A stretch of 64,000 nt of DNA from contig JAHFOO010000001.1 in the NCBI GenBank assembly GCA_023261645.1, forward strand, positions 3,871 to 67,870. The letters are read 5' to 3'. Every line of letters starts with the position of its first letter. Positions within the stretch are counted from its first letter, which is position 1. A model generated the notes under the pieces. That model saw only the letters and a list, made by a program, of their open reading frames with translations, was not told the origin of the DNA and searched no databases. Shown piece by piece: positions 1-64,000 of this stretch. The DNA is from Candidatus Moraniibacteriota bacterium (lineage in GTDB: Bacteria > Patescibacteriota > Minisyncoccia > Moranbacterales > UBA1568). The position numbers and the translations under genes were made by a program.

Positions 1-1185
1 AACGATATCGCCGATTTCTGCCAGAGCGAGTGCTTTATGGATCGCTTCGCGCCGATCAAAAATACGAAAATAATCTTTGTCTTTCTTCTTTGTTACACCT
101 TTCTCGATATCATCGATGATCTGCTGTGCATCCTCATGATACGGGTCTTCGTTCGTAAGGATGATAATGTCAGCATAGCTGGAAGCGATTTCTCCCATCT
201 TCGGACGTTTGCCTCGATCGCGTTCCCCACAAGCGCCGAAAACATGAATGATTTTCGTACCAGGAATCTTGAGTGGGAGAATCGATGCGTACAACTTTTC
301 AAAAGCGTCCGGTGTCACGGCATAATCGATGATAATATCGGCTTTCTTCTCGTTCGGTACGAGTTCCATCCTCCCTGGTACACCGGCAATACTTTCCAGA
401 GCCTCTCTTGCAAGAGAGAAATCGATATCAAGCAACTGCGCCACACCGAGAGCCGCCAAAGCATTTTCGATATTGAATAATCCAGGAAGGTGCAGGTGAA
501 AATGCTCTTCATCAACCGTGAAATCGGTTCCTTTGAAATCAAGTTCGATGTGTTCTGCGAACAAATGCGCATTCGGATCTTTCGTACTATAAAAAAGTGT
601 CTGCTTTTCTTCACGAACACGGAAATAATCAGGGTTTTCCATATCCAGGTTGATGACCGCCCGCTTGGCCGAACGAAATAAGCGACTCTTGGCAAATCGG
701 TATGCCGACATCGTTTTATGATAATCCAGATGTTCGCGTGTGACATTGGTCATCACTGCGATGGCATACGATATCCCCCACACCCGATGTTGATCGAGAG
801 CGTGCGAGGATGTTTCGATGACAGCGTACTCACAGCCGGTACGGACCGCTTCTCGCAAAAACTTCTGCAATTCCCATGCCGAAAGCGTAGTCAATTTCGA
901 GGCATTCACCCATTTTTTTTCTCCTATCTGAAAATTTATCGTTGAGGCTATGGCCACTTTCTTCCCGGCTCGTTCCAAGATGCGGGCGATAAGCTGTGTC
1001 GTCGTTGTCTTGCCATTGGTTCCGGTCACACCGATTACTTGCATTTTCTTTCTGGTCTTGTCTATCGGATGATGCTGAAAGTCGTAAGCAGGAAAACCAA
1101 AACACATACAGGCGATAACGGCTTGCATCAGATGATACTGATTCTTCAGACTTTGTGGAATGATTTTTGAGAGGAAATGTTTCAT
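1..1185 (-). CDS. Mur ligase family protein (MurE-like UDP-N-acetylmuramoyl-tripeptide ligase), truncated by the window edge
   Basis: Absent from the ORF track because it runs off the window start. The minus-strand frame is open from 1185 to 1. Translation MKHFLSKIIPQSLKNQYHLMQ...KKMQVIGVTGTNGKTTTTQLIARILERAGKKVAIAST carries the Mur-ligase P-loop. Later come DYAVTPDAF and LTNEDPYHEDAQQI, which resemble the MurE DNPR region. The start overlaps the stop of the upstream FemAB gene by 4 nt (ATGA). Confidence 0.7.
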   Translation of the reverse strand, partial: MKHFLSKIIPQSLKNQYHLMQAVIACMCFGFPAYDFQHHPIDKTRKKMQVIGVTGTNGKTTTTQLIARILERAGKKVAIASTINFQIGEKKWVNASKLTTLSAWELQKFLREAVRTGCEYAVIETSSHALDQHRVWGISYAIAVMTNVTREHLDYHKTMSAYRFAKSRLFRSAKRAVINLDMENPDYFRVREEKQTLFYSTKDPNAHLFAEHIELDFKGTDFTVDEEHFHLHLPGLFNIENALAALGVAQLLDIDFSLAREALESIAGVPGRMELVPNEKKADIIIDYAVTPDAFEKLYASILPLKIPGTKIIHVFGACGERDRGKRPKMGEIASSYADIIILTNEDPYHEDAQQIIDDIEKGVTKKKDKDYFRIFDRREAIHKALALAEIGDIV

Positions 1186-2195
1186 CGAAATATATTGAGA
1201 GAACTGATGATATTTTTTGAATGACGAAGAAAATTATAAAAGAAATATGCTCCGGAATCAAGAACGATATCATACGTGCCTGGATATATCGTCGATTGTG
1301 TCTGTGGCGAAAATCCTGCTTTGAATCTCGTAATTCCGTTCCAATCATTCTTGTTCATCGCTGATTGTCGATCGTTTGCTGTTTTCACTCCGCCAAAATC
1401 GTAAAAGTGATAGCTTCGTGCTTTCGCCACCTTGATCTGCTCCCATTGCAAAAGATACGGTGCCATGACATCACGGTGCTCATCAGCAGTACCACCATGC
1501 AAATAGGTGACGATGTCGCCGTAAAAAATAACGATGTTGGCAGCAATGGTCACTCCCTTGTATTCAGCCACAAACAAACGACACATTTCTTCTGGTAGCG
1601 TTGTGAAAAACTTTTTATAATACTCTCTCGAATGTGAAACAATCCCCTTGCGTCCGGATGTCGCCGTGATGAGATCAAGAAACGCTGCGATATATTTTTC
1701 TTCCCGCGTTTCAAAGACGTTCACACCACGTTTCTCAGCCAGGCGGATATTGTAACGGGTCTTCGACTTCATCTGAGCCAAAAGTATATTCTCATCTTTC
1801 ATGATATCCATCACAAGCGTTTCTTTTGGTTGCATAGTATGAGGGGATTGTACCACTTTTCCACCACATACTTCTTCGATTTCTCGAAGAATCTCTTTGT
1901 TCTTCGGTTCGATCCGTATCCATTTTGCATTCTTCTCTTTTGCTAAAGCAACGAGTTTTTGCAAGTTCTCCTTTTGTCGTTCATTGTCTACCGATTGTTG
2001 ATTATTGATGACTATCGGTCCTCGCGGTATATACAGATACTTTCCTACCAATGGAAGCTGGTGGATAATTCCATTCGCCGAGAAATCATCGGATGAAAAT
2101 CGTATGGTCTCTCTCCCTACTGATGTCTGAAAAGCAAGCCAGTTTTCAGATTGGAGAAACTCCTGTGTGTGATTCATTTCTTTCATTCTTCTCAT
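1182..2195 (-). CDS. FemAB-family peptidoglycan interpeptide-bridge aminoacyltransferase
   Basis: KTRYNIRLAEKRGV, HGGTADEHRDVMAPYLLQWEQIKVAKARSYHFYDFGGV and GITRFKAGF match FemABX hallmark blocks. The track start (TTG at 2216) is probably too far upstream; the first ATG (MRRMKEM) is at 2195. Confidence 0.7.
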   Translation of the reverse strand: MRRMKEMNHTQEFLQSENWLAFQTSVGRETIRFSSDDFSANGIIHQLPLVGKYLYIPRGPIVINNQQSVDNERQKENLQKLVALAKEKNAKWIRIEPKNKEILREIEEVCGGKVVQSPHTMQPKETLVMDIMKDENILLAQMKSKTRYNIRLAEKRGVNVFETREEKYIAAFLDLITATSGRKGIVSHSREYYKKFFTTLPEEMCRLFVAEYKGVTIAANIVIFYGDIVTYLHGGTADEHRDVMAPYLLQWEQIKVAKARSYHFYDFGGVKTANDRQSAMNKNDWNGITRFKAGFSPQTQSTIYPGTYDIVLDSGAYFFYNFLRHSKNIISSLNIFR

Positions 2196-2198
2196 TTT

Positions 2199-2217
2199 CT
2201 GCCTGCCGGCAGACAAG
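2199..2217. repeat. GC-rich palindromic intergenic repeat, copy 1 (CTGCCTGCCGGCAGACAAG)
   Basis: Core palindrome CTGCCGGCAG. 22 of 24 nt are identical to the copy at 19565. Lies in the 5' leader of the fem gene. Confidence 0.5.
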
Positions 2218-2787
2218 TTACTTGCCCAGATTCTTCAGCGCCTGACGGATACGCTTACTGACATCCGTAATATCCGCCGGCACGAGCTTGAGTGCTTCGC
2301 GTGCTTCCGTGACAGAATAACCGAGCGACGTGAGAGCGAGAATAGTGTCCTGTCCTGAAAGAGCTGTGGCTTGATCTTCAATATTTACAGCATCCACTTT
2401 ATTTTGCAATTCCACGATGACTCGCTCGGCAGTCTTCTTGCCCACGCCCGACACACGAGTGAGAATGCTCGGATCTTTGTTCACGATAGCCGTACAGATT
2501 GTCTTCACATCAGCGATGGAAAGAATAGAAAGTGCCACTTTCGGTCCGACACCGGAAATAGAAATGAGAAGTTCGAACATCGTCAGTTCTTCTTCATTCA
2601 AAAATCCATAGAGTGCCAACATATCTTCCCTCACGTGGGTATGAATATGGAAAAGGACCTGTTCCTGACCGGCTACTTTTCCCAAAGTATAAGCAGAAAC
2701 AGCCACTCTGTAACCGACACCGCCAACCATAAGAATGACAGCGTTTCCTTTTATTCCGGCAATTTTCCCTTCGAGTTGAGCAATCAT
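2218..2787 (-). CDS. ruvA: Holliday junction DNA helicase RuvA
   Basis: MIAQLEGKI...GVGYRV...ISGVGPKVALSILS (helix-hairpin-helix) and a C-terminal RuvB-interaction domain. Full-length RuvA architecture. Confidence 0.9.
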   Translation of the reverse strand: MIAQLEGKIAGIKGNAVILMVGGVGYRVAVSAYTLGKVAGQEQVLFHIHTHVREDMLALYGFLNEEELTMFELLISISGVGPKVALSILSIADVKTICTAIVNKDPSILTRVSGVGKKTAERVIVELQNKVDAVNIEDQATALSGQDTILALTSLGYSVTEAREALKLVPADITDVSKRIRQALKNLGK

Positions 2788-3015
2788 ACAGATAGATTTT
2801 TCCGCCAGTTTGCGGATTCGTTGGTTGATAGCTTTTTAGCTTCAGAAGAGAGATTCTTACCAAAAAAGCCTTTCCATTGTAACATAACCACTCTCGCTCT
2901 CAAACAAGGAGACCCTTGCCAAAACACCACAGACATGCTAAAAAGAATAAGTCTCAGTATCCCCTTTTGTTTTCATCTCTAATCAGACACTAACAGCTAA
3001 TCTCGTTCAAGTATT

Positions 3016-3288
3016 ATGCCAATCAAGAAAGCCGCCAAGAAGTATATGCGCGTTACCGCCAAAAAAACGGTTCGCAACAAAATAGTCAATGGTGTTGTAA
3101 AAAGCGCCATCAAAAAGACTCATGAGGCTGTCACTGCCGGTAAAATCGATGAGGCACAAAAAACCCTCAAAGAAGCCATCAAAGCACTCGATAAAGCAGC
3201 TCAGAAAAAAATCATCAAGAAAAACACCGCTGCCCGAAAAAAATCCCGTCTCAACTCACTCGTGAAAGCGGCCGCCATCAAGAAATAA
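3016..3288 (+). CDS. rpsT: 30S ribosomal protein S20
   Basis: MPIKKAAKKYMRVTAKKTVRNK... is lysine/alanine-rich with the S20 pattern. About 90 aa. Confidence 0.9.
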   Translation: MPIKKAAKKYMRVTAKKTVRNKIVNGVVKSAIKKTHEAVTAGKIDEAQKTLKEAIKALDKAAQKKIIKKNTAARKKSRLNSLVKAAAIKK

Positions 3289-3304
3289 CTCTCTTCAACG
3301 AAAC

Positions 3305-3332
3305 AAAACTCCTCATTCTGAGGAGTTTTTTG
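3305..3332 (+). terminator. Rho-independent terminator after rpsT
   Basis: A 9-bp stem (AACTCCTCA / TGAGGAGTT) followed by TTTTTT. Confidence 0.5.
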
Positions 3333-3343
3333 TTATTACCGAA

Positions 3344-3365
3344 CCCTGTCTGTCGACAGGCAGGG
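3344..3365. repeat. GC-rich palindromic intergenic repeat, copy 2 (CCCTGTCTGTCGACAGGCAGGG)
   Basis: Near-perfect 22-bp palindrome with core CTGTCGACAG. Confidence 0.55.
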
Positions 3366-3461
3366 AAGTGAGTGAAGCGAAAGTTTACTTTCGTTTCCGA
3401 GCGAGTGCCGGTAAAATCGGGGAATACCCGTTATTTGTTTTCTGCCGGTTATTAATTGTCA

Positions 3462-4427
3462 TCAAAACTTCCAAATGAAAAGATCAAGTGCCACAGAAGG
3501 ATTTATACCGCCACGTTTCAGCTCCATATCAAATAAAGAAAGCATCATCAGCCCTCGCTTGATACGATTGATGGAAAAATTATGTATGATTCCGAGCATT
3601 TTTTGAACCACGAATGGTGGCAACTTCGTTCGTAAAGCGATGTCAGAAGCGCGGAGTATCCCTTTATCGAATGATTCCCTCACCAAAAGAAGCCGTCTCG
3701 CCTGCCATGCGCACATCGAAAGAAGAGGGTAGACTCCATCTGCACCTCCCGCTTCACGATGGAAGAGTACCAATGACCTTTTCTTGTCTCCACGTCCCAG
3801 GGCATCAAGTGCTTCAAAGATAGCATTCTCCGAAATGCTTCCAACAAGAAGATGGATGTCTTCCTCCTCAAAAACACCTCCAGGTTTGAATGTCGCGAGT
3901 TTCTCCAGTTCCCTTCGGATACGCGCCGTGTCCAAACCGATAGATACGCCAAATATCTGAAGCGCTTCACGAGAGAAACGAGCCTCAGTATCGATTGTTG
4001 CCAGTTCACGTTTGATATAGGCATTTTTATTTTTCTCTTCCAATTTCTCAAAGATTTCCTCCTTGTCGACACATCGTGCGAGCACTTTCGCAAGAGGATG
4101 TGTCTTTTTTATTTTCCCCGGATGAACGAAAAGAAGTGTCACTTCGGTCTCATTTTTTTCTGTAAAGTCTTTGAGAAAATCAAGCAGAAGTTTTTCTGAT
4201 ACTTCTCCAAGTTCAAATGGATGAAGAAAAACAACCATCTTCTTCGAAGTGAAGAGACTTTCTCCACACGTCGACAGACTGCGACGCACATCATCGGGGG
4301 TTCCTTGATCTTCAAAATCGAAAACAAAAATCTCCGCCTCCGGATATTTTCGTGTGAAGGCTTTTTGCAGGATACTTCGTCGTTCATTGACAAGAAAACC
4401 ATCTCCACCGTGTAGAAATAAAATCAT
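3462..4427 (-). CDS. holA: DNA polymerase III delta subunit
   Basis: N-terminus MILFLHGGDGFLVNERRSILQKAF has the delta-subunit pattern. About 320 aa with an alpha-helical C-terminal domain. Confidence 0.65.
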   Translation of the reverse strand: MILFLHGGDGFLVNERRSILQKAFTRKYPEAEIFVFDFEDQGTPDDVRRSLSTCGESLFTSKKMVVFLHPFELGEVSEKLLLDFLKDFTEKNETEVTLLFVHPGKIKKTHPLAKVLARCVDKEEIFEKLEEKNKNAYIKRELATIDTEARFSREALQIFGVSIGLDTARIRRELEKLATFKPGGVFEEEDIHLLVGSISENAIFEALDALGRGDKKRSLVLFHREAGGADGVYPLLSMCAWQARRLLLVRESFDKGILRASDIALRTKLPPFVVQKMLGIIHNFSINRIKRGLMMLSLFDMELKRGGINPSVALDLFIWKF

Positions 4428-4526
4428 AAAACAAATACCATCTAACAGTTAACTGAAAACGAGTAATGACTCTATTATACACGCTAAACAAAAAGCAGGC
4501 ACTCGCCCGCTTTTTGTTTGACTGCC

Positions 4527-4545
4527 CGCCTGTCCGGTAGGCAGG
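4527..4545. repeat. GC-rich palindromic intergenic repeat, copy 3 (degenerate; CGCCTGTCCGGTAGGCAGG followed by a T-run)
   Basis: CCTGYC...GRCAGG arms around a CCGG core, followed by TTTTTT. Confidence 0.4.
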
Positions 4546-4560
4546 TTTTTTGTTGACTGC

Positions 4561-5694
4561 TTACTGAACTGGTTCCCACTTCAGCGCTTGTCCTGGCTCG
4601 AGAACTTCCACCCACATCTGCCCTGGAACGAAAGCCACCTCATTGCCTGATTCATCGAAAAATGTAAGCTTGCTCGCGATATCGGATTTATCTTTTTTCC
4701 ATGTACCACGATATTGCTGTCCGTTCATATAATAGAAAGCATCTCCACTATCCGTTTGGTCATACCAAGGATCACCGAGTTGTACATTGTTGTACTGCCC
4801 TTCGATCTGGGTGGACTGTGCCATGAGAACGATCACATTTTTCGGAGCATTGCGTTTTTTGTTGTTCCGATCGATATCAGGAACATTCCCCCATGTACGA
4901 AGATAACTGTTGGTTTCACGATCATAATCATACTCTACAGCGAACGGTCCAGCAAAAGCTACTCGCAGGTGTCCGCCCTGAGGCCGACTCTCCAGAGGTG
5001 CCTCTGCGATGTGTTTGTATCCGGAGAATTTGTTTTCCAAACTATACCCGAACTCCTTCGCACAAGCGAGCAAATCTGCAGGATGGCTATATCCGCTATC
5101 CACTCCACGTGCCATACCCTCTTTTCGGAAACAAGGATTGTTTGTACAGGCATTGGCCGATTTCCCGGCGTCTCCATTGCAGTTGATGTTCTCTATTTCT
5201 CCGCGATCGAGAATGCCTTTGGCAAGCCCGACCGAATCACTGTCGGAATGTGATTCCGATCGTCCCCACGAAACGAAGATAGCATCCAGACCCTTAGCCA
5301 GATCGATGAAATCATGCCGGGCACTCCGCATCGATCCTACCTCGGCAGGCGTTCCACAGATATACACAGCCATCAATCGAGTCACGCTCGCGGTAATGAC
5401 CGGCATTTCTATGACCATATCCGCTTCAGAAAAACCGGCGGCTGGTCGGGCTGCCACATCTCCTGGTTGCATTATTGCCAAGGGGCGACGATTCCAATTC
5501 TCGCACGGCAAACCGGAAATCGGGCTGACATTTCCCTCATTGAGCGGACCGGTCGAGACTGTTGGCAAGGACTGATTCTTGTTGTTCAGTTCAATCGGCT
5601 TACGCATCCCCCTGTTTCCGAAGAAGAAATAGCTTATGATTCCAACTAGCACGATAGCAATCGCGAGAATGATTATTTTTTGACGCTTTTCCAT
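4561..5694 (-). CDS. DUF3048-family secreted/lipoprotein (YerB-like)
   Basis: N-terminal TM/signal segment, then LAIMQPGDVAARPAAGFSEADMVIEMPV, which resembles the DUF3048 N-domain. Confidence 0.5.
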   Translation of the reverse strand: MEKRQKIIILAIAIVLVGIISYFFFGNRGMRKPIELNNKNQSLPTVSTGPLNEGNVSPISGLPCENWNRRPLAIMQPGDVAARPAAGFSEADMVIEMPVITASVTRLMAVYICGTPAEVGSMRSARHDFIDLAKGLDAIFVSWGRSESHSDSDSVGLAKGILDRGEIENINCNGDAGKSANACTNNPCFRKEGMARGVDSGYSHPADLLACAKEFGYSLENKFSGYKHIAEAPLESRPQGGHLRVAFAGPFAVEYDYDRETNSYLRTWGNVPDIDRNNKKRNAPKNVIVLMAQSTQIEGQYNNVQLGDPWYDQTDSGDAFYYMNGQQYRGTWKKDKSDIASKLTFFDESGNEVAFVPGQMWVEVLEPGQALKWEPVQ

Positions 5695-5748
5695 AGATAC
5701 AAATTATGTATATTAAAAAATTTCACAAAAAAATTCGAAACGATAGTA

Positions 5749-6600
5749 TCATTTTTGACAATACGGACAGTAAAAAACACTCCGCTGTCCGATTTTCTTT
5801 CGTACTATCATTGTACCACATTTTTTACAAGGTTTGTCGCTCCGACCATATACATACAACGTCTGCTGGAAACGTCCTTCCAGTCCGTCCGTATCACGAA
5901 AATCCCCATCGCTCATCCCGCGGAGTTTCAGTGCCTGACGCAATACTTTCTTTATCGCCGGTACCAAGAGAGGCCATTCATCTTTCGTCAGTGTTTCGAG
6001 AGGGCGTGTCGGGAGCATTCTTGCGAGGAACAAGGCTTCGCTCCGGTAGATATTGCCGATTCCGGCAATGATATTCTGATCGAGAAGAATCACACCGATC
6101 ATTTGTTTCTTTTTTCCTGAAAGCGCTTTCCTCAGATACTTCTCGGTGAATTTCGTTGACAAGGCATCGATGCCGAGCGAGATGATGCTTGCAAGCGTTT
6201 CAACTTCATCTGTTTTCACCGTGCGAAGCCAACCGAATTTCCGCATATCGGAAAACTCGAGCGTTGTGCCATCAGTAAAAGTAATGATGTGATGAATATA
6301 ACCATTCACAGGGTCCTCGGTAAACGCTTGTGCTGTGCGGTTGGTTTTATTCTTTACCAGAAAATGTCCCGTCATCTTCAGATGCGCGACAATAGAATAG
6401 TCATTATCGAGGTCGATGATGATATGCTTGCCATAGCGTCGCGTCCCCGTGATACGCGCTCCTCTGATCTGCTTCGCAAACACCGCGAAAGAAGGGAAGA
6501 TTCTTTTCTTCCAATCGCTCCATACGGCTTGTATCTGCTCTCCAACAATCTTTTGTTCAAGCTGAGAAACAACCGTTTGGACTTCAGGTAATTCTGGCAT
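5749..6600 (-). CDS. mutM: Formamidopyrimidine-DNA glycosylase (Fpg/MutM)
   Basis: MPELPEVQ N-terminus (the catalytic Pro2 after Met). C-terminal zinc finger CKKCGTMIVRKKIGQRSVFYCPYCQ. The track ORF begins 11 codons upstream at a non-canonical start. Confidence 0.85.
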   Translation of the reverse strand: MPELPEVQTVVSQLEQKIVGEQIQAVWSDWKKRIFPSFAVFAKQIRGARITGTRRYGKHIIIDLDNDYSIVAHLKMTGHFLVKNKTNRTAQAFTEDPVNGYIHHIITFTDGTTLEFSDMRKFGWLRTVKTDEVETLASIISLGIDALSTKFTEKYLRKALSGKKKQMIGVILLDQNIIAGIGNIYRSEALFLARMLPTRPLETLTKDEWPLLVPAIKKVLRQALKLRGMSDGDFRDTDGLEGRFQQTLYVYGRSDKPCKKCGTMIVRKKIGQRSVFYCPYCQK

Positions 6601-6626
6601 AAAAAGGTGGGTTAGTGGGTGAGGTA

Positions 6627-6655
6627 TTGACAAGATAATAAAAAAGTGCTATAGT
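6627..6655 (+). promoter_or_regulatory. Sigma-70-like promoter (TTGACA, 17 nt, TATAGT) for the dksA-like gene
   Basis: TTGACAagataataaaaaagtgcTATAGT lies 27 nt upstream of the ATG at 6682. Confidence 0.4.
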
Positions 6656-6681
6656 TCGATTCCTCAAACAACAAGGAGTAT

Positions 6682-6954
6682 ATGATGTTCAGTCAAGAAT
6701 TCCTTGATAGAATGATGAGTGATCTCATCTTCCGGAGAACCTCAAAAGAGAAAATCTTGGATGAGAGAGGACAACAGTCCTTGTCTCACTCCTACAAAGA
6801 TTTACAACGTATTGACTTCGCTCTCCGAAGAATGGAGCAAGGGCAGTACGGACTCTGCACCAATTGCGGTTGCAACATCGAAATAGAACGGTTGGAAATC
6901 ATTCCAGAAACTCCTTTCTGTTCACGATGTGCAGAGGAAATAGAGTCTCATTAG
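6682..6954 (+). CDS. DksA/TraR-family C4-type zinc-finger protein
   Basis: CTNCGCNIEIERLEIIPETPFCSRC is a CxxC...CxxC finger in the DksA/TraR arrangement. About 90 aa. Confidence 0.6.
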   Translation: MMFSQEFLDRMMSDLIFRRTSKEKILDERGQQSLSHSYKDLQRIDFALRRMEQGQYGLCTNCGCNIEIERLEIIPETPFCSRCAEEIESH

Positions 6955-7003
6955 CCAAATGCAAACGCGTTTGGCTTTTTTTATTTTTTATGTACAAGAA
7001 TTT

Positions 7004-7657
7004 TTAGTGTACTTTCTTCGCTTCTTTGTTTTTTATATAATGCCGAACGATGAAGGATATTTTCTGATCATCGAGACGTTCTCGTTCTTGCTCGGTCAAC
7101 AGTTTTTCTGGGAAATATTGTACCGGAAATCGGAAGGAGATCATTTCTATATCTTCAAACGAAATTTTCCCTTTTCCTTTCAAAGAAACTTCTGCTGTTT
7201 CTTTTTTCGCATCCCATAGACTGGAATCTTTTTCCAGAGGTTGCAGTGAGGTGAGGTGGTCTCGTTTGAAAACGATGACGACTTTCACTATTGCTCCGAC
7301 TTCTTTCCCTGAAAATCCCTCTGCCATAGCAACGCGAAAGCCTTTCCTTGAGGCCATCTTGCACATGTTCGCTCTATCGCTATGGTTATCAATATCGATA
7401 TCCTGACCCGTTACCAGAGAGTCGATCACTTTCTGAAAGGACTCGCTTCGACACAAGAGGGATTGTTCCTGAAAAATATCTGAAACGGCATTCGCTTCAG
7501 CAAGATTGAGACCAGCGCTCTGCAAATCAGACTCGATGTCTTCAAAAACAGTACCAATCTCAGTCTTAGCCAGACTGAGATTCTTCAACATCCCACTCAG
7601 CCTCGCAGATTCTGTTTCCTTGTGAAAAGAAAAATCATTTCCTTCGAATGTATTCAT
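7004..7657 (-). CDS. Hypothetical protein
   Basis: 217-aa ORF, well delimited between the dksA-like gene and polA. No family recognised. Confidence 0.4.
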   Translation of the reverse strand: MNTFEGNDFSFHKETESARLSGMLKNLSLAKTEIGTVFEDIESDLQSAGLNLAEANAVSDIFQEQSLLCRSESFQKVIDSLVTGQDIDIDNHSDRANMCKMASRKGFRVAMAEGFSGKEVGAIVKVVIVFKRDHLTSLQPLEKDSSLWDAKKETAEVSLKGKGKISFEDIEMISFRFPVQYFPEKLLTEQERERLDDQKISFIVRHYIKNKEAKKVH

Positions 7658-7691
7658 AACGCTGTCACTAATATATCAAGTTTTCTCTCTT

Positions 7692-10304
7692 TCATATTTC
7701 TCCCCAGTTCTTCCCGATAGCGGTTTCAGCAATGAGTGGCACGTGAAGAGGGTAAGCCTCTTCCATCGTTTTTTTCACCGCTTGTGAAAATATTTCCGAT
7801 TGGTCTGCTCTCACTTCACAGATGAGTTCATCGTGTACTTGAAGCACCATCTTCACGCTCTCTTTGAAATCTCTTTCGATCAACTTTGCTACGGCAAGCA
7901 TTGAGAGCTTCATAATATCCGCTGCCAATCCTTGAATAGGCATATTGATAGCCATCCGTTCCGCGGAACGGGCCACCTGCACGTTACTGCTTGTTATTTC
8001 CGGAGTGTACCGACGCCGACCGAGTTCTGTTTCGACGAATCCTTTCTCACGGGCACCCTGTTTCATTTCTTCGATGAATTTTGTGACGCCGGCGAATTTT
8101 TTGAAGTACGCAACGATGAATTGCGCGGCGATGTTCTGATCGATTTTTGCGGCCTGTGCCAAACCATACGCCCCCATACCATACATAATACCAAAATTGA
8201 ACACTTTGGCCTGACGACGCATATCAGGTGTCACTGCTTCCGGTTTGACTTTGAAAACCACTGAGGCTGTTTTGGTATGGACATCCTCTTTATTCTTGAA
8301 TGACTTTGTCAGCGAGGCGTCTCCGCTCAGATGAGCCATAACGCGGAGCTCGATCTGAGAATAATCCGCTCCGACAAAAACGTATCCTGGTGTAGATTCA
8401 AACGATCCTCGCACCAGGACACTCCATTCTCCTCTCGCGGGAATATTCTGCAAATTCGGATCAGCCGAAGAGAGTCGTCCGGTAGAGGCTACTGCCTGAT
8501 AGTATGTGGTATGCAAACGTGAATGAGCGTCTACGAGAAGCGGGAGCGCATCGATATAGGTTGTCTTCAATTTGAACAACTCACGATAGCTTTCGATTTT
8601 CTGAATGATGGGGTATTCCTGTAATTTCTGTAATTCGAGGGAGGCAGTCGAAATACCTGTTTTTGTTTTTTTGATATTCGCCGTCGGTATCTGCAGATCT
8701 TGGAACAGAATTTCTGACAATTGTTTCGGAGAATTGATATTGAATTCACGACCAGAGAGTGTGTAGATATCTTTTTCCAATATGCCGAGTTCTTGTGCCA
8801 GTTTGACTGAAAGTGTCTGAAATTTCTCAGTATTCAAGATAACACCTTGCTCTTCCATATTGTACAGAATCGAAACAAGGGGCATCTCTATCTGTTCCAA
8901 TATAGTACGGAGTGTCTTTCCTTTCGTTTGTGTTTTGCTCACCTCATCGATTCGTGTCTCAAATATTTTTCGCAAAACAATGATCTTCTGTGCCGGCATC
9001 ACTATTTCTTCCTCACCGCATTCCTCGAGAATGATGTACGGAAAATCGACATTGCCACCGGAATTGAGGAGATAGGCTGCGAGCATCACATCAAATGTTA
9101 TTCCACGAAAAACGATTCCTTCTTTTTTGAAAAGATGAAGCAAACTTTTTCCATCATACACGATCTTTTTTCTCGCCTCGTCTTCCAAAAATTCTTTCAA
9201 AAACTTTTTTGTTTCTTCACTCCAAACGACGGTCGATTCCTCGTGGTCGTCTACTGCTATATGAATCATCTCTATCCCAACGCCAAAGAGTGTTCCTTCT
9301 CCCTGCTTTACATACACAGAAACCTCTTCTACTCCTCCTACAAATTTTTCTAGTTCTTCTTTTGTTGTTATCTTCTTTGTTTTTTGTTTACCGCTTTTTG
9401 TTTGTTGTTTATTGTTCTCTGTTAATTGTTGACTGTTATCTGAAATTCGCTTGATCAAGCTGAAAAAACTGAGTTCTTGGAAAAGATTCGTTACCATTTT
9501 TCGGTCGAAATCCTTCGTCACACAAGCTGGGAGATCGAGTGTCACTGGTGTCTCAAGGTGGATGGTTCCGAGCTCTTTGGAAAGAAAAGCTTGCTCTTTG
9601 TCCGTCTCCAATTTTTTCCGAACAGATTCTTTTATCTCGGAAAGGTGTTCGTAGATATTTTCGAGCGTGGAAAAAGACTGGAGCAAGGTCGTCGCTGTCT
9701 TGGCGCCGATACCCGTCACACCAGGAATGTTGTCCGATGCGTCACCGGCCAGTCCTTTGTAATCCGGAATCTGCGTCGCTCCAAATCCATATTTTTCTGT
9801 CACTGCTTTCTCATCATAGAGGACGATGTCTTTGATGCCCTTCCGGAGCATAAATACTTTCACCATCGGCGTCACGAGCTGAAGCTCGTCGCTATCGCCT
9901 GTCACGATGATCACCTGGACGTTTTCTTTTTCTGCCTGACGCGCCAGCGTGCCGATACAGTCATCGGCTTCAAAACCTGCCTGTTCGTAAATCGGGATAT
10001 TGAACGCAGCCGTCATTTCTTTCACTCGTGAAATCTGTGCATAGAGGTCATCAGGGGCCTTCACTCGTGTCGCTTTGTAGTCTGCAGATTTCTCGTGGCG
10101 GAACGTCGGACCGGCCAGATCGAAACTCGCCGCAATATATTCCGGTTTGAATTTATCCAGGACAGACAGAAGGGTCAATGTAAATCCGTACACCGCGTTC
10201 ACGAGCTCCCCCTTCTTGGTCGTGAGCGGAGGCAGAGCGTGATACGCCCGGTGGATGAGCGCATTCCCGTCAATCAGCACGATGGTTTTGAGTTTCTTTT
10301 CCAT
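7692..10304 (-). CDS. polA: DNA polymerase I
   Basis: N-terminal 5'-3' exonuclease (IVLIDGNALIHRAYHA), a central 3'-5' exo-like region and a C-terminal polymerase domain (DYSQIELRVMAHLSGD, QVHDELI). 870 aa. Confidence 0.9.
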   Translation of the reverse strand: MEKKLKTIVLIDGNALIHRAYHALPPLTTKKGELVNAVYGFTLTLLSVLDKFKPEYIAASFDLAGPTFRHEKSADYKATRVKAPDDLYAQISRVKEMTAAFNIPIYEQAGFEADDCIGTLARQAEKENVQVIIVTGDSDELQLVTPMVKVFMLRKGIKDIVLYDEKAVTEKYGFGATQIPDYKGLAGDASDNIPGVTGIGAKTATTLLQSFSTLENIYEHLSEIKESVRKKLETDKEQAFLSKELGTIHLETPVTLDLPACVTKDFDRKMVTNLFQELSFFSLIKRISDNSQQLTENNKQQTKSGKQKTKKITTKEELEKFVGGVEEVSVYVKQGEGTLFGVGIEMIHIAVDDHEESTVVWSEETKKFLKEFLEDEARKKIVYDGKSLLHLFKKEGIVFRGITFDVMLAAYLLNSGGNVDFPYIILEECGEEEIVMPAQKIIVLRKIFETRIDEVSKTQTKGKTLRTILEQIEMPLVSILYNMEEQGVILNTEKFQTLSVKLAQELGILEKDIYTLSGREFNINSPKQLSEILFQDLQIPTANIKKTKTGISTASLELQKLQEYPIIQKIESYRELFKLKTTYIDALPLLVDAHSRLHTTYYQAVASTGRLSSADPNLQNIPARGEWSVLVRGSFESTPGYVFVGADYSQIELRVMAHLSGDASLTKSFKNKEDVHTKTASVVFKVKPEAVTPDMRRQAKVFNFGIMYGMGAYGLAQAAKIDQNIAAQFIVAYFKKFAGVTKFIEEMKQGAREKGFVETELGRRRYTPEITSSNVQVARSAERMAINMPIQGLAADIMKLSMLAVAKLIERDFKESVKMVLQVHDELICEVRADQSEIFSQAVKKTMEEAYPLHVPLIAETAIGKNWGEI

Positions 10305-10342
10305 ATGTAGAGTATACTTCTGTCCCTCAAGAAAGGCAAAAA

Positions 10343-10804
10343 CTAGAAAGAGGTGACTTTTATTTCTCTCTCATTTTCACTCACACTTTTGAAATGTATC
10401 TCTGTTCTTTTTGCTGGGAGCAGGTCTGCCACGCGCTCGGGCCATTCGAGGATGACAATGCCTTTTTTGTCTTCGCACCATTCAGAAAATCCGATCGTTT
10501 CGAAATCTTTCGTTTCCACGCGATAGGCATCGACGTGATAAATACGCTCAATGCCGCTTACAGGCTTCAATAAATCATACTGTTTCATAATGACGAACGT
10601 CGGACTCACAAAAGGACGCTCTGCTCCAATGCCTTCTAAAAAGCCTTGAGTAAAGGTTGTTTTCCCCGCCCCCAAATCACCAAAGAGACAGAGAAGTGTT
10701 CCTGGTATGATTTCTCCTGTCAGCTCTCCCCCGAGGACTCGGGTTTCTTCAGCTGATTGTGTTGTATAAACATTGTTCATATTCATTCTTTTCTTGATAC
10801 CCAT
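10343..10804 (-). CDS. tsaE: tRNA threonylcarbamoyladenosine biosynthesis protein TsaE
   Basis: P-loop LFGDLGAGKTTFTQGF with the YjeE/TsaE layout. The start was moved to an internal Met (MGIKKRMNMNN). Confidence 0.8.
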   Translation of the reverse strand: MGIKKRMNMNNVYTTQSAEETRVLGGELTGEIIPGTLLCLFGDLGAGKTTFTQGFLEGIGAERPFVSPTFVIMKQYDLLKPVSGIERIYHVDAYRVETKDFETIGFSEWCEDKKGIVILEWPERVADLLPAKRTEIHFKSVSENEREIKVTSF

Positions 10805-10886
10805 CATACATTCTCTATAGCACAAATTACGGTCGGAAAGCTAGTAAGAATGAATCGAAAGGGAAAATAAAGCGTTCTTTCGTACG

Positions 10887-10915
10887 TTGACTTTTCCGTT
10901 TTTTTAGTGTATACT
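10887..10915 (+). promoter_or_regulatory. Strong sigma-70-like promoter (TTGACT, 17 nt, TATACT)
   Basis: TTGACTtttccgtttttttagtgTATACT lies in a 650-bp intergenic region and points toward the small ORF at 11208 and the DHH gene. Confidence 0.35.
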
Positions 10916-11207
10916 CGTATGGTACTTGGGTGAGCAAAAACAAAAAATTTAATCAGAGATATTTTCGTTCGTCTTCAATAATTTGGAGCAGAAAAAATAT
11001 TTTATTCTTCAATAAGGTATTTTTTTATTCCCAAACCATGCCTCTTGGCACATAGGGAAAGAGATGAAATGGGCAAGTATTCCCATTTCACCTCCTCGTC
11101 GACAGACACAACACAAAAAAATTCGGGTTTATTGCCGGTTGTTTTTAAATTTCTAAATTTTGAACTTATTTCAAAAATAATTTTTAGAATGAGCTCTATA
11201 AAATAGT

Positions 11208-11357
11208 ATGACAAAATTCGAAATGATCAAGCAATTAGAGTATCTCGTTGCATTCCAATCAGATTGTTTGCAGAAAGGTGAATGGGAGGTTTTTGATCAT
11301 ATTGAAGATAGTATCAAAAAATTAGAGATGGGAATCCTCTTGCCACTTGCTGATTAA
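11208..11357 (+). CDS. Possible small protein (49 aa)
   Basis: ATG...TAA ORF translating MTKFEMIKQLEYLVAFQSDCLQKGEWEVFDHIEDSIKKLEMGILLPLAD. No Shine-Dalgarno sequence and no homology recognised. Confidence 0.2.
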   Translation: MTKFEMIKQLEYLVAFQSDCLQKGEWEVFDHIEDSIKKLEMGILLPLAD

Positions 11358-11563
11358 AACACTGCTGACAAACCAAACAACTCTTCTTTTTTTTATTTTT
11401 AAAGCTCTCTTGTTTTTTAAAAAAGTTCCCTTATTCTAGGGAAAAAAGAACTCTTTCACAAGAAAAGAACTATTTGACATATGTTTTTTTCTTTGCTACG
11501 GTGGACTATCAATCTTTTCCGCCGATAAGCGGGCCAGCCTTGATTCGGATTCATTTCATACAC

Positions 11564-12721
11564 ACTATGTCACTCACTCTTTCTCAGCAGTTTCAAGACC
11601 TCTTGAAAAAAACAGTTTCTCCTCTCATCATCCTTCCTACCTACCCGAGCCGTGATGCGCTGGCAAGCGCCTTCGCTCTGGCTCTCTTTCTCAAAAACAA
11701 CGGGAAAACAGTGACCCTGGCGAGCGAGCATATCGACATCCACAAAGAAATACTTTCTTTCCTCGAGCAGCCGGAGAACATCATCACTTCCATCGCCGGA
11801 GCACGAGACTTCGTTCTCGCCTTCAATACATCGCGCAACAAAATACTCAGCGTCCGGACAGAAAATGCTCCCGACGAAGTCCGTATCTATCTCACGCCGG
11901 AAAATGGTTCCATCGATCCGCGAGACTTCTCTTTCATTCCGGCCAAATTCAAATTCGATCTGGCCATCGTCATCGGTAGCCCGGACAAGGAACATTTGGG
12001 GAAAATCTATGAAGAAAATCCGGATATTTTTTATGAAATCCCTATTGTCAATATCGATAATCACCCCGAGAATGAATTATTCGGTCAGATAAATCTCGTC
12101 GACATCACTGCTTCTTCCAATGCCGAGATCCTCGCTGAAACATTGGAACCTGCTGACTCGAAATTCTTCACGGAAGCCGTCAGCGAAAGTCTCCTCGCCG
12201 GTATCATTTCCGCTACGGAGAGTTTCCAAAAACGCAACACTACGCCGAAAGCGCTCAAACTCGCCTCACGCCTGATGGACAAAGGAGCTGATCAGCAGAA
12301 GATCGTCCGCTTCCTCTACAAGACACAACCGCTCCATCTCCTCAAGCTCTGGGGACGAGTGATGGCGCAGGTGAAATGGAATGAGGAATTGAAACTCATC
12401 TGGGCTTTCGTCACGATCGAAGACCTCGTCCAGGCACGTGCTCGTGTGGAAGATCTGCCTGATGTATTGGAGAAAATCAAAAGCAATTACTCGAGCGCTC
12501 AGCTCTATATGGTTCTGTATCTGGAAACGAATGTCCTGGTACGCGGTGTCGTCAAAGCGCATTCGAGCGAGGCTCTCGCTCTTTTTGCCGAGCGATTCAA
12601 AGAAGGAACATTGCAAGGCGATACATTCTCTTTCGCTCTTTCCGTTACTACGCCTGAAGAAGCGAGTGACATCGTCATCAATCGATTACAAGATACACTT
12701 GTCCGCACAGAAAATCTGTAG
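11564..12721 (+). CDS. DHH/DHHA1-family phosphoesterase paralogue (NrnA-like) with degenerate catalytic motifs
   Basis: NrnA-like layout, but motif I PSRDALASAFAL replaces the canonical DxD-containing PDGDALGS, and motif III IDNHP replaces IDHHP. Start taken at MSLTLSQQ; the track start at 11474 adds an implausible N-terminus. Confidence 0.55.
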   Translation, partial: TMSLTLSQQFQDLLKKTVSPLIILPTYPSRDALASAFALALFLKNNGKTVTLASEHIDIHKEILSFLEQPENIITSIAGARDFVLAFNTSRNKILSVRTENAPDEVRIYLTPENGSIDPRDFSFIPAKFKFDLAIVIGSPDKEHLGKIYEENPDIFYEIPIVNIDNHPENELFGQINLVDITASSNAEILAETLEPADSKFFTEAVSESLLAGIISATESFQKRNTTPKALKLASRLMDKGADQQKIVRFLYKTQPLHLLKLWGRVMAQVKWNEELKLIWAFVTIEDLVQARARVEDLPDVLEKIKSNYSSAQLYMVLYLETNVLVRGVVKAHSSEALALFAERFKEGTLQGDTFSFALSVTTPEEASDIVINRLQDTLVRTENL

Positions 12722-12846
12722 ATGAAAAAATTCACACACTCCTCTCGCTTTTCGAGGGGATTTTTTTTGCTTTTCTCTCCGTTTTTGAGGTACAATAGCA
12801 ATGATACATTCGGGATGAGAGTACACTTGATACAAAAACAAACACT

Positions 12847-15800
12847 ATGCCAAACGTCATTCATAAAAATACATCTCTCCATTCCGAAAAGGATGAACAG
12901 TCCCAATCGATTCTGAAAAAAATGCGTGATGTTTCGATTGAAGAGCACGCCTCTCGTCTGGCGAATGAAAGCGGGCTCCCCTATGCCGATCTTCACGTCT
13001 TTCCACTCAGTACCGAAGATGTTATTCTCGTCCCAGAAACAGACGCAAAAAAATTCGGTCTTGTTCTCTTCAGTAAACAAAATACCTCGGCTCGATTCGC
13101 CATCCTTGATCCTGCTCGAACCGAGACACTGCAGTTCATAAAGAATTTTTCTGACGAGCACGGATGGCAGGGAGAGATATATGTCGTTTCACAATCATCA
13201 CTCGACCATGCTTGGAAAGCGTATTCCAAACGAACCTTCATTGATAATCTCGATCTCGTTCGTGTCTCTCTTGGAGATGCTGACTTGGAAAAATTCGAAA
13301 AAGATTTCAGCGAACTCATTTCGTTGAAAAGTATCCATACAGCCAATACCTCGCGGGCGATGGAAATCATCCTGGCTGGTGCGAGAAAGCTCCGTTCGAG
13401 TGATGTTCACCTCGAGCCAGCAGAAGATTTTGTCCGTCTCCGTTACCGTATCGATGGCGTTCTGCAAGAAATAGGCAATCTCCCATTGGAGCGATACCAT
13501 CTGATGCTTTCTCGTATCAAAATGATCGCAAAAATGCGACTGAATGTTCGAAAAGTGGCTCAAGACGGTCATTTTTTCGTAAACCTTGAGAATAGGCGTA
13601 TAGACGTCCGTGTCAGCAGTATTCCTGGTAAATTCGGTGAAAACATCAATATGCGCCTCCTCTCTGGAGATGATGTCATCGTCGATGTCACCGCTCTTGG
13701 TCTCCGTGGTCTCGCCTATGATGAAGTGACCAAACAAATCACCAAACCGAACGGCCTCATATTGAATACCGGACCGACCGGCTCCGGAAAAACGACGACA
13801 CTCTATACGCTTCTCAATCATATCAACCAGCCTGATATAAAAGTCATCACCATCGAAGACCCAATCGAGTATACGATTCCGGGTATCGTTCAGACAGAAG
13901 TTTCCAAAAATAAAGATTACACGTTTGCGACAGCCCTCCGAGCCGTTGTTCGTCAAGATCCCGATATCATCTTGGTCGGAGAAATCCGTGATGACGAGAC
14001 AGCTGACATCACCGTCAATGCCGCACTGACTGGGCACCTGGTATTTTCGACCGTACACGCCAACAGTGCTGCTGCTGCTATCCCTCGTTTTATGGAACTC
14101 GGGGTAAAGCCGTCTCTTCTTTCTGCCTCACTCAATGTACTCATCGGACAACGCTTGGTTCGTGTTCTGTGCGAGTACTGCAAAGAATCCTACGAGCCGG
14201 CACACGAAACCATCGAATCCATTTTAAAACTCATCACCATCATTTCTCCGAAAGCAAAAATTTCTCTGCCTCAAAAGGTGACAGTTCTTTACAAATCGGT
14301 TGGTTGTGCGAAATGTCATTTCACAGGCTACCACGGACGAATCGGTATTTTTGAGGTGCTGACAATGACGAAAGATGTGACGGAAATAATAAACAATATG
14401 GGTACCGAACAGGAGATTCTTCGAACCGCTCTGGAAAATGGGATGGTGACGATGACACAGGACGGTATACTCAAAGCGCTCGACGGAATAACGACACTTG
14501 ATGAAGTATGGAGAGTTGCAGATCAGACAGAATCGCTTCGCACTATTTATGCCGAACTCATGCCAAGCGAACTTTCCCGTTCCACGTATATCACCGAAGA
14601 GATTTTTGAAAATACAAAGAAAAAAGTCTCCTCTCTCAAAGAGTTCACCGAATACATAAACGCAATCAATTCTCGATTGCGCATCCCGACGCTTTTTGCG
14701 GGAGCTATTCTGATGAAGGCCGCAGATATCCACATCGAACCAACAGGTGATACGGTAGATGTCCGTTTCCGTATCGACGGTATCCTCCAGACAGCAGTGA
14801 CTTTTCCTCTTACCGACTATCCCGTCCTTGTCGCAGAAATCAAGCTTGCTGCCGGACTCAAGTCAGGCGAACGCTCTGGAACAATCGATGGACGCTTCTC
14901 TCTTACATTCGAGAAGGAACTTCCCGACAAGACGAAGAAGATAGATATTCGACTTTCTATCATTCTTGGTGGCTTTGGAGAAACAATCGTGATGCGACTC
15001 CTCAACCAATCCATCGTCAAACTCGATCTCGATTCGCTCCATATCCGCAAACAAAATCTCGAGAATATCTATACAGCTATCAGCAAACCGCATGGCGTCA
15101 TCCTGAACACCGGCCCGACCGGCTCCGGAAAAACGACGACACTTTATAGTATTCTCTCAAAGCTCAACACTCCAGAAGTGAAAATCATTACTGTCGAAGA
15201 TCCGATAGAATATCAGATCCCCGGCATCCTCCAGACACAGACCAAAGAGAGTGAAAATTATACGTTTGCGACCGCACTACGTTCTCTTGTGCGCCAGAAT
15301 CCGAATATTCTTATGATTGGAGAAATCCGTGATGATGAAACTGCAAAGATGGCTATCCAAGCAGCCAGTACCGGACACCTGGTCCTCTCAACGCTCCATA
15401 CCAATTCGGCTGCCGGTGTCATCTCTCGTCTGAATGCTATGGGTGTGAGCAATGATGACATCGCCAATACCGGGAATCTTTTTATGGCACAACGATTGGT
15501 CCGGAAAGTATGTGAGCACTGCAAAAAATTTCTGCCACCGACAGAAGCAGAGAAAGAAATCATCGAAAAAACACTCAGTTCGATGCCGTCATCAAAAGAA
15601 CAGGAGATGCTTCTAAAAAATATCACTCTCCCTCATACGAACGGTTGCCCTTTTTGTGGTGGTACAGGCTTCTCAGGACAACTGGCAATCACCGAAACAC
15701 TTCTCATAGACAAGGACATCTCAGCACTTATCGCACAGGGAGCTCTTACAGGCGAGATTGAAGAAAAGGCTATAGAACTCGGAATGATTACGCTGACCCA

Positions 15801-15870
15801 AGACGGTATCCTCTCCGTACTTGAAGGAGACACAACTCTCGATGAAGTACGACGCGTGACAGATTTGTAG
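12847..15870 (+). CDS. pilB: Tandem-duplicated (fused) type II/IV secretion ATPase of the PilB/GspE family
   Basis: Two complete ATPase modules in one 1007-aa ORF. Module 1 has GLILNTGPTGSGKTTTLY, ILVGEIRDDETA, TGHLVFSTVHAN and CEYC...CAKC. Module 2 has GVILNTGPTGSGKTTTLY, LMIGEIRDDETA, TGHLVLSTLHTN and CEHC...CPFC. An N-terminal GspE-N-like domain is present. No stop or frameshift separates the halves. Confidence 0.8.
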   Translation: MPNVIHKNTSLHSEKDEQSQSILKKMRDVSIEEHASRLANESGLPYADLHVFPLSTEDVILVPETDAKKFGLVLFSKQNTSARFAILDPARTETLQFIKNFSDEHGWQGEIYVVSQSSLDHAWKAYSKRTFIDNLDLVRVSLGDADLEKFEKDFSELISLKSIHTANTSRAMEIILAGARKLRSSDVHLEPAEDFVRLRYRIDGVLQEIGNLPLERYHLMLSRIKMIAKMRLNVRKVAQDGHFFVNLENRRIDVRVSSIPGKFGENINMRLLSGDDVIVDVTALGLRGLAYDEVTKQITKPNGLILNTGPTGSGKTTTLYTLLNHINQPDIKVITIEDPIEYTIPGIVQTEVSKNKDYTFATALRAVVRQDPDIILVGEIRDDETADITVNAALTGHLVFSTVHANSAAAAIPRFMELGVKPSLLSASLNVLIGQRLVRVLCEYCKESYEPAHETIESILKLITIISPKAKISLPQKVTVLYKSVGCAKCHFTGYHGRIGIFEVLTMTKDVTEIINNMGTEQEILRTALENGMVTMTQDGILKALDGITTLDEVWRVADQTESLRTIYAELMPSELSRSTYITEEIFENTKKKVSSLKEFTEYINAINSRLRIPTLFAGAILMKAADIHIEPTGDTVDVRFRIDGILQTAVTFPLTDYPVLVAEIKLAAGLKSGERSGTIDGRFSLTFEKELPDKTKKIDIRLSIILGGFGETIVMRLLNQSIVKLDLDSLHIRKQNLENIYTAISKPHGVILNTGPTGSGKTTTLYSILSKLNTPEVKIITVEDPIEYQIPGILQTQTKESENYTFATALRSLVRQNPNILMIGEIRDDETAKMAIQAASTGHLVLSTLHTNSAAGVISRLNAMGVSNDDIANTGNLFMAQRLVRKVCEHCKKFLPPTEAEKEIIEKTLSSMPSSKEQEMLLKNITLPHTNGCPFCGGTGFSGQLAITETLLIDKDISALIAQGALTGEIEEKAIELGMITLTQDGILSVLEGDTTLDEVRRVTDL

Positions 15871-15885
15871 AAAAAGGAAACAAAA

Positions 15886-15918
15886 AAGACCCGAGACTTA
15901 TCAAAGGGTCTTTTTTAT
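15886..15918 (+). terminator. Rho-independent terminator after the PilB fusion
   Basis: AAGACCC / GGGTCTT stem followed by TTTTTT. Confidence 0.5.
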
Positions 15919-16263
15919 TTCGCCAAGTAAAAACTGTTTAAACTGTAGACAAACCTCAAGCATAGGAGTCTGAGGAAAGGAAAAGTGTCGAGGTATAGCG
16001 CAGCCGAAACCACCCTACCCGGATCTGGACTGACAGTTCCGCGATTGAGGACAAAAGATAGTAATCCCCAATTGTCTACAGATGAAACAGTCCCCGCTCA
16101 TATCGCTTCGTGTGATGTTGCGAACGAGCCGAGAAACTAGAATTCTTTGTTAAGCGAAATGTCATATTAGCATAGCTTTATTCTTTTGTCAACCCGTGTT
16201 ACAATACAGAGGTATAATCTCACTTCTTCCCTTTATTAAGCCCTCTTCAGACCATTCAAACGT

Positions 16264-17277
16264 ATGCTCACAACAGCCACTTCCGACATCCTTGATGAGA
16301 AAAACTTCGATAATACCTTGCGTCCACAGTATTTCGCTGAATATGTCGGCCAGGAAAAAATCAAACGCCATCTCGATATATTCATTCAAGCGGCCAAAAA
16401 ACGGGAAGAAAGTATCGACCACATCCTCCTCTACGGCCCGGCCGGTCTCGGGAAGACAACGCTGGCTCACATTATCGCCAAAGAAATGGGAGTGAATATC
16501 AAGATCACTTCCGGTCCCGCCATCGAAAAAGTAGGTGATCTGGGTTCCATCCTCACCAATCTCGATGATGGCGATGTACTCTTCATCGATGAAATTCATC
16601 GTCTCAACAAAATGATCGAGGAAGTCCTCTATCCTGCGATGGAAGACTACAAACTCGATATCATCATCGGCAAAGGTCCGGCAGCACGTACTATCCAACT
16701 TGATTTGCCTCATTTCACTCTCATCGGCGCCACCACCCGACTCGGTTCGCTTTCCAATCCTCTCCGCAACCGTTTCGGTTCGACGCATCGTCTGGAATTT
16801 TACACACCGGAAGAAATCGAAAAAATTGTCAGACGGTCTTCCAGTATCTTGAGTATCGGTCTCGATGAAGAAGGCGCAAAAGAAATCGCTCAGTCGAGCC
16901 GTCAAACGCCTCGTGTTGCCAACCGTATTTTGAAACGTGTCCGCGATTACGCTCAAACGAAAGACTTTCCTACCATCACTGGCGATATCGCTCGTGAAGC
17001 CCTTCATCTCTATGAAATAGATCATCTCGGTCTCGAGCCGACCGATCGTCATATTCTCGAAACTATCATCAGAAAATTCAAGGGCGGTCCTGCTGGCCTC
17101 CAAGCGATCTCCAGTGTTACCGGTGAAGAAATACAGACTATCGAAGACGTTGTCGAACCGTACCTTCTACAGCTCGGGTTTCTTGCGCGTACTCCCCGCG
17201 GTCGTGTCGTCACTCCTGAGGGCTATAAGCACCTTGACATCCATATGCCAGCCGATCATCAAGACAAGCTTTTATAG
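16264..17277 (+). CDS. ruvB: Holliday junction DNA helicase RuvB
   Basis: [16 protein letters not shown], Walker [14 protein letters not shown] and DEIHRL. Full RuvB architecture. Confidence 0.9.
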
Positions 17278-17416
17278 AAGAACCTCCTTTTCTCAGACAG
17301 AGGTTTTTGATTTTTTCACTCTGATGATACAATATGAGCATCCATTCTCTTTTTCGCTCAATCATCTATTGAGAACGTATCGGGCGTGTTATTTCATTCA
17401 TTTTGCAAAAAATCCT

Positions 17417-17638
17417 ATGCCATCAATCTTTGGGATCAGCTATCTCCTTCTTTTTTTCAGCTATATTCTGATTGCTCTTTTTGTTGTCTATCACATTTTT
17501 CGTTTTTCGCTGAAACGAGGTACCGCTCTTTTCGGTGTCACTCTTTTTTCCACTGTTTTTTTCGTATTGCTTATCACCAACACTTTGCTCTTCTTGTCAT
17601 TACCATTCAGCGATCTCTTTTCTCATTTTTCTCAATAA
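17417..17638 (+). CDS. Small hydrophobic membrane protein (about 73 aa)
   Basis: MPSIFGISYLLLFFSYILIALFVVYHIFRF... has two predicted TM helices. The start is uncertain; the track ORF from 17114 overlaps ruvB. Confidence 0.3.
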   Translation: MPSIFGISYLLLFFSYILIALFVVYHIFRFSLKRGTALFGVTLFSTVFFVLLITNTLLFLSLPFSDLFSHFSQ

Positions 17639-17644
17639 TCGCCT

Positions 17645-18190
17645 ATGTCCTACGCGTTTCATCCCTATCATTTCGCTTCACAACGTGAAGGTGAGGAGGT
17701 TGTCCAGGTCATCCATCGCCACTGGTTCAATATCCTTTCTCGTTTCCTTCTTATTCTTCTTTTTTCTTTTCTTCTCATCGGAAGCCTCATAGTATTCCTC
17801 CTTCTTTTTCCTGATATATTCAGTGCCGGTGGGAAGGAATTCTTCATCTTTATGGAAAATACTTTCTTCATTTTCGTATGGCTTTTCGGTTTTCTCACCT
17901 GGATTGATTACTACTTCGACATCTGGATCATCACCAACCAGCGCATTGTGAATATCGAGCAGAAGGGACTCTTCGATCGCCATATCAGCGAACTCAACTT
18001 CTCCCGTATCCAAGACGTCACCACGACCGTGGAGGGCATCATTCCTACTGTCCTTAATTTCGGCGACGTCTTCGTACAGACCGCCAGTGAACAAGAGCGA
18101 TTTCTCTTTCGTATGGTGCCAGATCCTTACAAAATCAAGGACACTATTATGAAAATCTCCGAGCGTAATCGCTCTGATGGCACTCATTAG
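17645..18190 (+). CDS. Membrane-anchored bacterial PH-domain (bPH_2/YdbT-like) protein
   Basis: Two TM helices followed by an IWIITNQRIVNIEQKGLFDRHISELNFSRIQDV beta-rich segment typical of bPH_2. Confidence 0.45.
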   Translation: MSYAFHPYHFASQREGEEVVQVIHRHWFNILSRFLLILLFSFLLIGSLIVFLLLFPDIFSAGGKEFFIFMENTFFIFVWLFGFLTWIDYYFDIWIITNQRIVNIEQKGLFDRHISELNFSRIQDVTTTVEGIIPTVLNFGDVFVQTASEQERFLFRMVPDPYKIKDTIMKISERNRSDGTH

Positions 18191-18237
18191 GGGGGAGTAT
18201 ACGCGTATTCAGATATTATCCATATTTTCATATAACT

Positions 18238-18960
18238 ATGTCAGGACATTCACATTGGGCCACCCATAAACACCAAAAAGGTATCAATGATGCCAAACGA
18301 GGCATTATTTTCACCAAATATGGGAGATTGATTACTATTGCTGCCCGTGAAGGCGGAAGCGGCAATCCGAGTATGAATTTCAAACTCCGCCTCGCTATCG
18401 ACCAGGCAAAGGGCGTCAATATGCCGAAAGAAAACATCGATAGGGCCATCAGGGTCGGCACAGGAGACTCAAAAGATGGAGCACAGATCGAAGAGATCCT
18501 CTATGAAGGCTATGGTCCGGGTCAAGTCGCACTCATCATCGAGACGGCTACCGATAACAGGAATCGTACCGTCAGCGAAATAAAGTCTCTACTGACGAAA
18601 GGAAACGGAAAGTTCGTCGCGTCCGGTGCTGTCAGTTTTATGTTCCGTCGCGTCGGTCTTATCACTTTTTCACTCGAAAAAAATGGCGCAGAAACATTTG
18701 AACTGGAGACTATCGAATCTGGTGCTGATGATTTCTTTGTGGAAGAGAATCTTTTTATTGTCGTGACAGCAATAGACAAACTTCAATCTGTCGAGGAATA
18801 TTTCCGAAAAAAGAACTTTCTCTGCGAAAGCGCCGAACTCGGGTATGTACCACTCCAAACTGTCACACCGAATGAAGAAGAGATGCTTTCCTTGGAAAAA
18901 CTCCTGGAAACCCTCGATGAACATCAAGACGTTCAGCGGGTATGGAACAACCTCTCATAG
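18238..18960 (+). CDS. yebC: YebC/PmpR-family transcriptional regulator
   Basis: MSGHSHWATHKHQKGINDAKRG N-terminus is diagnostic of YebC. About 240 aa. Confidence 0.85.
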   Translation: MSGHSHWATHKHQKGINDAKRGIIFTKYGRLITIAAREGGSGNPSMNFKLRLAIDQAKGVNMPKENIDRAIRVGTGDSKDGAQIEEILYEGYGPGQVALIIETATDNRNRTVSEIKSLLTKGNGKFVASGAVSFMFRRVGLITFSLEKNGAETFELETIESGADDFFVEENLFIVVTAIDKLQSVEEYFRKKNFLCESAELGYVPLQTVTPNEEEMLSLEKLLETLDEHQDVQRVWNNLS

Positions 18961-19061
18961 TCAGTTAACAATAAACAAAAAGCAATCAACGCCTACTTAA
19001 TCCCTCTCTCTGCCTTGTCTTTTTGTTACTGTTGACTGTTAATTGTTATCTGTTCACTGTT

Positions 19062-19553
19062 ATGAGAATTCTCGGCATCGATCCTGGCACAGCAACGGTG
19101 GGCTGGGGGGTGATAGAAATACAGGGTAGCAAAACCACCACTGTAGCGTTCGGACATATAAGTACGAGCAAAGACCTGTCTCCCGAGAAACGATTGGCAG
19201 AAATATCAAGCGACCTCGAAGGCATCGTGAAGAAGTACCAACCGGAGGAAGCAGCCGTCGAAGAACTTTTCTTTTTCAAAAATCAAAAAACCATTATTTC
19301 GGTCGCACAGGCTCGCGGTGTTATTCTCTTGACTTTAGAGAATTTATGTGTTAATATTTCCGGTTATACGCCTCTTGAAGTGAAACAGGCATTGACAAAT
19401 TATGGTAGAGCAGACAAGACTCAGGTACAATTGATGGTGAAGACCATTCTCAAACTCAAAGAAATTCCCAAGCCTGATGACACCGCTGATGCTCTGGCTA
19501 TAGCGCTCTGCCATGCCAGTCGTCGTAAAATGGAGGCTGTAAGAAATTCCTAA
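19062..19553 (+). CDS. ruvC: Crossover junction endodeoxyribonuclease RuvC
   Basis: MRILGIDPGTATVGWGV and the RuvC catalytic layout. The track ORF starts upstream at a non-ATG codon. Confidence 0.85.
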   Translation: MRILGIDPGTATVGWGVIEIQGSKTTTVAFGHISTSKDLSPEKRLAEISSDLEGIVKKYQPEEAAVEELFFFKNQKTIISVAQARGVILLTLENLCVNISGYTPLEVKQALTNYGRADKTQVQLMVKTILKLKEIPKPDDTADALAIALCHASRRKMEAVRNS

Positions 19554-19564
19554 TGCCTAATATC

Positions 19565-19584
19565 CCTGCCTGCCGGCAGGCAAG
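19565..19584. repeat. GC-rich palindromic intergenic repeat, copy 4 (CCTGCCTGCCGGCAGGCAAG)
   Basis: Contains the 14-bp perfect palindrome GCCTGCCGGCAGGC. Lies 80 bp upstream of the 7TM gene. Confidence 0.5.
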
Positions 19585-19666
19585 TAATGCTTAATAAAAT
19601 TCACAATTTTTAAATTCAAGGGGTGAAAACCTTTTAGAAATTAGAAATTGATTATTAGAAATTCTT

Positions 19667-20323
19667 ATGTTGTATCATCCTCTTGTCATTTTTTTCATCG
19701 AACAGGGCGTACCGGTACAAACAGTCCTCCTTCTTTTGATGCTTCCTGTCGTGGCGACACTCGTCGCTTTTTTCCGTCAGGTCGTAGGCATCAAAGCCTT
19801 CGGTATCTATACGCCATCACTCATCACTTTTGCTCTGCTCGCTTTCGATCCGAATGGGTTGAAATATGGCATCACTATTTTTGTCAGTGTCATATTGGTC
19901 GGTATGGTAACACGTTTTATCCTCAATAGATTTCGCCTTCTTTATCTGCCTCGTGTCGCCATAACGCTTTCCATCGTCTCGCTTACCATTCTTCTTATTC
20001 TCGTCACTGGCGGGATGTATCAGCGTACTGGGCTGGCATCCGTGAGTATTTTTCCTCTCCTTATTATGATCACTCTCGCGGAAAAATTTGTTGCAACCCA
20101 AATCGAGAAAGGAAGTCGGGCCGCTTTCATTCTGGCAGCTGAAACACTTGTTATTTCCATCGTCGGATATTTTCTCGTCAGTTGGCAGACACTCACTGTT
20201 TTGATCCTTGAATACCCCTGGATCATACTCTTTACTTTCGTCATCAATTTTTCTTTGGGAAAATGGACAGGGTTACGCATCACGGAATATTTTCGTTTTC
20301 GAAAGATTGCTCGTCATCTCTAG
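19667..20323 (+). CDS. Polytopic (about 7-TM) membrane protein, first gene of the ATP-grasp module
   Basis: 218 aa, hydrophobic throughout, with six or seven predicted TM helices. Lies immediately upstream of two ATP-grasp genes, which recalls the 7TM partners of RimK-related ligases. Confidence 0.5.
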   Translation: MLYHPLVIFFIEQGVPVQTVLLLLMLPVVATLVAFFRQVVGIKAFGIYTPSLITFALLAFDPNGLKYGITIFVSVILVGMVTRFILNRFRLLYLPRVAITLSIVSLTILLILVTGGMYQRTGLASVSIFPLLIMITLAEKFVATQIEKGSRAAFILAAETLVISIVGYFLVSWQTLTVLILEYPWIILFTFVINFSLGKWTGLRITEYFRFRKIARHL

Positions 20324-20377
20324 ATTTTTTTTATTTAATGCGGTGAGATTCCTGACAGACTCTCCCCCTTCTCCGCT

Positions 20378-21796
20378 ATGTTCGAATTTTTCAAAAAAAG
20401 CCAGGGTTTCTTGGGTATGAATTCCCGGAACCTGGAGTATATCCGTCCGAACAACCGTAAGCGCGGAATGGAGATAGCGGACAGCAAGCTTCTCTGTAAG
20501 CGTATTCTGAAAAAAAATAACCTCGGCGTTTCCACTCTCATCGCGAAAATAAAAAACTATGAGGAACTCGATCAATTCGATTTTTCGACACTCCCCGACA
20601 GTTTCGCACTGAAACCGAATCGTGGTTTCGGTGGAGAAGGAATCATCGTCGTATACGCTCGAAAAAAACTCGCTCGCAATACTACGGACGAAAACAAGAA
20701 TAATGTGTGGATCAAAGCCAATGGATCAACCATCACAGCCGAAGATCTGAAAAGTCATATCCGCAATATCATCGATGGATCCTTTTCTCTTTCAAGCGTT
20801 CCTGATATCGCCTTTTTCGAAGAACGGCTGAAACTTCTCAAACTTTTCAAGCCCTACTCCTATAAAGGTATTCCTGATATCCGTATCATCATTTTCAACC
20901 GAGTGCCTGTTATGGCGATGCTCCGTCTGCCTACGCGTGCTTCTGATGGCAAGGCCAATCTCCAGCAGGGGGCGATCGGTGTCGGTATCGACCTCGCCAC
21001 AGGTACCACAACGACAGCTATTCTCGGTAAAGGCCATCTTATCGAATATATTCCCGGTACTCGACTTGCTCTTTCGGGAATCAAAATCCCCTACTGGAAG
21101 AATATTCTCCGTATGTCCATCGATGCTCAGTCGGTATCGCACCTCGGCTTTCTTGGAGCCGATATCGCCATCGACCGTGATCGAGGGCCGGTCATTCTCG
21201 AGCTCAATGCTCGCCCTGGCCTTTCCATCCAACTCGCGAACTCAAGCGGACTCAAAGAGCGCCTGAAGCGTATCTCGGGACTTAAGATAAAAACTACCGA
21301 ACGTGGTATGCGCGTCGGAATGAATCTTTTCGGCGGCGAGATCGAAGAAGAGATCGAAGAAATTTCAGGTAAACGCGTCATCGGCAGCGTAGAAAAAATC
21401 AAACTCATCGGCAAAGATGGCAGGGAAATCGAGGTCGAGGCGAAAATCGATACCGGTGCCGACTCAACCTCTATCGATATCGAACTTGCTAAACAATTGG
21501 GGTTCGGAGACGCTTTGAAAACATTTGAAGAAAAAGTGGGAGGAAGAGATGTTCTCACTGAACTTTCCAAGGAGGAACGCGAGAAACTCTTTTCTTCCAT
21601 TCCCGATCTTGCTGATACTGTTCCTATAAAATCTTCTCATGGGTATTCATATCGTCCGATCGTACTTACAACACTCATTATCGATTCCATTCCCATTCCG
21701 GCAAAAGTTTCTTGTATTGATCGTTCTCATCTCTCATACCCTGTTATCATAGGTCGTAAACATTTGAGAAAATTTCTCATCGATATCAATAAATAG
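20378..21796 (+). CDS. RimK-related ATP-grasp ligase fused to a C-terminal retropepsin-like (PF05618-type) aspartyl protease domain
   Basis: ATP-grasp blocks FALKPNRGFGGEGIIVV and ADIAIDRDRGPVILELNARPG. C-terminal EKIKLIGKDGREIEVEAKIDTGADSTSIDIELAKQLGF carries the DTGA aspartyl-protease motif. Confidence 0.7.
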   Translation: MFEFFKKSQGFLGMNSRNLEYIRPNNRKRGMEIADSKLLCKRILKKNNLGVSTLIAKIKNYEELDQFDFSTLPDSFALKPNRGFGGEGIIVVYARKKLARNTTDENKNNVWIKANGSTITAEDLKSHIRNIIDGSFSLSSVPDIAFFEERLKLLKLFKPYSYKGIPDIRIIIFNRVPVMAMLRLPTRASDGKANLQQGAIGVGIDLATGTTTTAILGKGHLIEYIPGTRLALSGIKIPYWKNILRMSIDAQSVSHLGFLGADIAIDRDRGPVILELNARPGLSIQLANSSGLKERLKRISGLKIKTTERGMRVGMNLFGGEIEEEIEEISGKRVIGSVEKIKLIGKDGREIEVEAKIDTGADSTSIDIELAKQLGFGDALKTFEEKVGGRDVLTELSKEEREKLFSSIPDLADTVPIKSSHGYSYRPIVLTTLIIDSIPIPAKVSCIDRSHLSYPVIIGRKHLRKFLIDINK

Positions 21797-21856
21797 CGCT
21801 TTCTCGATATTTTTTCCTTATGAAGCTTCATTATAATTTTCTTAACCATAAAAAAT

Positions 21857-22852
21857 ATGCCATTGAAAGATTATATCAAGAACATCAAGCACGGCGGTTT
21901 CAAATCTTTTTTGAAAAAAGCTGTAGAGCTTGGCGTACAAATAGAAATGATTGAAGAGGGGGGATCTCCTATTCTGAAGCTGCACTATCAAGGTAAATCT
22001 ATTTTTTGTTATAAAAGAAATCTGCCTATCTATAAAAGAATGGGTAATCTTACAAAAAACAAAGAGGTAACAAAAACGATTCTCACCGCCTCAGACATAC
22101 AGACACCAAAAGGGATCACAGCCACCTCTCTTCAAGAAGCCTTGAAACTTGTCCGGGAGAGAAAATTAAAATATCCACTCATCTGTAAACCTGTCGACGG
22201 ATCTTTAGCAAAAGGGATGACGTGGGATATCGCTTCCCCCCAAGAACTTCGTGTGGCTATCGTCTATGCAAAAAATGCCTATGGTCGACGCCCGCGGTCG
22301 AGATTTCTGGTCGAAGAAATGTTTGTTGCGAACGAATATCGTGTCTTGGTATTCAATGGTAAGGTACTTTCCTGTGTACAAAAGATTTCTGCAGGAATCA
22401 CCGGTGACGGCGTTTCTTCCATAGAAGAGTTGATTGCTCATTTCAACAGTAAACGATTGTCTGGTTTTGAAATCAAGCTCGATAAAATCGCAAAAGAAAC
22501 TCTCAAGCTACATTCTCTCTCTCTTCAATCCATTCTTCCAAAAAACCACTTCTTCAAACTACGAAACAATCTCAATATGTCTGATGGGGGGAGATCAATC
22601 GAATGTACAAAAAAGATGCATCCTTATTTCAAAGATATTTGTGTGCGTGCCGCTGAGGCTGTAGGACTTACTTATGGAGGGATCGATTTTTTTGCAAAAG
22701 ACATCACTTCCAAGAAGAGCGAGTATGTTATTCTCGAAATAAACCCCAATCCGTTCTACAATATGCATGAAAAACCACTCGTGGAAGGAAAGGGCGTCGA
22801 TGTCTCAAGTGAGATTCTTAGAAGTATTTTCCCTCGATTAAGTAAAAAATAA
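21857..22852 (+). CDS. Stand-alone ATP-grasp protein resembling the N-terminal domain of cyanophycin synthetase
   Basis: LICKPVDGSLAKGM, ITGDGVSSIEELIAHFNSKRLSGFEIKLDKI (compare the CphA GDGxSTIxELI region) and YVILEINPNP. No Mur-ligase domain is present. Confidence 0.6.
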   Translation: MPLKDYIKNIKHGGFKSFLKKAVELGVQIEMIEEGGSPILKLHYQGKSIFCYKRNLPIYKRMGNLTKNKEVTKTILTASDIQTPKGITATSLQEALKLVRERKLKYPLICKPVDGSLAKGMTWDIASPQELRVAIVYAKNAYGRRPRSRFLVEEMFVANEYRVLVFNGKVLSCVQKISAGITGDGVSSIEELIAHFNSKRLSGFEIKLDKIAKETLKLHSLSLQSILPKNHFFKLRNNLNMSDGGRSIECTKKMHPYFKDICVRAAEAVGLTYGGIDFFAKDITSKKSEYVILEINPNPFYNMHEKPLVEGKGVDVSSEILRSIFPRLSKK

Positions 22853-22919
22853 AGACTTTTAAACCTTCTCTTTTTGTTCATTTCGTGCTATACAATAAAG
22901 ATACGTATCATATATTGTT

Positions 22920-25481
22920 ATGGCATTTTTTCACAAAAGGCGACAAATTCCTGGCTTAACTAAGCCACGATGGAGATATTGGCCGATTCTTTGGAAAACG
23001 GCACTTATTTCCTTTATCTTACTTGTCCTTCTTGCTATCGGCACATTTGCCTATATTGCCAAAGACCTTCCGAACCCAGGAATGATCAATCAGCGTGTCA
23101 TCGTCGAATCGACCAAGATCTATGATCGAACTGGTACTCACCTCCTCTATGATGTACATGGTGAAGAAAAACGCACGGTCATCGCTTTTTCTGATATGCC
23201 CGATGTCATCAAATATGCCACTATCAGCCTTGAGGATCAGGATTTTTATAACCACTATGGAATAAAAATTTCCTCTATTCTCCGTTCGATATTTAAAGAT
23301 GTTACTCAGCTCGGTAAGGCCCAGGGAGGATCGACTATTACACAACAATTTGTCAAAAATTCCCTGCTCACCAATGAAAAAACACTGCTTCGTAAGGTCA
23401 AAGAGGTTATTCTTTCCCTTGAAATAGAAACGAAGTTTTCCAAAGACGAGATCCTTGCTATGTATTTAAATGAAATACCTTACGGATCAAACGCTTATGG
23501 TATCGAGGCCGCATCTCAGACTTTTTTTGGAAAACCTGCTCGTGAACTGACGCTCGATGAGGCCGCTCTCATCGCATCACTCCCCCAAGCTACTGCATAC
23601 TATTCGCCCTATGGTTCACACACGGATGCTCTCATCGGGCGGAAAGATTTTGCTCTCAAGACGATGGCGCGTCTCGGATATATCACAGAAGAACAGGCGA
23701 CAGAAGCCATAAATACCAACACTCTTGACAAGATACAACCACAGAAGGATATCATTGCGGCCCCGCATTTCGTTATGTATATCAAAGACTATCTCCAGCA
23801 AAAATATGGTGACCAGGCCGTCGAACAAAGCGGTTACAAAGTGATTACCACTCTTGATTGGGACAAGCAACAGGTTGCTGAACAGGCAGTACGTGAAGGT
23901 TCTCTTAATAACAAAAAATGGAAGGCTGCTAATGCCGCTCTTGTGGCAATGGATCCTAAAACGGGACAGATTCTCGCTTTGGTCGGCTCAAAAGACTATT
24001 TTGGCGCTTCAGAACCGGCCGGCTGTATTTCTGGAAAAACCTGTGTTTTCGAGCCAAATTTTGATGTGGCTATCGCACAAAGACAGCCTGGGTCTTCTTT
24101 CAAACCATACGTGTATTTAGCAGCCTTCACGAAAGGGTATCTTCCTGAAACCATTCTTTATGATACAAAAACTCAGTTTGAAACAGCGGAGGGAAAGAGT
24201 TATGAACCAAACAATTATGATGGAAAATTCCACGGACCACTTCCAATGATGAAAACTCTTGGTGGGTCCCTTAATATCCCTGCGGTTAAAACACTCTATC
24301 TTGTCGGTGTGAATAATGCTATTTCACTCGCAAAAAATCTCGGTATCACCGGCCTCAATGATCCTTCTCGGCTCGGGCTCTCTCTCGTCTTGGGCGGTGG
24401 CGAAGTAAAACTCCTCGATCATGTCAGTGCTTATAGTACTCTTGCTACCGGCGGTATCAAACATAAACAAACAGCCATTCTTCGTATTGAAGATGCGAAA
24501 GGAAACATACTTGAAGAATTCAAACCGGATGCTGGTGAACGCGTGGTAGAGGAAAAATACGTCGCTATGCTTGATTCTATTCTCTCAAACAATGATAATA
24601 GAGCGTGGGTGTTTGGTGATAATTCCCCTCTGCGTTTTGATAATCGTCCTGTCGTTGCAAAAACAGGCACTACCAACGAATTCCGTGATGGATGGACCAT
24701 CGGCTATACTCCATCTCTCGCTGTCGGCGTATGGGCCGGAAATAATAACAATGCACCTATGGTGACCGGTTCGGATGGTGTCAATGTAGCTGCTCCGATC
24801 TGGCGTGCTTTCCTCGATCAATCACTCACAAACTATGCCATTGAAGATTTTCCGAAGTATACTCCTGATGATGAAATAGGCGATGGGGATGGAAAAACGA
24901 ATAAACCGATGCTTGCAGGCAAGCTCGAAACGGAAAAAAACCTGAAGGTTTGTAGTATTCCTGGAGACAAAGGGAATTATTGTCTCGCAAATAAATATTG
25001 TCCTGATAATGAATCTGATAAAAAGGATTTTGTAAGCACTCATGATATCTTATACTACGTAAACCGTGATGACCCACGAGGGCCTATTCCAGACAAACCG
25101 GAAAATGATCCTCAATACAAAAATTGGGAGAAGGGTGTAGAAGAGTGGTATAAAAATCAGAAAGACTCCACACATGGCTCTCCTCCTACGGATGAGTGTA
25201 AGGAAAGCGATTTCAAAAAATTTCAGCCGAGTATTAGTCTTACAACCGCAGGAAGTTCATCCTCCTCATCTATAACTCTGAGTGCAAATGTAAATGCTCC
25301 TTATGGCGTGGATTCTGTCACTTATTTGGTAGATGGCTCAGAAGTAGGCTCGACATCTTCAAATCCTTATTCGATTAATTATACTGTTTCTACTCCTTCT
25401 ACTATAACCATAGAGGTTGAAATGAAAGATAAAAACGGTAATACCGCACATGATAGTAAACATATGAGTGTTAGTTTTTAA
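22920..25481 (+). CDS. ponA: Class A penicillin-binding protein (bifunctional transglycosylase/transpeptidase)
   Basis: TM anchor and GT51 motifs (EDQDFYNHYGI, GGSTITQQ), then a transpeptidase region and a Ser-rich linker with a C-terminal beta-domain. 853 aa. Confidence 0.85.
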   Translation: MAFFHKRRQIPGLTKPRWRYWPILWKTALISFILLVLLAIGTFAYIAKDLPNPGMINQRVIVESTKIYDRTGTHLLYDVHGEEKRTVIAFSDMPDVIKYATISLEDQDFYNHYGIKISSILRSIFKDVTQLGKAQGGSTITQQFVKNSLLTNEKTLLRKVKEVILSLEIETKFSKDEILAMYLNEIPYGSNAYGIEAASQTFFGKPARELTLDEAALIASLPQATAYYSPYGSHTDALIGRKDFALKTMARLGYITEEQATEAINTNTLDKIQPQKDIIAAPHFVMYIKDYLQQKYGDQAVEQSGYKVITTLDWDKQQVAEQAVREGSLNNKKWKAANAALVAMDPKTGQILALVGSKDYFGASEPAGCISGKTCVFEPNFDVAIAQRQPGSSFKPYVYLAAFTKGYLPETILYDTKTQFETAEGKSYEPNNYDGKFHGPLPMMKTLGGSLNIPAVKTLYLVGVNNAISLAKNLGITGLNDPSRLGLSLVLGGGEVKLLDHVSAYSTLATGGIKHKQTAILRIEDAKGNILEEFKPDAGERVVEEKYVAMLDSILSNNDNRAWVFGDNSPLRFDNRPVVAKTGTTNEFRDGWTIGYTPSLAVGVWAGNNNNAPMVTGSDGVNVAAPIWRAFLDQSLTNYAIEDFPKYTPDDEIGDGDGKTNKPMLAGKLETEKNLKVCSIPGDKGNYCLANKYCPDNESDKKDFVSTHDILYYVNRDDPRGPIPDKPENDPQYKNWEKGVEEWYKNQKDSTHGSPPTDECKESDFKKFQPSISLTTAGSSSSSSITLSANVNAPYGVDSVTYLVDGSEVGSTSSNPYSINYTVSTPSTITIEVEMKDKNGNTAHDSKHMSVSF

Positions 25482-25503
25482 TATTTTATGTTTTTATTTT
25501 AAA

Positions 25504-25530
25504 AATCCCCGTAAAGTACGGGGATTTTTT
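25504..25530. terminator. Bidirectional rho-independent terminator between convergent ponA and dciA-like genes
   Basis: ATCCCCGTA / TACGGGGAT stem flanked by an A-run and a T-run. Confidence 0.5.
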
Positions 25531-25819
25531 ATATTTGTTGGGTAATTTTAATTTCTTTTATTTCTTCACTCCCAAGAACTGCATTCATACGCTCTGCAAG
25601 ATGAACACGTGTAAGATATATCTCACTTGCCCATAAGGAACTCCGCGGTGAAAGAAAGAGTTTTTTATCTTTATAAAAGCTCGGAATAATATTTTCTCCA
25701 CCACGTACACCATATTCTTCCACTAAAATACGCTTCGCAATATGAAAAATTGTTTTTTCATCAATTATTTTAAGTGAACTCCGTTGTTTTTTAGGAAGAA
25801 GATCTTTTAAAGTACGCAT
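25529..25819 (-). CDS. DUF721-domain protein (DciA-like helicase-loader family)
   Basis: About 96 aa. LFLSPRSSLWASEIYLTRVHLAERMNAVLG matches the DUF721 pattern. Position next to dnaN is conserved. Confidence 0.5.
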   Translation of the reverse strand: MRTLKDLLPKKQRSSLKIIDEKTIFHIAKRILVEEYGVRGGENIIPSFYKDKKLFLSPRSSLWASEIYLTRVHLAERMNAVLGSEEIKEIKITQQI

Positions 25820-25899
25820 ATTATATCAATCGGTAAATAAATGATCATATATGACTTATTTTCCTTTTTATAATTTCCATTTATTATTTAATTTAACTA

Positions 25900-27051
25900 C
25901 TATTTTCTTATTGGCATCATAATATAAAGATAATTTTCCGTAAGAGTAGTATTTTCCTTATTTTGTATACGAAGTGCTGCAGGAGTAACTCCATCATTGG
26001 CTAAAAAGAGTATTTTTTCACTTACGAGAGCGTTTATTCCTTCTAAGACATAACGTGGATTAAAAACAATAGTAAGTGGTTCTGTACCTTGTTGTATTTC
26101 TATCGGTAATACGGTCTTATTTTCCCCTATTTCCTGCGATGCTGATGATATGGTACATATTTTTTCTTCTGGTTGAAAAAGAAGTGTTATTTCACCTGAA
26201 TTATATGAAGAAAAACTACTAGCTATTTTTACCGCTCTCTGAAAAGATTCTTTTTCTAAAATAACCTGAAGAGAGAAGCTTTTTGGAATTATTTGTTTAT
26301 AATCTGGGTATTTTCCATTTATAATCCTTGATACGATCTGTACACCATCTATTTCAAAAAATATCTGATTTTCTTTTAAAGCTATCTTTATATCCCTGCT
26401 TTCAGGCGTGATAATATGAATAATTTCATGTAACGTATTCCCAGGAATGATAAGTGATGGGTTTTGAGAAAGGAAATCATTATATCCACTTCCTTGATTT
26501 GTAAAAGGAATTATTTCTTCAGCAAGACGAAAACTGTCTGTGGTAGCAATTTCTATCATATCCTTATAAAAGAAAATATGTACGCCGGTAAGTTCAAGAC
26601 GTGCATTATTCAAACTAATACAGAATAAAAGCCGAGAAAGAGCTGTTTTAAGTTCTTGTGCTGGGAAAGAAAAGAAATATTCTTCTTTATATTCAGGAAT
26701 AATAGGAAAATCCTTCCCATCTAATCCTTTAATTTTTATTTGATAAGAAGTGCTTATTATTTTTAATCCTTCATTATCACTCTCTAATTCGAGAATATCT
26801 CCTAAAGGGAGATTATGTATAAAATTACTTAAAAGTTTTGCTGGTACAGCTATTTTTCCTTCTTTTTCTATTTTTGCTCCTATAGAGGTAATTATTCCTA
26901 TTTCCAAGTTTGTTGCAGAAATTTTTAACCTTCCATTTTCTGTTTCTATTAAGAAATTACTGAGAATAGGAAGAGTTGCTTGTTTTCCTGCTATTTTTTC
27001 CAAATAAGAAATGGCTCGATTAAGGTTTTCTTGTGTACAGATGAGTTTCAT
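25900..27051 (-). CDS. dnaN: DNA polymerase III beta sliding clamp
   Basis: MKLICTQENLNRAISYLEKIAGKQATLPILSNFLIE. 383 aa. Immediately downstream of dnaA. Confidence 0.9.
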   Translation of the reverse strand: MKLICTQENLNRAISYLEKIAGKQATLPILSNFLIETENGRLKISATNLEIGIITSIGAKIEKEGKIAVPAKLLSNFIHNLPLGDILELESDNEGLKIISTSYQIKIKGLDGKDFPIIPEYKEEYFFSFPAQELKTALSRLLFCISLNNARLELTGVHIFFYKDMIEIATTDSFRLAEEIIPFTNQGSGYNDFLSQNPSLIIPGNTLHEIIHIITPESRDIKIALKENQIFFEIDGVQIVSRIINGKYPDYKQIIPKSFSLQVILEKESFQRAVKIASSFSSYNSGEITLLFQPEEKICTISSASQEIGENKTVLPIEIQQGTEPLTIVFNPRYVLEGINALVSEKILFLANDGVTPAALRIQNKENTTLTENYLYIMMPIRK

Positions 27052-27312
27052 AAGACTATATATTAATAGTTTCTTTTAAATTATATTATAAAAACTTCTT
27101 ATTATCATTAGGGGTGTGAATATCTGGATAAGTCATAATAATGCTTTATAAAAGGTATTATTTTTAAGAATATAGAAATGTAATATAAAAGAAAAGTAAC
27201 AAAAGAATATTTTTTCAAAAATAATTAAAGAAGAATCATTTTTTATCCACAAAATTTCTTCTCTTATACAAACACTTTACACGACTTTTAGTGAGTTATA
27301 CAAGATTATACA
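27052..27312. other. Putative oriC / DNA-unwinding region (dnaA-dnaN intergenic)
   Basis: 260-bp region, extremely AT-rich, with a perfect DnaA box TTATCCACA at 27243-27251 and a one-mismatch box (TCTGGATAAG) near 27160. Confidence 0.5.
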
Positions 27313-28728
27313 TCAAACTGGATAATAAAGACGCTCTTTAAGAACATTTAACTCTTCTTTCAGGCGTGGATGAGAGTCTTTATTTTTATTTATTTTTTCA
27401 AATGCGTGTAGAGCAGTCGTATGATCTCTTCCTCCAAAAATATCACCGATGGTTGAAAATGGAGTTTGGAGTTCAGTACGAAGAATATACATCATTACCT
27501 GGCGTGGATGAGAAATTTCCTTTTTTCTTCCTTTTTTTATAATATCTTCTTTGGTAATATTATAAAATTCAGTAATAACACGAAAAATATCATCAACTTG
27601 AAGTGTCTTTTTATTATTTTCAATAAGTTGAGAAAGTATTTTCCCTGTATTTTCCAGTGTAGGTGAAATTTTATGAAATTCACAGAAAGCGATGACTCGA
27701 TTGAGAGCTCCTTCAAGTTCACGGATATTTTGAGTGATATTTTCGGCGATAAAACGTATAGCAGGAGTGTCTATAATAAAGCTTTTTTCAGCAATTTTTG
27801 ATTCCAAAATAGCCACTCTTGTTTCAAAGTTTGGACGACTAATATCAGTGATCATACCACCTTCAAAACGTGAACGGAGACGCTCTTCAAGGGTGGGGAT
27901 GGCTTTTGGTGGTCGGTCACTTGATATGACAATTTGTTTATTGAGTTGATAGAGTGAGTTGAAAATATGGAAAAATTCGTTCTGGGTCTTTTCTCTCCCG
28001 GAAAGGAATTGAATATCATCAATAATAAGAAGATCCATCTGTTGATAATATTCTTTAAATTTATCTATTTTCTGATTTTTAATGGAATCTACGAGTTCCG
28101 TCGTAAAACGTTCTGAGTTGATGTATTTAATTCTTTTTTCAGGTGAATTCTTCACCACCTCATTTCCAATAGACTGAAGCAGATGAGTTTTTCCCAACCC
28201 AACACCCCCATAAATAAAAAGAGGGTTATAAGCCATACCGAGATTTTGTGAAACCGCATAGCAAGCTGCACGTGCAAGATCGTTATTTTCTGCAACGATG
28301 AAGTTCTCAAATGTGTATCGATTATTAAGGTTGGTTTCATGAAAAAGAGGAGTGGATGGACCTGATTCAGTAAAAAATGGTTTTTCAATCAGTTTCTTTC
28401 GGACAAATCCTGTGGTCTCAGGTGATTTTATAGCATCTATATTTTTAAGAGAATCTACGGTTGGCAGAGAAGAAGTGAATTTTTCAGGTGCAATAACACA
28501 GCGGATGGTTTGGATATCACCATTAATACCTTTAAGAGCACGTAAAATATAGAGATTATACTTGTTTTCAAGCCATTCTTTTGCAAAACCATTTGGTACA
28601 CCAATGGTTATAATTCCATCTTGATTACTAACAATACTCGTGTTTTTAAACCACGTAATAAAATTAGCACGAGAAATAGAGAGCTCCATTTGTCCTAAAA
28701 CAGCCTTCCATAACTCCTCGTTTGTCAT
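27313..28728 (-). CDS. dnaA: Chromosomal replication initiator DnaA
   Basis: GGVGLGKTHLLQSIGNE Walker A, the AAA+ sensor and a C-terminal DNA-binding domain. 471 aa. Confidence 0.9.
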   Translation of the reverse strand: MTNEELWKAVLGQMELSISRANFITWFKNTSIVSNQDGIITIGVPNGFAKEWLENKYNLYILRALKGINGDIQTIRCVIAPEKFTSSLPTVDSLKNIDAIKSPETTGFVRKKLIEKPFFTESGPSTPLFHETNLNNRYTFENFIVAENNDLARAACYAVSQNLGMAYNPLFIYGGVGLGKTHLLQSIGNEVVKNSPEKRIKYINSERFTTELVDSIKNQKIDKFKEYYQQMDLLIIDDIQFLSGREKTQNEFFHIFNSLYQLNKQIVISSDRPPKAIPTLEERLRSRFEGGMITDISRPNFETRVAILESKIAEKSFIIDTPAIRFIAENITQNIRELEGALNRVIAFCEFHKISPTLENTGKILSQLIENNKKTLQVDDIFRVITEFYNITKEDIIKKGRKKEISHPRQVMMYILRTELQTPFSTIGDIFGGRDHTTALHAFEKINKNKDSHPRLKEELNVLKERLYYPV

Positions 28729-28926
28729 AAAATAAAGCTATTATCAGAGAGTATAAAAACATCAAATGGAATTATATCACGGCTGTACGGGTCGGCATAG
28801 GGTGAAAAAGTGTGTGAAGTGTGGATAAGCGGTGTATAACAAGAGAAAAGGCTCCATCATTGACTTTCTTTCTTTTTCTGGTAGACTGGAAAAACATCCA
28901 ATGACTTAAAATCTAATGTTTATTAT
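28729..28926. promoter_or_regulatory. dnaA upstream region with DnaA box (second oriC half / dnaA autoregulation site)
   Basis: Perfect box TGTGGATAA at 28820-28828, between divergent dnaA and rpmH. Confidence 0.4.
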
Positions 28927-29067
28927 ATGCCAAAAAGAACCTATCAACCAAAAACCCTCAAACGTGCCAGACGACACGGTTTTCTCGAGAGAATGAATAC
29001 TGTCGGGGGAAGAAAAGTAGTGGCAAATCGTCGTAGAGATGGAAGAAAAAAATTGACGGTAGCGTAG
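28927..29067 (+). CDS. rpmH: 50S ribosomal protein L34
   Basis: Not in the track (46 aa). Translation [46 protein letters not shown] is canonical L34. Confidence 0.85.
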
Positions 29068-29070
29068 GAT

Positions 29071-29418
29071 ATGTTGAAAAAAGGCTTTCGTTTGCGAAAA
29101 AAAGAGGATTTTGATAGAGTCTTTCGCTTCGGTAAGCCTCTTTTTTTTGGAGAAGAAATTGGCTGTCGATATTTACTTGATGCTCCGTCGATACGATTAG
29201 GATTTTCTCTTGGTAAAAAATATCTTCCTTTGGCTACTGATCGGAACAGATTTCGAAGAATATTTTCTGAAGTGTTTTATAATCATCAAGAAGAGTGGCC
29301 AAAATCGGGAGATATACTCTTTTTCCTTGTAAAAAGGCCAAAAAAGGTGGATACTAAACAAACAGAGAAAATGATGCAAAATCTTTTTCAAACCATAAAC
29401 AAAAATCGTAAAGTATAA
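29071..29418 (+). CDS. rnpA: RNase P protein component
   Basis: Basic 115-aa protein, LRKKEDFDRVFRFGK...RNRFRR, immediately after rpmH. Confidence 0.8.
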   Translation: MLKKGFRLRKKEDFDRVFRFGKPLFFGEEIGCRYLLDAPSIRLGFSLGKKYLPLATDRNRFRRIFSEVFYNHQEEWPKSGDILFFLVKRPKKVDTKQTEKMMQNLFQTINKNRKV

Positions 29419-29424
29419 AACAAT

Positions 29425-30156
29425 ATGATGCATATCTTTGATATTTCTATCTACCAACCGCTCTATAATGCCCTTATATTCTTTTATAATGTCGTTCCAG
29501 GGTATGATTTCGGTGTGGCTATTATACTCACAACGCTTGTTCTGAAGTCCCTCTTGATACCTCTTTCCAAGAAGCAGATAGAATCGCAGAAAAAGATGCA
29601 GGAATTACAGCCACAAATCAAGGAACTGCAACAAAAACACAAAAATGATAAAGAGAAACAAACAAAGGCGTTGATGGAATTTTATAAAGAGCATAAAACA
29701 AACCCATTTTCCGGATGCCTCCCGCTTATTATCCAACTTGTATTTCTTATTGCCATCTATCGAGTGATTATTAATATATCTCGGGCTGGTTTTGTGGTTA
29801 ATCCAAGCGATTTATATGCATTCATACCTGATCCGGGCGAGATCAATCACCTTTTTCTTCATTTTATAGACTTGACGAAACCAAACTATGTTTTAGCGTT
29901 CTTTTCTGCTATTGCTCAGTATTTTCAAACAAAGATGCTTTTCCAGAACCAAAGTAAGACTGAAACTAAAAACACCCCTTCCTCCGAACCCGACTTTGCG
30001 ACTATAATGAATAAGCAGATGCTCTATTTGGGTCCAGGACTGACATTCTTTATCGGAGCGACATTCCCGGCCGCCTTGGCTCTCTACTGGCTCTTCTCGA
30101 CACTGTTTATGCTTTTTCAGCAGATGGTTATCTTTAAACCGAAACAAGAGAAATAA
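29425..30156 (+). CDS. yidC: Membrane protein insertase YidC (short form)
   Basis: GCLPLIIQLVFLIAIYRVI and a C-terminal basic tail. The order rnpA-yidC-jag is conserved. Confidence 0.85.
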   Translation: MMHIFDISIYQPLYNALIFFYNVVPGYDFGVAIILTTLVLKSLLIPLSKKQIESQKKMQELQPQIKELQQKHKNDKEKQTKALMEFYKEHKTNPFSGCLPLIIQLVFLIAIYRVIINISRAGFVVNPSDLYAFIPDPGEINHLFLHFIDLTKPNYVLAFFSAIAQYFQTKMLFQNQSKTETKNTPSSEPDFATIMNKQMLYLGPGLTFFIGATFPAALALYWLFSTLFMLFQQMVIFKPKQEK

Positions 30157-30159
30157 CGT

Positions 30160-30639
30160 ATGGACAAGACATACCAAAAAATTATCAAAGAAACTGTTCT
30201 CGAGTTGTTACAAAAGCTCGGTTTTGAAGCTTCCGTTGAAGTGATAGAAGAACAAGGAACTTCGAATATTTTTTTCTGTATGGCTCGCGTAGAGAAAGAT
30301 CAAAATTTTCTTATCGGTCAGTATGGGACGAATCTTGCCGCTGTCCAGCATCTCGTCCGTGTGATGCTTCGCAAGAAGATAGAAGAAAGAGTGAATATCG
30401 TGGTAGATGTGAATGATTATTTTCTTGAAAAAAAGGTGATACTCGAAAAAGAAGCGGAAAAAGTAGCCTTTGAAGTTTTGGAAAACAATATTTCTGTCGC
30501 TCTCCGCCCGATGCTTCCATACGAACGCAAGATAGTACACTCCTTTCTTGCAAAAAATCCGGATATCAGTACCGAGAGTATAGGAAAAGGTGAGGAAAGA
30601 AAAGTAATGATCAGCCCGAAAAGCAAAGAAAGTGAATAG
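30160..30639 (+). CDS. khpB: Jag/KhpB-family RNA-binding protein (KH + R3H)
   Basis: An R3H-like segment (ERKIVHSFLAKNPDISTESIGKGEERKV) at the C-terminus. Conserved position after yidC. Confidence 0.75.
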   Translation: MDKTYQKIIKETVLELLQKLGFEASVEVIEEQGTSNIFFCMARVEKDQNFLIGQYGTNLAAVQHLVRVMLRKKIEERVNIVVDVNDYFLEKKVILEKEAEKVAFEVLENNISVALRPMLPYERKIVHSFLAKNPDISTESIGKGEERKVMISPKSKESE

Positions 30640-30685
30640 GAAGTCTTGTTTGAGGGGTTTTTACAATGAAGTAAAATGAAAAGCA

Positions 30686-32152
30686 ATGGCTCTCGCACAT
30701 AAAATTGCTTATAACGTTGTTTTCAATTCTTTTTTGAAAGTATTTTCAACGGTAGCCCTTTCTCTCTATTCGATTCGTTTGATTACCGGATATCTTGGAC
30801 AGGATGGTTTTGGCAAGTATTCGACCGTACTCGCCTTTTTCGCCTTTTTCTCCGCTTTGGCTGATTTGGGACTGAGTTCAGTAACAGCTCGTGAGATTTC
30901 TCGTGAAGGAGCTGACGAAAGCAAGATTTTAAGCAAGGTTCTCTCCTTACGACTGACATCCTCCTTTGTTGTTTTCTTACTGGCACCATTTTTGGTAATA
31001 TTTTTTGATTATCCGCTTGACCTGAAAATCGGTATTTTCATTGCTGCCGGAGCGATTCTCTTTTCCACGCTTTCATTGATGCTGAACGGTATTTTTCAGA
31101 AACGTGTGGCGATGGACAAAGTCGCTCTGGTAGAATTTCTTGGAAAACTTTTTCAGGTAGGTATAGTCATCCTTGTTGTAAGAGAAAATCTTGGTTTTCT
31201 CGCTATCGTTTCAACTCTCCTGGCATCACTTTCTTTCAACGCCCTCGTCGTTTTTTTTCTGAGCCGACGTTTCGTCCAATTTTCTCCAAAGATTGACTAT
31301 GCTTATTGGAAGAAATTTCTCCATGAGTCTCTGCCGATGGGTGTTACTGCCATCATCACCTTTACCTATTTCAAAATGGATACCATCCTTCTTTCCATCC
31401 TCCAAACGAGTTCTCATGTGGGTATCTACAATGTCGCCTATAAAGTTATGGAGAATCTTATCTTTTTCCCAGCGATGCTTGCCGGGCTGATTCTCCCACT
31501 TCTTTCACGATTTATTTACACCAACCGAAAACACTTTGAAGATATCGCCAACAAGACATTCAAAGTTTTTGTCATCATTGTCGTACCAATCGTAGCCGGC
31601 ACATGGTTTTTATCTGGAGACATCATTCGTATTGTGAGTGGAGATGCTTTCCTTGAATCCGCCCCCGTTCTGAGAATTCTTATTTTTGCGCTGGGCTTTA
31701 TTTTCTTTGGAAACTTCTTCAATATGTTACTTGTAGTCGGTAACGCTCAAAAAAAGCTTATGCAGACGCTTTTTTTCGTCGCCATCTTCAATCTTCTTTT
31801 GAATGCTTTTCTCATTCCACGTTTTTCCTACACAGGAGCAGCTTTTGCCTCGCTTGCGACAGAGATGTTTGTTGTCATAGCGACGAGCTTCCTTGTCTAT
31901 AAATATATCCACTATATCCCTTCTTTCGAAAGTGTCGGAAAGATTCTTCTCTCCGGAACAGTGATGGGCGTTATTCTTTTCTTTCTTTCCCCACACTCAT
32001 TTTTTCTTTCCGGCATAGGCGGAGTCGGTGCATATATTGGGATGTTGTGGTTGACGAAAGCGATCAGTTCGGAGGAAATTACGAGCCTTTTCCAGAAAGA
32101 GGAAGAAGTCCTTTTTTCTCCTGTTGAACCCATAGAAACACTGAATCCATAG
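30686..32152 (+). CDS. Wzx/PST-family polysaccharide flippase
   Basis: 488 aa, about 12-14 TM helices. GKYSTVLAFFAFFSALADLGLSSVTAREISR is a PST-family motif. Confidence 0.7.
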   Translation: MALAHKIAYNVVFNSFLKVFSTVALSLYSIRLITGYLGQDGFGKYSTVLAFFAFFSALADLGLSSVTAREISREGADESKILSKVLSLRLTSSFVVFLLAPFLVIFFDYPLDLKIGIFIAAGAILFSTLSLMLNGIFQKRVAMDKVALVEFLGKLFQVGIVILVVRENLGFLAIVSTLLASLSFNALVVFFLSRRFVQFSPKIDYAYWKKFLHESLPMGVTAIITFTYFKMDTILLSILQTSSHVGIYNVAYKVMENLIFFPAMLAGLILPLLSRFIYTNRKHFEDIANKTFKVFVIIVVPIVAGTWFLSGDIIRIVSGDAFLESAPVLRILIFALGFIFFGNFFNMLLVVGNAQKKLMQTLFFVAIFNLLLNAFLIPRFSYTGAAFASLATEMFVVIATSFLVYKYIHYIPSFESVGKILLSGTVMGVILFFLSPHSFFLSGIGGVGAYIGMLWLTKAISSEEITSLFQKEEEVLFSPVEPIETLNP

Positions 32153-32231
32153 GGAGGTGTATTTTGAAGATAAAAATAGTTTGCTCTGAAATGATTTTGT
32201 CAAAAAAAATATAGATGAGTAACAAGGTTTT

Positions 32232-33098
32232 ATGACAAGTGTTCCTCGGGTAGGTATCATCGTTTTGAATTATAACGGGGACAAATGTCTGCCCTCTTGC
32301 CTTGCTTCTCTTGATCAGCTCGCCTATTCCAACAAAGAAATTATCGTAGTTGACAATGGTTCTTCCGATGATTCATTCTCTCGGGCAGGGAAGTCTTTCC
32401 CGCAGTTCACATTCGTACGTAATGGAAAGAATGAAGGATTCGCGAAAGGGATGAATATCGGGATGCGGCTGGCTTTTCTGCATAATGCGGACTGGTGTCT
32501 GCTTTTTAATTATGATGCGGAAATCGATATGCAGGCACTCTCTTCCCTTATGGTTGTTGCTGAGAAACATCCACGCGCCGGGCTTCTCAGTCCTATGATA
32601 TACGAAAAAGGAAGCAACCATCTTTGGTTTGGAAAAGGTAGGATAAAATTCTTACGTATGAGAGCAATACACGAAGAACCTTCTTCAGAAGATCTTGCAG
32701 CAGAAAGCTACCGAAGCGAATTTCTTACAGGATGTGCGCTTCTGATAAAAAAAGAAGTGACTATCGCTATTGGTCTGCTTGATGAACGCTTTTTCCTCTA
32801 CTATGAGGATGCTGATTATTCTTTACGGGCGACAGAGGCTGGGTTCGAGAATCTTGTCGTGCCACGGGCACGAGTGTGGCATAGTGAGGAAAGCAAGACC
32901 AACCCTAAGAAAACATACTTCCTCGTGTATTCAGGGCTTCTTTTCTTCAAAAAGCATACCCCGCTTCTTTTGCGACCATATATGGCGCTGTATGTTACAA
33001 TACGGAGGGTAAAAAACTCTCTGGATAGGGTATTTTGGAGAGAAAGTACTGTCGAAGAGGTTCACCTTGCGTATGAACAATTCTTTTATGAACACTAA
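32232..33098 (+). CDS. Glycosyltransferase family 2
   Basis: VGIIVLNYNGDKCLPSCLASL...IIVVDNGSSDDS, FAKGMNIGM and a DxD-like YYEDADYS. Confidence 0.8.
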   Translation: MTSVPRVGIIVLNYNGDKCLPSCLASLDQLAYSNKEIIVVDNGSSDDSFSRAGKSFPQFTFVRNGKNEGFAKGMNIGMRLAFLHNADWCLLFNYDAEIDMQALSSLMVVAEKHPRAGLLSPMIYEKGSNHLWFGKGRIKFLRMRAIHEEPSSEDLAAESYRSEFLTGCALLIKKEVTIAIGLLDERFFLYYEDADYSLRATEAGFENLVVPRARVWHSEESKTNPKKTYFLVYSGLLFFKKHTPLLLRPYMALYVTIRRVKNSLDRVFWRESTVEEVHLAYEQFFYEH

Positions 33099-33891
33099 TC
33101 CTTGCATCTCTCTCGTTTTCGTGAACTATCGAAGTGTTCAATATCTCAGAAAGGCTTTGGAGAGCCTTTTTTCTTTTGAAACAGAAAAAGATCTTTTTGA
33201 AGTGATTATTGTGAACAATGATCAGGCAGAACGGTCTGCTCTTGAGGAATTGAAACAAATATTTCCCCTTCTTTTAATAGGAGACGGTAAGAATGTCGGA
33301 TTCGGTTGTGGTAGTAACATCGGAGCGAGACAGGCACGCGGGAGTATTATAGGATTTATCAACCCGGATATTCTCTGGATAGGAACTCATTTATACGGCA
33401 TAGCGGGTATTTTTAATGAAAAAAAGAAATTAGGTATACTTGGTATGAGGATGCTTGATATCGATAGAAAAGAAGAGACTTGGAGTGTCGGCAAGGAACC
33501 GAGTCTGGTGAATCTTTTTTGTAATAATATTTTTCCATTGCGTCAGGCGAGGTGGACAAGGCAAGAAGTTTCTTTTCCGGATTGGGTCAGTGGCGGAGCA
33601 CTCTTCATACGGAAAGACCTCTTCCACGCTGTCGGAGGTTTTGATGAGCGCTTCTTTCTTTATTTTGAAGATGTCGATCTTTGCAAAAAAGTTCGTACAC
33701 TCGGTTTTTCTGTCGAACGTCATACGGAATATTCTCTTATCCATCTTGGTGGAAAAAGCAGGACCTCAGTACGGCTTCAAAAGAAACATTTCTATATTTC
33801 TCAAAAGAAGTATTTTAAAAAGTATCGGCCGATATGGGAAAGTACAATACTTCGAATACTACAGTTTTTTTTCTGTACGAATAGAATATGA
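33073..33891 (+). CDS. Glycosyltransferase family 2 (second copy)
   Basis: ISLVFVNYRS...IIVNNDQAE, GFGCGSNIG and YFEDVDLC. The start ATG at 33073 overlaps the upstream gene's end. Confidence 0.75.
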   Translation: MNNSFMNTNPCISLVFVNYRSVQYLRKALESLFSFETEKDLFEVIIVNNDQAERSALEELKQIFPLLLIGDGKNVGFGCGSNIGARQARGSIIGFINPDILWIGTHLYGIAGIFNEKKKLGILGMRMLDIDRKEETWSVGKEPSLVNLFCNNIFPLRQARWTRQEVSFPDWVSGGALFIRKDLFHAVGGFDERFFLYFEDVDLCKKVRTLGFSVERHTEYSLIHLGGKSRTSVRLQKKHFYISQKKYFKKYRPIWESTILRILQFFFCTNRI

Positions 33892-35153
33892 GTATGTTTG
33901 AAAAAATAATCCTTTTCTTCCTTTTCTTTCTCCCTTTCCAATTCGCCCTACATCCGACCGAGGGAATTGATTTGGCTTTGATTCGCGTGCTGGCCATAGG
34001 AATTTTTCTTTTATGGGGAATGAGGAGTCTTTTGAGAAAAAAAATTATCGTGCCGAAGCCACTGACACTCTTCTTTTTTTCAGCCTATCTTCTGTGGGCG
34101 ACAGCTTCAATTTTGTGGGCAGAAAACCCTGATTGGGCGTTTCGGAAAGTTGCATTTTTATTCTCTTTCTTTCCACTCTTTCTTGTTTTCTTCGCAACAC
34201 TCCGCCAGGTCGCCTTTCGAGAAAAAGCCCTGAAAGCTTTGGCAGGCGGTGCCATCATAAGTGCTATTCTCGCTCTGATACAATTTTTTTCACAGTTTGT
34301 TTTCGGCGTAGAAAAAGTATTCGCTTTTTGGGTAAGAGAAATACTGCCCTTTTTTCTCGGTCCGACTTTCAGTACCACGGTAGCAGAATATCCAAGTCTC
34401 TTGGTGAATATCTCCGGTAATACCATTATGAGGGCGATAAGTTTTTTTCCGGATCCGCATATGTTTTCTTTTTTTCTTGGAATGTCGCTTCCTCTTATCA
34501 TCGCTCTTTCTTTGAAGAATAAATCAGGGAAATGGTATGTCTGGACTATTGGTGCAGGGGTAGTTTTCTTGGCAGATATATTCACTTTCTCGCGAGGAGG
34601 ATATGTCGGATTGATTTTTGGTGCAGTCGCATTTTCTCTTTCGCTTTTTTTACGATCTTTCCAATGGAAAAAACAGATGCTTCGAGTGGGAATAGTGGTA
34701 CTTGTTCTCTCTGGTGTGGTATTTTTCAGTCCGGTAGGAACACGTCTCTTCTCGAGTTTTTCGCAAAGTGATACTTCAAATATTGAGCGTCTCCGTCTGT
34801 GGCGAGAAGCCGTAGTCTTTATCCTTGAAAATCCGATTTTTGGAACGGGCCTTGGAAACTACCCTCTTTTCATCAAGCCAAGTGCGGATTATCGGGAGCC
34901 TATCTATGCTCATAATTTATATTTGGATATAGCCTCAGAATCCGGACTCGTCGGACTTTTCTTTTTCTGCGGATTTCTTTTCTCTGGTATTTTTTCTTCT
35001 TGGAAAAAATGGAGGAGAGAGCAGAATATTTTCTGGTTGGCATCTTTTTCCTCACTCATTATTTTTTCCGTTCACGCCTTCTTTGAAACACCTCTTTTTT
35101 CCGTGCATATACTCCCGCTCCTTCTTTTTCTGATAGCTCTCTGTGTATTATAA
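33888..35153 (+). CDS. O-antigen ligase/polymerase family (Wzy_C) membrane protein
   Basis: Polytopic, with the Wzy_C signature RLRLWREAVVFILENPIFGTGLGNY. Confidence 0.65.
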   Translation: MSMFEKIILFFLFFLPFQFALHPTEGIDLALIRVLAIGIFLLWGMRSLLRKKIIVPKPLTLFFFSAYLLWATASILWAENPDWAFRKVAFLFSFFPLFLVFFATLRQVAFREKALKALAGGAIISAILALIQFFSQFVFGVEKVFAFWVREILPFFLGPTFSTTVAEYPSLLVNISGNTIMRAISFFPDPHMFSFFLGMSLPLIIALSLKNKSGKWYVWTIGAGVVFLADIFTFSRGGYVGLIFGAVAFSLSLFLRSFQWKKQMLRVGIVVLVLSGVVFFSPVGTRLFSSFSQSDTSNIERLRLWREAVVFILENPIFGTGLGNYPLFIKPSADYREPIYAHNLYLDIASESGLVGLFFFCGFLFSGIFSSWKKWRREQNIFWLASFSSLIIFSVHAFFETPLFSVHILPLLLFLIALCVL

Positions 35154-35215
35154 TAAGAAGAGATTGATGGCATCCCTCAAATTTTCCAGACGTCTTTATT
35201 ATCAATTACTGTCGT

Positions 35216-36463
35216 ATGCCGAAAGAAAAATCCATCATTCAAATCTGTATTGCGGTGAGTATTCTGCTTCTCCCTGTGGCACACTGGAAAACGATTCTTT
35301 TCGGTATCCCTCTTTATAGTGTTGAAATACCGGTAGTAGTAGCTTTCGTGGTTTATTTATACGGATGGTGGCGGGATATCTTTGTCCTTCCTGGACGCAT
35401 CAATTTCCGTAACCCACTCATTCTTGGGATAGGAGCATTTTTTCTTGGTGCCGTGCTTTCTTTTTCCTTCAACCCATTCTCTTGGACTGGACTTGGAATG
35501 ATAAAAACATGGTTTGTTGTACCACTCCTTGCTGTATGGCTCTGGCTTGAAACAAAGCCGGATAAACGAGAAATAGAACGGATAGTGTTTGTTTGGCTCT
35601 GTGTCACAGGAGTGGTTTCCTTGGCGAGCCTCGGATATTGGTTGCAGGATATGCTGACATTTGACGGTCGCCTCCGCGCTTGGTACTCATCTCCGAATTA
35701 TCTTGCTTCCTTTGTGGTTCCAGGAATACTCTTTGCTTATTATTTCGCTTTCCATCCGAGCATTTCGAGGAAAAAGGTTTTTCAGGGACTTCTCTTCCTT
35801 ACCTTTCTTCTTCTGACAATCACGCTTTTCTTGACGCATTCATACGCGGTGTGGGCGAGTGTCGTCGTAGCAGAATGTATTTTTCTTTTTTTTGATACGA
35901 CGATTTTTTCTCGGAAAAAAAAAGAAGCCATTTTGTTCCTGCTTATAGCCATTGTCGGGATTTTTATTTTTTCCGAAGCAGGAAGCGAAAAATGGCAAGC
36001 TATTGTTTCTTTGCAAGATCGATCATCTTTGGCTTCCCGGTTGATCATATGGAATGTTGCGACAGAAATTATTTCTTTCCATCCTCTTTTCGGCATCGGC
36101 ATCGGTCGATTCCAAGAAGTATATCTTTCTTTTCAATCGTTCTTCCCGCCGTATCTGGAGTGGGCGGTGCCACAGCCACACAATCTTTATCTGGCTGTAT
36201 GGTTGCAGACAGGACTCATCGGTCTTTCTGGTTTTGTCTTGCTTTGCATAATATGGTTGAAACAACTCTTCATACTTCAGAAATCACCAAATGAAGATGC
36301 TGGGAGAAGAAGACTGAGCACCCTTTTTATTTCGATGCTTTCCCTTTTTCTTCTTCTTGGCTTGGTCGACACACCATTTTTCAAGACCGATCTGGCATTT
36401 TCTTTTTGGTTCCTTATTGCTTTGGGTATAAGTCTTGCTGAAAAACAGACAAATATTGAGTAA
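35216..36463 (+). CDS. O-antigen ligase/polymerase family (Wzy_C) membrane protein, tandem paralogue
   Basis: Wzy_C signature RLIIWNVATEIISFHPLFGIGIGRFQ. Confidence 0.65.
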   Translation: MPKEKSIIQICIAVSILLLPVAHWKTILFGIPLYSVEIPVVVAFVVYLYGWWRDIFVLPGRINFRNPLILGIGAFFLGAVLSFSFNPFSWTGLGMIKTWFVVPLLAVWLWLETKPDKREIERIVFVWLCVTGVVSLASLGYWLQDMLTFDGRLRAWYSSPNYLASFVVPGILFAYYFAFHPSISRKKVFQGLLFLTFLLLTITLFLTHSYAVWASVVVAECIFLFFDTTIFSRKKKEAILFLLIAIVGIFIFSEAGSEKWQAIVSLQDRSSLASRLIIWNVATEIISFHPLFGIGIGRFQEVYLSFQSFFPPYLEWAVPQPHNLYLAVWLQTGLIGLSGFVLLCIIWLKQLFILQKSPNEDAGRRRLSTLFISMLSLFLLLGLVDTPFFKTDLAFSFWFLIALGISLAEKQTNIE

Positions 36464-36496
36464 GAGAAGCGTTGTTTGTTCTCTGGATAGTAAGGC

Positions 36497-36525
36497 TTGC
36501 CAAAAAAGACAATATCGTATATACT
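36497..36525 (+). promoter_or_regulatory. Sigma-70-like promoter (TTGCCA, 17 nt, TATACT) with long rpsA leader
   Basis: A leader of about 185 nt contains a hairpin (ACACC/GGTGT followed by TTTTT) at about 36613-36642. This may be an attenuator or an S1 autoregulatory structure. Confidence 0.4.
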
Positions 36526-36716
36526 AGTCAGAGCTTGAGAATATTTGAGGTAATTAGATTAACACAACTGAATACGAAGATGGTTCAATCTTCATTTCCG
36601 CAGTCGTTTCTCTAAAACACCCGAATATAATGGTGTTTTTTGCTTTTATAGAAGGTTTTTGCTCATTTAATTCTTTATCGCGAGTGAGAGCATACTCGCA
36701 ACATCGAAATACGTTT

Positions 36717-37922
36717 ATGACAAAAGTTACACAAATTGAAGAGGTTCCTTCCAATCCATCGGCTATGGATGAGCTTTTTACCAAGCATATGGTAGAAATC
36801 CCTGAAGTAGGCGAGGTCGTTCAAGGAACTGTCATTCATGTCGCTTCGAGTTATGCTTTGATTGACCTCGGATCTATCGGAACGGGAATCGTCCTTGGGA
36901 AAGAAATGCGTGATGGTCTTGGTCCTGAAGGAAAACTGAAGGTCGGTACGACTATCATCGCGACACTGATGGATTACGAGAATGAGGATGGATATATCGA
37001 ATTGTCTATTCGTGAAGCTTCTTATGAAAAATCATGGGATGATATAGAACACAAGCTCACAAATCGTGAGGTCGTCACAACGAAAGTAATCGAAGCCAAC
37101 AAGGGAGGGCTGATGATCGAAATCAACGGCATCGCCGGATTTCTCCCCGTGTCCCAGCTCTCGAGTGAACATTATCCTCGTGTTGAGGATGGTGACAAAA
37201 ATAAGATTCTCGATCTGCTCAAGAAATTGATCGGACAAGAAGTACATGTCCGTATACTGGATGCTGATCGTGAAAATGAGAAGCTTATCGCCAGTGAAAA
37301 GGCGGCACAGAGCGAAAAAGAACGAGAACTGATCAATCTTCTCCGTGTCGGTGAGATAGTGAGTGGTGAAGTGAGCGGGGTTGTTGACTTCGGTGCCTTC
37401 GTGAAATTCACTCCGGCAACAAAGGAAGGTGAGAAAAAATCCGTGGAAAAACTCGAAGGATTGGTGCATATCTCTGAACTTGCATGGCAACTCATCGATG
37501 ATCCGCGTGAAGTTATTAAGACAGGTGATCATGTCGAAGCCAAAATCATTGGTATCGAAGATACACGTATCTCCCTTTCTATGAAAGCCCTCAAAGAAGA
37601 TCCTTGGAATGTCGTTCTTGAGAAATATAAGGTGGATGACATTGTTCCTGGAAAAGTAGACAAAATCAATCATTTCGGAGCATTTGTCTATCTCAATAAA
37701 GATATCCATGGTTTGGCTCACGTGAGTGAATTTTCCGAAATTTATCCCGGCAAAAAAATTGAAGAAGTCTTCAAAGAAGGAGAAACCTATTCTTGGAAGA
37801 TCCTCTCTATCGAGCCAAAAAGTCATCGTATGGGATTGCTTCCCGTAAAGGAGGATACTCCGAAAGAAAGCAAAGAAGTCAAGACGAAAAAAGTGAAGGA
37901 AGTCGAAGAGGAAAAAGCTTAA
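36717..37922 (+). CDS. rpsA: 30S ribosomal protein S1 (4 S1 domains)
   Basis: Four repeated S1 domains (GEVVQGTV..., EVVTTKVIEANKGG..., GEIVSGEVSGVVDFGAFV..., DIVPGKVDKINHFGAFV...). Start taken at MTKVTQ. Confidence 0.85.
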   Translation: MTKVTQIEEVPSNPSAMDELFTKHMVEIPEVGEVVQGTVIHVASSYALIDLGSIGTGIVLGKEMRDGLGPEGKLKVGTTIIATLMDYENEDGYIELSIREASYEKSWDDIEHKLTNREVVTTKVIEANKGGLMIEINGIAGFLPVSQLSSEHYPRVEDGDKNKILDLLKKLIGQEVHVRILDADRENEKLIASEKAAQSEKERELINLLRVGEIVSGEVSGVVDFGAFVKFTPATKEGEKKSVEKLEGLVHISELAWQLIDDPREVIKTGDHVEAKIIGIEDTRISLSMKALKEDPWNVVLEKYKVDDIVPGKVDKINHFGAFVYLNKDIHGLAHVSEFSEIYPGKKIEEVFKEGETYSWKILSIEPKSHRMGLLPVKEDTPKESKEVKTKKVKEVEEEKA

Positions 37923-37929
37923 TGCCGAA

Positions 37930-37980
37930 AAAACATCTCTGTTTGTGCAACTTGTCTGCTAGCAAACAGAGATGTTTTTG
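37930..37980 (+). terminator. Strong rho-independent terminator after rpsA
   Basis: A 14-15-bp stem (AACATCTCTGTTTG / CAAACAGAGATGTT) followed by TTTTTG. Confidence 0.6.
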
Positions 37981-37998
37981 TAAAAGCAACTGAAAAAT

Positions 37999-38568
37999 AT
38001 GAAAAATATTTTTATTATTTCCGGGCCGGCTGGTTCTGGCAAAGATGCTGTCATCGATGGCTTGAGCAAACTTCTGTCCATCACGCGAGTAATCACTACC
38101 ACGACGCGAGCTCCACGGATAGGAGAAACAGACGGTCATCCCTACCACTTTGTTTCGCGTCAAGAATTTGAACAGGCTATTGTTGAAAAAAAATTCATCG
38201 AATATTCAACCAACGAAAATAATGAACTGTATGGTGTCACGTCTGAGGAGCTGGATCGAATGGCTCATTCGGAAAATATTGGAATATGGAAAATGGATTG
38301 GAAAGGCGTGATCTCCGCTAAAAAACTTTTTCCCGATATCATCGCATTGTTTATAAGCGCTCCCCTCGATGTGCTCGAAAGCCGATTGCGGAAACGTGAT
38401 GCATCGAAAATCAACGATGATTATTTTCGCGAACGTATGGAGTATACTAGAGAGTGGCTCAAACACACTGACATTTATGATTTCATCATCGAAAACGAAC
38501 AAGGTAAGCTCGATGAAGCGATCCAAAAAGTCTTCGCTATCATCAAAGAGCACACTACTGTCATATAA
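37999..38568 (+). CDS. gmk: Guanylate kinase
   Basis: IISGPAGSGKDAV P-loop and TTTRAPRIGETDGHPYHFVS. Confidence 0.85.
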   Translation: MKNIFIISGPAGSGKDAVIDGLSKLLSITRVITTTTRAPRIGETDGHPYHFVSRQEFEQAIVEKKFIEYSTNENNELYGVTSEELDRMAHSENIGIWKMDWKGVISAKKLFPDIIALFISAPLDVLESRLRKRDASKINDDYFRERMEYTREWLKHTDIYDFIIENEQGKLDEAIQKVFAIIKEHTTVI

Positions 38569-38611
38569 AACGCCATATTCGCCATTTGTTCGGCGTTTTA
38601 TCAAGCTGGTT

Positions 38612-39547
38612 TTGAATACTGTCAACAAGTTTGATCTCTGGGAAAAAGGAGATTCTTTTATTGTCTGTGTTTCTGGAGGTCCGGACAGTCTTTGTCTTCT
38701 GGACGTGTTGACGTTGCTCCAGAAAAAACAGAACTTTACGCTCCACATCGCCCATGTGAATTATCATTTACGAGGAAAGGATTCGGATTCCGATGAAGCG
38801 CTTGTCAGGGCTTATGCCGAAAATTATTCCCTCCCTCTTACCGTCTTTTCTCAGAAAAAAAATATACAGAGTGTCTCCGAGGAAAAGCTCCGTGATATCC
38901 GGTATAGTTTTTTCGAGAAACTTCGTATGAAAGAGAACGCGGATCATATTGTCGTTGCGCATAACCAGGATGACCAGGCGGAAACACTTCTGATGCGACT
39001 CTTACGCGGTTCCGGACTTTCCGGACTTTCTGCTATGCGACCTAAAAACGGCTCCATCACCCGACCGCTCATCGAAATGAATCGCAGTGATATCCTGCAG
39101 TATCTGAAGGAGCGCAACATCACCTTTCGAGAAGATAAGAGTAACAGTGATTCTCGCTATCTCCGCAATAAGGTTCGTCACGAATTGATTCCTTTTCTTG
39201 AAGAAAAATTTCAACCGCAGACAAGAAAGCTTTTGGCTGAAACGGCCACCCTCCTTGGCGAAGACTACGCCGTTCTCTCGGATATTCCGACAGAACTTTC
39301 TTTCAAGCAGGAAGACCTTTCAGTAGAATTCTCACGCACGATTCTTTTGAAGCTTCCAACTGCTCTGATTCATCAAGAAATTCGCGCCTTACTCCGTCCC
39401 TTTCTTGGCGGAAAAAATCCGGATAAGAACCTCATAAATGAGCTTATGAAAGCCATCAAGAGTACAAAAAGTAAAACTCAGACACTGACTTTCAAGGGAT
39501 TGAAATTTATTCGAAAGGGTGATAGAGTAAGGCTACTCAATTTTTAA
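38612..39547 (+). CDS. tilS: tRNA(Ile)-lysidine synthetase
   Basis: PP-loop VCVSGGPDSL, HVNYHLRG and the TilS layout. The start is uncertain. The frame is open from 38369 inside gmk, and the first in-frame start after the gmk stop is TTG at 38612. Confidence 0.7.
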   Translation: MNTVNKFDLWEKGDSFIVCVSGGPDSLCLLDVLTLLQKKQNFTLHIAHVNYHLRGKDSDSDEALVRAYAENYSLPLTVFSQKKNIQSVSEEKLRDIRYSFFEKLRMKENADHIVVAHNQDDQAETLLMRLLRGSGLSGLSAMRPKNGSITRPLIEMNRSDILQYLKERNITFREDKSNSDSRYLRNKVRHELIPFLEEKFQPQTRKLLAETATLLGEDYAVLSDIPTELSFKQEDLSVEFSRTILLKLPTALIHQEIRALLRPFLGGKNPDKNLINELMKAIKSTKSKTQTLTFKGLKFIRKGDRVRLLNF

Positions 39548-39594
39548 GAGAGACCAAAGCATTTTAACTCTTTATTCGCCCCAACTCTACACAT

Positions 39595-41445
39595 ATGGAA
39601 AAAATTCTTAAGAACCTTTTCACTATCATCCTGCTCTTTCTACTTCTCTCCGGCATTATCATCCTCTATCAGTCACCGGACAAGAAACCGACGAATATAT
39701 CTTTGAGCGAGCTCGTTACCGAAATCAATCAGGATAAGGTGAAGACGATCACTATTCAGAACAATATTCTCGATATCGAGTTGCAAGATGGAAGCAAGCA
39801 GAAGGCCAGCAAGGAATCAGAAAGCTCTCTCACAGAGACGCTGGCGAACTACGGTATCGACAAGGAAAAAGTGAAAAATGTTTCCATTGCCGTCAAAGAA
39901 GATTCAGGATGGTCATTCTGGCTTTCTGCTATTTTGCCGTTCCTGCTCCCGTTCTTGCTCATTGGTGCCTTTATCTGGTTTATGCTCCGTCAGGCACAGC
40001 GTGGCAATGCTCAGGCGCTTTCTTTCGGAACAAGTCGTGCTCGTATGATCGATCCGAAAGACAAGAAAAAACGGACTACATTTGCCGATATTGCCGGTGC
40101 ACAAGAAACGAAAACCGAACTGGAAGAAATTGTCGATTTTTTGAAACATCCCAAAAAATTTCTTAGTATGGGAGCGAAGATCCCGAAGGGAGTACTGCTT
40201 CTCGGTCCTCCGGGAACAGGGAAGACGCTTATGGCCAAGGCAGTTGCCGGTGAAGCCGGAGTCCCGTTCTTCAATATCAGCGGTTCGGAGTTTGTGGAAA
40301 TGTTTGTCGGTGTCGGAGCGAGTCGTGTCCGAGATCTCTTCAAACAAGCCAAAAAAAATGCTCCATCCATCGTCTTTATCGATGAGATTGATGCCGTTGG
40401 TCGCCATCGTGGTTCAGGACTTGGTGGTGGGCACGACGAACGTGAACAAACATTGAACCAGATTCTCGTTGAAATGGACGGTTTTGAGACCGACACGAGT
40501 GTTATCGTCATTGCTGCTACCAATCGTCCGGACGTGCTCGATCCTGCCCTCCTTCGTCCCGGCCGTTTCGATCGGCGTGTCACGATGGATCTCCCTGATA
40601 TCAATGAACGTGAGCAGATTCTTGTTATTCATACAAAAAACAAACCTATTGAAAAGAGTGTTTCCTTGCGTGTCATTGCAGAACGGACCCCGGGATTTTC
40701 CGGTGCCGATCTTGCAAACCTTGTGAATGAAGGAGCTATTCTTGCTACGCGTCGAAACAAAAAAACGATCGATATGCCGGAACTGACGGAGTCCATTGAG
40801 AAAGTCATTCTTGGACCGGAACGTCGCAGCAGAGTAATCAATAAAAAAGAAAAAGAAATCATCGCTTATCATGAAGGTGGTCACGCTCTCGTTGGTGCCA
40901 GTCTCCTCTATGCCGATCCTGTTCAAAAGGTATCAATTATCTCTCGTGGACACGCTGGCGGGTATACACTAGCTGTTCCTTCAGAAGACAAGAGTCTTCA
41001 TTCCCATAATTATTTCTTGGATGAATTGGCGATGCTTCTCGGAGGATATGCGAGCGAAAAACTCATTTTTAACGATACGACGACCGGGCCATCGAGTGAC
41101 TTGGAACGTGCGACACATATGGCTCGCAATATGGTCACTCGTTATGGAATGAGCCGTCTCGGCGCGCGAACATTCGGAAAGAAGGAGGAAATGATTTTCC
41201 TGGGTCGCGAAACACACGAGGACAGAGATTATTCAGAAAAGACTGCCCAAGATATCGATGGGGAAGTTTCTCTTCTCATCAATACCGCTTTCGAGCGTGC
41301 TACGAAGATCTTGAATGAACGACGCCTTGTCTTAGATACATTGGCGCACACGCTTCTCGAAAAAGAGACTCTTGAAAAGGATGAATTTGATGCTATTGTC
41401 GGAGAAATTCCGGCAGAAAAGGTACCAAAAGAAGAGAGGATATAA
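39595..41445 (+). CDS. ftsH: ATP-dependent zinc metalloprotease FtsH
   Basis: TM anchors, AAA module ([34 protein letters not shown]) and zinc site HEGGHAL. 616 aa. Confidence 0.9.
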
Positions 41446-41467
41446 AGGAGAAATATTCCTTGTAGTT

Positions 41468-41491
41468 CCCCTGTCTATCGACAGACAGGGG
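41468..41491. repeat. GC-rich palindromic intergenic repeat, copy 5 (CCCCTGTCTATCGACAGACAGGGG)
   Basis: Perfect 9-bp arms CCCCTGTCT / AGACAGGGG around ATCGAC. Lies 29 bp upstream of the gene at 41520. Confidence 0.55.
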
Positions 41492-41519
41492 CTGATAATG
41501 AAATTCCTGTTTGTGAACT

Positions 41520-42422
41520 ATGGAAAAAGTATACTTTCATAAGCTTCTTTCCCAAGCGTGGATCGCTTCTCGAGCGAAGAAACTGCCGTGGATTTTCGCA
41601 TCTGTTGTAGCCTTCGCCGGCCTCATAGGAAGTCACGTAAATGCTGATTTGGAAGAAGCTGCTTCTCCGGAAGAACTCTTCCGCATCATTGCACAGAAAT
41701 CACCGCACGAAGTATGGTATATTCTCCTCGGTTTGTCCGTCTTTTTTGTTGTGAACATCATAGGAAAAAGTAATCTGATCGTTTCCCTTTCTTTCATCAC
41801 ATACAAGAATAATCTTCCGAATCATCCGACTACTCCTCGAGCCATAGGAAGCAACTTCATACGTTCATTTTTTCTTGAGTGTATAGCGCTCCTCCTTCTT
41901 ATTGTGACTGTAGGATTTCTCTCCCTTCCTCTTCTTATTGCATCTGAAACGAATCCTGGAACGCTATCCTCACTTATCATTTTTAGTTTCCTTACTTTTA
42001 TTCCTATCGCTCTTACTATTTTTTTGATAAAACAATTCGCTCTTTTTTATCTTCTTCTTTCCCCGCTCGGCATTCGAGGATCTATCGAGACCGGCAGCGC
42101 CCTTTTCTCTCGATTTTTCTCACTCAGTCTCCTCTTCGCCTTTTTCTCTTTTCTCGTAACCATCTCCTTTACTTTTTTCGCAAATCTCGTTATCCTGGGT
42201 ATTACCGTTCTTTCGAAAAATATCCCCCTCCCTTTCGGAGAAGGAATCCCCTCTCTTATCGTTTCATTTATTTTCTTTGCATGGTTCGCTCTTTTTGAGC
42301 AGGCACTGTGGCTCGCATTCTTCCAGTCCATCGGAGGCAAGCATAAAGAAAGCAGAGCAGTCAAAGAAAAAGAGAACGGTTTGGATACAGATGCCCTCCC
42401 GGAAGTCCCTCCGGCGCAATAA
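41520..42422 (+). CDS. Hypothetical polytopic membrane protein
   Basis: 300 aa with several hydrophobic helices. No family recognised. Confidence 0.4.
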   Translation: MEKVYFHKLLSQAWIASRAKKLPWIFASVVAFAGLIGSHVNADLEEAASPEELFRIIAQKSPHEVWYILLGLSVFFVVNIIGKSNLIVSLSFITYKNNLPNHPTTPRAIGSNFIRSFFLECIALLLLIVTVGFLSLPLLIASETNPGTLSSLIIFSFLTFIPIALTIFLIKQFALFYLLLSPLGIRGSIETGSALFSRFFSLSLLFAFFSFLVTISFTFFANLVILGITVLSKNIPLPFGEGIPSLIVSFIFFAWFALFEQALWLAFFQSIGGKHKESRAVKEKENGLDTDALPEVPPAQ

Positions 42423-42426
42423 TTAG

Positions 42427-42503
42427 GGGCTTGTAGCTCAGTTGGTTAGAGCGCTACATTGACATTGTAGAGGTCTCCAGTTCGAATCTGGACAAGCCCA
42501 CCA
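42427..42503 (+). tRNA. tRNA-Val (anticodon GAC)
   Basis: Cloverleaf: acceptor GGGCTTG/CAAGCCC, anticodon stem CTACA/TGTAG, loop TTGACAT, T-loop TTCGAAT. CCA is encoded. Confidence 0.85.
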
Positions 42504-42527
42504 TTTTTTCGAATCAATAAAAAAAAT

Positions 42528-42556
42528 ACCCCATTCGAGAAGAATCGGGGTATTTT
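42528..42556. terminator. Bidirectional terminator hairpin
   Basis: CCCCATTC...GAATCGGGG stem with an A-run upstream and a T-run downstream. Lies between the tRNA-Val (+) and the end of the minus-strand gene. Confidence 0.4.
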
Positions 42557-42575
42557 TGATTAGTATTCTGCGATA

Positions 42576-43640
42576 TCAAGGATTGGGAGAAACAGCTGCA
42601 GGTGGTACGGGCGTATTTGTCTTGATGCCAACATTCACATTCTGATTCGTATTGCCCATATATTGCACTGCTGGACCGAAAGTTTTGGTCTGTGCATTCG
42701 TTGTCTGAGAGACTTGGCCATTGACATTGCTGATTTCCCGGTTGATTTTCGATTGTACTTCGCCGACTCCATTCTGGATGAGGTTGCTTACAAGTTTGTT
42801 TGCCATCGCCGATACGACTCCGCTCAGCAGTTCTCCTGGATTCGATGCTGTAGCAATCATTTTGTTGCCAAGGTCCTGAACGTTGGTAACAGCAGCCTGG
42901 ATAGTTCCTGCAGGCGCTACTACCATTCCATTTTTCTCCTCTGGCAAGAAACCGCCTGCTGATATAGCTTTGACCATTGCTGTTTGTCTATTCATCTCTA
43001 TTTGATTTTGATATGCCTCTTGTGCTTGCAACGTGTAGCCGAAAGTATTGTTGGCAGGATTTGAAAAGAAAGCATTCAATCCGCGGAAGTCGCCCGTTGC
43101 GAACATTGTTCCGGGATTCGGAGTGTATTCCTCCAAGTTATAGACTGCCGCACCGTTATTTTCTGTTGTCGCATTCTTTGCCGCAGAGATGAGATACGAA
43201 ACATAATTGTCACCAATACCATTGCTACCACCGGCAGGAGTATAGTTTGCCGTAGATCCTTTTCCGCGCGTGGTCATCGAGAAGAAATCATTCATATAAA
43301 GATTGGCATTCTGTGTCGGAGTTTGGTACAAGAATTCATTAAAATTCGTGATGTAAAGAGGTTGACTACCGGTTCCTCCACCGACCAGCTGACCCACCTT
43401 GCTGTTGAGCATCTGTATGGCTGTCATCTTCAGCGTTCCAAGGAGAGCTCCTTCAATCTGACGTTGAATCTGCTCCATCATTTGTTTTATCATAGCTGCT
43501 GCATATGTCGATCCCCAATAATCAGCCTTCGCCGTCTGAGGCATCGAAAAAAAGAGCATACCGATAAACAGCATCAGAAGAGAAGCCGTCATTTTTTTTA
43601 CGGTCTTTGTCGATTTTTTCTCCCCTTGTATTGAAATCAT
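42576..43640 (-). CDS. Secreted Gly/Asn/Thr/Gln-rich protein, hypothetical
   Basis: Signal peptide MTASLLMLFIGMLFFSMPQTAKA. Low-complexity extracellular protein. The start may be the internal Met at 43592. Confidence 0.4.
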   Translation of the reverse strand: MISIQGEKKSTKTVKKMTASLLMLFIGMLFFSMPQTAKADYWGSTYAAAMIKQMMEQIQRQIEGALLGTLKMTAIQMLNSKVGQLVGGGTGSQPLYITNFNEFLYQTPTQNANLYMNDFFSMTTRGKGSTANYTPAGGSNGIGDNYVSYLISAAKNATTENNGAAVYNLEEYTPNPGTMFATGDFRGLNAFFSNPANNTFGYTLQAQEAYQNQIEMNRQTAMVKAISAGGFLPEEKNGMVVAPAGTIQAAVTNVQDLGNKMIATASNPGELLSGVVSAMANKLVSNLIQNGVGEVQSKINREISNVNGQVSQTTNAQTKTFGPAVQYMGNTNQNVNVGIKTNTPVPPAAVSPNP

Positions 43641-43646
43641 AGATAT

Positions 43647-44633
43647 CTAGAAATTAATCGGAATCGTATCGATACCAAGATCAGATAATTTTTTGGATAC
43701 TTCATCACTGAATCCTGTAATACTGCCGAAGAACCCTTGTGCTTTGGAAAGCACGGCAATTTGTCCCAAAGGATCGGTATCCGAAGGCTTCAGCTCCCCT
43801 TTCAGTTGCATCGCGTATTCCGCCAATTGCAGAGCCTTCACGTGTATATCGAGCATTTTTTCTGGCACTTCTATGTCTTTCAATTCTGTCAACATTTTTT
43901 CTCCCCGATTGGACAACTCATCGAGAGCTTGCATATTGCCCGATGCCAGACCGGAGATGGATTCGAGTGAGAGGTTGTTAAAAATAGCGCTCAGATCATC
44001 CTGAGTCTGGAAAGTTTTCGGAGAATTGTTTGCAATCAAGTAAGAAAGCATCGTCAAATATTCCAGCGCATCTTTTTTTTCTTGCTCAGACTGTTTCTTA
44101 TCACTCAGGTTTTTTGATATCTTTTTTATCTTGATATCTTTTGTAGATATTTCGGGAAGGATCACTTCATCGATAGTGCCATTTGTCACTTTGTCGACAG
44201 AGTTGTTGATATCCTCCAGAGAAATTTCTTGTCCACTCTTGTCCGTGTTTTTGAGCAAAGAAGCGATTTCACCGGAAACTTGTTCTGTAAGATTGTTTGT
44301 CTTTTCTTGAGAAAATGTCGATGCACTTTCGACTACTTCTTTCACTACCTTGTCTCCCGGTGCGGGTTTCAATGGATCATAACCGCTCATCACTTCTATT
44401 CCATCACTGTAGCCATCACCATCCGTATCTTTGTTCATCGGATCTGTTCCATACAATTTCTCCTCATCGTTGCTCAGACCGTCTTGATCGGTATCCTGGA
44501 AAATATTTTTTGTACTCGATGTGTCCGCAGCAAAAACAAAGACAGTCGTACTCAGAATAAGTAAGCTAAAAAAAAGAAAAAACGTAAATTTCGTACCCTT
44601 TTCTGAAAAACTTGGAAAGAATATTTTCGACAT
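43647..44633 (-). CDS. Secreted protein with thrombospondin-type-3-like Ca-binding repeats
   Basis: Signal peptide, then DTDQDGLSNDEEKLYGTDPMNKDTDGDGYSDGIEV (DxDxDG repeats). Confidence 0.45.
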   Translation of the reverse strand: MSKIFFPSFSEKGTKFTFFLFFSLLILSTTVFVFAADTSSTKNIFQDTDQDGLSNDEEKLYGTDPMNKDTDGDGYSDGIEVMSGYDPLKPAPGDKVVKEVVESASTFSQEKTNNLTEQVSGEIASLLKNTDKSGQEISLEDINNSVDKVTNGTIDEVILPEISTKDIKIKKISKNLSDKKQSEQEKKDALEYLTMLSYLIANNSPKTFQTQDDLSAIFNNLSLESISGLASGNMQALDELSNRGEKMLTELKDIEVPEKMLDIHVKALQLAEYAMQLKGELKPSDTDPLGQIAVLSKAQGFFGSITGFSDEVSKKLSDLGIDTIPINF

Positions 44634-44866
44634 ATCTCTGTTTGTTTTTTATGTATTTTCATTATAACATAATTTCAAATAATTCAAATTACCACACTAG
44701 AGCACTCCTTTTTTTAGATACGAGGACAGAAAAAATGATTAAATTATTATAACACATATTATATATTTGTCAATATTTGAGATTACGTTGCCCGGATTGA
44801 ATATAACAGCAAAGAGTGATGCCATCTCTCTTCTGGAATTAAGTGTTTGTGTTTATTCTTCTGTAA

Positions 44867-45707
44867 ATGTTCCACGTGGAACATATACTCTGTTATTGAC
44901 ACGAAAAAGAAACGGATATGTTCCACGTGGAACATATATTGGCACAAAATAGGATGTGTAGATAGCATAAAGTAAATGGACGGCAGTTTAATAAGAAATC
45001 AATAAAGATATCGGATCTTTGTATAAAAAGATTATGTTCCACGTGGAACATAAACTGATGTCGTTCGTTAATAATCCAAGTAATGTTCCACGTGGAACAT
45101 CCTTTCGTGCCATCCAATCTTAATTGATTTTATGTTCCACGTGGAACATAAGAAATATAAATACAGATAAAAAGAGAGCAAGTTTCTATGATATGAATAA
45201 AAGGCTGATATAAAGTATTTTTATAGAAAATAACTAATTTCGACTTAAAGTGTTCAGTATATGTTCCACGTGGAACATATACTGAACATAATAATGCAAA
45301 GAAGATCAAAATGTTCCACGTGGAACATTTACTCTGTCACTGACACGAAAAATAAACGGATATGTTCCACGTGGAACATCTATATATCCCAGAACTCTAA
45401 TTTGTTCCACGTGGAACATTTTGGTACATAAATTGATGAATACAATACGATCATAAACAAGAATACGGATAAAAAGGCTCTATTGAAACATTTTTTTGAT
45501 ATTCTTCTTAAACTGGTGGGGGTAATAAGATGCTTTTTTAAGTATATTTCATCCAAGAGAGGTTTTTTTCGTGAGCCGAAGGATATAATAAAGGCTCAAG
45601 GAAACTGGAATTCATATATTGATATAGAATAATCTGGTATATGTTCCACGTGAAACATATACTAATACTGTTCGTTAATAATCCAAGTAATGTTCCACGT
45701 GGAACAT
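44867..45707. repeat. Array of 11 parS-type palindromes (ATGTTCCACGTGGAACAT), putative centromere
   Basis: Copies start at 44867, 44918, 45034, 45083, 45132, 45261, 45311, 45362, 45402 (5' flank variant), 45641 (TGTTCCACGTGAAACA, exact Bacillus-type parS) and 45690. Non-coding and AT-rich. Larger 69-bp and 40-bp units are duplicated. Confidence 0.8.
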
Positions 45708-45727
45708 ATGTTCTTTTTGTTGAGATA

Positions 45728-45756
45728 TTGACAAAGTTATACATTTATTGTATAAA
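45728..45756 (+). promoter_or_regulatory. Sigma-70-like promoter (TTGACA, 17 nt, TATAAA) downstream of the parS array
   Basis: Points toward the tRNA-Ala/tRNA-Arg pair. A second -10 (TATAAT at 46006) lies just before tRNA-Ala. Confidence 0.3.
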
Positions 45757-46016
45757 ATGAATAATAGAGAGGTATATTCAAATATTTGATATGTACACTA
45801 CCTATAGAGAGAGGAAGAGAAATAGTATAAAGGAGAAAAAAGTGGAAAATACCATAAATCGCTCAATTATAATAAAAGAATATATGTATGAAACTCTCAA
45901 GCATTGACGAATCGAGAAAACACAGTATGATAAGTAAAGTACCGCGTGTATAGTAAATGGAGGGGATAATGAAAAGGAACCTTTGTCATCTCAAATGGTT
46001 CTAATAGGTATAATTC

Positions 46017-46089
46017 GGGCCGTTGGCACAGTTGGTAGCGCGCCTCCATGGCATGGAGGAGGTCGCCGGTTCGAATCCGGCACGGTCCA
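46017..46089 (+). tRNA. tRNA-Ala (anticodon GGC)
   Basis: Acceptor GGGCCGT/ACGGTCC includes the G3:U70 Ala identity pair. Anticodon stem CCTCC/GGAGG, loop ATGGCAT. Confidence 0.8.
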
Positions 46090-46183
46090 CATCACATATT
46101 TCAATAGAGCCCTTGTTGTCCGATGAATACCGGTTTGCGTTAGGTAGAGAATAACCAGATATTCATTTATCGTAATACAAATT

Positions 46184-46255
46184 GCCTCCGTAGCTCAATG
46201 GATAGAGCTATCCCGTCCTAAGGGAGAAATGACAGTTCGATTCTGCCCGGGGGCA
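46184..46255 (+). tRNA. tRNA-Arg (anticodon CCT)
   Basis: Acceptor GCCTCCG/CGGGGGC, D-stem GCTC/GAGC, anticodon loop GTCCTAA, T-loop TTCGATT. Confidence 0.8.
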
Positions 46256-46278
46256 CAAAAAAGTCATTACGAGGCCCT

Positions 46279-46300
46279 CCTTGTCTGTCGACAAACAGAG
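46279..46300. repeat. GC-rich palindromic intergenic repeat, copy 6 (degenerate: CCTTGTCTGTCGACAAACAGAG)
   Basis: Three mismatches to the consensus. Lies between tRNA-Arg and rbfA. Confidence 0.4.
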
Positions 46301-46364
46301 ATTCCTGACGAGAGCATATCAAGAGGTTATTCGTATCACTTATAAAAATTATTCTCTATTCTCT

Positions 46365-46700
46365 ATGGCTTCAATGCGTATCATAAAAGTGAACAATCTC
46401 ATTAAGCAACTTCTTGCCGAGATTATGGAGCGCGAACTTTCCTTGAAAATAGGCGTGTTCATAACTATCGCGAAGGTTGACACGTCTCCAGATCTCCGCT
46501 ATACTCGGATGTTTGTGAGTGTCTTTCCTGAACAGGAATCTCATTATGTCTCAGAAACGCTTAAAAAGGAGTTGCCGAAGATTCAAAAACATCTTTACCG
46601 GAAGCTCCATATGAAACCTCTCCCGAAAATCTCCTTTGAAATAGATACGACCGCACAAGAAGCTGATAAAGTAGAGAAGATTCTGAAAGAAATATTTTAG
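46365..46700 (+). CDS. rbfA: Ribosome-binding factor A
   Basis: MASMRIIKVNNLIKQLLAEIMERELSLKIGVFITIAKVDTSPDLRYTRMFVSV matches RbfA. About 111 aa. Confidence 0.8.
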   Translation: MASMRIIKVNNLIKQLLAEIMERELSLKIGVFITIAKVDTSPDLRYTRMFVSVFPEQESHYVSETLKKELPKIQKHLYRKLHMKPLPKISFEIDTTAQEADKVEKILKEIF

Positions 46701-46737
46701 GCTTAATAAAGTCATTTTTTGGAGTTATACACCTGTT

Positions 46738-47697
46738 ATGCAAAATTTTGACTCCGAATTCCATACTTTGAAATATATCATAGCGAAAGCAAATCGCATC
46801 TTGCTTTTTGCTCACAACCGACCAGATCCCGATACTGTCGGTGCCAATCTCGCTCTGTCAGAATACATCAAAAACTGTGGAAAACATGTGGATATTGCCT
46901 GTTTCGATGCTTTTCCTGATAATCTGAAGCATTTATTCGAGGGCACCTTCTTTCATCCGGAACAACTTGATCTTACGAGCTACGACGCTATCATCGCATC
47001 TGACAGTGTCGATCGCGGTTTTGATAAAGTCATAGGAACCCTTTCTGAAAAACAAGTTGTTGTCCTTATTGATCATCATCCAGATATACATATTACCGGT
47101 GATGTGAATATGGTGGATGCAGAATATTCTTCATCGTCTGAACTGCTCTATCTTTTCTTCTCGACAACAGAAATAAAAATCACCAAAGTGATGGCGACAA
47201 TGCTCCTTACAGGAATACTTTTTGATACCGGAGGACTACAACATTCCAACGTTTCTCCACGCGTTATGGAAATAGCATCGGATCTCGTGAAGAAAGGGGC
47301 TCCACTGGAAAAAATAACACAGATGATTTTCACAAAGAAAAATATCGGCGCGCTGAAGCTGTGGGGGAGAGCCTTCGAAAAAGCACACTTCAATAGAAAA
47401 AATGGGATGCTCGTCACGGCTATTACGAAAAAGGATGTGGAAGATTGCCAAGCCTCTCCGGAAGATATCTATCAGGTTTCTTCCATACTGAGCTCTGTTC
47501 CGGATACCAAGTTTGCTCTCGTCCTTTCGGAAAGAGATGATAATACGGTGAGAGCCAGTTTGCGATCATCAGATCAGGAAGGTGTTGATGTTTCGGCCAT
47601 AGCTCATCAGTTTGGTGGTGGGGGACACAAGCTTGCCAGCGGTTTCGAAATACAAGGGAAACTGTTGGAGACAGAAGAAGGCTGGACAATACAATAA
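46738..47697 (+). CDS. nrnA: Bifunctional oligoribonuclease/pAp phosphatase NrnA (DHH/DHHA1)
   Basis: Canonical motifs HNRPDPDTVGANLAL, IDHHP and GGGH (DHHA1). The rbfA-nrnA adjacency is conserved. Confidence 0.8.
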   Translation: MQNFDSEFHTLKYIIAKANRILLFAHNRPDPDTVGANLALSEYIKNCGKHVDIACFDAFPDNLKHLFEGTFFHPEQLDLTSYDAIIASDSVDRGFDKVIGTLSEKQVVVLIDHHPDIHITGDVNMVDAEYSSSSELLYLFFSTTEIKITKVMATMLLTGILFDTGGLQHSNVSPRVMEIASDLVKKGAPLEKITQMIFTKKNIGALKLWGRAFEKAHFNRKNGMLVTAITKKDVEDCQASPEDIYQVSSILSSVPDTKFALVLSERDDNTVRASLRSSDQEGVDVSAIAHQFGGGGHKLASGFEIQGKLLETEEGWTIQ

Positions 47698-47898
47698 GTA
47701 ACTGTCTCAAATCTCACCGCTTTACTCAAAAGAAAAAAGAGAAGCTTGTCTTATAAAATGTCCATATTTCGGCTGAAAACCTCTCAAAGCTCATTGGATT
47801 ATCACGATAGTCCGCTTCACTTTTCAAAATTTTCATCTCGAAATCTGAACATTTTCTCAAGACATGAGATTGTAGACCGTTACTAAGAAAACCTTTCT

Positions 47899-48516
47899 AT
47901 GGAAAAGAAAAAAAATACAGTGAAAGAAAAAAAATTGGAGGCAATCAATGCTTACTGGGAAAAACACTGTACTTGCGGTTTACGAGAAGGAGCAATACAG
48001 GCTGTTCCAGGCAACGGTGATGCAGACGCACAGATCCTTTTCATCGGTGAGGCCCCTGGAAAAAAAGAAGACTTCGAAGGCATACCGTTCATCGGTTCGG
48101 CAGGAAAATTTCTCAGTGAAATGTTGGCATCTATCCATCTCAAACGTGAAGATATTTTCATTACCAATGTCGTCAAATATCGTCCACCGGAAAATCGCGA
48201 TCCATCACCGGAAGAGAAAGAAGCGTGCAGGCAATGGCTCGTGGATCAAGTGAAGAGTATCGACCCGGTTCTTATTGTCACGCTTGGACGACACGCGATG
48301 GAAAATTTTATTCCGGATAGAAAAATTTCTGAAATACACGGGAAAACTTTTTGTATGACATTTCCGGATCTTGGCATGCGAAATTTTTTCTGCCTCTATC
48401 ATCCTGCTGCCGCACTCTATAATGGGGGACTGCGAGAAGCACTGAAAAAAGATTTCAAAAAAATTCCACGTCTCCTGAGGAAAATTCAGAAAGAAAAAAA
48501 TTCAGTTACAAACTGA
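47899..48516 (+). CDS. Uracil-DNA glycosylase, family 4
   Basis: GEAPGKKEDFEGIPFIGSAGKFL and HPAAALY. Cys residues suggest a 4Fe-4S cluster. Confidence 0.8.
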   Translation: MEKKKNTVKEKKLEAINAYWEKHCTCGLREGAIQAVPGNGDADAQILFIGEAPGKKEDFEGIPFIGSAGKFLSEMLASIHLKREDIFITNVVKYRPPENRDPSPEEKEACRQWLVDQVKSIDPVLIVTLGRHAMENFIPDRKISEIHGKTFCMTFPDLGMRNFFCLYHPAAALYNGGLREALKKDFKKIPRLLRKIQKEKNSVTN

Positions 48517-48529
48517 ATTTTCTACATAG

Positions 48530-48612
48530 TGCCGCGGGCGAGACTCGAACTCGCATGATCTTACGATCCGAGGATTTTAAGTCCTCTACGTATACCATTC
48601 CGCCACCGCGGC
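48530..48612 (-). tRNA. tRNA-Leu (anticodon TAA)
   Basis: Reverse-complement cloverleaf with anticodon loop CTTAAAA and the long variable arm typical of class II tRNAs. Confidence 0.8.
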
Positions 48613-48638
48613 ATCGTTTTATTTACTTTTTTCATATG

Positions 48639-48709
48639 AGGTCCGAAGCGGAATTGAACCGCTGTAAAAGGTTTTGCAGACCTTTGCCTAACCACTCGGC
48701 CATCGGACC
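48639..48709 (-). tRNA. tRNA-Cys (anticodon GCA)
   Basis: Reverse-complement acceptor GGTCCGA/TCGGACC, anticodon loop CTGCAAA and discriminator U73. Confidence 0.8.
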
Positions 48710-48790
48710 ATTCTCTTTTCTGTGGATTTGCAGAACAGAGTAACGTCAGTCTATCGAAGTTCTGAGATAGCGTCAACAAAGCATACAAAA

Positions 48791-48828
48791 ACACCCTCAG
48801 ATGAACCAAGGGTGTTTTTTTGGTTGTT
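48791..48828. terminator. Bidirectional terminator hairpin
   Basis: AACACCCT...AGGGTGTT stem with an A-run and a T-run on either side. Confidence 0.4.
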
Positions 48829-48830
48829 TT

Positions 48831-49388
48831 TTACTCTATAACTTCGGCTACCAAATTCTGGCGACCAAAGGCGAATGCTTCACCCTTTGTTTCCATATAG
48901 ATATCGAAGTGGTTGCCTTTGATGGCACCGCCACGATCCTCACAGCGGAGAACACCGACACCTTCGATGGAAATTTTTGTTCCAAACGGATACGATGGAG
49001 GACAGGCCAAAGTGCGTTTTTCGGCAACCTTGAGTCCTGAAGAGGTGATTCCATCGGATTTACCACATTCATCGGCCGCAGCCGTATAGGCAGAAGCATT
49101 GATGGTAAACTTCTCTTTGGGAAGAGCAGACCACAAATGAGCCTGTTTCTCTTTCCAACGATTAAGTGTCTTTTCTTCAAAGGTTTGTGGTTCTGTACTT
49201 GCTGTCATAACCGCAGATTCTCCCTTTTCGATTTCAAATGTCCATTTCAGAAGAAATGGATCGCTTTTGAAACTATAGAGATTTGTCAGCGGGAGCTTAT
49301 TTTGCTCCGCTTTGGCTTGTACGGTGTTTATATTGAAAAGCGTTATCGAGAGTGCTACTACGAAAAGAAAATCCTTTCGAAATGTCAT
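48831..49388 (-). CDS. Secreted 3D-domain (MltA-like) cell-wall-binding protein
   Basis: Signal peptide, then C-terminal CEDRGGAIKGNHFDIY, the 3D-domain signature. Confidence 0.6.
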   Translation of the reverse strand: MTFRKDFLFVVALSITLFNINTVQAKAEQNKLPLTNLYSFKSDPFLLKWTFEIEKGESAVMTASTEPQTFEEKTLNRWKEKQAHLWSALPKEKFTINASAYTAAADECGKSDGITSSGLKVAEKRTLACPPSYPFGTKISIEGVGVLRCEDRGGAIKGNHFDIYMETKGEAFAFGRQNLVAEVIE

Positions 49389-49604
49389 AGATTGTCTTTA
49401 GGAGTAAGCCGATACCCCTCGCAAGAGGAACGGGTCGACTCTTGAGTCAACAAACGATAATAGCACATATCTCAACCATTGTCAATCATACAATGTTGAT
49501 GATTGGCTTACATAAAGCATAATTTTATATTAATTTCATTATTATACTTCATTTAAGCCAAAACAAAAAATAGGCCATTTTTGGCCTATAAAAGAGGACT
49601 ATTT

Positions 49605-50063
49605 TTAGAGAGTAGAATTGATCTTATTTCTATTTTCTTGTATGAGCTGAAGTGACAGGATGAAGATAGAAATGATAATAACAGTGCAAAGAAGGCAAAG
49701 AATGCAGTAAGCATGGATGAATCGAATCTCTCTATAGATGATAAAGCCATTGAAACACACCCCGAGTCCGGACAAAATGGCAATGATTCTCGCGGGATGG
49801 AAAGAAGCCCTTTTGTATCCGTACCAGGCCAGCCCCAAGAGGACAGGGTATATAAGAAGAGCTATCCAGGGAAATGGAATGCCAAAGACGAGTGACAGTG
49901 GGTTCCGTAGAACATCCGTGCAGGAACTCCATCTCGAAAAATCGCATATCGTTGTCAATTTGTCAGAATCGACAAAATGATAAATATATGACTTGTAACT
50001 GAGGTAGGCCGCATTCACTATAGCAAGTGAAGCGAGGATGATGATGATGGAATATTTTTTCAT
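49605..50063 (-). CDS. Vitamin K epoxide reductase (VKOR) family protein
   Basis: Four TM helices, a loop Cys pair (CDFSRWSSC) and the CxxC active site CILC. Confidence 0.65.
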   Translation of the reverse strand: MKKYSIIIILASLAIVNAAYLSYKSYIYHFVDSDKLTTICDFSRWSSCTDVLRNPLSLVFGIPFPWIALLIYPVLLGLAWYGYKRASFHPARIIAILSGLGVCFNGFIIYREIRFIHAYCILCLLCTVIIISIFILSLQLIQENRNKINSTL

Positions 50064-50294
50064 AGAATAGAGATGTTTTTATACTTACGCTTTTTATCAT
50101 ACCTCATTTATTCTTTCCCGGATAGGGGAAGATTTTGAAAAGAATTTGTTGGATTGATTTAAAGTGAACCACTCTGCTTTTGAGGACGAACCTTGCTTGG
50201 TCCTTTTTCTTTTGTCTCTTTGAGAAGAGCGGATGCTTTGTTCTTGGTGTTTATGTTATGATATAGAAGTAAATATATTTTTTTAAGAAATGCT

Positions 50295-50744
50295 ATGATG
50301 AAACACTCTATCACTCCGCTCGCGGAATTGAGAAAAAATATCAAACCGATTCGAAATATCAACATTGAACATCTCAAGAGATTGAGTGCTCTCGACAGAC
50401 TCGCCTATTTTATCACACAGTACGTTGGGACAATGGGATTTTTCTTGATAATTTTTCTCTGGACGATTCTCTGGTTAGGTTGGAACATCTTTATGCCGGC
50501 AGAATCGCGCTTTGATCCCTATCCAGCTTTTGTCTTGTGGCTTTTCATTTCCAATATGATTCAGATTTTTCTTATGCCACTTCTTCTCGTCGGACAGAAC
50601 CTGCAAGGCAGATATTCTGAAGCGCGTGCTGAAGCTGATTTCGAGGTCAACACTCAGGCAGAAAAAGAAATCGGTGCCATTCTGATCCATCTGGAAAACC
50701 AAAACGAACTTATTTTGGAAATACTGCAACACGTGAAGAAATAA
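50295..50744 (+). CDS. DUF1003-family membrane protein
   Basis: RFDPYPAFVLWLFISNMIQIFLMPLLLVGQNLQGRYSEARAEADFEVN matches the DUF1003 core. Confidence 0.6.
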   Translation: MMKHSITPLAELRKNIKPIRNINIEHLKRLSALDRLAYFITQYVGTMGFFLIIFLWTILWLGWNIFMPAESRFDPYPAFVLWLFISNMIQIFLMPLLLVGQNLQGRYSEARAEADFEVNTQAEKEIGAILIHLENQNELILEILQHVKK

Positions 50745-50785
50745 TTTTTTGAATGGAAGCGTTTTAAAAATGCCACTCCAAAAAA

Positions 50786-52012
50786 TTATAGGTAGAAATT
50801 CTTGGATATATTTTGATAGGTTGTAATCAGGGTATTGCTCGCCGATATCATCTTATTATATTCTTTTATCGTCTTTTGAACCTTTGAGAGGGCCGTATTG
50901 AACTCTGGGACAAGATTGTTATACTTCTCATATTCCCCATCTTGTTTGTAATTATTCAAACGCTTATCCATTTTTGCCAGATCGACTTCTTGATTATCAA
51001 TATCTGTTTTTTGAACCTTGAGGTTTCGCTTGTACACAGCGATAGAATTTTTTAAACGCTCCAGTTCTTTCTGCGTGTTGATGGTATTGATGATTCCTGT
51101 ATATTCTTTACCATCAACTTTGTTTAATATTTCAACATTGCCAAGTGGTTGATATGCTGCATCTTCTGCTCCGTTACTTTCGATTGTATTTATTTGTACA
51201 TTGGAAGTGGCGACGCGACTCTTGGGTATAAGTTCGGGAATCATACCGATTTTATTTCCAAGACTGGTTGTTTCGACAAAACAATAGCCCGAATTATAGT
51301 TTGAAAATTCAAGTGGACACTTCACACCAACGGCCATATGATTATCTTCTGGATTTGGAAAAAGAAAAATCGATGTTCCATAGCCGAGCTCTTTCAGTAA
51401 CGCATAGGCCAGATAGCTTTTATCCTGACAGACCCCCGTGTTGTCATAGAGAACTTCATAGGGATAGGTTATCTTTTCTGTGATGCTTTCCATCCCGCTT
51501 GTTCTTCTGTCGAGCTTGTTTTGATCATAGGGAATCGTCTGTACAAAAGTTGAGATGAATTCTACTATTTGATTTTCATTCAATTTTTTTTCTTCCCCAA
51601 GTGTGCGTATTTTTTGAGCGAGATCTTTTATCGTTGTGTCTCCATTGAGAGGAGTAACAAACATCTCATTTTGGTTCTCGTACCATTCTTTATTCATTCC
51701 CGTACCCGTAGAGAGAGCTGTTGGGAGCGCATTATAGGATTGATAGTAGGATTCATATAACTTTTCATCCATCGTATAATTCTTCCCGTCATACTTCCAG
51801 TTGAACGGCACGATCTTTTCTCCGAGAGGGGCAGGCAGGGTTTGTGTTTGAGAAGAAGTACCAGACTGATTATTTTGTTTTTCTAGAGAGGACTTAATAT
51901 TTTTTAAAAAGGGCGACAAAAAAGCGAGTGTCACAAACGCACTCACAACAAAGAAGAAAATTATTATCAGACCACCCAGTAAACGGAGCCATCTTTTTCT
52001 ATTCATTTGCAT
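50786..52012 (-). CDS. Membrane-anchored transglutaminase-like (Cys-protease fold) protein
   Basis: N-terminal TM helix. Core GVCQDKSYLAYALLKELGYGTSIF...NHMAVGV has the Cys/His arrangement of transglutaminase-like domains. C-terminal coiled coil. Confidence 0.5.
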   Translation of the reverse strand: MQMNRKRWLRLLGGLIIIFFFVVSAFVTLAFLSPFLKNIKSSLEKQNNQSGTSSQTQTLPAPLGEKIVPFNWKYDGKNYTMDEKLYESYYQSYNALPTALSTGTGMNKEWYENQNEMFVTPLNGDTTIKDLAQKIRTLGEEKKLNENQIVEFISTFVQTIPYDQNKLDRRTSGMESITEKITYPYEVLYDNTGVCQDKSYLAYALLKELGYGTSIFLFPNPEDNHMAVGVKCPLEFSNYNSGYCFVETTSLGNKIGMIPELIPKSRVATSNVQINTIESNGAEDAAYQPLGNVEILNKVDGKEYTGIINTINTQKELERLKNSIAVYKRNLKVQKTDIDNQEVDLAKMDKRLNNYKQDGEYEKYNNLVPEFNTALSKVQKTIKEYNKMISASNTLITTYQNISKNFYL

Positions 52013-52177
52013 AGCTCCTCTGTTCTTAGCGACTTATTACTCCAGAGTAATCATACCATGCCGAGGCTGAACCAAGTCTCTTCATACTGTTCAGTCCCGA
52101 CAGCTGATCCGTCTTGCTTCCCATAAAGGTCGAATTGGTGTATGATACTTTTTCGCCCTTAAAGCAGTTTCTCTCTT

Positions 52178-52813
52178 ATGTGGCAGAAAAGGTTTCTAAA
52201 ATTTTCGAGTATTATCCTGGTGATTATCGGGTTATTGTTGCTTTTTGGAAAAAAATCTTGGTTTCCAAATTTCTATAATCCTCTTTTTCTGGGCGTTATT
52301 GCCGTTATCTCTCCGCTTCTCATCTATCTTCCGAAATTTTTCCTCACGAAAAGCAGTCCAAAGAAAAGGAAGCTGATTCTAGAAATGCGTTCGGTCATAA
52401 CATTCTCACTTCTCGTCAACTTCGCAGGAGAACTTGGCCTGTTCCAACTCTACAAATATGGGTTCGAATATGATAAATTTGCCCACTTTATCGTTTCTAT
52501 GCTTTTTGCTTTCATTCTCGGAGAGGCTCTCAGTGAATGGGAGCAGCTTTCCCCTGGAAGAATACTCTGGCTCATCTTTCTTGTCGTTTTCAGCTCGGGC
52601 ATACTCTGGGAAATATTCGAAGCCACTTCAGATCTTCTTTTCAAAACACAAGAGTGGGGGGTATATGGCAAACACCTCGCCGGAGACACCTATAAGGATA
52701 TCGCTTTCAATACGCTCGGTGCCATCGCTGGTATCGTTGTCTTTATGATTCCTAAAGGACAGAGGGAAAAAATATCAAATAAAAAATCACCCCTGAAGAA
52801 GAGTGATTTTTAG
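52178..52813 (+). CDS. VanZ-like family membrane protein
   Basis: YDKFAHFIVSMLFAFILGEAL (DKxxH) and later EIFEATSD...DIAFNTLGAIAG resemble the VanZ family. Confidence 0.4.
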   Translation: MWQKRFLKFSSIILVIIGLLLLFGKKSWFPNFYNPLFLGVIAVISPLLIYLPKFFLTKSSPKKRKLILEMRSVITFSLLVNFAGELGLFQLYKYGFEYDKFAHFIVSMLFAFILGEALSEWEQLSPGRILWLIFLVVFSSGILWEIFEATSDLLFKTQEWGVYGKHLAGDTYKDIAFNTLGAIAGIVVFMIPKGQREKISNKKSPLKKSDF

Positions 52814-52819
52814 CTTATG

Positions 52820-52837
52820 GAGCGGGTAAGGGGAGTC
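52820..52837. repeat. Duplicated 18-nt copy of the tRNA-Gly 3' end (GAGCGGGTAAGGGGAGTC)
   Basis: Identical to 52977-52994, the 3' acceptor and T-arm of tRNA-Gly. Lies 139 bp downstream of the intact gene in tRNA orientation. Confidence 0.5.
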
Positions 52838-52977
52838 CTTTTTGCTCCGACAAAAATCCGGGGCGCTACACACAGAAAGCTACGCTCGCTCGCTTCCTAC
52901 TCACGCCCTTCTCCTCCCATTACCACTAAAAAAGTAAAAAGGAACAACATAAAGTCATTCCTTTTTACTTTGCTAGA

Positions 52978-53048
52978 GCGGGTAAGGGGAGTCGAACCCC
53001 TATCTAATCCTTGGCAAGGACTCATAATAGCCGCTATACGATACCCGC
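52978..53048 (-). tRNA. tRNA-Gly (anticodon GCC)
   Basis: Reverse-complement acceptor GCGGGTA/TACCCGC, anticodon stem AGTCC/GGATT and loop TTGCCAA. Confidence 0.85.
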
Positions 53049-53069
53049 GAATATTCAATTCGTCTTCTG

Positions 53070-53141
53070 TGGGACTGGATGGGATCGAACCATCGACCAA
53101 GCGGTTATGAGCCGCGCGCTCTACCACTGAGCTACAGTCCC
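53070..53141 (-). tRNA. tRNA-Met, elongator type (anticodon CAT; could instead be tRNA-Ile2/lysidine)
   Basis: Acceptor GGGACTG/CAGTCCC has a G1:C72 pair, so it is not an initiator. Anticodon loop CTCATAA. tilS is present in this window. Confidence 0.75.
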
Positions 53142-53244
53142 AAGCTCTTATATAAGCCTTTTCATCTTCTTATCCACCACCTATACAGTCATTTTTAAAA
53201 GATTTTTGAAAAGAGCTCAAACTCTTCTGTTGACAGACACTTTG

Positions 53245-53316
<72 letters not shown>

Positions 53317-53382
53317 AGATCCATACACTTTTTACTGTATTTCTTGTGGATAACTGACTTATACGCTCAAATAGGCTGTATG

Positions 53383-53456
53383 TGCACGCTCAAGGATTCG
53401 AACCTTGGACCCCCTCGGTGTAAACGAGGTGCTCTAACCAACTGAGCTAAGCGTGC
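53383..53456 (-). tRNA. tRNA-Val (anticodon TAC)
   Basis: Acceptor GCACGCT/AGCGTGC, anticodon stem CCTCG/CGAGG and loop TTTACAC. Confidence 0.85.
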
Positions 53457-53498
53457 TTCTCGCTCATTTCATTCACTCTGTGCCCAAGAGAGGACTCG
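53455..53498. repeat. 44-bp perfect direct repeat (copy 1) duplicating the tRNA-Leu(GAG) 3' end plus flank; copy 2 at 53621-53664
   Basis: GCTTCTCGCTCATTTCATTCACTCTGTGCCCAAGAGAGGACTCG occurs twice. The last 18 nt equal the 3' end of tRNA-Leu(GAG). Confidence 0.6.
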
Positions 53499-53646
53499 GT
53501 CACGAATATTTTTTCTGTAGAAAAAATTTCCCGACCCTGCCTCGTGGTTTTTTCTTCTGAAAAAACAACTCTCCGGCTTTCTCGACCTCACGTAAGTGAA
53601 GCAGTTCACTTACTTCTTGAGCTTCTCGCTCATTTCATTCACTCTG

Positions 53647-53730
53647 TGCCCAAGAGAGGACTCGAACCTCCAATCCCTTGCGAGAACTAGCACCTCAAGC
53701 TAGCGCGTATACCAATTCCGCCACCTGGGC
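53647..53730 (-). tRNA. tRNA-Leu (anticodon GAG)
   Basis: Acceptor GCCCAGG/CTTGGGC, anticodon stem CTAGC/GCTAG, loop TTGAGGT and a long variable arm. Confidence 0.85.
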
Positions 53731-53773
53731 AAAAAACTTCGGTTCTTTTTATATGAACCAAAGTCTGAGGACA

Positions 53774-54196
53774 TTACTTCGCTTCTTCAACAATCGGAGA
53801 AGCAACTTTTTTCTCCACCTTCTTTGGGAGACCACCTTTGACAGTTATTTCTTTGAGTTTCTTGCTTAAGACCTTCACGGATTTTTCACGTACGAAGTAG
53901 AGTTTCGCGCGACGTGCGTGCGTGCGTTTGATGAATTCAATCTTATCGATTTGTGGCGAAGACAAAGGAAAAACTATCTCAACACCGACACCGAAAGAGA
54001 CTTTGCGTACGGTTATTGTCTTGGAAGAGCTTTGACCGCCTTTTATGGCGATAACTGTTCCCTGGAAAGATTGGAGGCGTTCCTTGCTTCCTTCTTTGAT
54101 CTTACGAAAAATCTTCACAACATCTCCGGATTGGAATTCTGGTGTATCGAGAGGTTTTCTTTGCTTCAAGTTGAAAGATATGAGCTTTTGTTGCAT
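53774..54196 (-). CDS. rplS: 50S ribosomal protein L19
   Basis: NLKQRKPLDTPEFQSGDVVKIFRKIKEGSKERLQSFQGTVIAIKGG is canonical L19. Has a Lys-rich C-terminal tail. Confidence 0.85.
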   Translation of the reverse strand: MQQKLISFNLKQRKPLDTPEFQSGDVVKIFRKIKEGSKERLQSFQGTVIAIKGGQSSSKTITVRKVSFGVGVEIVFPLSSPQIDKIEFIKRTHARRAKLYFVREKSVKVLSKKLKEITVKGGLPKKVEKKVASPIVEEAK

Positions 54197-54278
54197 ACAC
54201 TTGGGATAAATAGGAGGCCTCAGCTAGGGAGGACTACCGACGGATAAAGGATTAAAAAAGAAAAAACCCTGACCTTTG

Positions 54279-55421
54279 TCATTCTTCTAAAAGGCTTTTC
54301 AAGGCTTCATCATCATAAACTGTCTTTGATGTTTCGTCAACCCCGTCAGATATTGCTTTCGTCTTACCTTTTATGGCGGATGAAAGCCCTTTGATGCCTG
54401 CACCCTCTGATTGGAAAAATGTAGAATCTTTACCCTGATGTCTGACAGGATCAATGCTTCGAAGTACAGACCGGAAGTCTGGAGGCAGAGGGGCTTCAAA
54501 GGCATACTTTTTTGAAAAAAGATCGAATTTCAAACGGAAGGCATGAAGCAATTGACGTTGTGAAAAAAACGTATCTCCACGGCGCAGAGATTTGGATGCG
54601 TAGAGTTTGTCACCTACGATAGGGTTGCCGAGAGAAGCGAGATGTACCCTGATCTGATGCGTACGGCCTGTTTTCGGTGTAACTGACAAAAGGTCAAACT
54701 CTGCGTAACGAGCGATGACATGATAGAGAGTGAGGGCTTGTCGCGCGCCTTCAGGGACATACTGTGTTTCTACTGCAAAGCGCTTCAATTCTCCGGAATG
54801 ACGTATCAGAGGTTTGTTTATCTCACCTTCGAGCGCTTCCATATGCCCATACACCAAAGCGATGTATGTTTTCTCCATCATGCGTTTTTGAAAAAGTTCT
54901 TTGAGGGCTTTGAACGACGCTTCTGTCTTGGCAATGACGAGGACTCCCGATGTCTCACGATCCAATCGATGGACAATGCCCGGTCGCAGAGAATCTTCTC
55001 CGATATGGCGCAGTTCCGGATATTTCGTAATGATCCAGTGGGCAACAGTTTTCATATCGATATCCCCGGCAGGGTGGACTTGGATACCATCCGGCTTATT
55101 GATAACGATGATGGACTCATCTTCATAGAGTACCGGGATGTCGATATCTTTCCGTGGTTCGAGTATGGGAGCAGGAGCGAAGAGATCTTTTGTGGAAACT
55201 TCCGCTGTATCGTGCAACTTCACCAGATAACTCGGTGTCGTCTCCCTGGTGTTCAAAGAAATCTTCCGTTCGTTGATCAGACGCGTGACGCTTCCGCGCG
55301 AAAGACCGCATGCGGGTAATTTTTTTTGTAACAGATCAAAAACAGCCACATCGAGCCGTTTATCGACAAGACGTCGTGGGATTTCAAGTACGATCTTTTC
55401 GTTTGATACTTGTGTGTCCAT
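54279..55421 (-). CDS. rluD: RluA-family 23S rRNA pseudouridine synthase (RluD-like) with C-terminal extension
   Basis: S4-like N-terminus, catalytic HRLDRETSGVLVIAKT and TGRTHQIRVHLASLG. Confidence 0.8.
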   Translation of the reverse strand: MDTQVSNEKIVLEIPRRLVDKRLDVAVFDLLQKKLPACGLSRGSVTRLINERKISLNTRETTPSYLVKLHDTAEVSTKDLFAPAPILEPRKDIDIPVLYEDESIIVINKPDGIQVHPAGDIDMKTVAHWIITKYPELRHIGEDSLRPGIVHRLDRETSGVLVIAKTEASFKALKELFQKRMMEKTYIALVYGHMEALEGEINKPLIRHSGELKRFAVETQYVPEGARQALTLYHVIARYAEFDLLSVTPKTGRTHQIRVHLASLGNPIVGDKLYASKSLRRGDTFFSQRQLLHAFRLKFDLFSKKYAFEAPLPPDFRSVLRSIDPVRHQGKDSTFFQSEGAGIKGLSSAIKGKTKAISDGVDETSKTVYDDEALKSLLEE

Positions 55422-55563
55422 ATATCAAAGAAGATTGTTTATACAAAAAGCAGACTCTTTGGTATACTATAAGGTATTCGGCTCCAGAGCAAGCTTACAC
55501 GCATTGCTATCGGAAATCTTGCAGGCGAGGTTTCCGTGATAAGTAACTATAAAACAGCATCAT

Positions 55564-56577
55564 ATGAAAATCTTTTTTTTTGAAGCTACCGAGTCCGATA
55601 AAGATTACCTCACTCCATTGTTTCGGGATCACGAAGTCCTTTTCTTCTCAGAACCACTGACAGAGAAAAATAAAGAAAAGGCACGAGATGCGGAAATCAT
55701 TTCCATATTCATTTATTCGGTAGTGAATAAGGCGGTTATCGAACATTTGGAAAATGTGCGTTGTATCGCGACACGCTCGACTGGTTTCGATCATATCGAT
55801 ATCGATTCATGTGCAGAAAAAAATATTGCCGTGCTGAATGTCCCATATTATGGAGAGAACACGGTAGCAGAACACACCTTTGCCCTCATATTGGCTCTTT
55901 CCCGCAATGTCCATAAATCATACGCTCGTGGATTGAAAGAAAATTTTTCTATGAATGGACTTATCGGTTTCGATTTGAAAAATAAAACTCTTGGGGTCAT
56001 AGGTACGGGACATATCGGACTTCACGTCATCCGTATCGCGAAAGGTTTCGGTATGCATGTCTTGGCCTACGATACGCATCACGACACTTTTCTTTCGGAA
56101 ATACTCCATTTCAATTACGCCTCGTTCGACGAAGTGCTCGCTCAATCGGACATCTTGACGATACACGTACCGTATAATGAACACACGTATCACCTTATCG
56201 GAAGAGAGAATATCAAAAAGATAAAACCGGGAAGCTTGCTCATCAACACGGCACGCGGTGGTATCGTGGAGAATGAAGCCTTGATCGAAGCACTCGACAA
56301 CCACACTCTTTCCGGAGCTGGTCTCGACGTACTCGAAGGGGAGGAATACATCAAAGAAGAACAACAATGTTTGTATGGAGATTGTGATCCGGTGCAGGCA
56401 AGACAGATCGAACAGAACAAAAATCTGCTTAGCCGTGACAATGTCGTGTATACTCCGCACATCGGATTCTACAGTGAAGAAGCTCTCAAACGTATCCTCG
56501 ATACGACGACCGAAAATATCATACAATTCGCTCTCGGGAAAATCGAGAATTCCGTCATACCTCCGAAAAAGAAATAG
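55564..56577 (+). CDS. D-isomer-specific 2-hydroxyacid dehydrogenase (D-lactate dehydrogenase-like)
   Basis: NAD-binding GVIGTGHIGLHV and the catalytic region ...INTARGGIVENEAL...YTPHIGF. Confidence 0.8.
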   Translation: MKIFFFEATESDKDYLTPLFRDHEVLFFSEPLTEKNKEKARDAEIISIFIYSVVNKAVIEHLENVRCIATRSTGFDHIDIDSCAEKNIAVLNVPYYGENTVAEHTFALILALSRNVHKSYARGLKENFSMNGLIGFDLKNKTLGVIGTGHIGLHVIRIAKGFGMHVLAYDTHHDTFLSEILHFNYASFDEVLAQSDILTIHVPYNEHTYHLIGRENIKKIKPGSLLINTARGGIVENEALIEALDNHTLSGAGLDVLEGEEYIKEEQQCLYGDCDPVQARQIEQNKNLLSRDNVVYTPHIGFYSEEALKRILDTTTENIIQFALGKIENSVIPPKKK

Positions 56578-56605
56578 CCCATTTCCGCTTCAGAAGATGT
56601 CTCTT

Positions 56606-56635
56606 CACCTCTCTTTTTTGAGAGGTTTTTTGTTT
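56606..56635 (+). terminator. Rho-independent terminator after the dehydrogenase gene
   Basis: ACCTCTC / GAGAGGT stem followed by TTTTTTG. Confidence 0.45.
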
Positions 56636-56746
56636 GTTACTTCATTTTTATCTTGTGTCTAAAATATGAATGAAACCACTATATATAGTTGAAATTATAA
56701 AAAATGATGAAAAATGGAGTGCTTTTTTCGGCTTAAAGACAGGCAA

Positions 56747-56775
56747 TTTGACACACAGAAAACAACCTTCTATTA
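56747..56775 (+). promoter_or_regulatory. Sigma-70-like promoter (TTGACA, 17 nt, TATTAT) for ahpC
   Basis: TTGACAcacagaaaacaaccttcTATTAT. The predicted transcription start at about 56782 argues against the track start at 56779. Confidence 0.4.
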
Positions 56776-56820
56776 TGGGTGAACAGATCGTTTTATTCGT
56801 TAATAAATAATAATAAAAAT

Positions 56821-57459
56821 ATGCATCAAGAATCATGTTGTGGTGAAGGCAATTGCCAAAACGAACCAGAAGAAATAATCGGATTTTTCCCTGAAATCGG
56901 AAAAACAGTTCCGAATCTTGAATTCGATTATTATCAAAAAGAGAATTTTCATAAGGCGCATTTTTCCGACTATCGTGGCAAGTGGACTATCGTTTTTTTC
57001 TATCCTGCTGACTTCACGTTTGTTTGCCCAACCGAGCTCGAAGAAATGCAGGCTAATTACCAGAAATTCCAGGAATTTGGAGCCGAAGTCCTCTCTGTCT
57101 CCACTGATACCAAATTCACTCACAAGGCCTGGCATGATCATTCGCCGGCCATCAAACAGCTCGAATACCCGATGATCGCTGATCCATCCGGTGATATCGC
57201 AGAAACATTTGGCGTTCTGATCCACGAAGGCGATGATAGTGGATTGGCGCTCCGGGGCACCTTTATTATCGATCCGGATGGAGTACTTCAGGCCTATGAA
57301 GTCAATGCTAATAATGTCGGACGAAGTGCAAATGAACTCCTTCGTAAGCTCGAAGCGGCTATTTTCGTCCGTGAGCATCACGGAGAAGTGTGCCCTGCAA
57401 GCTGGAAGAAGGGTGAGAAAACACTCAAACCAAGCATCGATTTGGTTGGTAAGCTCTAA
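56821..57459 (+). CDS. ahpC: Peroxiredoxin (AhpC/Prx1, typical 2-Cys) with a short Cys-rich N-terminal extension
   Basis: FTFVCPTEL peroxidatic Cys, resolving Cys in VCPASW. The N-terminus MHQESCCGEGNCQNEPEE precedes the Prx fold. Confidence 0.85.
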   Translation: MHQESCCGEGNCQNEPEEIIGFFPEIGKTVPNLEFDYYQKENFHKAHFSDYRGKWTIVFFYPADFTFVCPTELEEMQANYQKFQEFGAEVLSVSTDTKFTHKAWHDHSPAIKQLEYPMIADPSGDIAETFGVLIHEGDDSGLALRGTFIIDPDGVLQAYEVNANNVGRSANELLRKLEAAIFVREHHGEVCPASWKKGEKTLKPSIDLVGKL

Positions 57460-57478
57460 ATAAATAATACATACATTT

Positions 57479-58054
57479 ATGTCAGATATTTACACTGCCA
57501 AAGAGTACACGCATCTCCTCGGACTCGAAGGGTTCTCGGATACATTGCTTACGAATCACTTCACTCTCTATGGGGGGTATGTGAAAAACACCAATGCTCT
57601 TGCGAATCTGCTCGAAACAAAAGAACTCGGTACACCGGAATATGCGGAGTTGACACGACGTTTCGGTTGGGAATGGAACGGAATGCGTCTGCACGAATTG
57701 TATTTTGAAAACCTGAGCAAAGAAGCGGACGCACTCGGAGACGGTTCGTTGAAGGAGAAAATAGAAACGGTATACGGGAACTTCGAAAATTGGAAGAAGA
57801 AATTCGCCAGCATCGGAGCGATGAGAGGTATCGGCTGGGTCGTCCTCTATCAGGATGTCATAAGCGGAAGCCTGTTCTCGACGTGGATCAATGAACATGA
57901 TATGGGACATCTCGCAGGATGTACACCACTTCTCGTTATGGATGTTTTCGAACACGCATATATGACTGATTACGGAATCAAAAAGGCTGACTACATTGAG
58001 ACATTTTTCCGTTCTATCGATTGGACCGTGGTGGAGAAAAGATTTGCACAATAA
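57479..58054 (+). CDS. Fe/Mn-family superoxide dismutase
   Basis: C-terminal DVFEHAYM (DVWEHAYY-type) and the WNGMRLHELYF His ligand. The N-terminal His-rich region is partly diverged. Confidence 0.75.
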   Translation: MSDIYTAKEYTHLLGLEGFSDTLLTNHFTLYGGYVKNTNALANLLETKELGTPEYAELTRRFGWEWNGMRLHELYFENLSKEADALGDGSLKEKIETVYGNFENWKKKFASIGAMRGIGWVVLYQDVISGSLFSTWINEHDMGHLAGCTPLLVMDVFEHAYMTDYGIKKADYIETFFRSIDWTVVEKRFAQ

Positions 58055-58068
58055 ATAGAAACAAAAAT

Positions 58069-60684
58069 ATGATACTGACCAAAGTAAAACGACGTGATGG
58101 CGAAGTGGTTCCTTTTGATCGATTGCGTATCGAAAAAGCTATTGAAAGCGCTTGTGATGCCACAGGAGAAATGGACAAAGATTTCATACCGAAGATAACC
58201 GATGAGGTTATAAATGACCTCATTCTGACCTGCAGAGAAGATGCTGATACCCATATTCCTTCCGTGGAGACTATTCAGAATTTCGTCGAGAAACATCTGA
58301 TGAGAGAGAGTCGCTATGAAATCGCCAAGGCGTACATTCTTTACAGAGAAAAACAGAGCGAGAAACGTGAAGAAATAAAAGAACAGCTTATCGATCAATT
58401 CGAGAAGCACTCGATGAAAGTCATCAAAGCGAACGGCACGCAGGAACTCTTTGAATTGAAGAAGATCAAAGCTGTTTTCGATCGTGCCTCCGTTTCTTAT
58501 GAAAAAGAATGTCGTTTTGAAGATCTCATCGAAGCATTCAAGAAAAATATCGTCGATGAGATAAAGACTTCGGATATTAGTAAGCTTCTTGTAAAAACCT
58601 GTGTCGACCTCGTGACAGTGGAAAATATTTCCTGGCAAAATGTTGCGGCACGTATTCTTTTGGGAGATTTGTACAAACAAGCGCTCAAAAATCGTGGTCT
58701 GAAACAGAAAGATATCTACACGAAAGAAGCGTTCAAAACACACTTCGATGATTATATACAGCGCGGATATTATTACAAAGATTTTTACGAATATTATTCC
58801 AATCAGGATATCCTCGACGCAGGAGAGCATCTCTCCCGAGATACGGATATGAATTATGAATATACGACGATTGTCTCTTTCGCTAAACGCTATCTCCTCA
58901 ATCCGAATAAAATCGTCAGAGAATTGCCCCAAGAGATGTATATGTCAGTCGCTTTGTTTCTGGCTATTCCGGAAAAACCTGAGGATCGACTCTCGTTCGC
59001 ATTGAAAGTGTATGAGCATTGTTCCAAGCAACGTATCTCGCTCCCGACACCGACACTCCTCAATGCTCGTACTAATTATCATCAGCTCTCGAGCTGTTTC
59101 AAGATAAGTATCAATGACGATCTCCGTGATATCTACCACGCTGTCGAGAATATGGCACAAATTTCCAAATTCGGCGGTGGAGTCGGAGTCTATTTGGGCA
59201 ATATCCGTTCTCGTGGCAGTGCTATCCGCGATATCAAAGGGATGTCCGGTGGTGTGAATCCATGGGTCAAAGTCATCAATGATACGGCTGTCGCCGTCAA
59301 TCAGCTCGGCGCCCGACTAGGAGCCATTTCCGTCACTCTCGATATCTGGCATCGGGATATCTATGATTTCCTTGATCTTCAGACGGAGACAGGAGATATT
59401 CGCTCCAAGGCATTCGATATTTTTCCGTCCGTTTCCATTCCGGATCTCTTTATGAAAAGATTGGAAGCGGATCTCGATATCGCACTTTTCGATCCGCACG
59501 AAGTGGAGACATTTTATGGAAAACGTCTGCAGGATACATTCAATGAAGAATTCGAAACATTTTATGAAATACTTGAAAAAGACGAGCGTCTCACGATGAA
59601 GAAAGTGGTCAAAGCCAAGGACATCTTCAAAAAATTCTTGAAATCTACCGTTGAAACCGGTATGCCATATGTCTTTTTCCGTGATACTGTCAATCGTCTC
59701 AATCCGAATAAACACGTGGGGAATATTTACTCCACCCAATTGTGTACAGAAATCTGTCAGAATACATCAGTGACGAAATTCGTTGAAGAAACCATAGAAG
59801 ACGGAAAAATCGTCATCCGCTATGAACCGGGAGACCTCGTCGTCTGCAATTTAGCCTCCATCAATATCGCTACCGTGTCGGATCCTGCAGTCATCGCGGA
59901 CGTCTTCCCGACGGTTATGCGTGTTCTCGATAACGTCGTTACACTCAATTACTATCCGGTCAAGGAGGCCGAGCGTACGGCAATGCGTTATCGAAGCGTC
60001 GGTCTCGGATATCTCGGTTTGGCAGAATATCTGGCCGTGAGGAAACTCGCTTACGATAGTGAAGAAGCTCGTACGGAAGTTAATCGTCTCTTTGAGCGCT
60101 ATACGTATCACACGTATCGAGCTTCAGTCGACCTCGCGAAGGAACGCGGACACTATGAACTCTATCCCGGAAGCGAATATTCCAAAGGAATCCTTCTCGG
60201 ACGAGATGAGAAATGGTTCGAGACCAAGACTTCGTTTGCGAAAGAATGGAAGGAACTTTTCCTTGATATGAAAACTTCCGGAGTGCGATTCGCTTATCAC
60301 GTCGCTCCGGCTCCCAACACTTCCACTGCCGGTGTCGTCGGCACCACTGCCGCACTTCTGCCTATCTACAAGAAATTCTTCATCGAAACCAATCTTTCAT
60401 CACCGACTATCCGTGTCGCACCGAAACTTTCCAAAGAAAATTTCTGGTACTACAAGGAATACATCAATATGAATATGAATGATGTCATCGATATGATGTC
60501 GGTCATCTATCCGTGGGTAGATCAGTCCATCTCGTTCGAGTGGATGATCGATCCGACACGCGTCAGTCCTGAGCAACTGTTCAACTACTATATGAAGAGT
60601 TGGAAGCAAGGAATCAAAACCGTCTATTACGTACGCAGTCTCTCGGCAGAGATAAAGGATAATTGTGTCAGCTGTAGTGGTTAG
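58069..60684 (+). CDS. nrdA: Ribonucleotide reductase class I alpha subunit
   Basis: ATP-cone N-terminus (MILTKVKRRDGEVVPFDRLRIEKAI), active-site VCNLASINI and a C-terminal CVSCSG tail. The ATG at 58069 lies 14 nt after the sod stop. Confidence 0.85.
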   Translation: MILTKVKRRDGEVVPFDRLRIEKAIESACDATGEMDKDFIPKITDEVINDLILTCREDADTHIPSVETIQNFVEKHLMRESRYEIAKAYILYREKQSEKREEIKEQLIDQFEKHSMKVIKANGTQELFELKKIKAVFDRASVSYEKECRFEDLIEAFKKNIVDEIKTSDISKLLVKTCVDLVTVENISWQNVAARILLGDLYKQALKNRGLKQKDIYTKEAFKTHFDDYIQRGYYYKDFYEYYSNQDILDAGEHLSRDTDMNYEYTTIVSFAKRYLLNPNKIVRELPQEMYMSVALFLAIPEKPEDRLSFALKVYEHCSKQRISLPTPTLLNARTNYHQLSSCFKISINDDLRDIYHAVENMAQISKFGGGVGVYLGNIRSRGSAIRDIKGMSGGVNPWVKVINDTAVAVNQLGARLGAISVTLDIWHRDIYDFLDLQTETGDIRSKAFDIFPSVSIPDLFMKRLEADLDIALFDPHEVETFYGKRLQDTFNEEFETFYEILEKDERLTMKKVVKAKDIFKKFLKSTVETGMPYVFFRDTVNRLNPNKHVGNIYSTQLCTEICQNTSVTKFVEETIEDGKIVIRYEPGDLVVCNLASINIATVSDPAVIADVFPTVMRVLDNVVTLNYYPVKEAERTAMRYRSVGLGYLGLAEYLAVRKLAYDSEEARTEVNRLFERYTYHTYRASVDLAKERGHYELYPGSEYSKGILLGRDEKWFETKTSFAKEWKELFLDMKTSGVRFAYHVAPAPNTSTAGVVGTTAALLPIYKKFFIETNLSSPTIRVAPKLSKENFWYYKEYINMNMNDVIDMMSVIYPWVDQSISFEWMIDPTRVSPEQLFNYYMKSWKQGIKTVYYVRSLSAEIKDNCVSCSG

Positions 60685-60789
60685 GAGCGATTGGTGGGCA
60701 TGACAGGATGTAAGATGAATCTCTTGTGCTCAAGTCATCTTTCTATGTCGTGATGAGAATAGACTTTTCAACCTAATATTCCAAAAATT

Positions 60790-61833
60790 ATGACAAAAGA
60801 AATAAAAAGGAATCACCTGTTCAATCCGAAAGGAGATGATGACGTAGAAGTACGAACCATCATCAAAGGAGCGACGACAGGACTCTTCAATCTCAATGCC
60901 ACGAAATATCCGTGGGCGAAATCTCTCTATCAAGTGATGATCGGGAATTTCTGGGTGCCGGAAAAAATCTCAGGACTGAAAGATGATGCGCGTATGTTTC
61001 ATACGGATCTTTCAGAAGAAGAACAGAAAGGCTACAAAGGAATCCTTTCTTTTCTGATCTTCCTTGATTCCATACAGACGGTCAATCTGCCACATTTTTC
61101 CGACTACATCACTTCACCGGAAGTCAATCTTATTCTTTCTATTCAGGCTTATCAAGAAGCTATCCACTCGCAATCGTACGCTACCATTCTCGAATCAGTC
61201 GTTGAAAGCAAGGAGCGTGATGAAATCTATTATTTCTGGCGAACCGATAGTGTTCTGCTTGAAAGAAACAAGTATATCGGCCAGATCTATGAGGACTTCA
61301 TTAATAATCCGACCGATGAGACATTTTTTCGTGGTATTGTAGCCAATTTTCTCCTTGAATCGATCTACTTTTACAACGGATTTGCTTTCTTTGATACCCT
61401 CGTCGATAGGATGAAAATGCTTGCCACAGGGAGGATGATCGCTTATATACGCCGTGATGAACTCACACACGTCACGATATTTGCCAACATCATCCGCGAA
61501 ATAAAAAGAGAATTTCCGGAGATTTACGATGAAAAGATGATTCTCGAAATGATGAGCGTGGCTGTCGATCAGGAAATAGCCTGGGGAAAACACATCCTCG
61601 GCAATCGCATCCCCGGTATCAACAGTGAAACGACATCGGATTATACTCACTGGTTGGCGAATAATCGGCTGGCGATGCTCAATATCGGTCCGCTCTACCC
61701 GGATGCCGTAACCAATACTTACAAACACCTCGATCGATTGCAGGATCCCAATAGCGATAAGGGGAATTTCTTCGAAACGACTGTCGTCAATTATACGCAA
61801 TCCAGCAGTATGAATGGCAGTTGGGATTTCTAG
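60790..61833 (+). CDS. nrdB: Ribonucleotide reductase class I beta subunit
   Basis: Diiron ligands (FLDSIQ, EAIHSQSY with the radical Tyr, LLESIYFY, RRDELTHV) and a C-terminal ...SWDF tail. Confidence 0.85.
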   Translation: MTKEIKRNHLFNPKGDDDVEVRTIIKGATTGLFNLNATKYPWAKSLYQVMIGNFWVPEKISGLKDDARMFHTDLSEEEQKGYKGILSFLIFLDSIQTVNLPHFSDYITSPEVNLILSIQAYQEAIHSQSYATILESVVESKERDEIYYFWRTDSVLLERNKYIGQIYEDFINNPTDETFFRGIVANFLLESIYFYNGFAFFDTLVDRMKMLATGRMIAYIRRDELTHVTIFANIIREIKREFPEIYDEKMILEMMSVAVDQEIAWGKHILGNRIPGINSETTSDYTHWLANNRLAMLNIGPLYPDAVTNTYKHLDRLQDPNSDKGNFFETTVVNYTQSSSMNGSWDF

Positions 61834-62074
61834 ATGTTAGATTTTCAAGTATTGTATACACTGTTTCATCCCAGTTTTCTTTTTGGAGCACACTCGCTCA
61901 CCCAGCCGTTTCACTCACTCCTGTTTCCCCTTCGCTCTTTTTGCTCTTGAGAAGCAAAAAACCATGCCCACTTTGGGAAAACAAGTCTCCCAAAAGAAAA
62001 CTGGAATGAATGTGGTAGGAGCAAAGTATCAATAACGCTGTTCATTCTTACATTTTCGATTCTTAGGAAAACGA

Positions 62075-62110
62075 AAACTCCTCAATTTCTTGGGGAGTTT
62101 TTTGTTTCAG
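62075..62110 (+). terminator. Terminator-like hairpin downstream of the nrdB 3' structured region
   Basis: ACTCC...GGAGT stem followed by TTTTTTG. Confidence 0.35.
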
Positions 62111-62155
62111 GGAAGAAAAGTATGATATAATTGTGGCACAGTATTATCATAAACT

Positions 62156-63226
62156 ATGTACAAAAATAAAATTCTTTTTCTGCTCATCACTTCTTTCTTT
62201 CTTTTTACAAATAGTATTTCTGCTTTCGCGGCTCCTGTCTGTTCGACTCCGAACACGTGTGAAACTCCGAAAAATGGTGATTGTCCAGGAGGTCGTTTGG
62301 TGGTTAGTGGTGATTGCGGCTCTACGAATATCTGTTGTGCTCCCGCCACTTCTGCTACCACTACGAGTTCCACCACTGGAGGACTCAACTATACCCTCCT
62401 GGAGAAGATCCCCGGGTTTGCGAGTACGGATGGCAGTGATCTCCCTAAGTATATCACCGCTATTTACAAGCTGGCATTGGTCGTGATCGTCCTCTCCGCA
62501 GTACTGATGCTTTCCGTCGGAGGCTTTATGTACCTCACCAGCGCCGGCAATACGTCTGCGATGGGGACAGCCAAGGGTGTCATCTTCGATTCCATCATCG
62601 GTCTGGTCATCGCCCTTGTTGCCTGGCTCCTGTTGAATGTCATCAATCCTGATCTTGTGAAGGTTTCTATCAATGGCCTTTCTGCGGTGGCTGTGCCAGG
62701 AGGTGGTCCTATCCCAGGCCCAAGCCCAGAAGTAATACCACCAGCACCTTCAGTAGGCAAGGTGGCTCTTGCAACACAAATTGCTGGACTTGGAGTGTTA
62801 CAGGGTTCCGGAGAGTGTAATAGCCCTAGCGGTGCTGTATCTCCAAAAAGTGATATACAGAATATAATCGATGGCAAGGCAATGTCTGTTTGTTCTTCTA
62901 CGTGTAAATCTAAAGGTTCTAATGGGTGTACAGATAATGCTGTTTCTGCGAATGAAACAATGCTTAGAGCAATTATTACTGTTAAAAGTACTCTCGGTTT
63001 CATAATTATAAGTATCGCAGGAGGAGCACATTCTCTAACCTCCGATCATTACGCAGGAAACGCTCTCGACATAGCTCCGCCAACCCAGGCCATTTTGGAT
63101 GCTTTCGTAACCAATGGTGCTAAAGCTGATACTGGGGATAAGAAAGGGTCATTTTGCGAGTCAAAAGCTGGAGCACGGGTAGTTTGTTCTAGTGGTCAGG
63201 GTGACCATGTCCATGTTAAATTTTGA
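62156..63226 (+). CDS. Secreted Cys-rich protein with a VirB2/TrbC-like double hydrophobic segment and a C-terminal M15-type (LAS) zinc peptidase domain
   Basis: Signal peptide and an 8-Cys module. Then IYKLALVVIVLSAVLMLSVGGFMYLTSAG...IIGLVIALVAWLLLNVINPDL, two helices pilin-like. A Pro/Gly linker follows. The C-terminus has SDHYAGNALDI and GDHVHV (SxHxxGxAxD ... DxxHxH). Confidence 0.5.
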   Translation: MYKNKILFLLITSFFLFTNSISAFAAPVCSTPNTCETPKNGDCPGGRLVVSGDCGSTNICCAPATSATTTSSTTGGLNYTLLEKIPGFASTDGSDLPKYITAIYKLALVVIVLSAVLMLSVGGFMYLTSAGNTSAMGTAKGVIFDSIIGLVIALVAWLLLNVINPDLVKVSINGLSAVAVPGGGPIPGPSPEVIPPAPSVGKVALATQIAGLGVLQGSGECNSPSGAVSPKSDIQNIIDGKAMSVCSSTCKSKGSNGCTDNAVSANETMLRAIITVKSTLGFIIISIAGGAHSLTSDHYAGNALDIAPPTQAILDAFVTNGAKADTGDKKGSFCESKAGARVVCSSGQGDHVHVKF

Positions 63227-63260
63227 AATTATTTTTTCAACATTTTATCTTTTAAACTCT

Positions 63261-64000
63261 CATGAAAAAGGTTTTCTATTTTTCTCTTGGTTTTCTTTTT
63301 CTGGTCCTCATTTTCTTGGGGGCCTATAATTTCGTGTTTCGGAACAATGTCAACAGTCCTGTTGTCAATCAAGGAAAAAAAATCATAGAAGCACCGGTCG
63401 ATACGACGCCTATCGCCACCAATATCGTCGCCACTATCAATGAAGACATTCTCGGAGCTGTTGTTTCTCCGGACGGATTTCTCTATTATTATTCTTTGGA
63501 CGAACAGGCCTTGAAAAAAGCATCGCTCGAAGGCAAAGACAAATCTACTCTTCTCAGTGATTTCCCCGGAACTCCGATACGCCTACTGTGGTCTCCCAAG
63601 AGAGATCGTGTACTTATTTATTTGAAGCAGACGAATGGACAGAGCATCTGGTATTTCGCCGATCTGGTTACGAAAACACTTGTTCCGCTGAAGGGAGAGA
63701 TATCGCGTATTGCTTGGAACAATCTGGGAGATAAGATTTTTTATCAGTATACTGACCCAAAAAGTGGAGAAAAGACTCTCAATATAGCCAATCCTGATGC
63801 CACAGGATGGAAAAAGATTGCAGACCTCTATCATGATACGTTTATTGCACCCATTCCTCAAAGTGCCAATGTTTCTTTCTGGAGTAGACCGAATGCGCTG
63901 GAAAAAACCTATTTCGAGAGCGTGAGCAGTACTGGAGAGAACCGTCACACGATACTTTCCGAGAGATTCGGCGCTGATTATCTCTGGTCTCCGAACGGAG
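63261..64000 (+). CDS. Secreted TolB-like/WD40-like beta-propeller repeat protein (3'-truncated by window edge)
   Basis: Not in the track because it runs off the window end. Translation MKKVFYFSLGFLFLVLIFLGAYNF... has a signal/TM segment. Repeated LLWSPKRDRVLIY / IAWNNLGDKIFY / YLWSPNG blocks resemble PD40 repeats. Confidence 0.45.

What the first reader, a model, noticed from the sequence alone, without database searches (positions are those of the whole stretch)
12847..15870. Covalently tandem PilB/GspE secretion ATPase (two complete modules, 1007 aa)
A single uninterrupted ORF encodes two full PilB/GspE-type ATPase modules. Each has Walker A GPTGSGKTTTLY, Walker B (I/L)(L/M)(V/I)GEIRD, a His box TGHLV(F/L)ST(V/L)H(A/T)N and a tetracysteine zinc motif (CEYC...CAKC, and CEHC...CPFC).

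A GspE-N-like domain precedes module 1, and a second N2-like segment precedes module 2. The two cores are only about 70% identical. This is therefore an ancient fusion, not an assembly duplication. Both halves look catalytically intact.

Secretion ATPases work as homohexamers, so a fused dimer implies a trimer-of-dimers motor with potentially asymmetric subunits.

The gene stands alone. No pilC, pilM, pilin or prepilin-peptidase genes are adjacent. It is followed by a clean terminator.
Basis: seen in the sequence. Interest (0 to 1): 0.55.

Follow-up and report, generated by a model that had tools for sequence, protein, structure and literature searches.

The report
Two-in-one pilus motor ATPase gene
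An ultrasmall (Moranbacteria) bacterium encodes a pilus/secretion motor ATPase whose complete engine unit occurs twice in one chain; this conserved natural fusion implies a ring of three double subunits instead of six single ones, which could make the symmetry of these motors testable.

Summary
The ORF is real: 12847-15870 (+), 1007 aa. It encodes one N1 (GSPII/MshEN-fold) domain followed by two complete PilB/GspE-type modules, each with an N2D and a CTD.

Every catalytic residue known from Geobacter PilB is present in both modules and invariant in 85 orthologues. This includes Walker A, the Asp box, the catalytic Glu, the His box, both trans-acting Arg fingers and the tetracysteine Zn site.

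The modules are 43-46% identical, and 66% only between Walker A and the His box.

It is not an assembly artefact. At least 120 clusters (53-91% identity) from independent assemblies have the same ~1005-aa architecture, mostly Moranbacteria and other Parcubacteria.

The locus TsaE(-)/NrnA-like DHH(+)/ATPase(+)...RuvB is conserved. Relatives carry a single-module gene at the same locus. One relative carries three modules, the middle one an M2/M1 mosaic, as unequal crossing-over would produce.

No pilC, pilin or pilD gene lies in the 64 kb.

The most likely mechanism is a trimer of covalent dimers forming a pseudo-hexameric extension motor. That would mirror the predicted platform trimer with two cytoplasmic domains per chain. 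This step is inferred, not shown.

I found no paper describing the architecture. It is a new variant of a known kind.

The parts
12847..15870 (+). Tandem PilB/GspE-type ATPase gene (1007 aa plus stop)
   Evidence: ORF list and translation; Pfam T2SSE x2, E 3e-217; NCBIfam GspE and PilB models
12973..13227 (+). N1 domain (GSPII / MshEN fold), aa 43-127. Present once only. Lacks the c-di-GMP-binding motif.
   Evidence: Pfam PF05157, 29 bits against a cut-off of 23.1. Neither the strict nor the relaxed MshEN motif of PMC5013675 matches.
13354..13716 (+). Module 1 N2D (aa 170-290), carrying Arg fingers R255 and R270
   Evidence: Core HMM. R255 and R270 are invariant. They map to GmPilB R271 and R286 by identical spacing.
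13717..14526 (+). Module 1 CTD (aa 291-560): Walker A 309-316, Asp box 337-341, catalytic E379, His box 395-406, Zn site C442/C445/C487/C490
   Evidence: The AF2 model matches PilF/PilB/GspE chains with TM-score up to 0.92 normalised to the target chain.
14527..14682 (+). Inter-module linker (aa 561-612). It begins with a conserved helix motif LxxIYxELMxxxLxRS, followed by a low-confidence hinge at 571-577.
   Evidence: Mean pairwise identity is 0.36. Y568, just before the linker, is invariant, and L564, L571, M572 and L576 are at least 90% conserved. pLDDT is below 50 at 571-577. The same motif occurs at both junctions of the triple-module P0008.
14683..15057 (+). Module 2 N2D (aa 613-737), carrying Arg fingers R702 and R717
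15058..15867 (+). Module 2 CTD (aa 738-1007): Walker A 756-763, Asp box 784-788, catalytic E826, His box 842-853, Zn site C889/C892/C934/C937
15877..15921 (+). Intrinsic-terminator-like hairpin flanked by an A-run and a T-run
   Evidence: RNA fold -17.2 kcal/mol, z = -4.76; sequence
12740..12770 (+). Terminator-like hairpin plus T-run between the upstream DHH gene and the ATPase gene. It suggests the ATPase is its own transcription unit.
   Evidence: Scan hit of 8 pairs, 5 of them GC, followed by T8; sequence
11474..12721 (+). Conserved upstream neighbour: a divergent NrnA-like DHH phosphoesterase. The real start is probably internal, because orthologues are 375-385 aa.
   Evidence: Pfam DHH match is weak. 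PDB sequence hits to NrnA, Rv2837c and TM1595 at E 7e-15 to 1e-7. Same gene order in loci L001, L002, L004-L006, L008, L019 and L020. Found on the same large contigs as the tandem ATPase.
13774..13802 (+). 29-nt DNA word identical to 15115-15143 (the Walker A codons PTGSGKTTTL in both modules)
   Evidence: It is the longest exact repeat between the modules, whose overall DNA identity is 60%.

Best explanation
The gene encodes the stand-alone PilB/GspE-type extension ATPase of a Moranbacteria (Parcubacteria/Minisyncoccia, CPR) genome. Its motor unit (N1-N2 linker + N2D + CTD) was duplicated in frame, giving N1-[N2D-CTD]-linker-[N2D-CTD].

Shown:
- Both modules keep every cis and trans catalytic element.
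- Both are under purifying selection, but they have diverged and specialised.
- The architecture is vertically inherited at a conserved locus near oriC.
- Relatives have one module at that locus.
- Intragenic recombination has produced a three-module variant and a homogenised variant.

Inferred:
- Three chains assemble into one six-module ring (trimer of covalent dimers) in which M1 and M2 alternate.
- All six nucleotide sites lie at M1/M2 interfaces and all are active.
- Only three N1 anchors project from the ring.
- This ring would dock on a trimeric PilC-type platform whose chains each offer two cytoplasmic domains, so M1 and M2 could each serve one kind of platform domain.
- It would then drive assembly of type IV (or competence) pili whose other genes lie elsewhere in the genome.
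For: Architecture and motifs.

Clade assignment: each half matches PilB, GspE and PilF far better than PilT (PilB 454/389 bits, GspE 451/415 bits, PilT 184/155 bits). The tetracysteine motif marks the PilB/GspE clade (PMC5424180).

Catalytic residues: the counterparts of GmPilB residues R271, R286, E357, E395, T411, H413, H420 and R455 are found at identical spacing in both modules. All are invariant in 85 sequences.

Conservation: mean pairwise identity is 0.68 for the M1 CTD, 0.62 for the M2 CTD and 0.36 for the linker.

Specialisation: 89 sites are conserved alike in both modules, 7 are fixed differences, 31 are conserved only in M1 and 13 only in M2.

Family breadth: at least 120 full-length clusters and 13 tandem representatives at 50% clustering. 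Source names include Moranbacteria, Minisyncoccota, Parcubacteria and Paceibacterota.

Synteny: TsaE(-)/DHH(+)/ATPase(+)...RuvB is kept down to 44% identity.

Module number:
- Single-module orthologues sit at the same locus (P0138, P0143) and are M1-like throughout.
- The triple-module P0008 sits at the same locus. Its middle module is M2-like in the N part and M1-like in the C part.
- Module counts seen are 1, 2 and 3, all divisors of six. No protein longer than three modules appeared among the top hits of three searches.

Platform model: published models place an ATPase hexamer on a platform trimer with two cytoplasmic domains per chain (PMC10191384; PMC11656802; PMC10790770).

T4P in the lineage: components are widespread in CPR (PMC6744442) and are reported for Moranbacteria bins (PMC9530719).
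Against: No oligomeric state was measured or confidently modelled. AF2 gave pTM 0.55 for the full chain and 0.63 for CTD1-linker-N2D2, with a disordered hinge. I had no access to coordinates or multimer prediction.

No pilC, pilM, pilin, pilD or pilT gene is in the window or in any of the related loci I read. The partner machine is therefore assumed, and a second, cluster-encoded PilB in the same genome cannot be excluded.

The module-count argument rests on a single three-module protein from one contig.

The published PilB cycle is C2-symmetric. An alternating M1/M2 ring puts unlike modules opposite each other, which is compatible with that cycle but untested.

The deep origin of M2 (internal duplication versus fusion of two paralogues) is not resolved. 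The neighbour-joining (NJ) tree of the modules, built from their pairwise distances, does not resolve it because those distances are saturated.
Confidence: 0.6

Rival explanations
1. Stacked double ring. Six chains form a dodecameric module assembly, with an M1 hexamer stacked on an M2 hexamer as in D1/D2 ATPases (p97, ClpB) or KaiC. Only one ring touches the membrane platform.
For: Tandem ATPase modules in one chain commonly stack in other ring ATPases (established knowledge, not tested here). The ~50-residue linker with a flexible hinge would allow it. M1 keeps more module-specific constraints than M2 (31 against 13 sites), as expected if only one ring contacts partners. The three-module variant is equally compatible with three stacked rings.
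Against: PilB-type rings are built from N2D(n)-CTD(n+1) packing units, with one face turned to PilC (PMC5424180, PMC10191384). No stacked PilB/GspE/PilT ring appears among the structural matches. A second ring remote from the platform would burn ATP without an evident output, yet M2 keeps every catalytic and Arg-finger residue. N1, the anchoring domain, is not duplicated.
Confidence: 0.15
2. The protein is not a type IV pilus motor. It serves another task suggested by its conserved DNA-repair/replication neighbourhood and its NrnA-like neighbour, for example a ComGA-like competence (DNA-uptake) ATPase feeding nucleotide scavenging, or an ATPase co-opted by the ori-proximal Patescibacteria T4SS.
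For: The gene never sits with T4P genes in any locus read. Its constant neighbours are PolA, TsaE, DHH/NrnA-like, RuvA/B/C, Fpg and HolA. Each half scores below the PilB and GspE equivalog cut-offs. ComGA is a strong partial match (238 and 227 bits). CPR are thought to depend on DNA uptake (PMC6744442). T4SS_pilin genes lie near the ATPase in L008 and L025 and at 62156-63226 in the window, and the Patescibacteria T4SS is ori-proximal (PMC12102498).
Against: Competence pseudopili are themselves type IV filaments that need a PilC/ComGB platform and pilins, so this is a sub-case of the main reading rather than a different mechanism. Conserved gene order among housekeeping genes in tiny genomes need not reflect function, and terminator-like hairpins flank the gene. 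No DHH-ATPase fusion was seen among the 120 DHH relatives listed. The ComGA cut-off of 300 is not reached by either half. Monoderm-type T4SS lack a VirB11-type ATPase, and this protein belongs to the PilB/GspE clade, not the VirB11 clade (107 bits against a cut-off of 250).
Confidence: 0.2
3. Artefact: two adjacent genes merged by a sequencing or assembly error (missed stop or frameshift), or a collapsed or expanded repeat.
For: None found.
Against: Of the 120 hits listed, 117 are 979-1044 aa with 98-100% query coverage (the other three: the 1460-aa three-module P0008 and two truncated sequences), drawn from NCBI, JGI, ENA and Logan assemblies. One orthologue is 91% identical, in Moranbacteria CG_4_9_14_3_um_filter_45_14. 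The junction contains a conserved motif with an invariant Tyr just upstream of it. The modules share only 60% DNA identity and at most a 29-nt exact word, so an assembler could not confuse them.
Confidence: 0.01

Closest known systems
PilB / PilF type IVa pilus extension ATPases (Geobacter metallireducens PilB 5TSG/5TSH/6OLJ; Thermus thermophilus PilF 5IT5/5OIU)
   Same: Each module has the N2D+CTD fold (target-normalised TM-score 0.88-0.92, about 41% identity). Each has Walker A, the atypical Walker B with catalytic Glu, the Asp box, the His box, two Arg fingers and the tetracysteine Zn site at identical spacing. An N-terminal GSPII-type domain is present.
   Different: There are two motor modules per chain, against one. 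There is one N1 per two modules. Each half scores below the TIGR02538 cut-off (454 and 389 against 675.65). The gene is not next to pilC. PilF multiplies its N-terminal GSPII domains, not its motor.
GspE/EpsE type II secretion ATPase (Vibrio 1P9R, 4KSR, 4PHT)
   Same: Comparable similarity to PilB (E 1e-91 to 1e-80). Zn motif and N1 domain are present.
   Different: Each half is below the TIGR02533 cut-off (451 and 415 against 630.25). CPR lack an outer membrane and a secretin (PMC6744442), so a classical T2SS is not expected. GspE needed an engineered Hcp1 fusion to hold a hexamer (the 4KSR/4KSS entries are GspE-Hcp1 fusion proteins; that the fusion was needed is my own knowledge). Here nature supplies a covalent link instead.
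TfpB, the orphan second extension motor of Acinetobacter baylyi (PMC8213720)
   Same: A PilB paralogue encoded away from pilC that still drives T4P extension. It shows that a stand-alone position does not exclude a pilus role.
   Different: TfpB is single-module and works beside a canonical PilB. The NF053534 score here is 686 summed over both modules, against a cut-off of 850.
Platform proteins PilC/GspF/PulF (internally duplicated; predicted trimer)
   Same: An internal duplication of the functional unit, with three chains predicted to supply six sites (PMC10191384; PMC10790770). The tandem ATPase would be the motor-side counterpart of that 3 x 2 design.
   Different: A different protein family (membrane platform, not ATPase). 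The correspondence is an inference.
Alternating or linked ring NTPases: F1 alpha3beta3, RuvBL1/2, Pex1/Pex6, and engineered covalently linked ClpX (own knowledge, not tested here)
   Same: A six-membered ring built from two non-identical, alternating NTPase modules. Covalent linkage permits position-specific mutation.
   Different: Those rings use separate chains or artificial linkers, and some have non-catalytic members. Here both modules are in one natural chain and both look active.
T2SSF-T2SSE fusion proteins (P0335, P0339, P0363 'Candidatus Brocadiia' and others) and their tandem relative P0139
   Same: Another lineage in which the PilB/GspE motor is rearranged by fusion. P0139 also has two motor modules.
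   Different: They are unrelated in origin: P0139's two modules are each other's closest relatives (100% bootstrap). They carry soluble PilC-like domains instead of N1. M1 of P0139 has lost the Walker A lysine.

Membership tests
PilT/VirB11-like secretion ATPase superfamily (Pfam T2SSE, PF00437) | Walker A, atypical Walker B followed by a catalytic Glu, Asp box, His box, two Arg fingers | tested here: met
   All are present in both modules and invariant in 85 orthologues. They map to the GmPilB residues of PMC5424180.
PilB/GspE clade (extension/secretion ATPases) | C-terminal tetracysteine Zn-binding motif, absent from PilT/PilU | tested here: met
   C442/C445/C487/C490 and C889/C892/C934/C937 are invariant. 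Clade criterion from PMC5424180.
PilB/GspE clade (extension/secretion ATPases) | N-terminal N1 (GSPII/T2SSE_N) domain ahead of N2D | tested here: met
   PF05157 at aa 43-127, 29 bits against 23.1. Present once only; module 2 has no N1.
Type IV-A pilus assembly ATPase PilB (NCBIfam TIGR02538, equivalog) | Whole-protein score at or above the curated cut-off of 675.65 for a single motor | tested here: not met
   The halves score 454.5 and 388.9. The full protein reaches 832.6 only by summing two modules.
Type II secretion ATPase GspE (NCBIfam TIGR02533, equivalog) | Score at or above 630.25 for a single motor | tested here: not met
   The halves score 450.7 and 415.3. The full protein reaches 855.2 by summation.
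Competence ATPase ComGA (NF041000) | Score at or above 300 | tested here: not met
   The halves score 238.1 and 226.7.
PilT/PilU retraction ATPases (TIGR01420) | Score at or above 319.1; no Zn tetracysteine motif | tested here: not met
   The halves score 184.3 and 154.7. The Zn motif is present.
Type IV pilus / T2SS machinery component | Genomic linkage with a platform gene (pilC/gspF), pilM/N/O, pilins or prepilin peptidase | tested here: not met
   None in the 64-kb window, and none within 10 kb in related loci L001-L008, L019, L020 and L025. The rest of the genome could not be read.
MshEN c-di-GMP receptor domain | [quoted passage not shown] | tested here: not met
   Neither the strict nor the relaxed pattern of PMC5013675 matches anywhere in the protein.
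PilB/GspE functional unit | Hexameric ring of six motor modules acting on the platform protein | not testable with these tools
   Only monomer AF2 without coordinates was available (pTM 0.55 and 0.63). Multimer prediction or biochemistry is needed.

The most novel reading that the evidence does not exclude
The tandem ATPase is a natural, obligatory hetero-ring motor. Three chains give an alternating M1-M2 hexamer whose two module types have co-evolved with the two different cytoplasmic domains of a trimeric PilC platform. On this reading the motor-platform pair is a 3 x 2 machine throughout. The one-, two- and three-module variants at the same locus would then be snapshots of how ring ATPases change subunit stoichiometry by unequal crossing-over while keeping six modules per ring.
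Probability: 0.3. Interest if true: 0.75.

Novelty: new variant of a known kind. Interest (0 to 1): 0.55.

Why it matters
How PilB/GspE hexamers couple ATP turnover to the platform protein is still debated. The open points include the symmetry of the working ring (C2, C3 or C6) and the stoichiometry with PilC (PMC5424180, PMC6858323, PMC10191384, PMC10790770).

A natural covalent dimer with two diverged but active modules fixes the register of subunits in the ring. That allows mutations in every second position only, an experiment that otherwise needs engineered linked constructs. It also tests directly the proposed match between six ATPase modules and a platform trimer with duplicated cytoplasmic domains.

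The family is a conserved, ori-proximal core gene of Parcubacteria. These bacteria are thought to depend on pili and DNA uptake for an episymbiotic life, so the gene is also relevant to CPR biology.

The one-, two- and three-module series at one locus is a clean example of the evolution of module number by intragenic recombination.

Tried and rejected
1. Neighbour-joining (NJ) tree of 174 motor modules with 200 bootstraps, to ask whether M1 and M2 are sisters (internal duplication) or come from different paralogues. No deep grouping was recovered (support 0) because distances are saturated at about 0.9. Only pairwise position-specific orthology among closer relatives could be shown.

2. AF2 of the full chain (pLDDT 81, pTM 0.55) and of CTD1-linker-N2D2 (pLDDT 85, pTM 0.63), to see whether the junction forms a rigid intrachain packing unit. 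The result is inconclusive, and no coordinates or PAE were available.

3. Locating pilC, pilins or a second PilB in the same genome. The genome-contig scan returned only two Moranbacteria loci plus unrelated PilBs. Look-ups of the best single-module hits gave the same stand-alone locus or short contigs. I had no Parcubacteria PilC sequence with which to seed a search.

4. Search for a DHH-ATPase fusion as a functional link. None was found among the 120 DHH relatives listed.

5. c-di-GMP regulation through N1. Rejected, because the motif is absent.

6. PilT-like identity of module 2 (an extension-plus-retraction chimera). Rejected.

7. P0139 as support for a 2:2 motor-to-platform stoichiometry. 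Rejected, because its relatives carry the same two T2SSF domains with a single motor.

8. Literature searches for a described tandem PilB/GspE. Nothing was found. The library is not exhaustive.

9. Rfam and tRNA scans found nothing in the 390-nt gap after the gene.
Full report
**1. Observation**

The ORF at 12847-15870 (+) is uninterrupted and encodes 1007 aa. Pfam finds the T2SSE secretion-ATPase domain twice (E 3e-217) and one MshEN/GspE-N domain at aa 43-127. A core HMM built from the two halves places the motor modules at aa 170-560 (M1) and 611-1007 (M2).

The identity figure is wrong. BLASTP gives 43% over 422 aa. Global alignment gives 46% for the cores. By region it is 38% for N2D, 41% for the Zn subdomain and 66% only between Walker A and the His box. 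DNA identity is 60%.

A hairpin with flanking A- and T-runs follows the stop codon (-17.2 kcal/mol, z = -4.8). Another terminator-like hairpin separates the gene from its upstream neighbour.

**2. Not an artefact; a conserved family**

A search of 5.8 billion clustered proteins returned full-length relatives for 117 of the 120 hits listed. They are 979-1044 aa, 53-91% identical and cover 98-100% of the query. They come from NCBI, JGI, ENA and Logan assemblies. Where named, the sources call them Moranbacteria/Moraniibacteriota, Minisyncoccota or Patescibacteria 'GspE/PulE family protein'.

An exhaustive HMMER scan of 1.84 billion representatives (clustered at 50% identity) found 13 further two-module representatives, down to 37% identity. 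They include Parcubacteria GW2011_GWA2_47_8 (KKU82539.1) and Paceibacterota MAGs.

The closest genomes are Moranbacteria CG_4_9_14_3_um_filter_45_14 (91%) and Moraniibacteriota MFD12003 bin65 (83%).

The junction is not a read-through scar. It starts with a conserved helix motif (Y568 invariant; L564, L571, M572 and L576 at least 90% conserved).

**3. What each module is**

Each half alone matches PilB, GspE and PilF far better than PilT. The predicted structure (pLDDT 81) superposes on PilF, PilB and GspE chains with TM-score up to 0.92 normalised to the target chain.

Neither half reaches the curated equivalog cut-offs for PilB, GspE, TfpB or ComGA. The whole protein passes the PilB and GspE cut-offs only because two modules add up.

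The functional residues defined for Geobacter PilB (PMC5424180) have counterparts at identical spacing in both modules:

| GmPilB | R271 | R286 | E357 | E395 | T411 | H413 | H420 | R455 |
|---|---|---|---|---|---|---|---|---|
| M1 | R255 | R270 | E337 or E341 | E379 | T395 | H397 | H404 | R439 |
| M2 | R702 | R717 | E784 or E788 | E826 | T842 | H844 | H851 | R886 |

All of these residues, and the eight Zn cysteines, are invariant in 85 orthologues. Both modules therefore keep the elements that act on their own nucleotide and the Arg fingers that act on a neighbour's.

N1 lacks the c-di-GMP-binding motif of MshEN.

**4. The modules are not equivalent**

M2 evolves somewhat faster: CTD mean pairwise identity is 0.62 against 0.68, and N2D 0.60 against 0.64.

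Of 428 aligned positions, 89 are conserved alike in both modules and 7 are fixed differences. A further 31 are conserved only in M1 and 13 only in M2.

Among the closer relatives, M1 is always nearer to the window's M1, and M2 to its M2. For these relatives the fusion therefore predates their divergence.

**5. Context**

The neighbours are PolA(-), TsaE(-) and an NrnA-like DHH protein(+) upstream. Downstream lie RuvB, a bPH protein, YebC, RuvC and a 7TM-transglutaminase-associated/ATP-grasp set. dnaN and dnaA follow 10-13 kb away. RuvA, HolA, DUF3048 and Fpg lie further upstream.

No pilC, pilM, pilD or pilT gene and no gene with a class III (pilin-type) signal-peptide motif occurs in the 64 kb.

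The order TsaE-DHH-ATPase...RuvB is kept in Moranbacteria. It is also kept in a Parcubacteria relative at 44% identity, and, without DHH, in another. The DHH gene is found on the same large contigs as the tandem gene (contig lengths 766,823, 635,596, 939,379 and 652,564).

**6. One, two and three modules at one locus**

The best single-module hits, P0138 and P0143, sit at the same DHH-linked locus. P0138 is M1-like along its whole length. A Minisyncoccia single-module gene is also stand-alone, next to dnaA, dnaN and a PBP gene.

P0008 (1460 aa) lies at the same locus and has three complete modules. Its middle module resembles the last module over the linker, N2D and first half of the CTD (identity 0.5-0.8 against 0.2-0.4). 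It resembles the first module over the C-terminal third (0.54-0.70 against 0.30-0.46). This is the product expected from unequal crossing-over between M2 of one copy and M1 of another.

In P0129, at the same locus, the two modules are up to 95% identical in their centre. That points to gene conversion or re-duplication.

In the window, the longest exact DNA repeat between the modules is a 29-nt word over the Walker A codons.

**7. Mechanism**

Shown: two active-looking, diverged PilB-type motors and one N1 in a conserved chain.

Inferred: three chains form one six-module ring with alternating M1 and M2.

The reasons for this inference are:
- PilB-type rings are built from N2D(n)-CTD(n+1) packing units, with nucleotide bound between units (PMC5424180, PMC10191384).
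- Both modules retain trans-acting Arg fingers.
- The module numbers seen (1, 2, 3) all divide six, and nothing longer appeared in three large searches.
- The design mirrors the current model of a platform trimer whose chains each present two duplicated cytoplasmic domains to the six ATPase subunits.

The ring would have three N1 anchors instead of six.

AF2 could not settle the geometry. pTM was 0.55 for the full chain and 0.63 for the junction construct, with a low-confidence hinge at 571-577. A stacked double ring remains possible.

The target filament is presumed to be the type IV or competence pilus common in CPR (PMC6744442; PMC9530719). The stand-alone TfpB motor of Acinetobacter is a precedent. 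The partner genes were not located.

**8. Novelty**

Databases label these proteins simply as GspE/PulE or PilB. Five full-text searches and two recent reviews gave no description of a tandem PilB/GspE motor. The library is incomplete, so prior mention cannot be excluded.

I rate it a new variant of a known kind. It is of moderate to good interest because it offers a natural linked-subunit system for the open questions of motor symmetry and motor-platform stoichiometry.

Noticed in passing
L001:10001-14383 (protein P0008, JGI 3300022698 contig Ga0248662_100121): A three-module version (1460 aa) of the same ATPase at the same TsaE-DHH locus. All three modules carry intact motifs. The middle one is an M2(N)/M1(C) mosaic, consistent with unequal crossing-over. 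It is known from a single contig.
   Followed up: yes
Protein P0139 (1047 aa, NCBI+Logan, 37.7-kb contig; not in the window): An independent tandem PilB/GspE ATPase. Its N-terminus carries two soluble PilC/GspF-like (T2SSF) domains instead of N1, and its first module has lost the Walker A lysine (GSGTT). Its relatives (about 610-640 aa, including one named 'Candidatus Brocadiia') are T2SSF-T2SSE fusions with one motor. Their precomputed Pfam lists show T2SSF plus T2SSE, but how many T2SSF domains each carries was not checked.
   Followed up: partly
window 11474-12721 (+): A second, divergent NrnA-like DHH phosphoesterase always sits just upstream of the ATPase in Parcubacteria. A canonical DHH/DHHA1 NrnA next to rbfA is at 46738-47697. 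The functional link to the ATPase is unknown, and no fusion was found.
   Followed up: partly
window 25900-29420: dnaN (25900-27051, -) and dnaA (27313-28728, -), followed by yidC (29425-30156) and an R3H-domain protein (Jag-like; my reading of the Pfam R3H hit). GC drops to 0.31-0.36 across 26-30 kb. This is probably the chromosomal origin, about 10-13 kb from the ATPase gene.
   Followed up: no
window 62156-63226 (+); also L008:4605-5819 and L025:1258-2340: Patescibacteria T4SS_pilin (PF18895) genes recur in the wider neighbourhood of the stand-alone ATPase locus. In L025 they sit beside a VirB4-like gene and dnaA. Ori-proximal T4SS has been described (PMC12102498). No evidence links it to this ATPase.
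   Followed up: partly
window 13774-13802 and 15115-15143: A 29-nt exact DNA repeat covers the Walker A codons of both modules, although their overall DNA identity is 60%. It may be a micro-conversion tract or a recombination substrate.
   Followed up: partly
window 14560 (Met572 codon): A nearly invariant Met lies at the start of the inter-module linker and is also present at both junctions of P0008. It could be an internal start yielding free M2. No Shine-Dalgarno-like sequence lies upstream, but the annotated start has none either.
   Followed up: no
window 15925-16260: The ~390-nt gap between the ATPase terminator and ruvB has no Rfam or tRNA hit. It contains a strong sigma-70-like promoter match on the minus strand (16192-16164, 10 of 12 positions).
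   Followed up: no
window 19667-22852: A 7TM_transglut membrane protein is followed by ATPgrasp_ST/RimK-like ligases, one of them fused to a Zn-protease-like domain. This cassette is conserved downstream of ruvC in all related loci. Its function is unknown.
   Followed up: no
window 52976-53730 (-): A cluster of five tRNA genes (Gly, Met, Phe, Val, Leu). There are ten tRNA genes in the window overall.
   Followed up: no

Follow-up and report, generated by a model that had tools for sequence, protein, structure and literature searches.

A putative Rlo/Rim-type amino-acid ligase and peptidase module with a 7TM partner in Candidatus Moranbacteria

Our preferred, still tentative reading is that three adjacent genes in the window (i.e. 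the whole stretch of 64,000 nucleotides that was analysed) encode an Rlo/Rim-type system of amino-acid ligases and peptidase, in the form that it takes in Candidatus Moranbacteria, ultra-small bacteria of the candidate phyla radiation (CPR), and that this system makes and trims an acidic peptide. Synthesis and trimming are probably ATP-driven, independent of the ribosome and located at the cytoplasmic face of a seven-transmembrane (7TM) partner, with an envelope-bound product. The host is an uncultured, reduced-genome CPR bacterium, in agreement with the minimal genome mentioned in a preliminary description of this locus, and the general idea put forward there, that a 7TM protein works alongside amino-acid ligases in an as yet uncharacterised system, stands.

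Table 1. Features of the three-gene module and its downstream neighbour
Feature	Coordinates	Strand	Length or residues	Assignment	Support
Gene 1	19667..20323	+	218 aa	RloB-type 7TM membrane protein, ectodomain absent	
Gene 2	20378..21796	+	472 aa	N-terminal RloC-type ATP-grasp ligase with C-terminal RimB/RloA-type retropepsin	
Gene 2, ATP-grasp domain	20426..21277	+	residues 17-300	ATPgrasp_ST	PF14397, E 5.3e-66
Gene 2, acidic helix	21326..21376	+	residues 317-333	LFGGEIEEEIEEISGKR, ligase/protease junction	translation
Gene 2, retropepsin domain	21374..21796	+	residues 333-472	retropepsin	PF05618, E 1.2e-8
Gene 3	21857..22852	+	331 aa	stand-alone ATP-grasp ligase, CphA-G-domain/GshF/Ngg clade	
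Context, PBP1A and terminator	22920..25529	+		class A PBP (PBP1A) at 22920-25481	

The three co-directional ORFs lie exactly where they had been placed before (Table 1), with gaps of 54 nt between genes 1 and 2, 60 nt between genes 2 and 3, and 67 nt between gene 3 and the PBP1A gene. The sole strong intrinsic terminator was found at 25501-25529 and, as none separates the module from PBP1A, the two may be co-transcribed. The palindrome noted previously is indeed present upstream of the module: it is a perfect 16-nt sequence, TGCCTGCCGGCAGGCA, spanning 19567-19582, and near copies of it occur at 2200 and 3347 (4 matches observed versus 0.08 expected). However, the related loci that we inspected do not have it ahead of their orthologous genes; it is therefore irrelevant to the module and was ruled out as its regulatory part. 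The Rfam scan of positions 19400-23000 identified no riboswitch or other RNA element at E<=1. PADLOC defence models gave 0 matches at E<=0.01 for all three proteins, and an anti-phage defence system was therefore rejected. A RiPP or graspetide system was rejected too, since the intergenic gaps (54-113 nt) leave no space for a precursor ORF; the best match to the graspetide maturase model TIGR04185 reached only E 0.0066.

Gene 2 encodes an ATP-grasp ligase fused to a DTGA retropepsin, as had been proposed, whereas the "RimK-type" label given to its ligase half has to be abandoned. Besides the match to ATPgrasp_ST (Table 1), this half matches TIGR02291 (E 9e-82) with 274.6 bits, which is under the 314.2-bit equivalog cutoff; the RimK-family model TIGR00768 gave 31.2 bits against a cutoff of 143.4, and the PF08443 match spans only 39 residues. 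Judged by these profiles, the ligase is a member of the ATPgrasp_ST/TIGR02291 family, not of RimK. Its canonical residues (K79, E148, R150, D167, R169, N194, D262, E275, N277 and R279) show no or almost no variation in an alignment of 38 sequences (A1). The AF2 model of the fusion has a pLDDT of 89, and its top Foldseek matches are ATP-grasp proteins (the CphA1 G domain, ArgX/LysX and RimK). Thus, in the searches with PF05618, TIGR02291 and the CphA model every domain call of the preliminary description holds, with TIGR02291 and the CphA model matching under cutoff. A protein 100% identical to that of gene 2 is present on a 295-kb contig. The fusion is common, with 414 clusters (50% identity) of the gene 2 type at E<=1e-30, and fusions of a ligase with a RimB-type protease, in the opposite domain order, have been published as RimBK hybrids (PMC11957791), so that joining the two kinds of domain is not in itself new. 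In databases the gene 2-type fusion is annotated as "sugar-transfer associated ATP-grasp".

Residues 335-471 of gene 2 match PF05618 (Zn_protease, currently named "RimB-like") with 35.4 bits against a cutoff of 27. The catalytic DTGA motif corresponds to residues 358-361 (window positions 21449-21460), and the catalytic aspartate, D358, is nearly invariant among the homologues. The retropepsin was aligned to the solved structures 9g58, 9g59 and 2pma. R426 (21653-21655) and R449 (21722-21724) align with the polyglutamate-binding arginines of RloA and are spaced by 23 residues, exactly as in RloA; their equivalence to R114 and R137 derives from this spacing and from the alignment to solved RloA-type sequences other than that of P. 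aeruginosa. D358, R426 and R449 are retained or lost jointly across homologues. RloA cuts runs of 8 or more Glu, and the substitutions R114A and R137A abolish cleavage (PMC12239564). The protease domain of gene 2 has no signal peptide and, containing a single Cys (C446), no disulfide pair, and it is fused to a cytoplasmic ligase, which together indicate a cytoplasmic location. Sister lineages carry a degenerate retropepsin, with a MATCAP-type metallopeptidase fused instead; this suggests that some peptidase always accompanies the ligase. Our literature search returned nothing on PF14397, PF14402, TIGR02291 or bacterial MATCAP together with ATP-grasp.

The acidic helix at the junction, LFGGEIEEEIEEISGKR, is kept down to ~45% overall identity and is helical in the gene 2 model. 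Its acid-rich form is enriched among homologues with an active protease, and the pattern is also retained where the protease is dead. Autoprocessing at the acidic linker EIEEEIEE preceding the protease was considered, but this idea is weakened by the persistence of the helix beside a dead protease and by the requirement of RloA for at least 8 contiguous Glu, interruptions of which abrogate cleavage (PMC12239564).

The product of gene 1 had been described as a protein of about 7 TM helices, and both the profile search (7TM_transglut, PF14402, E 1.2e-28) and the AF2 model, which shows 7 TM helices and a C-terminal helix, bear this out; the model was built on a shallow alignment and is of moderate confidence (pLDDT 70.5). 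The RloB model NF052267 was matched (E 6.4e-23) only over positions 312-506 of 508, and profile searches revealed no match to PF14400, the periplasmic inactive transglutaminase domain. Comparison of the gene 1 model with solved structures gave no significant match (best E 0.65), hence a transport role finds no support in the fold. Hydropathy and the positive-inside rule predict the N-terminus outside and the C-terminus inside, with the conserved motifs (RQvvGiKaFGiYtP, LLYLPR, AEKFvatQiEKG and GKWTGLR..EY.RF) located on cytoplasmic loops and the C-terminal helix. The membrane also harbours invariant polar residues, i.e. E159-T160 inside TM6, and N194. The extreme C-terminus is basic, not acidic, and is not conserved; the C-terminal tail was therefore excluded as an acceptor.

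As the ligase is of the ATPgrasp_ST/TIGR02291 type, with free-standing relatives in rloABC-type operons, and the 7TM protein corresponds to the membrane half of RloB, genes 1 and 2 appear to be a compacted RloB-RloC-RloA with a cytoplasmic protease. Such relatives (e.g. P0222; locus L060), ~42% identical to the ligase domain of gene 2, are encoded in canonical operons composed of a RimB-like protease, an inactive-transglutaminase-7TM protein and an ATPgrasp_ST ligase; one rlo-type operon of this canonical kind has an MscS channel gene after it. For the same reasons the proper reference is not the S6-modifying RimK, with which the locus had been compared, but the RloABC operon of Pseudomonas aeruginosa and P. 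fluorescens (Lormand et al. 2025, mBio; PMC12239564), which the preliminary description did not name. In P. aeruginosa deletions of rloB and rloC suppress the loss of RloA proteases, and the system is tied to hypo-osmotic tolerance, antibiotic sensitivity, biofilm formation and cell shape; 96% of the RloB matches in that work were proteobacterial (PMC12239564). Both systems comprise the same three protein families, i.e. a 7TM_transglut module (RloB), an ATPgrasp_ST-type ligase (RloC; we infer that P. aeruginosa RloC itself belongs to PF14397) and a retropepsin (RloA) with DTGA and two substrate-binding arginines. They differ in that gene 1 lacks the periplasmic inactive transglutaminase domain of RloB, in that RloA is a separate, secreted protein (with a signal peptide and a conserved disulfide pair) whereas the retropepsin described here is cytoplasmic and fused to the ligase C-terminus, and in the one or more additional ATP-grasp ligases of the CPR module and its CPR host. 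Gene neighbourhoods of ATP-grasp, 7TM/inactive-transglutaminase and aspartyl peptidase proteins were reportedly predicted by Iyer, Abhiman, Burroughs and Aravind (2009, Mol Biosyst 5:1636); the families PF14397, PF14402 and PF05618 are said to originate from that study, along with a predicted role in cell-surface peptide or amino-acid ligation.

The Rim systems offer a further comparison. Besides trimming poly-alpha-Glu, RimB stimulates RimK to synthesise it, and an active RimB-RimK hybrid, RimBK, is known from Desulfotalea psychrophila (DP2392) (PMC11957791). Gene 2 shares with them a cytoplasmic ATP-grasp ligase accompanied by a retropepsin of the RimB type, which cleaves poly-alpha-glutamate, and with RimBK the writer/eraser logic on one polypeptide; however, the protease is N-terminal in RimBK and C-terminal in gene 2. 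These similarities would suit intracellular protein tailing, which we nevertheless consider unlikely. The ligase would extend a cytoplasmic protein (S6 or another) at its C-terminus by a tail, either poly-Glu or mixed, the retropepsin would remove this tail, and the 7TM protein would act as an anchor or regulatory sensor. A cytoplasmic protease fused to its ligase, as in the RimBK hybrids, and the activity of RimB and RimK on S6 tails (PMC11957791) speak for it, and the MATCAP-type carboxypeptidases of sister clusters recall the tubulin tyrosination/detyrosination cycle. On the other hand, the gene 2 ligase falls outside the RimK family, Rim systems have nothing equivalent to its obligate 7TM partner, and the homologous system of Pseudomonas combines a periplasmic protease with a cytoplasmic ligase (PMC12239564), which a protein target confined to the cytoplasm would not explain. 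Moreover, within the window we found no S6 gene (rpsF) and no Glu-rich ORF or other genome-encoded poly-Glu substrate, and the C-terminus of gene 1 does not qualify as a tail either (see above).

Genes 1 and 2 are adjacent and on the same strand in all 48 CPR loci compared, which span Moranbacteria, Paceibacteria, Parcubacteria and Jacksonbacteria, and in many cases they overlap or are separated by 1-4 nt only. With a median identity of 69%, they are as conserved as RuvC (70%; 64% for PBP1A). Of the co-conservation of all three genes, which the preliminary description made a test of its reading, only this half is borne out: an orthologue of gene 3 (at least 49% identity) occurs in just 11 of 52 loci, the others having different ATP-grasp genes in its place. 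Gene 3 is thus an accessory, exchangeable component. The variable cassette comprises 1-4 such accessory ligases of the ATP-grasp type; in some cases MATCAP-like peptidases or glycosyltransferases are added, including GT4 enzymes in some related cassettes.

Gene 3 was correctly described as a stand-alone CphA-like ATP-grasp protein without a Mur-ligase domain. It aligns with the cyanophycin synthetase model TIGR02068 (E 3.9e-56) only at positions 210-474 of 862, with 190.6 bits against a cutoff of 850 and no alignment outside the G domain, and with residues 216-481 of the CphA1 structure 7lg5 (E 1.5e-32). Over its full length it matches the GshF structure 3ln6, and it is related to GshF (E 3.5e-46) and N-acetylglutaminylglutamine synthetase (E 3.4e-32). 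It shares the ATP-grasp core with the CphA1 G domain, CphA2 and the ATP-grasp half of GshF (7lg5, 8fxh and 3ln6), together with the helical insertion carrying the (I/V)TGDG..(S/T)I.ELI block (ITGDGVSSIEELI, residues 181-193) and all catalytic residues (K111, E160, R162, D277, E294 and N296, all conserved). CphA1, CphA2 and GshF-type enzymes add an amino acid to a peptide or amino-acid carboxylate. Gene 3 has no N domain, Mur-ligase-like M domain, glutamate-cysteine ligase (GCL) or GNAT domain.

This kinship might suggest synthesis of a small soluble di- or oligopeptide metabolite or storage polymer that is used intracellularly and recycled by the protease, e.g. an osmolyte resembling N-acetylglutaminylglutamine amide, a glutathione-like thiol, or a cyanophycin-like or poly-Glu reserve. 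In one locus (L059) the gene after the fusion encodes a GNAT protein, and the association of the Rlo system with osmotic tolerance (PMC12239564) and of the canonical operon with MscS would fit such a product. Yet we regard it as highly improbable: gene 3 scores far under every family cutoff, lacks the partner domains of its relatives and is dispensable or replaceable among genomes, and the obligate 7TM partner would be left unexplained.

The downstream neighbour directs attention to the cell wall. In Moranbacteria loci the module keeps its position directly upstream of PBP1A, with no terminator in between, and the ligases could attach amino acids to a lipid-linked precursor of peptidoglycan or of a polysaccharide, e.g. 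to form a cross-bridge or a side chain, with the 7TM protein binding or flipping the intermediate and the peptidases editing it. The enterococcal D-aspartate ligase, an ATP-grasp enzyme, is an example of such an addition. Turnover of the cassette between genomes (it differs between L001 and L004, whose gene 2 proteins are both ~80% identical to that of the window) is often seen in surface structures, and Rlo mutants have cell-shape, beta-lactam and hypo-osmotic phenotypes (PMC12239564). The Pfam label "sugar-transfer associated" and the GT4 glycosyltransferases hint that the acceptor might be a glycan and not a free peptide. We still judge such decoration to be quite doubtful, as the PBP1A synteny is restricted to Moranbacteria (it is separated in L057 and absent from Paceibacteria and Jacksonbacteria loci), the retropepsin has the features of a polyglutamate endopeptidase, not a muropeptide peptidase, and the module contains no Mur, Fem or lipid-carrier genes.

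Returning to the acidic-peptide system, we propose that the ligase of gene 2 binds to the 7TM protein on its cytoplasmic side, which is highly conserved, and, using ATP, adds amino acids singly to a carboxylate acceptor. These would most likely be acidic (Glu/Asp), and their stepwise addition would yield an alpha-linked acidic peptide without ribosomes. Neither ligase's amino-acid specificity can be read from sequence, and an acidic product is a prediction. Gene 3, as a CphA-G-like member of a clade extending peptide C-termini, may contribute a second ligation specificity (priming, extension or capping), a role that other ATP-grasp ligases might take elsewhere. The fused retropepsin, presumably as a homodimer, would trim or release the chain, and delivery or presentation of the product to the envelope is probably the task of the 7TM partner. 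A product crossing the membrane would fit the location of the protease, periplasmic in Proteobacteria and cytoplasmic here with the ligase always cytoplasmic, as well as the extracellular PKD domains borne by other CPR 7TM partners and the invariant intramembrane polar residues. Counting against this explanation, the fused cytoplasmic protease suits an intracellular target equally well.

Housekeeping-level conservation in roughly megabase genomes suggests a product of importance for basic physiology, be it of the envelope or of the cell, and the variable extra ligases, together with the MATCAP-like replacement of the retropepsin in sister lineages, point to a peptide assembled step by step and subject to editing. 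It is conceivable, although we consider it unlikely, that many CPR bacteria combine a conserved 7TM-ligase-peptidase engine with a fast-exchanging ATP-grasp cassette, in some cases with MATCAP-like carboxypeptidases, to produce lineage-specific, ribosome-independent envelope peptide polymers. If true, these would play the part of teichoic acids or O-antigens in peptide form, and organisms thought to be very limited in biosynthetic capacity would need only amino acids and ATP to make them; the same chemistry would then reveal what Pseudomonas RloBC produce. The CPR form, devoid of the ectodomain and with ligase and protease on one chain, constitutes a natural minimal version of Rlo, and its small three-gene size makes it a convenient entry for product discovery.

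Lormand et al. 2025 (PMC12239564) gave the name rloABC to a proteobacterial operon whose RloA proteases, which are secreted retropepsins, cut stretches of at least 8 Glu and do not tolerate interrupted Glu runs. Loss of all three RloA proteases results in hypo-osmotic lethality and in shape, biofilm and antibiotic-sensitivity defects, which are suppressed by deletion of rloB (7TM protein) or rloC (ligase); 96% of that study's RloB hits were proteobacterial (PMC12239564). RimB, the protease partner of the ligase RimK, cuts poly-Glu at terminal and internal positions and stimulates RimK in making poly-alpha-Glu (PMC11957791). The three-gene module of the window is a compact variant, from the candidate phyla radiation (CPR), of this Rlo/Rim type of ligase-peptidase system.

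The three ORFs occupy, all on the forward strand, the positions assigned to them in the preliminary description, and are separated by 54 nt (genes 1/2) and 60 nt (genes 2/3); 67 nt lie between gene 3 and the gene that follows it. The gene order around the module is as follows: ruvB, a bPH_2 membrane protein gene, yebC, ruvC, the module, a class A PBP gene (PBP1A), and, on the opposite strand, dnaN and dnaA. Between genes 1-3 and PBP1A there is no terminator; the sole strong one (25501-25529) is located after PBP1A. Neither an Rfam family match at the module nor a match of its proteins to defence-system models was obtained. The nearest named relatives all belong to Candidatus Moranbacteria/Moraniibacteriota, which places the genome in the CPR/Patescibacteria, and a 295-kb metagenomic contig carries an identical copy of gene 2.

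Coordinates of the module genes (window) and of the MATCAP fusions (related loci)
Feature	Coordinates	Strand	Description
Gene 1, RloB-type 7TM protein	19667-20323	+	ORF, 218 aa
Gene 2, ligase-retropepsin fusion	20378-21796	+	ORF, 472 aa
Gene 3, stand-alone CphA-G-like ATP-grasp	21857-22852	+	ORF, 331 aa
~790-aa MATCAP fusion, locus L053	3474-5876
~790-aa MATCAP fusion, locus L057	4990-7377
~790-aa MATCAP fusion, homologue clusters P0130-P0220			about 50 representative clusters

The window also contains a replication-origin neighbourhood (25900-30700), with dnaN and dnaA on the reverse strand, then rpmH, rnpA, yidC and an R3H/jag-like gene on the forward strand. Around it, GC content is down to 0.31 at 26-28 kb, and the minimum of the cumulative GC skew lies at 24-26 kb; low GC was also found at 44001-46000 and 50001-52000 (0.33 and 0.38 versus ~0.44 elsewhere). 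The 1007-aa protein encoded at 12847-15870, in which T2SSE (PilB/GspE-type ATPase) regions occur twice and MshEN matches weakly, is an unusually long and apparently duplicated secretion/pilus ATPase.

Gene 2 carries on one chain an ATPgrasp_ST domain (PF14397, residues 17-300, E 5.3e-66) and a PF05618 retropepsin domain (residues 335-471, E 1.2e-8, exceeding the gathering score), which bears out the fusion proposed earlier. The description of its ligase as RimK-type did not hold: the RimK family model gave only 31 bits where 143 are required. TIGR02291 gave 274.6 bits, its cutoff of 314.2 not being reached. In structure, the ligase comes closest to the CphA1 G domain, ArgX/LysX and RimK, and its canonical ATP-grasp residues are all invariant or nearly so in a 38-sequence alignment. 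In the confident AF2 model (pLDDT 89), the ATP-grasp fold is followed by two linker helices and then by the retropepsin domain, which is rich in beta structure and has a helical insert where the flap sits. Fusion of a retropepsin to an ATP-grasp enzyme is not new in itself, since RimBK hybrids are known from 12% of rim-bearing genomes; their RimB is N-terminal and RimK C-terminal (PMC11957791), whereas in the window the ligase precedes the protease.

Three bacterial retropepsin-like proteins of solved structure (9g58, 9g59 and 2pma) align with the protease half and have in common with it the motifs AK(I/L/M)DTGA (D358), RP (R426) and (D/N)R...YP..(I/L/M)G (R449). For polyglutamate cleavage and mutant complementation, RloA of P. 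aeruginosa needs its catalytic D48 as well as R114 and R137 (PMC12239564). The spacing of 23 residues between the two arginines, the same in both proteases, and the alignment suggest that R426 and R449 are the counterparts of R114 and R137. Among 99 representative homologues, each of at least 400 aa, DTG and both arginines are retained or lost jointly. Judged from its sequence, the gene 2 protease looks active and glutamate-directed. Having no signal peptide and a single cysteine, it resembles the cytoplasmic RimB type and differs from RloA, which is secreted and disulfide-stapled. A conserved acidic helix, LFGGEIEEEIEEISGKR, lies directly before the protease domain; self-cleavage at this site was considered and rejected, as RloA rejects interrupted Glu runs and the helix pattern is kept beside dead proteases.

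Gene 1 matches Pfam 7TM_transglut (PF14402, E 1.2e-28) and its AF2 model (pLDDT 70.5) shows seven TM helices and a C-terminal helix, in agreement with the roughly seven first counted. As the match is confined to the last 195 of the 508 positions of the NCBIfam RloB model, the inactive transglutaminase ectodomain is missing from gene 1. By hydropathy and the positive-inside rule, the N-terminus is predicted to lie outside and the C-terminus inside. The invariant residues are concentrated on the predicted cytoplasmic loops and the C-terminal helix; the conserved motifs are RQvvGiKaFGiYtP, LLYLPR, AEKFvatQiEKG and GKWTGLR..EY.RF, and an invariant E159-T160 pair lies inside TM6. Foldseek comparison of the model with the PDB gave no significant match. 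The PF14397 and PF14402 families were reportedly defined in a 2009 comparative-genomics study; our literature search returned no paper naming PF14397, PF14402 or TIGR02291.

Scanning of one genome per GTDB species yielded 52 loci. In each of the 48 that include sequence upstream of gene 2, gene 1 lies directly upstream on the same strand, frequently overlapping gene 2 or 1-4 nt from it. Compared with the window, genes 1 and 2 of 23 syntenic Moranbacteria loci have a median identity of 69%; for their neighbours it is 76% (RuvB), 70% (RuvC), 64% (PBP1A and DnaN) and 58% (YebC).

Gene 3, with conserved catalytic residues, matches cyanophycin synthetase in the G (ATP-grasp) domain alone (E 3.9e-56; 7lg5 residues 216-481), as had been proposed, and can be aligned along its whole length with the ATP-grasp half of GshF. 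Co-conservation holds for genes 1 and 2 and fails for gene 3: in only 11 of the 52 loci is gene 2 followed by a gene 3 orthologue (at least 49% identity). In the other loci, one to four different ATP-grasp genes lie in the slot between gene 2 and PBP1A, either RimK-family-like (often tandem, sometimes DUF3541-fused) or distant CphA-G-like, and some slots add MATCAP/QEGLA-type metallopeptidases, GT4 glycosyltransferases or unknowns. Slot content varies even where both gene 2 proteins are ~80% identical to that of the window; two RimK-like genes occupy the slot of locus L001 and a gene 3 orthologue that of L004. Because genes 1 and 2 are always paired and the gene 3 slot varies, the module is best described as a fixed two-gene core with a variable ligase cassette.

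Three copies of TTAGAAAT(T) (19634-19665) abut the gene 1 start codon on its 5' side. Orthologous loci have other short repeats at this position, differing by locus: 'agctaa' in L004/L006/L023, 'tgaaaat' in L012/L024, 'aaaactta' x3 in L037 and 'attcataattca' in L005/L011/L042; the motif in L045 is that of the window. The palindrome noted upstream of the module is real, a perfect 16-nt TGCCTGCCGGCAGGCA after the ruvC stop codon (19567-19582) with near copies at 2200-2215 and 3347-3362 (1 and 3 mismatches); it is not kept upstream of the orthologous modules examined. With 4 matches in the window versus 0.08 expected by chance, the palindrome and its near copies may form a small family of intergenic palindromic elements.

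An exhaustive profile search recovered 414 clusters (50% identity) at E<=1e-30. The ligase-retropepsin form (440-520 aa) has named members in Moranbacteria, Jacksonbacteria and Patescibacteria. A numerous ~790-aa class, which adjoins a PKD-PKD-7TM protein, comprises an ATPgrasp_ST ligase, a degenerate retropepsin without DTG and both arginines, and a C-terminal MATCAP/DUF1704 metallopeptidase. In combining a MATCAP-family carboxypeptidase with an ATP-grasp ligase, this architecture is reminiscent of the tubulin tyrosine ligase/detyrosinase pair; the literature search found no paper pairing MATCAP with ATP-grasp enzymes in bacteria. Rarer forms contain a second ATP-grasp or a YdjC domain. In other CPR lineages, the 7TM partner bears N-terminal PKD domains (L053, L057, L059); no N-terminal domain was detected in that of L058. 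L053 also has genes for an additional MATCAP protein and for three CphA-G-like ligases that stand alone. Free-standing ligases (~315 aa, ~42% identical to gene 2) occupy canonical operons, such as that of L060, which encodes a 210-aa RimB-like protein, a 502-aa Transglut_i_TM + 7TM_transglut protein and an ATPgrasp_ST ligase. In L060 (2853-8592), the strand of this rloABC-type operon carries next to it, downstream, genes for an AstE/AspA-type deacylase and an MscS-type mechanosensitive channel, an arrangement that is suggestive in view of the osmotic phenotype seen in Rlo mutants.

By sequence comparison, the module encodes two ATP-grasp ligases with intact catalytic residues and one retropepsin whose catalytic residues are likewise intact, its putative polyglutamate-binding arginines being assigned by alignment. 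The ligase-protease is obligately linked to a 7TM protein whose conserved surface is predicted to face the cytoplasm. We propose that the gene 2 ligase would dock on the 7TM protein and build an acidic alpha-peptide, that gene 3, as accessory ligase, would contribute a second specificity, and that a protease dimer would trim or free the chain. The product may cross the membrane, because the ligase is always cytoplasmic and the peptidase may be on either side (periplasmic in Proteobacteria, cytoplasmic here), and because the 7TM partner gains extracellular domains in other lineages and has invariant intramembrane polar residues. Tailing of an intracellular protein, with the 7TM protein as its regulator, seems unlikely; neither an S6 gene nor a Glu-rich ORF is present within the 64-kb window. 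Decoration of a peptidoglycan or glycan precursor appears slightly less probable still, and we would give even less credence to a soluble small peptide as the product.

The observation made in the preliminary description is thus confirmed and its interpretation was partly right. What is new in the module is its 7TM-only partner and ligase-then-protease fusion, together with housekeeping-level conservation in reduced genomes and an exchangeable ligase cassette.

Follow-up and report, generated by a model that had tools for sequence, protein, structure and literature searches.

We identified a dense array of parS-type palindromes in a 64-kb stretch of DNA (the whole stretch that was analysed, hereafter the window). 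We consider it likely that the array is an origin-proximal chromosomal centromere of a CPR/Patescibacteria bacterium, consisting of eleven high-affinity binding sites for a ParB (Spo0J-type) protein. Features of a ParABS centromere found in the array are a palindrome that matches parS, a position in the origin-proximal domain, and conservation in four relatives. The array is read as an unusually dense case of the known clustered chromosomal parS centromere and not as a new system.

Eleven parS-type sites lie within 841 bp

A motif search of the window located 11 parS sites within 841 bp. The core 16-mer of the array palindrome is TGTTCCACGTGGAACA, and this 16-bp core is perfect in 10 of the 11 sites. 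A preliminary description of this DNA had reported eleven perfect 18-bp palindromes; the number of sites and the length of the array stand, but the 18-mer ATGTTCCACGTGGAACAT is perfect in only nine sites and carries one mismatch in the other two. The sites, to which no strand is assigned, are as follows.

44867 to 45707: whole parS array, 11 sites, 841 bp
44867 to 44884: parS site 1, perfect 18-mer ATGTTCCACGTGGAACAT
44918 to 44935: parS site 2, perfect 18-mer
45034 to 45051: parS site 3, perfect 18-mer
45083 to 45100: parS site 4, perfect 18-mer
45132 to 45149: parS site 5, perfect 18-mer
45261 to 45278: parS site 6, perfect 18-mer inside a 28-bp extended palindrome, AGTATATGTTCCACGTGGAACATATACT
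45311 to 45328: parS site 7, perfect 18-mer
45362 to 45379: parS site 8, perfect 18-mer
45402 to 45419: parS site 9, outer base altered (TTGTTCC...), 16-bp core perfect
45641 to 45658: parS site 10, variant core TGTTCCACGTGAAACA (...GTGAAACAT), 0 mismatches to the Bacillus-type consensus TGTTNCACGTGAAACA
45690 to 45707: parS site 11, perfect 18-mer

When the sites were compared with the 16-bp palindromic consensus tGTTNCACGTGAAACa, ten were one symmetric position off and one was exact, so that the proposed single symmetric difference between the core and the parS consensus holds for ten sites. The description of the site at 45641 as an exact Bacillus-type parS was also correct. Assignment of the motif to parS is further borne out by characterized sites, as the 16-mer TGTTCCACGTGGAACA is identical to the 16-bp sequence of parS2 and parS3 of Pseudomonas aeruginosa, which are origin-proximal as is the array (PMC4368675), and to parS of P. 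putida (PMC7022226).

By chance, 0.01 copies of the array 18-mer (two mismatches or fewer) are expected per 64 kb, and a count of 11 was reached in no shuffle. There was no further 18-mer copy at this threshold in the rest of the 64-kb window and no parS copy in 17 kb of flanking contig (L133, L135). The array is the sole parS locus within these ~81 kb, and it is over this length that it is shown to be consolidated, as the preliminary description had called it. Half-sites outside the array were not enriched, with 3 observed vs 5.5 expected.

The array lies in a non-coding gap near the replication origin

The array occupies a gap between genes, and the features of the surrounding region used below are the following.

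44634 to 46016, no strand assigned: AT-rich non-coding gap containing the array, 1.38 kb
44746 to 44773, minus strand: left promoter-like site, 12/12 match with TG extension, directed towards the TSP3-repeat protein gene (consensus match only)
45904 to 45931, plus strand: right promoter-like site, 10/12 match, directed towards tRNA-Ala (consensus match only)
43647 to 44633, minus strand: gene on the left, encoding a 328-aa signal-peptide protein that has TSP3 (bacterial thrombospondin type 3) repeats, a conserved synteny anchor
46017 to 46256, plus strand: tRNA-Ala(GGC) and tRNA-Arg(CCU), right neighbours
46738 to 47697, plus strand: NrnA-like DHH phosphoesterase gene, synteny anchor and query for finding relatives
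25900 to 28728, minus strand: dnaN (25900-27051) and dnaA (27313-28728), origin markers
27243 to 27251, plus strand: perfect DnaA box, between dnaN and dnaA
28820 to 28828, minus strand: perfect DnaA box, upstream of dnaA

ORFs in the gap do not exceed 74 aa, the longest being made of parS-encoded peptides, and the GC content of the gap is 0.29-0.33 vs ~0.44 for the window, in agreement with the earlier view of the array as non-coding and AT-rich. The flanks are also as first reported, with two signal-peptide protein genes on the left (42576-44633, minus strand) and the tRNA pair on the right. Gene order on the left side is rpsA-gmk-tilS-ftsH, a membrane protein, tRNA-Val, the two signal-peptide proteins and then the array, and on the right side the array is followed by tRNA-Ala, tRNA-Arg, rbfA, the NrnA-like DHH phosphoesterase gene and udg. 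Gene content of the window is CPR/Patescibacteria-like (T4SS_pilin, DUF3048, FemAB and compact housekeeping genes). The NrnA-like protein falls in the same 90%-identity cluster as PIX92259.1, labelled 'Candidatus Kuenenbacteria bacterium', and homologues that are 62-86% identical are labelled nearly all as Moranbacteria or Moraniibacteriota. Judged by these genes, the host is a CPR bacterium of the Parcubacteria group.

To the left, dnaN and dnaA face rnpA-yidC-jag, and the cumulative GC skew has its minimum at ~24-26 kb of the window. A distance of 16.1 kb separates the dnaA start codon (28728) from the start of the array. Mapping against the GC skew, the dnaA gene and the two DnaA boxes thus supports the claim that the array is origin-proximal.

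Because the array zone is flanked by divergent promoter-like sites, it is probably untranscribed. The same arrangement could be read differently, with the palindromes as operators of another CACGTG-recognising transcription factor that controls the divergent TSP3-protein and tRNA/rbfA promoters, from which the nearest sites are ~95 bp (left) and ~200 bp (right) away. We consider this highly improbable. The match to parS covers all 16 bp and extends beyond the CACGTG core, most sites are hundreds of base pairs from either promoter, and there is no copy at any other promoter in the 81 kb. Additionally, copy number ranges from 6 to 17 among relatives, and in other lineages the same word fills coding arrays.

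The array is irregular and grew by duplication of two-site modules

Start-to-start distances between consecutive sites are 51, 116, 49, 49, 129, 50, 51, 40, 239 and 49 bp, and Tandem Repeats Finder detected no periodic repeat in the array, which upholds the initial judgement that the spacing is irregular and that this is not a CRISPR array. The density is ~13 sites per kb. We also considered that the array might act as RNA, either as a CRISPR-like or TIGR-like (tandem interspaced guide RNA) guide array or as a set of hairpin terminators, given that terminator-like hairpins were scored at the palindromes (5 found vs 1.0 expected) and that TIGR arrays are known in CPR bacteria. The irregular spacing of 40-239 bp without periodicity and the duplication of spacers speak against guide arrays, and Pfam scans of the window contained no cas or tas (Nop-domain) gene. 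Box C/D motifs are missing from the repeat, which matches the parS word exactly, the promoter-like sites on both sides point away from the array, and Rfam gave only chance-level microRNA-precursor matches far below threshold. A role as RNA is the least probable of the explanations considered here and carries next to no weight.

Two modules of two sites are each present twice.

44865 to 44939, plus strand: two-site module 1, copy A, 75 nt, 93% identical to copy B
45309 to 45383, plus strand: two-site module 1, copy B, 75 nt, duplicate of copy A
45033 to 45100, plus strand: two-site module 2, copy A, 68 nt, 91% identical to copy B
45640 to 45707, plus strand: two-site module 2, copy B, 68 nt, duplicate of copy A

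These modules substantiate the proposal that the array grew by segmental duplication, and they agree with the larger duplicated units described before except in one detail, as the two copies of the 40-bp unit differ at their first two bases (TC vs CT). The 31-nt windows around the array sites are 71-94% identical, with the differences all outside the 18-mer.

The layout of the array is identical in an independent assembly (ENA ERZ27279942 k141_1669754, L001), and part of it recurs in a Logan contig, which argues that the structure is not an accident of assembly. Arrays of this kind break short-read assemblies, and origin regions of metagenome-assembled genomes may therefore fragment exactly at the centromere.

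Related genomes retain arrays at the same locus

Relatives were found with the NrnA-like protein, and the region bounded by the TSP3-repeat protein gene and rbfA/nrnA was compared.

L123, L124 and L129: NrnA-like protein in the same 90% cluster, 13 sites
L220: NrnA-like protein 85% identical, 17 sites
L221: NrnA-like protein 79% identical, 6 sites
L222: NrnA-like protein 67% identical, 16 sites

The cores in the relatives' arrays are almost all perfect and their position is syntenic; in the three relatives other than L220 the arrays are non-coding, with 6-16 perfect sites. L123 and the window share 84-89% identity in the DNA that flanks the array, and the interior of the array can be aligned only at the palindromes. 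The sole site shared as an orthologue is the rbfA-proximal variant site, which carries the same variant as site 10. Alignment of the interior at the palindromes only, together with differences that lie outside the 18-mer, indicates that selection or homogenisation acts on the sites. From these comparisons we infer that modules are duplicated and lost, which changes the spacers and the copy number, and that the sites themselves are kept. The perfect identity of the sites could come in part from recent duplication or gene conversion and not from selection on each site. Across the arrays, including those of the relatives, the minimum spacing is 34 bp centre-to-centre, and among short spacings 49-51 bp is the most frequent; these distances would be compatible with simultaneous occupancy of neighbouring sites.

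The resemblance to a plasmid or phage centromere noted in the preliminary description did not survive this comparison, since the sites do not form a periodic repeat, a par operon is not adjacent, BLAST gave no plasmid or phage match, and the locus lies in conserved chromosomal synteny. More broadly, an integrated plasmid, phage or mobile element could have supplied the array as its partition site, or the palindromes could be dispersed selfish repeats, of the MITE/REP type. The tRNA genes that flank the region, the repeats and the module duplications would suit such an origin. The synteny of rpsA-gmk-tilS-ftsH, array and rbfA-nrnA-udg is nevertheless kept down to 67% identity of the NrnA-like protein, and BLAST against plasmid and phage collections gave no match. 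No integrase, replication or par genes occur nearby, and confinement of the repeat to one locus in 81 kb is not what a MITE/REP element or an uptake sequence would show. We therefore regard a mobile origin as extremely unlikely and retain the chromosomal centromere as the preferred explanation.

No ParA or ParB gene is found near the array

We searched for ParB and ParA with Pfam on ~60 window ORFs, with tblastn using Acidobacteriaceae ParB and ParA as queries, and with a ParB HMM over six-frame ORFs. Neither gene was detected by these searches at window coordinates -7.8 to +73.2 kb, which extends the earlier observation that no parA or parB is visible in the 64-kb window. The stretch free of par genes spans 52 kb to the left and 27 kb to the right of the array. 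No ParA-type (AAA_31/CbiA) match was obtained in the DNA searched around the array and other CPR loci. Similarly, ParB and ParA were absent up to 10 kb from the array at seven related CPR loci, four of which are gene-embedded arrays in other CPR genomes where both sides were covered, and none was found in five 21-22-kb loci around related arrays.

A search with a 15-sequence ParB profile returned no CPR ParB among the best 120 matches, which were of Firmicutes and Acidobacteria type only, and in a metagenome scan with the ParB profile none of the best 80 loci was recognisably CPR. In a literature search we found no paper that treats both ParABS and Patescibacteria, and nothing relevant on ParB/parS in CPR bacteria. 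To our knowledge ParB is near-universal in bacteria, and on that ground a ParB is expected in this lineage. It is also conceivable, though improbable, that this lineage has no canonical ParB and that a different protein reads the sites.

The association of the word with parB was assessed more widely by searching a single genome of each species for pairs of such 16-mers separated by 20-50 bp, which gave at least 120 loci. The 120 matches listed include Acidobacteriota, Bacteroidota, Verrucomicrobiota, Clostridia, Proteobacteria and CPR bacteria, and 50 of these 120 have a ParB gene and the 16-mer pair together in one 8-kb chunk. Based on these 50 loci, the closely packed word accompanies ParB wherever the context is visible.

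Dense parS clusters are rare but have precedents

Among the best 80 metagenome loci chosen solely for encoding ParB (544 kb), the maximum number of parS per kb was 0-2 in 77, 3 in two and 5 in one. Eleven sites in 0.84 kb are thus far in the tail of the density distribution, rare though precedented. Arrays of 7-14 sites were present in Acidobacteriaceae, Edaphobacter, Bdellovibrionales and CPR genomes among the matches listed.

The best-known precedent is Myxococcus xanthus, where 22-24 near-identical parS, TGTTCCACGTGGAAC(G/A), lie in ~3 kb at 30-35 kb from ori (Iniesta 2014, PMC3899335; Harms et al. 2013, PMC3778016). Binding of ParB to this cluster was shown in vitro, and it constitutes a single consolidated chromosomal centromere (PMC3899335; PMC3778016). 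The array 16-mer and the M. xanthus consensus differ by one base (PMC3899335), and in both cases many copies are packed near the origin. The two differ in several respects. The M. xanthus cluster is ~4 kb upstream of parAB, whereas the CPR array has no par gene within 52 kb on the left or 27 kb on the right; its density is ~7 parS per kb compared with 13 in the CPR array, about a twofold difference; and it belongs to a 9.1 Mb genome, while the CPR genome is probably <1 Mb (contigs of relatives are 0.65-0.94 Mb). With this precedent and dense clusters in several phyla, the view that a dense cluster is atypical of chromosomal parS has to be amended. Myxococcus is not the only group with very dense parS arrays, which also occur in Acidobacteriota, Bdellovibrionales and CPR bacteria.

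In P. aeruginosa there are four origin-proximal sites (parS1-4), in contrast to eleven in 0.84 kb here, and a single parS site is enough for segregation there (PMC4368675, PMC7022226). The ParB of P. aeruginosa also binds hundreds of half-sites, whereas CPR half-sites are not enriched outside the array.

An Acidobacteriaceae genome (L115, CAWCRD010000006.1) has the order rsmG-[14 parS in 1.7 kb]-parA-parB. Its 14 parS-type sites (one mismatch or fewer) are intergenic like those of the CPR array, and 11 of them fall within 1 kb. It differs in that parAB follows the array directly, in the arrangement canonical for gidB-parAB, and in that the genome is high-GC. We know of no earlier description of this array. 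Several ParB-type binding palindromes within <1 kb of non-coding DNA are also found in plasmid and phage centromeres such as sopC of plasmid F, and in this respect sopC is like the CPR array. However, sopC consists of regular tandem 43-bp units with another binding sequence and adjoins sopAB on a plasmid, whereas the CPR array has irregular spacing, a conserved chromosomal housekeeping context and no similarity to plasmid or phage records.

A model for the array as a ParB loading platform

We infer that the array would bind ParB, load ParB clamps and take part in chromosome segregation. Following the established ParABS model, CTP-bound ParB dimers would recognise each 16-bp palindrome through their helix-turn-helix. 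Binding to parS would shut the N-terminal gate of ParB, and the clamp would then slide to flanking DNA and leave the site free for the next round. Eleven such loading sites in 0.84 kb would be expected to form one compact ParB-rich partition complex ~16 kb from oriC, which might then be moved by ParA, load SMC, or both. As the array is placed between divergent promoter-like sites, transcription would probably not pass through it. Over evolutionary time, the array would gain and lose two-site modules, with sites 49-51 bp apart, while the palindromes stay invariant.

The segregation and organisation of the small chromosomes of CPR/Patescibacteria, a group that makes up a large share of bacterial diversity, are almost unstudied. 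For these bacteria, the array is a specific candidate centromere that is conserved and easy to synthesise, and a natural platform of 11 putative ParB loading sites in <1 kb that is amenable to in vitro or heterologous study without culturing the host.

Related lineages carry parS arrays inside Wzy_C-like genes

At several Parcubacteria/Moranbacteria loci, a parS array was found inside an intact Wzy_C-like (Pfam Wzy_C, O-antigen-ligase family) gene for a polytopic membrane protein. There are 12 sites in L217 and 7 in L219, all within the Wzy_C-like gene and none in the other 20 kb. The close relative L220 has its 17-site array at the same locus as that of the window, wholly inside an intact 628-aa Wzy_C-like ORF and in frame. 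The Wzy_C-like gene adjoins gyrA and lactamase_B, back to back with rpsA-kinase-tilS-ftsH, which is the neighbourhood of the window array.

The gene-embedded 16-mer is translated in all three frames, giving ..FHVE.., ..CSTWN.. and ..VPRGT... Usage of three frames within one gene independently indicates that it is the DNA word that is kept and not the peptide. The parS-encoded peptides lie at homologous alignment columns in Wzy_C-like proteins that are only 36-51% identical, and nearly all of them fall in the hydrophilic loops that connect predicted membrane helices. At least three such peptides occur in 102 of the 120 best Wzy_C-like homologues, a proportion obtained in a word-indexed search that is biased towards peptide carriers.

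The gene-embedded arrays bear on a further alternative, in which a Wzy_C-like membrane-protein gene with in-frame parS-like repeats decayed and left the window array behind as a relic that has no function and drifts neutrally. The intact ORF of L220, whose NrnA-like protein is 85% identical and which holds all 17 sites at the same locus, and the wide occurrence of gene-embedded arrays in related CPR lineages are what such a history would predict. However, tblastn with the Wzy_C-like proteins of L016 and L014 (distant) and L220 (close), with parS peptides masked, found no remnant of the gene in the gap that holds the window array. Neutral decay would also degrade the 16-mers together with the gene, yet 10 of the 11 cores are still perfect, the modules were duplicated recently (91-93% identity), and non-coding arrays of perfect sites persist in the three further relatives described above. 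We conclude that the relic explanation is very unlikely and that a chromosomal centromere remains the better account of the window array.

We also asked how the embedded arrays might relate to that centromere. It is conceivable, though doubtful, that in this CPR clade the centromere and the conserved Wzy_C-like membrane-protein gene are functionally coupled and not merely adjacent. With transcription, translation and membrane insertion coupled, embedding might, for instance, hold the origin region at the membrane, and the non-coding array of the window would then represent a derived state, 'liberated' from the gene. The gene-embedded sister arrays are a more surprising lead than the window array itself, and they could provide a clean natural experiment in DNA-level versus protein-level selection.

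parS sites within Wzy_C-like genes

In Parcubacteria and Moranbacteria genomes, an intact gene for a Wzy_C-like (O-antigen-ligase family) membrane protein harbours 7-12 in-frame parS sites. These genes lie in the following CPR loci, with coordinates local to each:

L016 6840-7934: Wzy_C-like gene with embedded parS; the full gene, P0145, is L217 10001-11653
L014 6189-7973: Wzy_C-like gene with embedded parS
L219 10001-11677: Wzy_C-like gene with embedded parS
L223 10001-11866: Wzy_C-like gene with embedded parS

All three reading frames of the gene-embedded parS sites are used, giving FHVE, CSTWN and VPRGT, and the encoded peptides occupy conserved alignment columns of the Wzy_C-like proteins, nearly all of them within loops separating predicted membrane helices. 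At least three parS-type peptides were present in 102 of the 120 best Wzy_C-like homologues, which were retrieved by a search that was word-biased. Across the remaining 20 kb of L217, L219 and a further CPR locus, L218, zero parS sites were found outside the gene, a count that does not include L223. No published account of parS arrays embedded in Wzy_C-like genes was found.

Paralogous TrmB-family winged-helix proteins of ~240-270 aa recur 1-9 kb from the gene-embedded arrays, with a maximum of four per locus; no homologue was found within the examined DNA of the window's own clade. The genes are:

L014 4764-5489: TrmB-family winged-helix gene
L217 6201-6929: TrmB-family winged-helix gene
L219 658-1395; 3178-3897: TrmB-family winged-helix genes
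L223 836-1588; 2117-2923; 4621-5355; 12618-13346: TrmB-family winged-helix genes

A gene-embedded array also occurs at the window's own locus in a close relative of the window organism (L220; NrnA-like protein identity 85%), where 17 sites lie wholly within an intact 628-aa Wzy_C-like ORF:

L220 7137-9023, minus strand: Wzy_C-like ORF with 17 parS (GCA_049287005.1, JBAQEZ010000003.1)

The arrays of the window and of three other relatives (L123, L221 and L222) are non-coding, and no Wzy_C-like gene remnant was detectable at any of these four. Depositor taxonomy is inconsistent for the NrnA-like protein (window 46738-47697) and its homologues: its mate in the 90%-identity cluster is labelled Candidatus Kuenenbacteria, and nearly all homologues at 62-86% carry the label Moranbacteria or Moraniibacteriota.

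Dense arrays in other phyla and assembly breaks

Using the pattern of the window's sites with at most one mismatch, dense parS-type arrays were recurrent across phyla among the matches listed (at least 120). An Acidobacteriaceae contig, CAWCRD010000006.1 (L115 1026-2760), has 14 parS-type sites in 1.7 kb flanked by rsmG and parA-parB, and Edaphobacter and Bdellovibrionales contigs (L068, L065, L067) have 7-8 sites each.

Many short metagenome contigs of the window's clade terminate within the parS array (contig ends L125-L132; L002). The array evidently breaks short-read assemblies, and metagenome-assembled genomes may therefore have origin regions that are split at the centromere. Copy numbers of parS taken from short-read assemblies need checking.

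Other features of the window

The dnaN-dnaA-rnpA region (window 26001-30000) is strongly AT-rich, with a GC content of 0.31 from 26 to 28 kb and of 0.36 from 28 to 30 kb, versus ~0.44 elsewhere; this low-GC stretch covers coding sequence as well as intergenic origin DNA. On the plus strand at 12847-15870, a 1007-aa protein with two T2SSE (PilB-type secretion ATPase) stretches and an MshEN domain resembles a type IV pilus ATPase that has undergone duplication or fusion.
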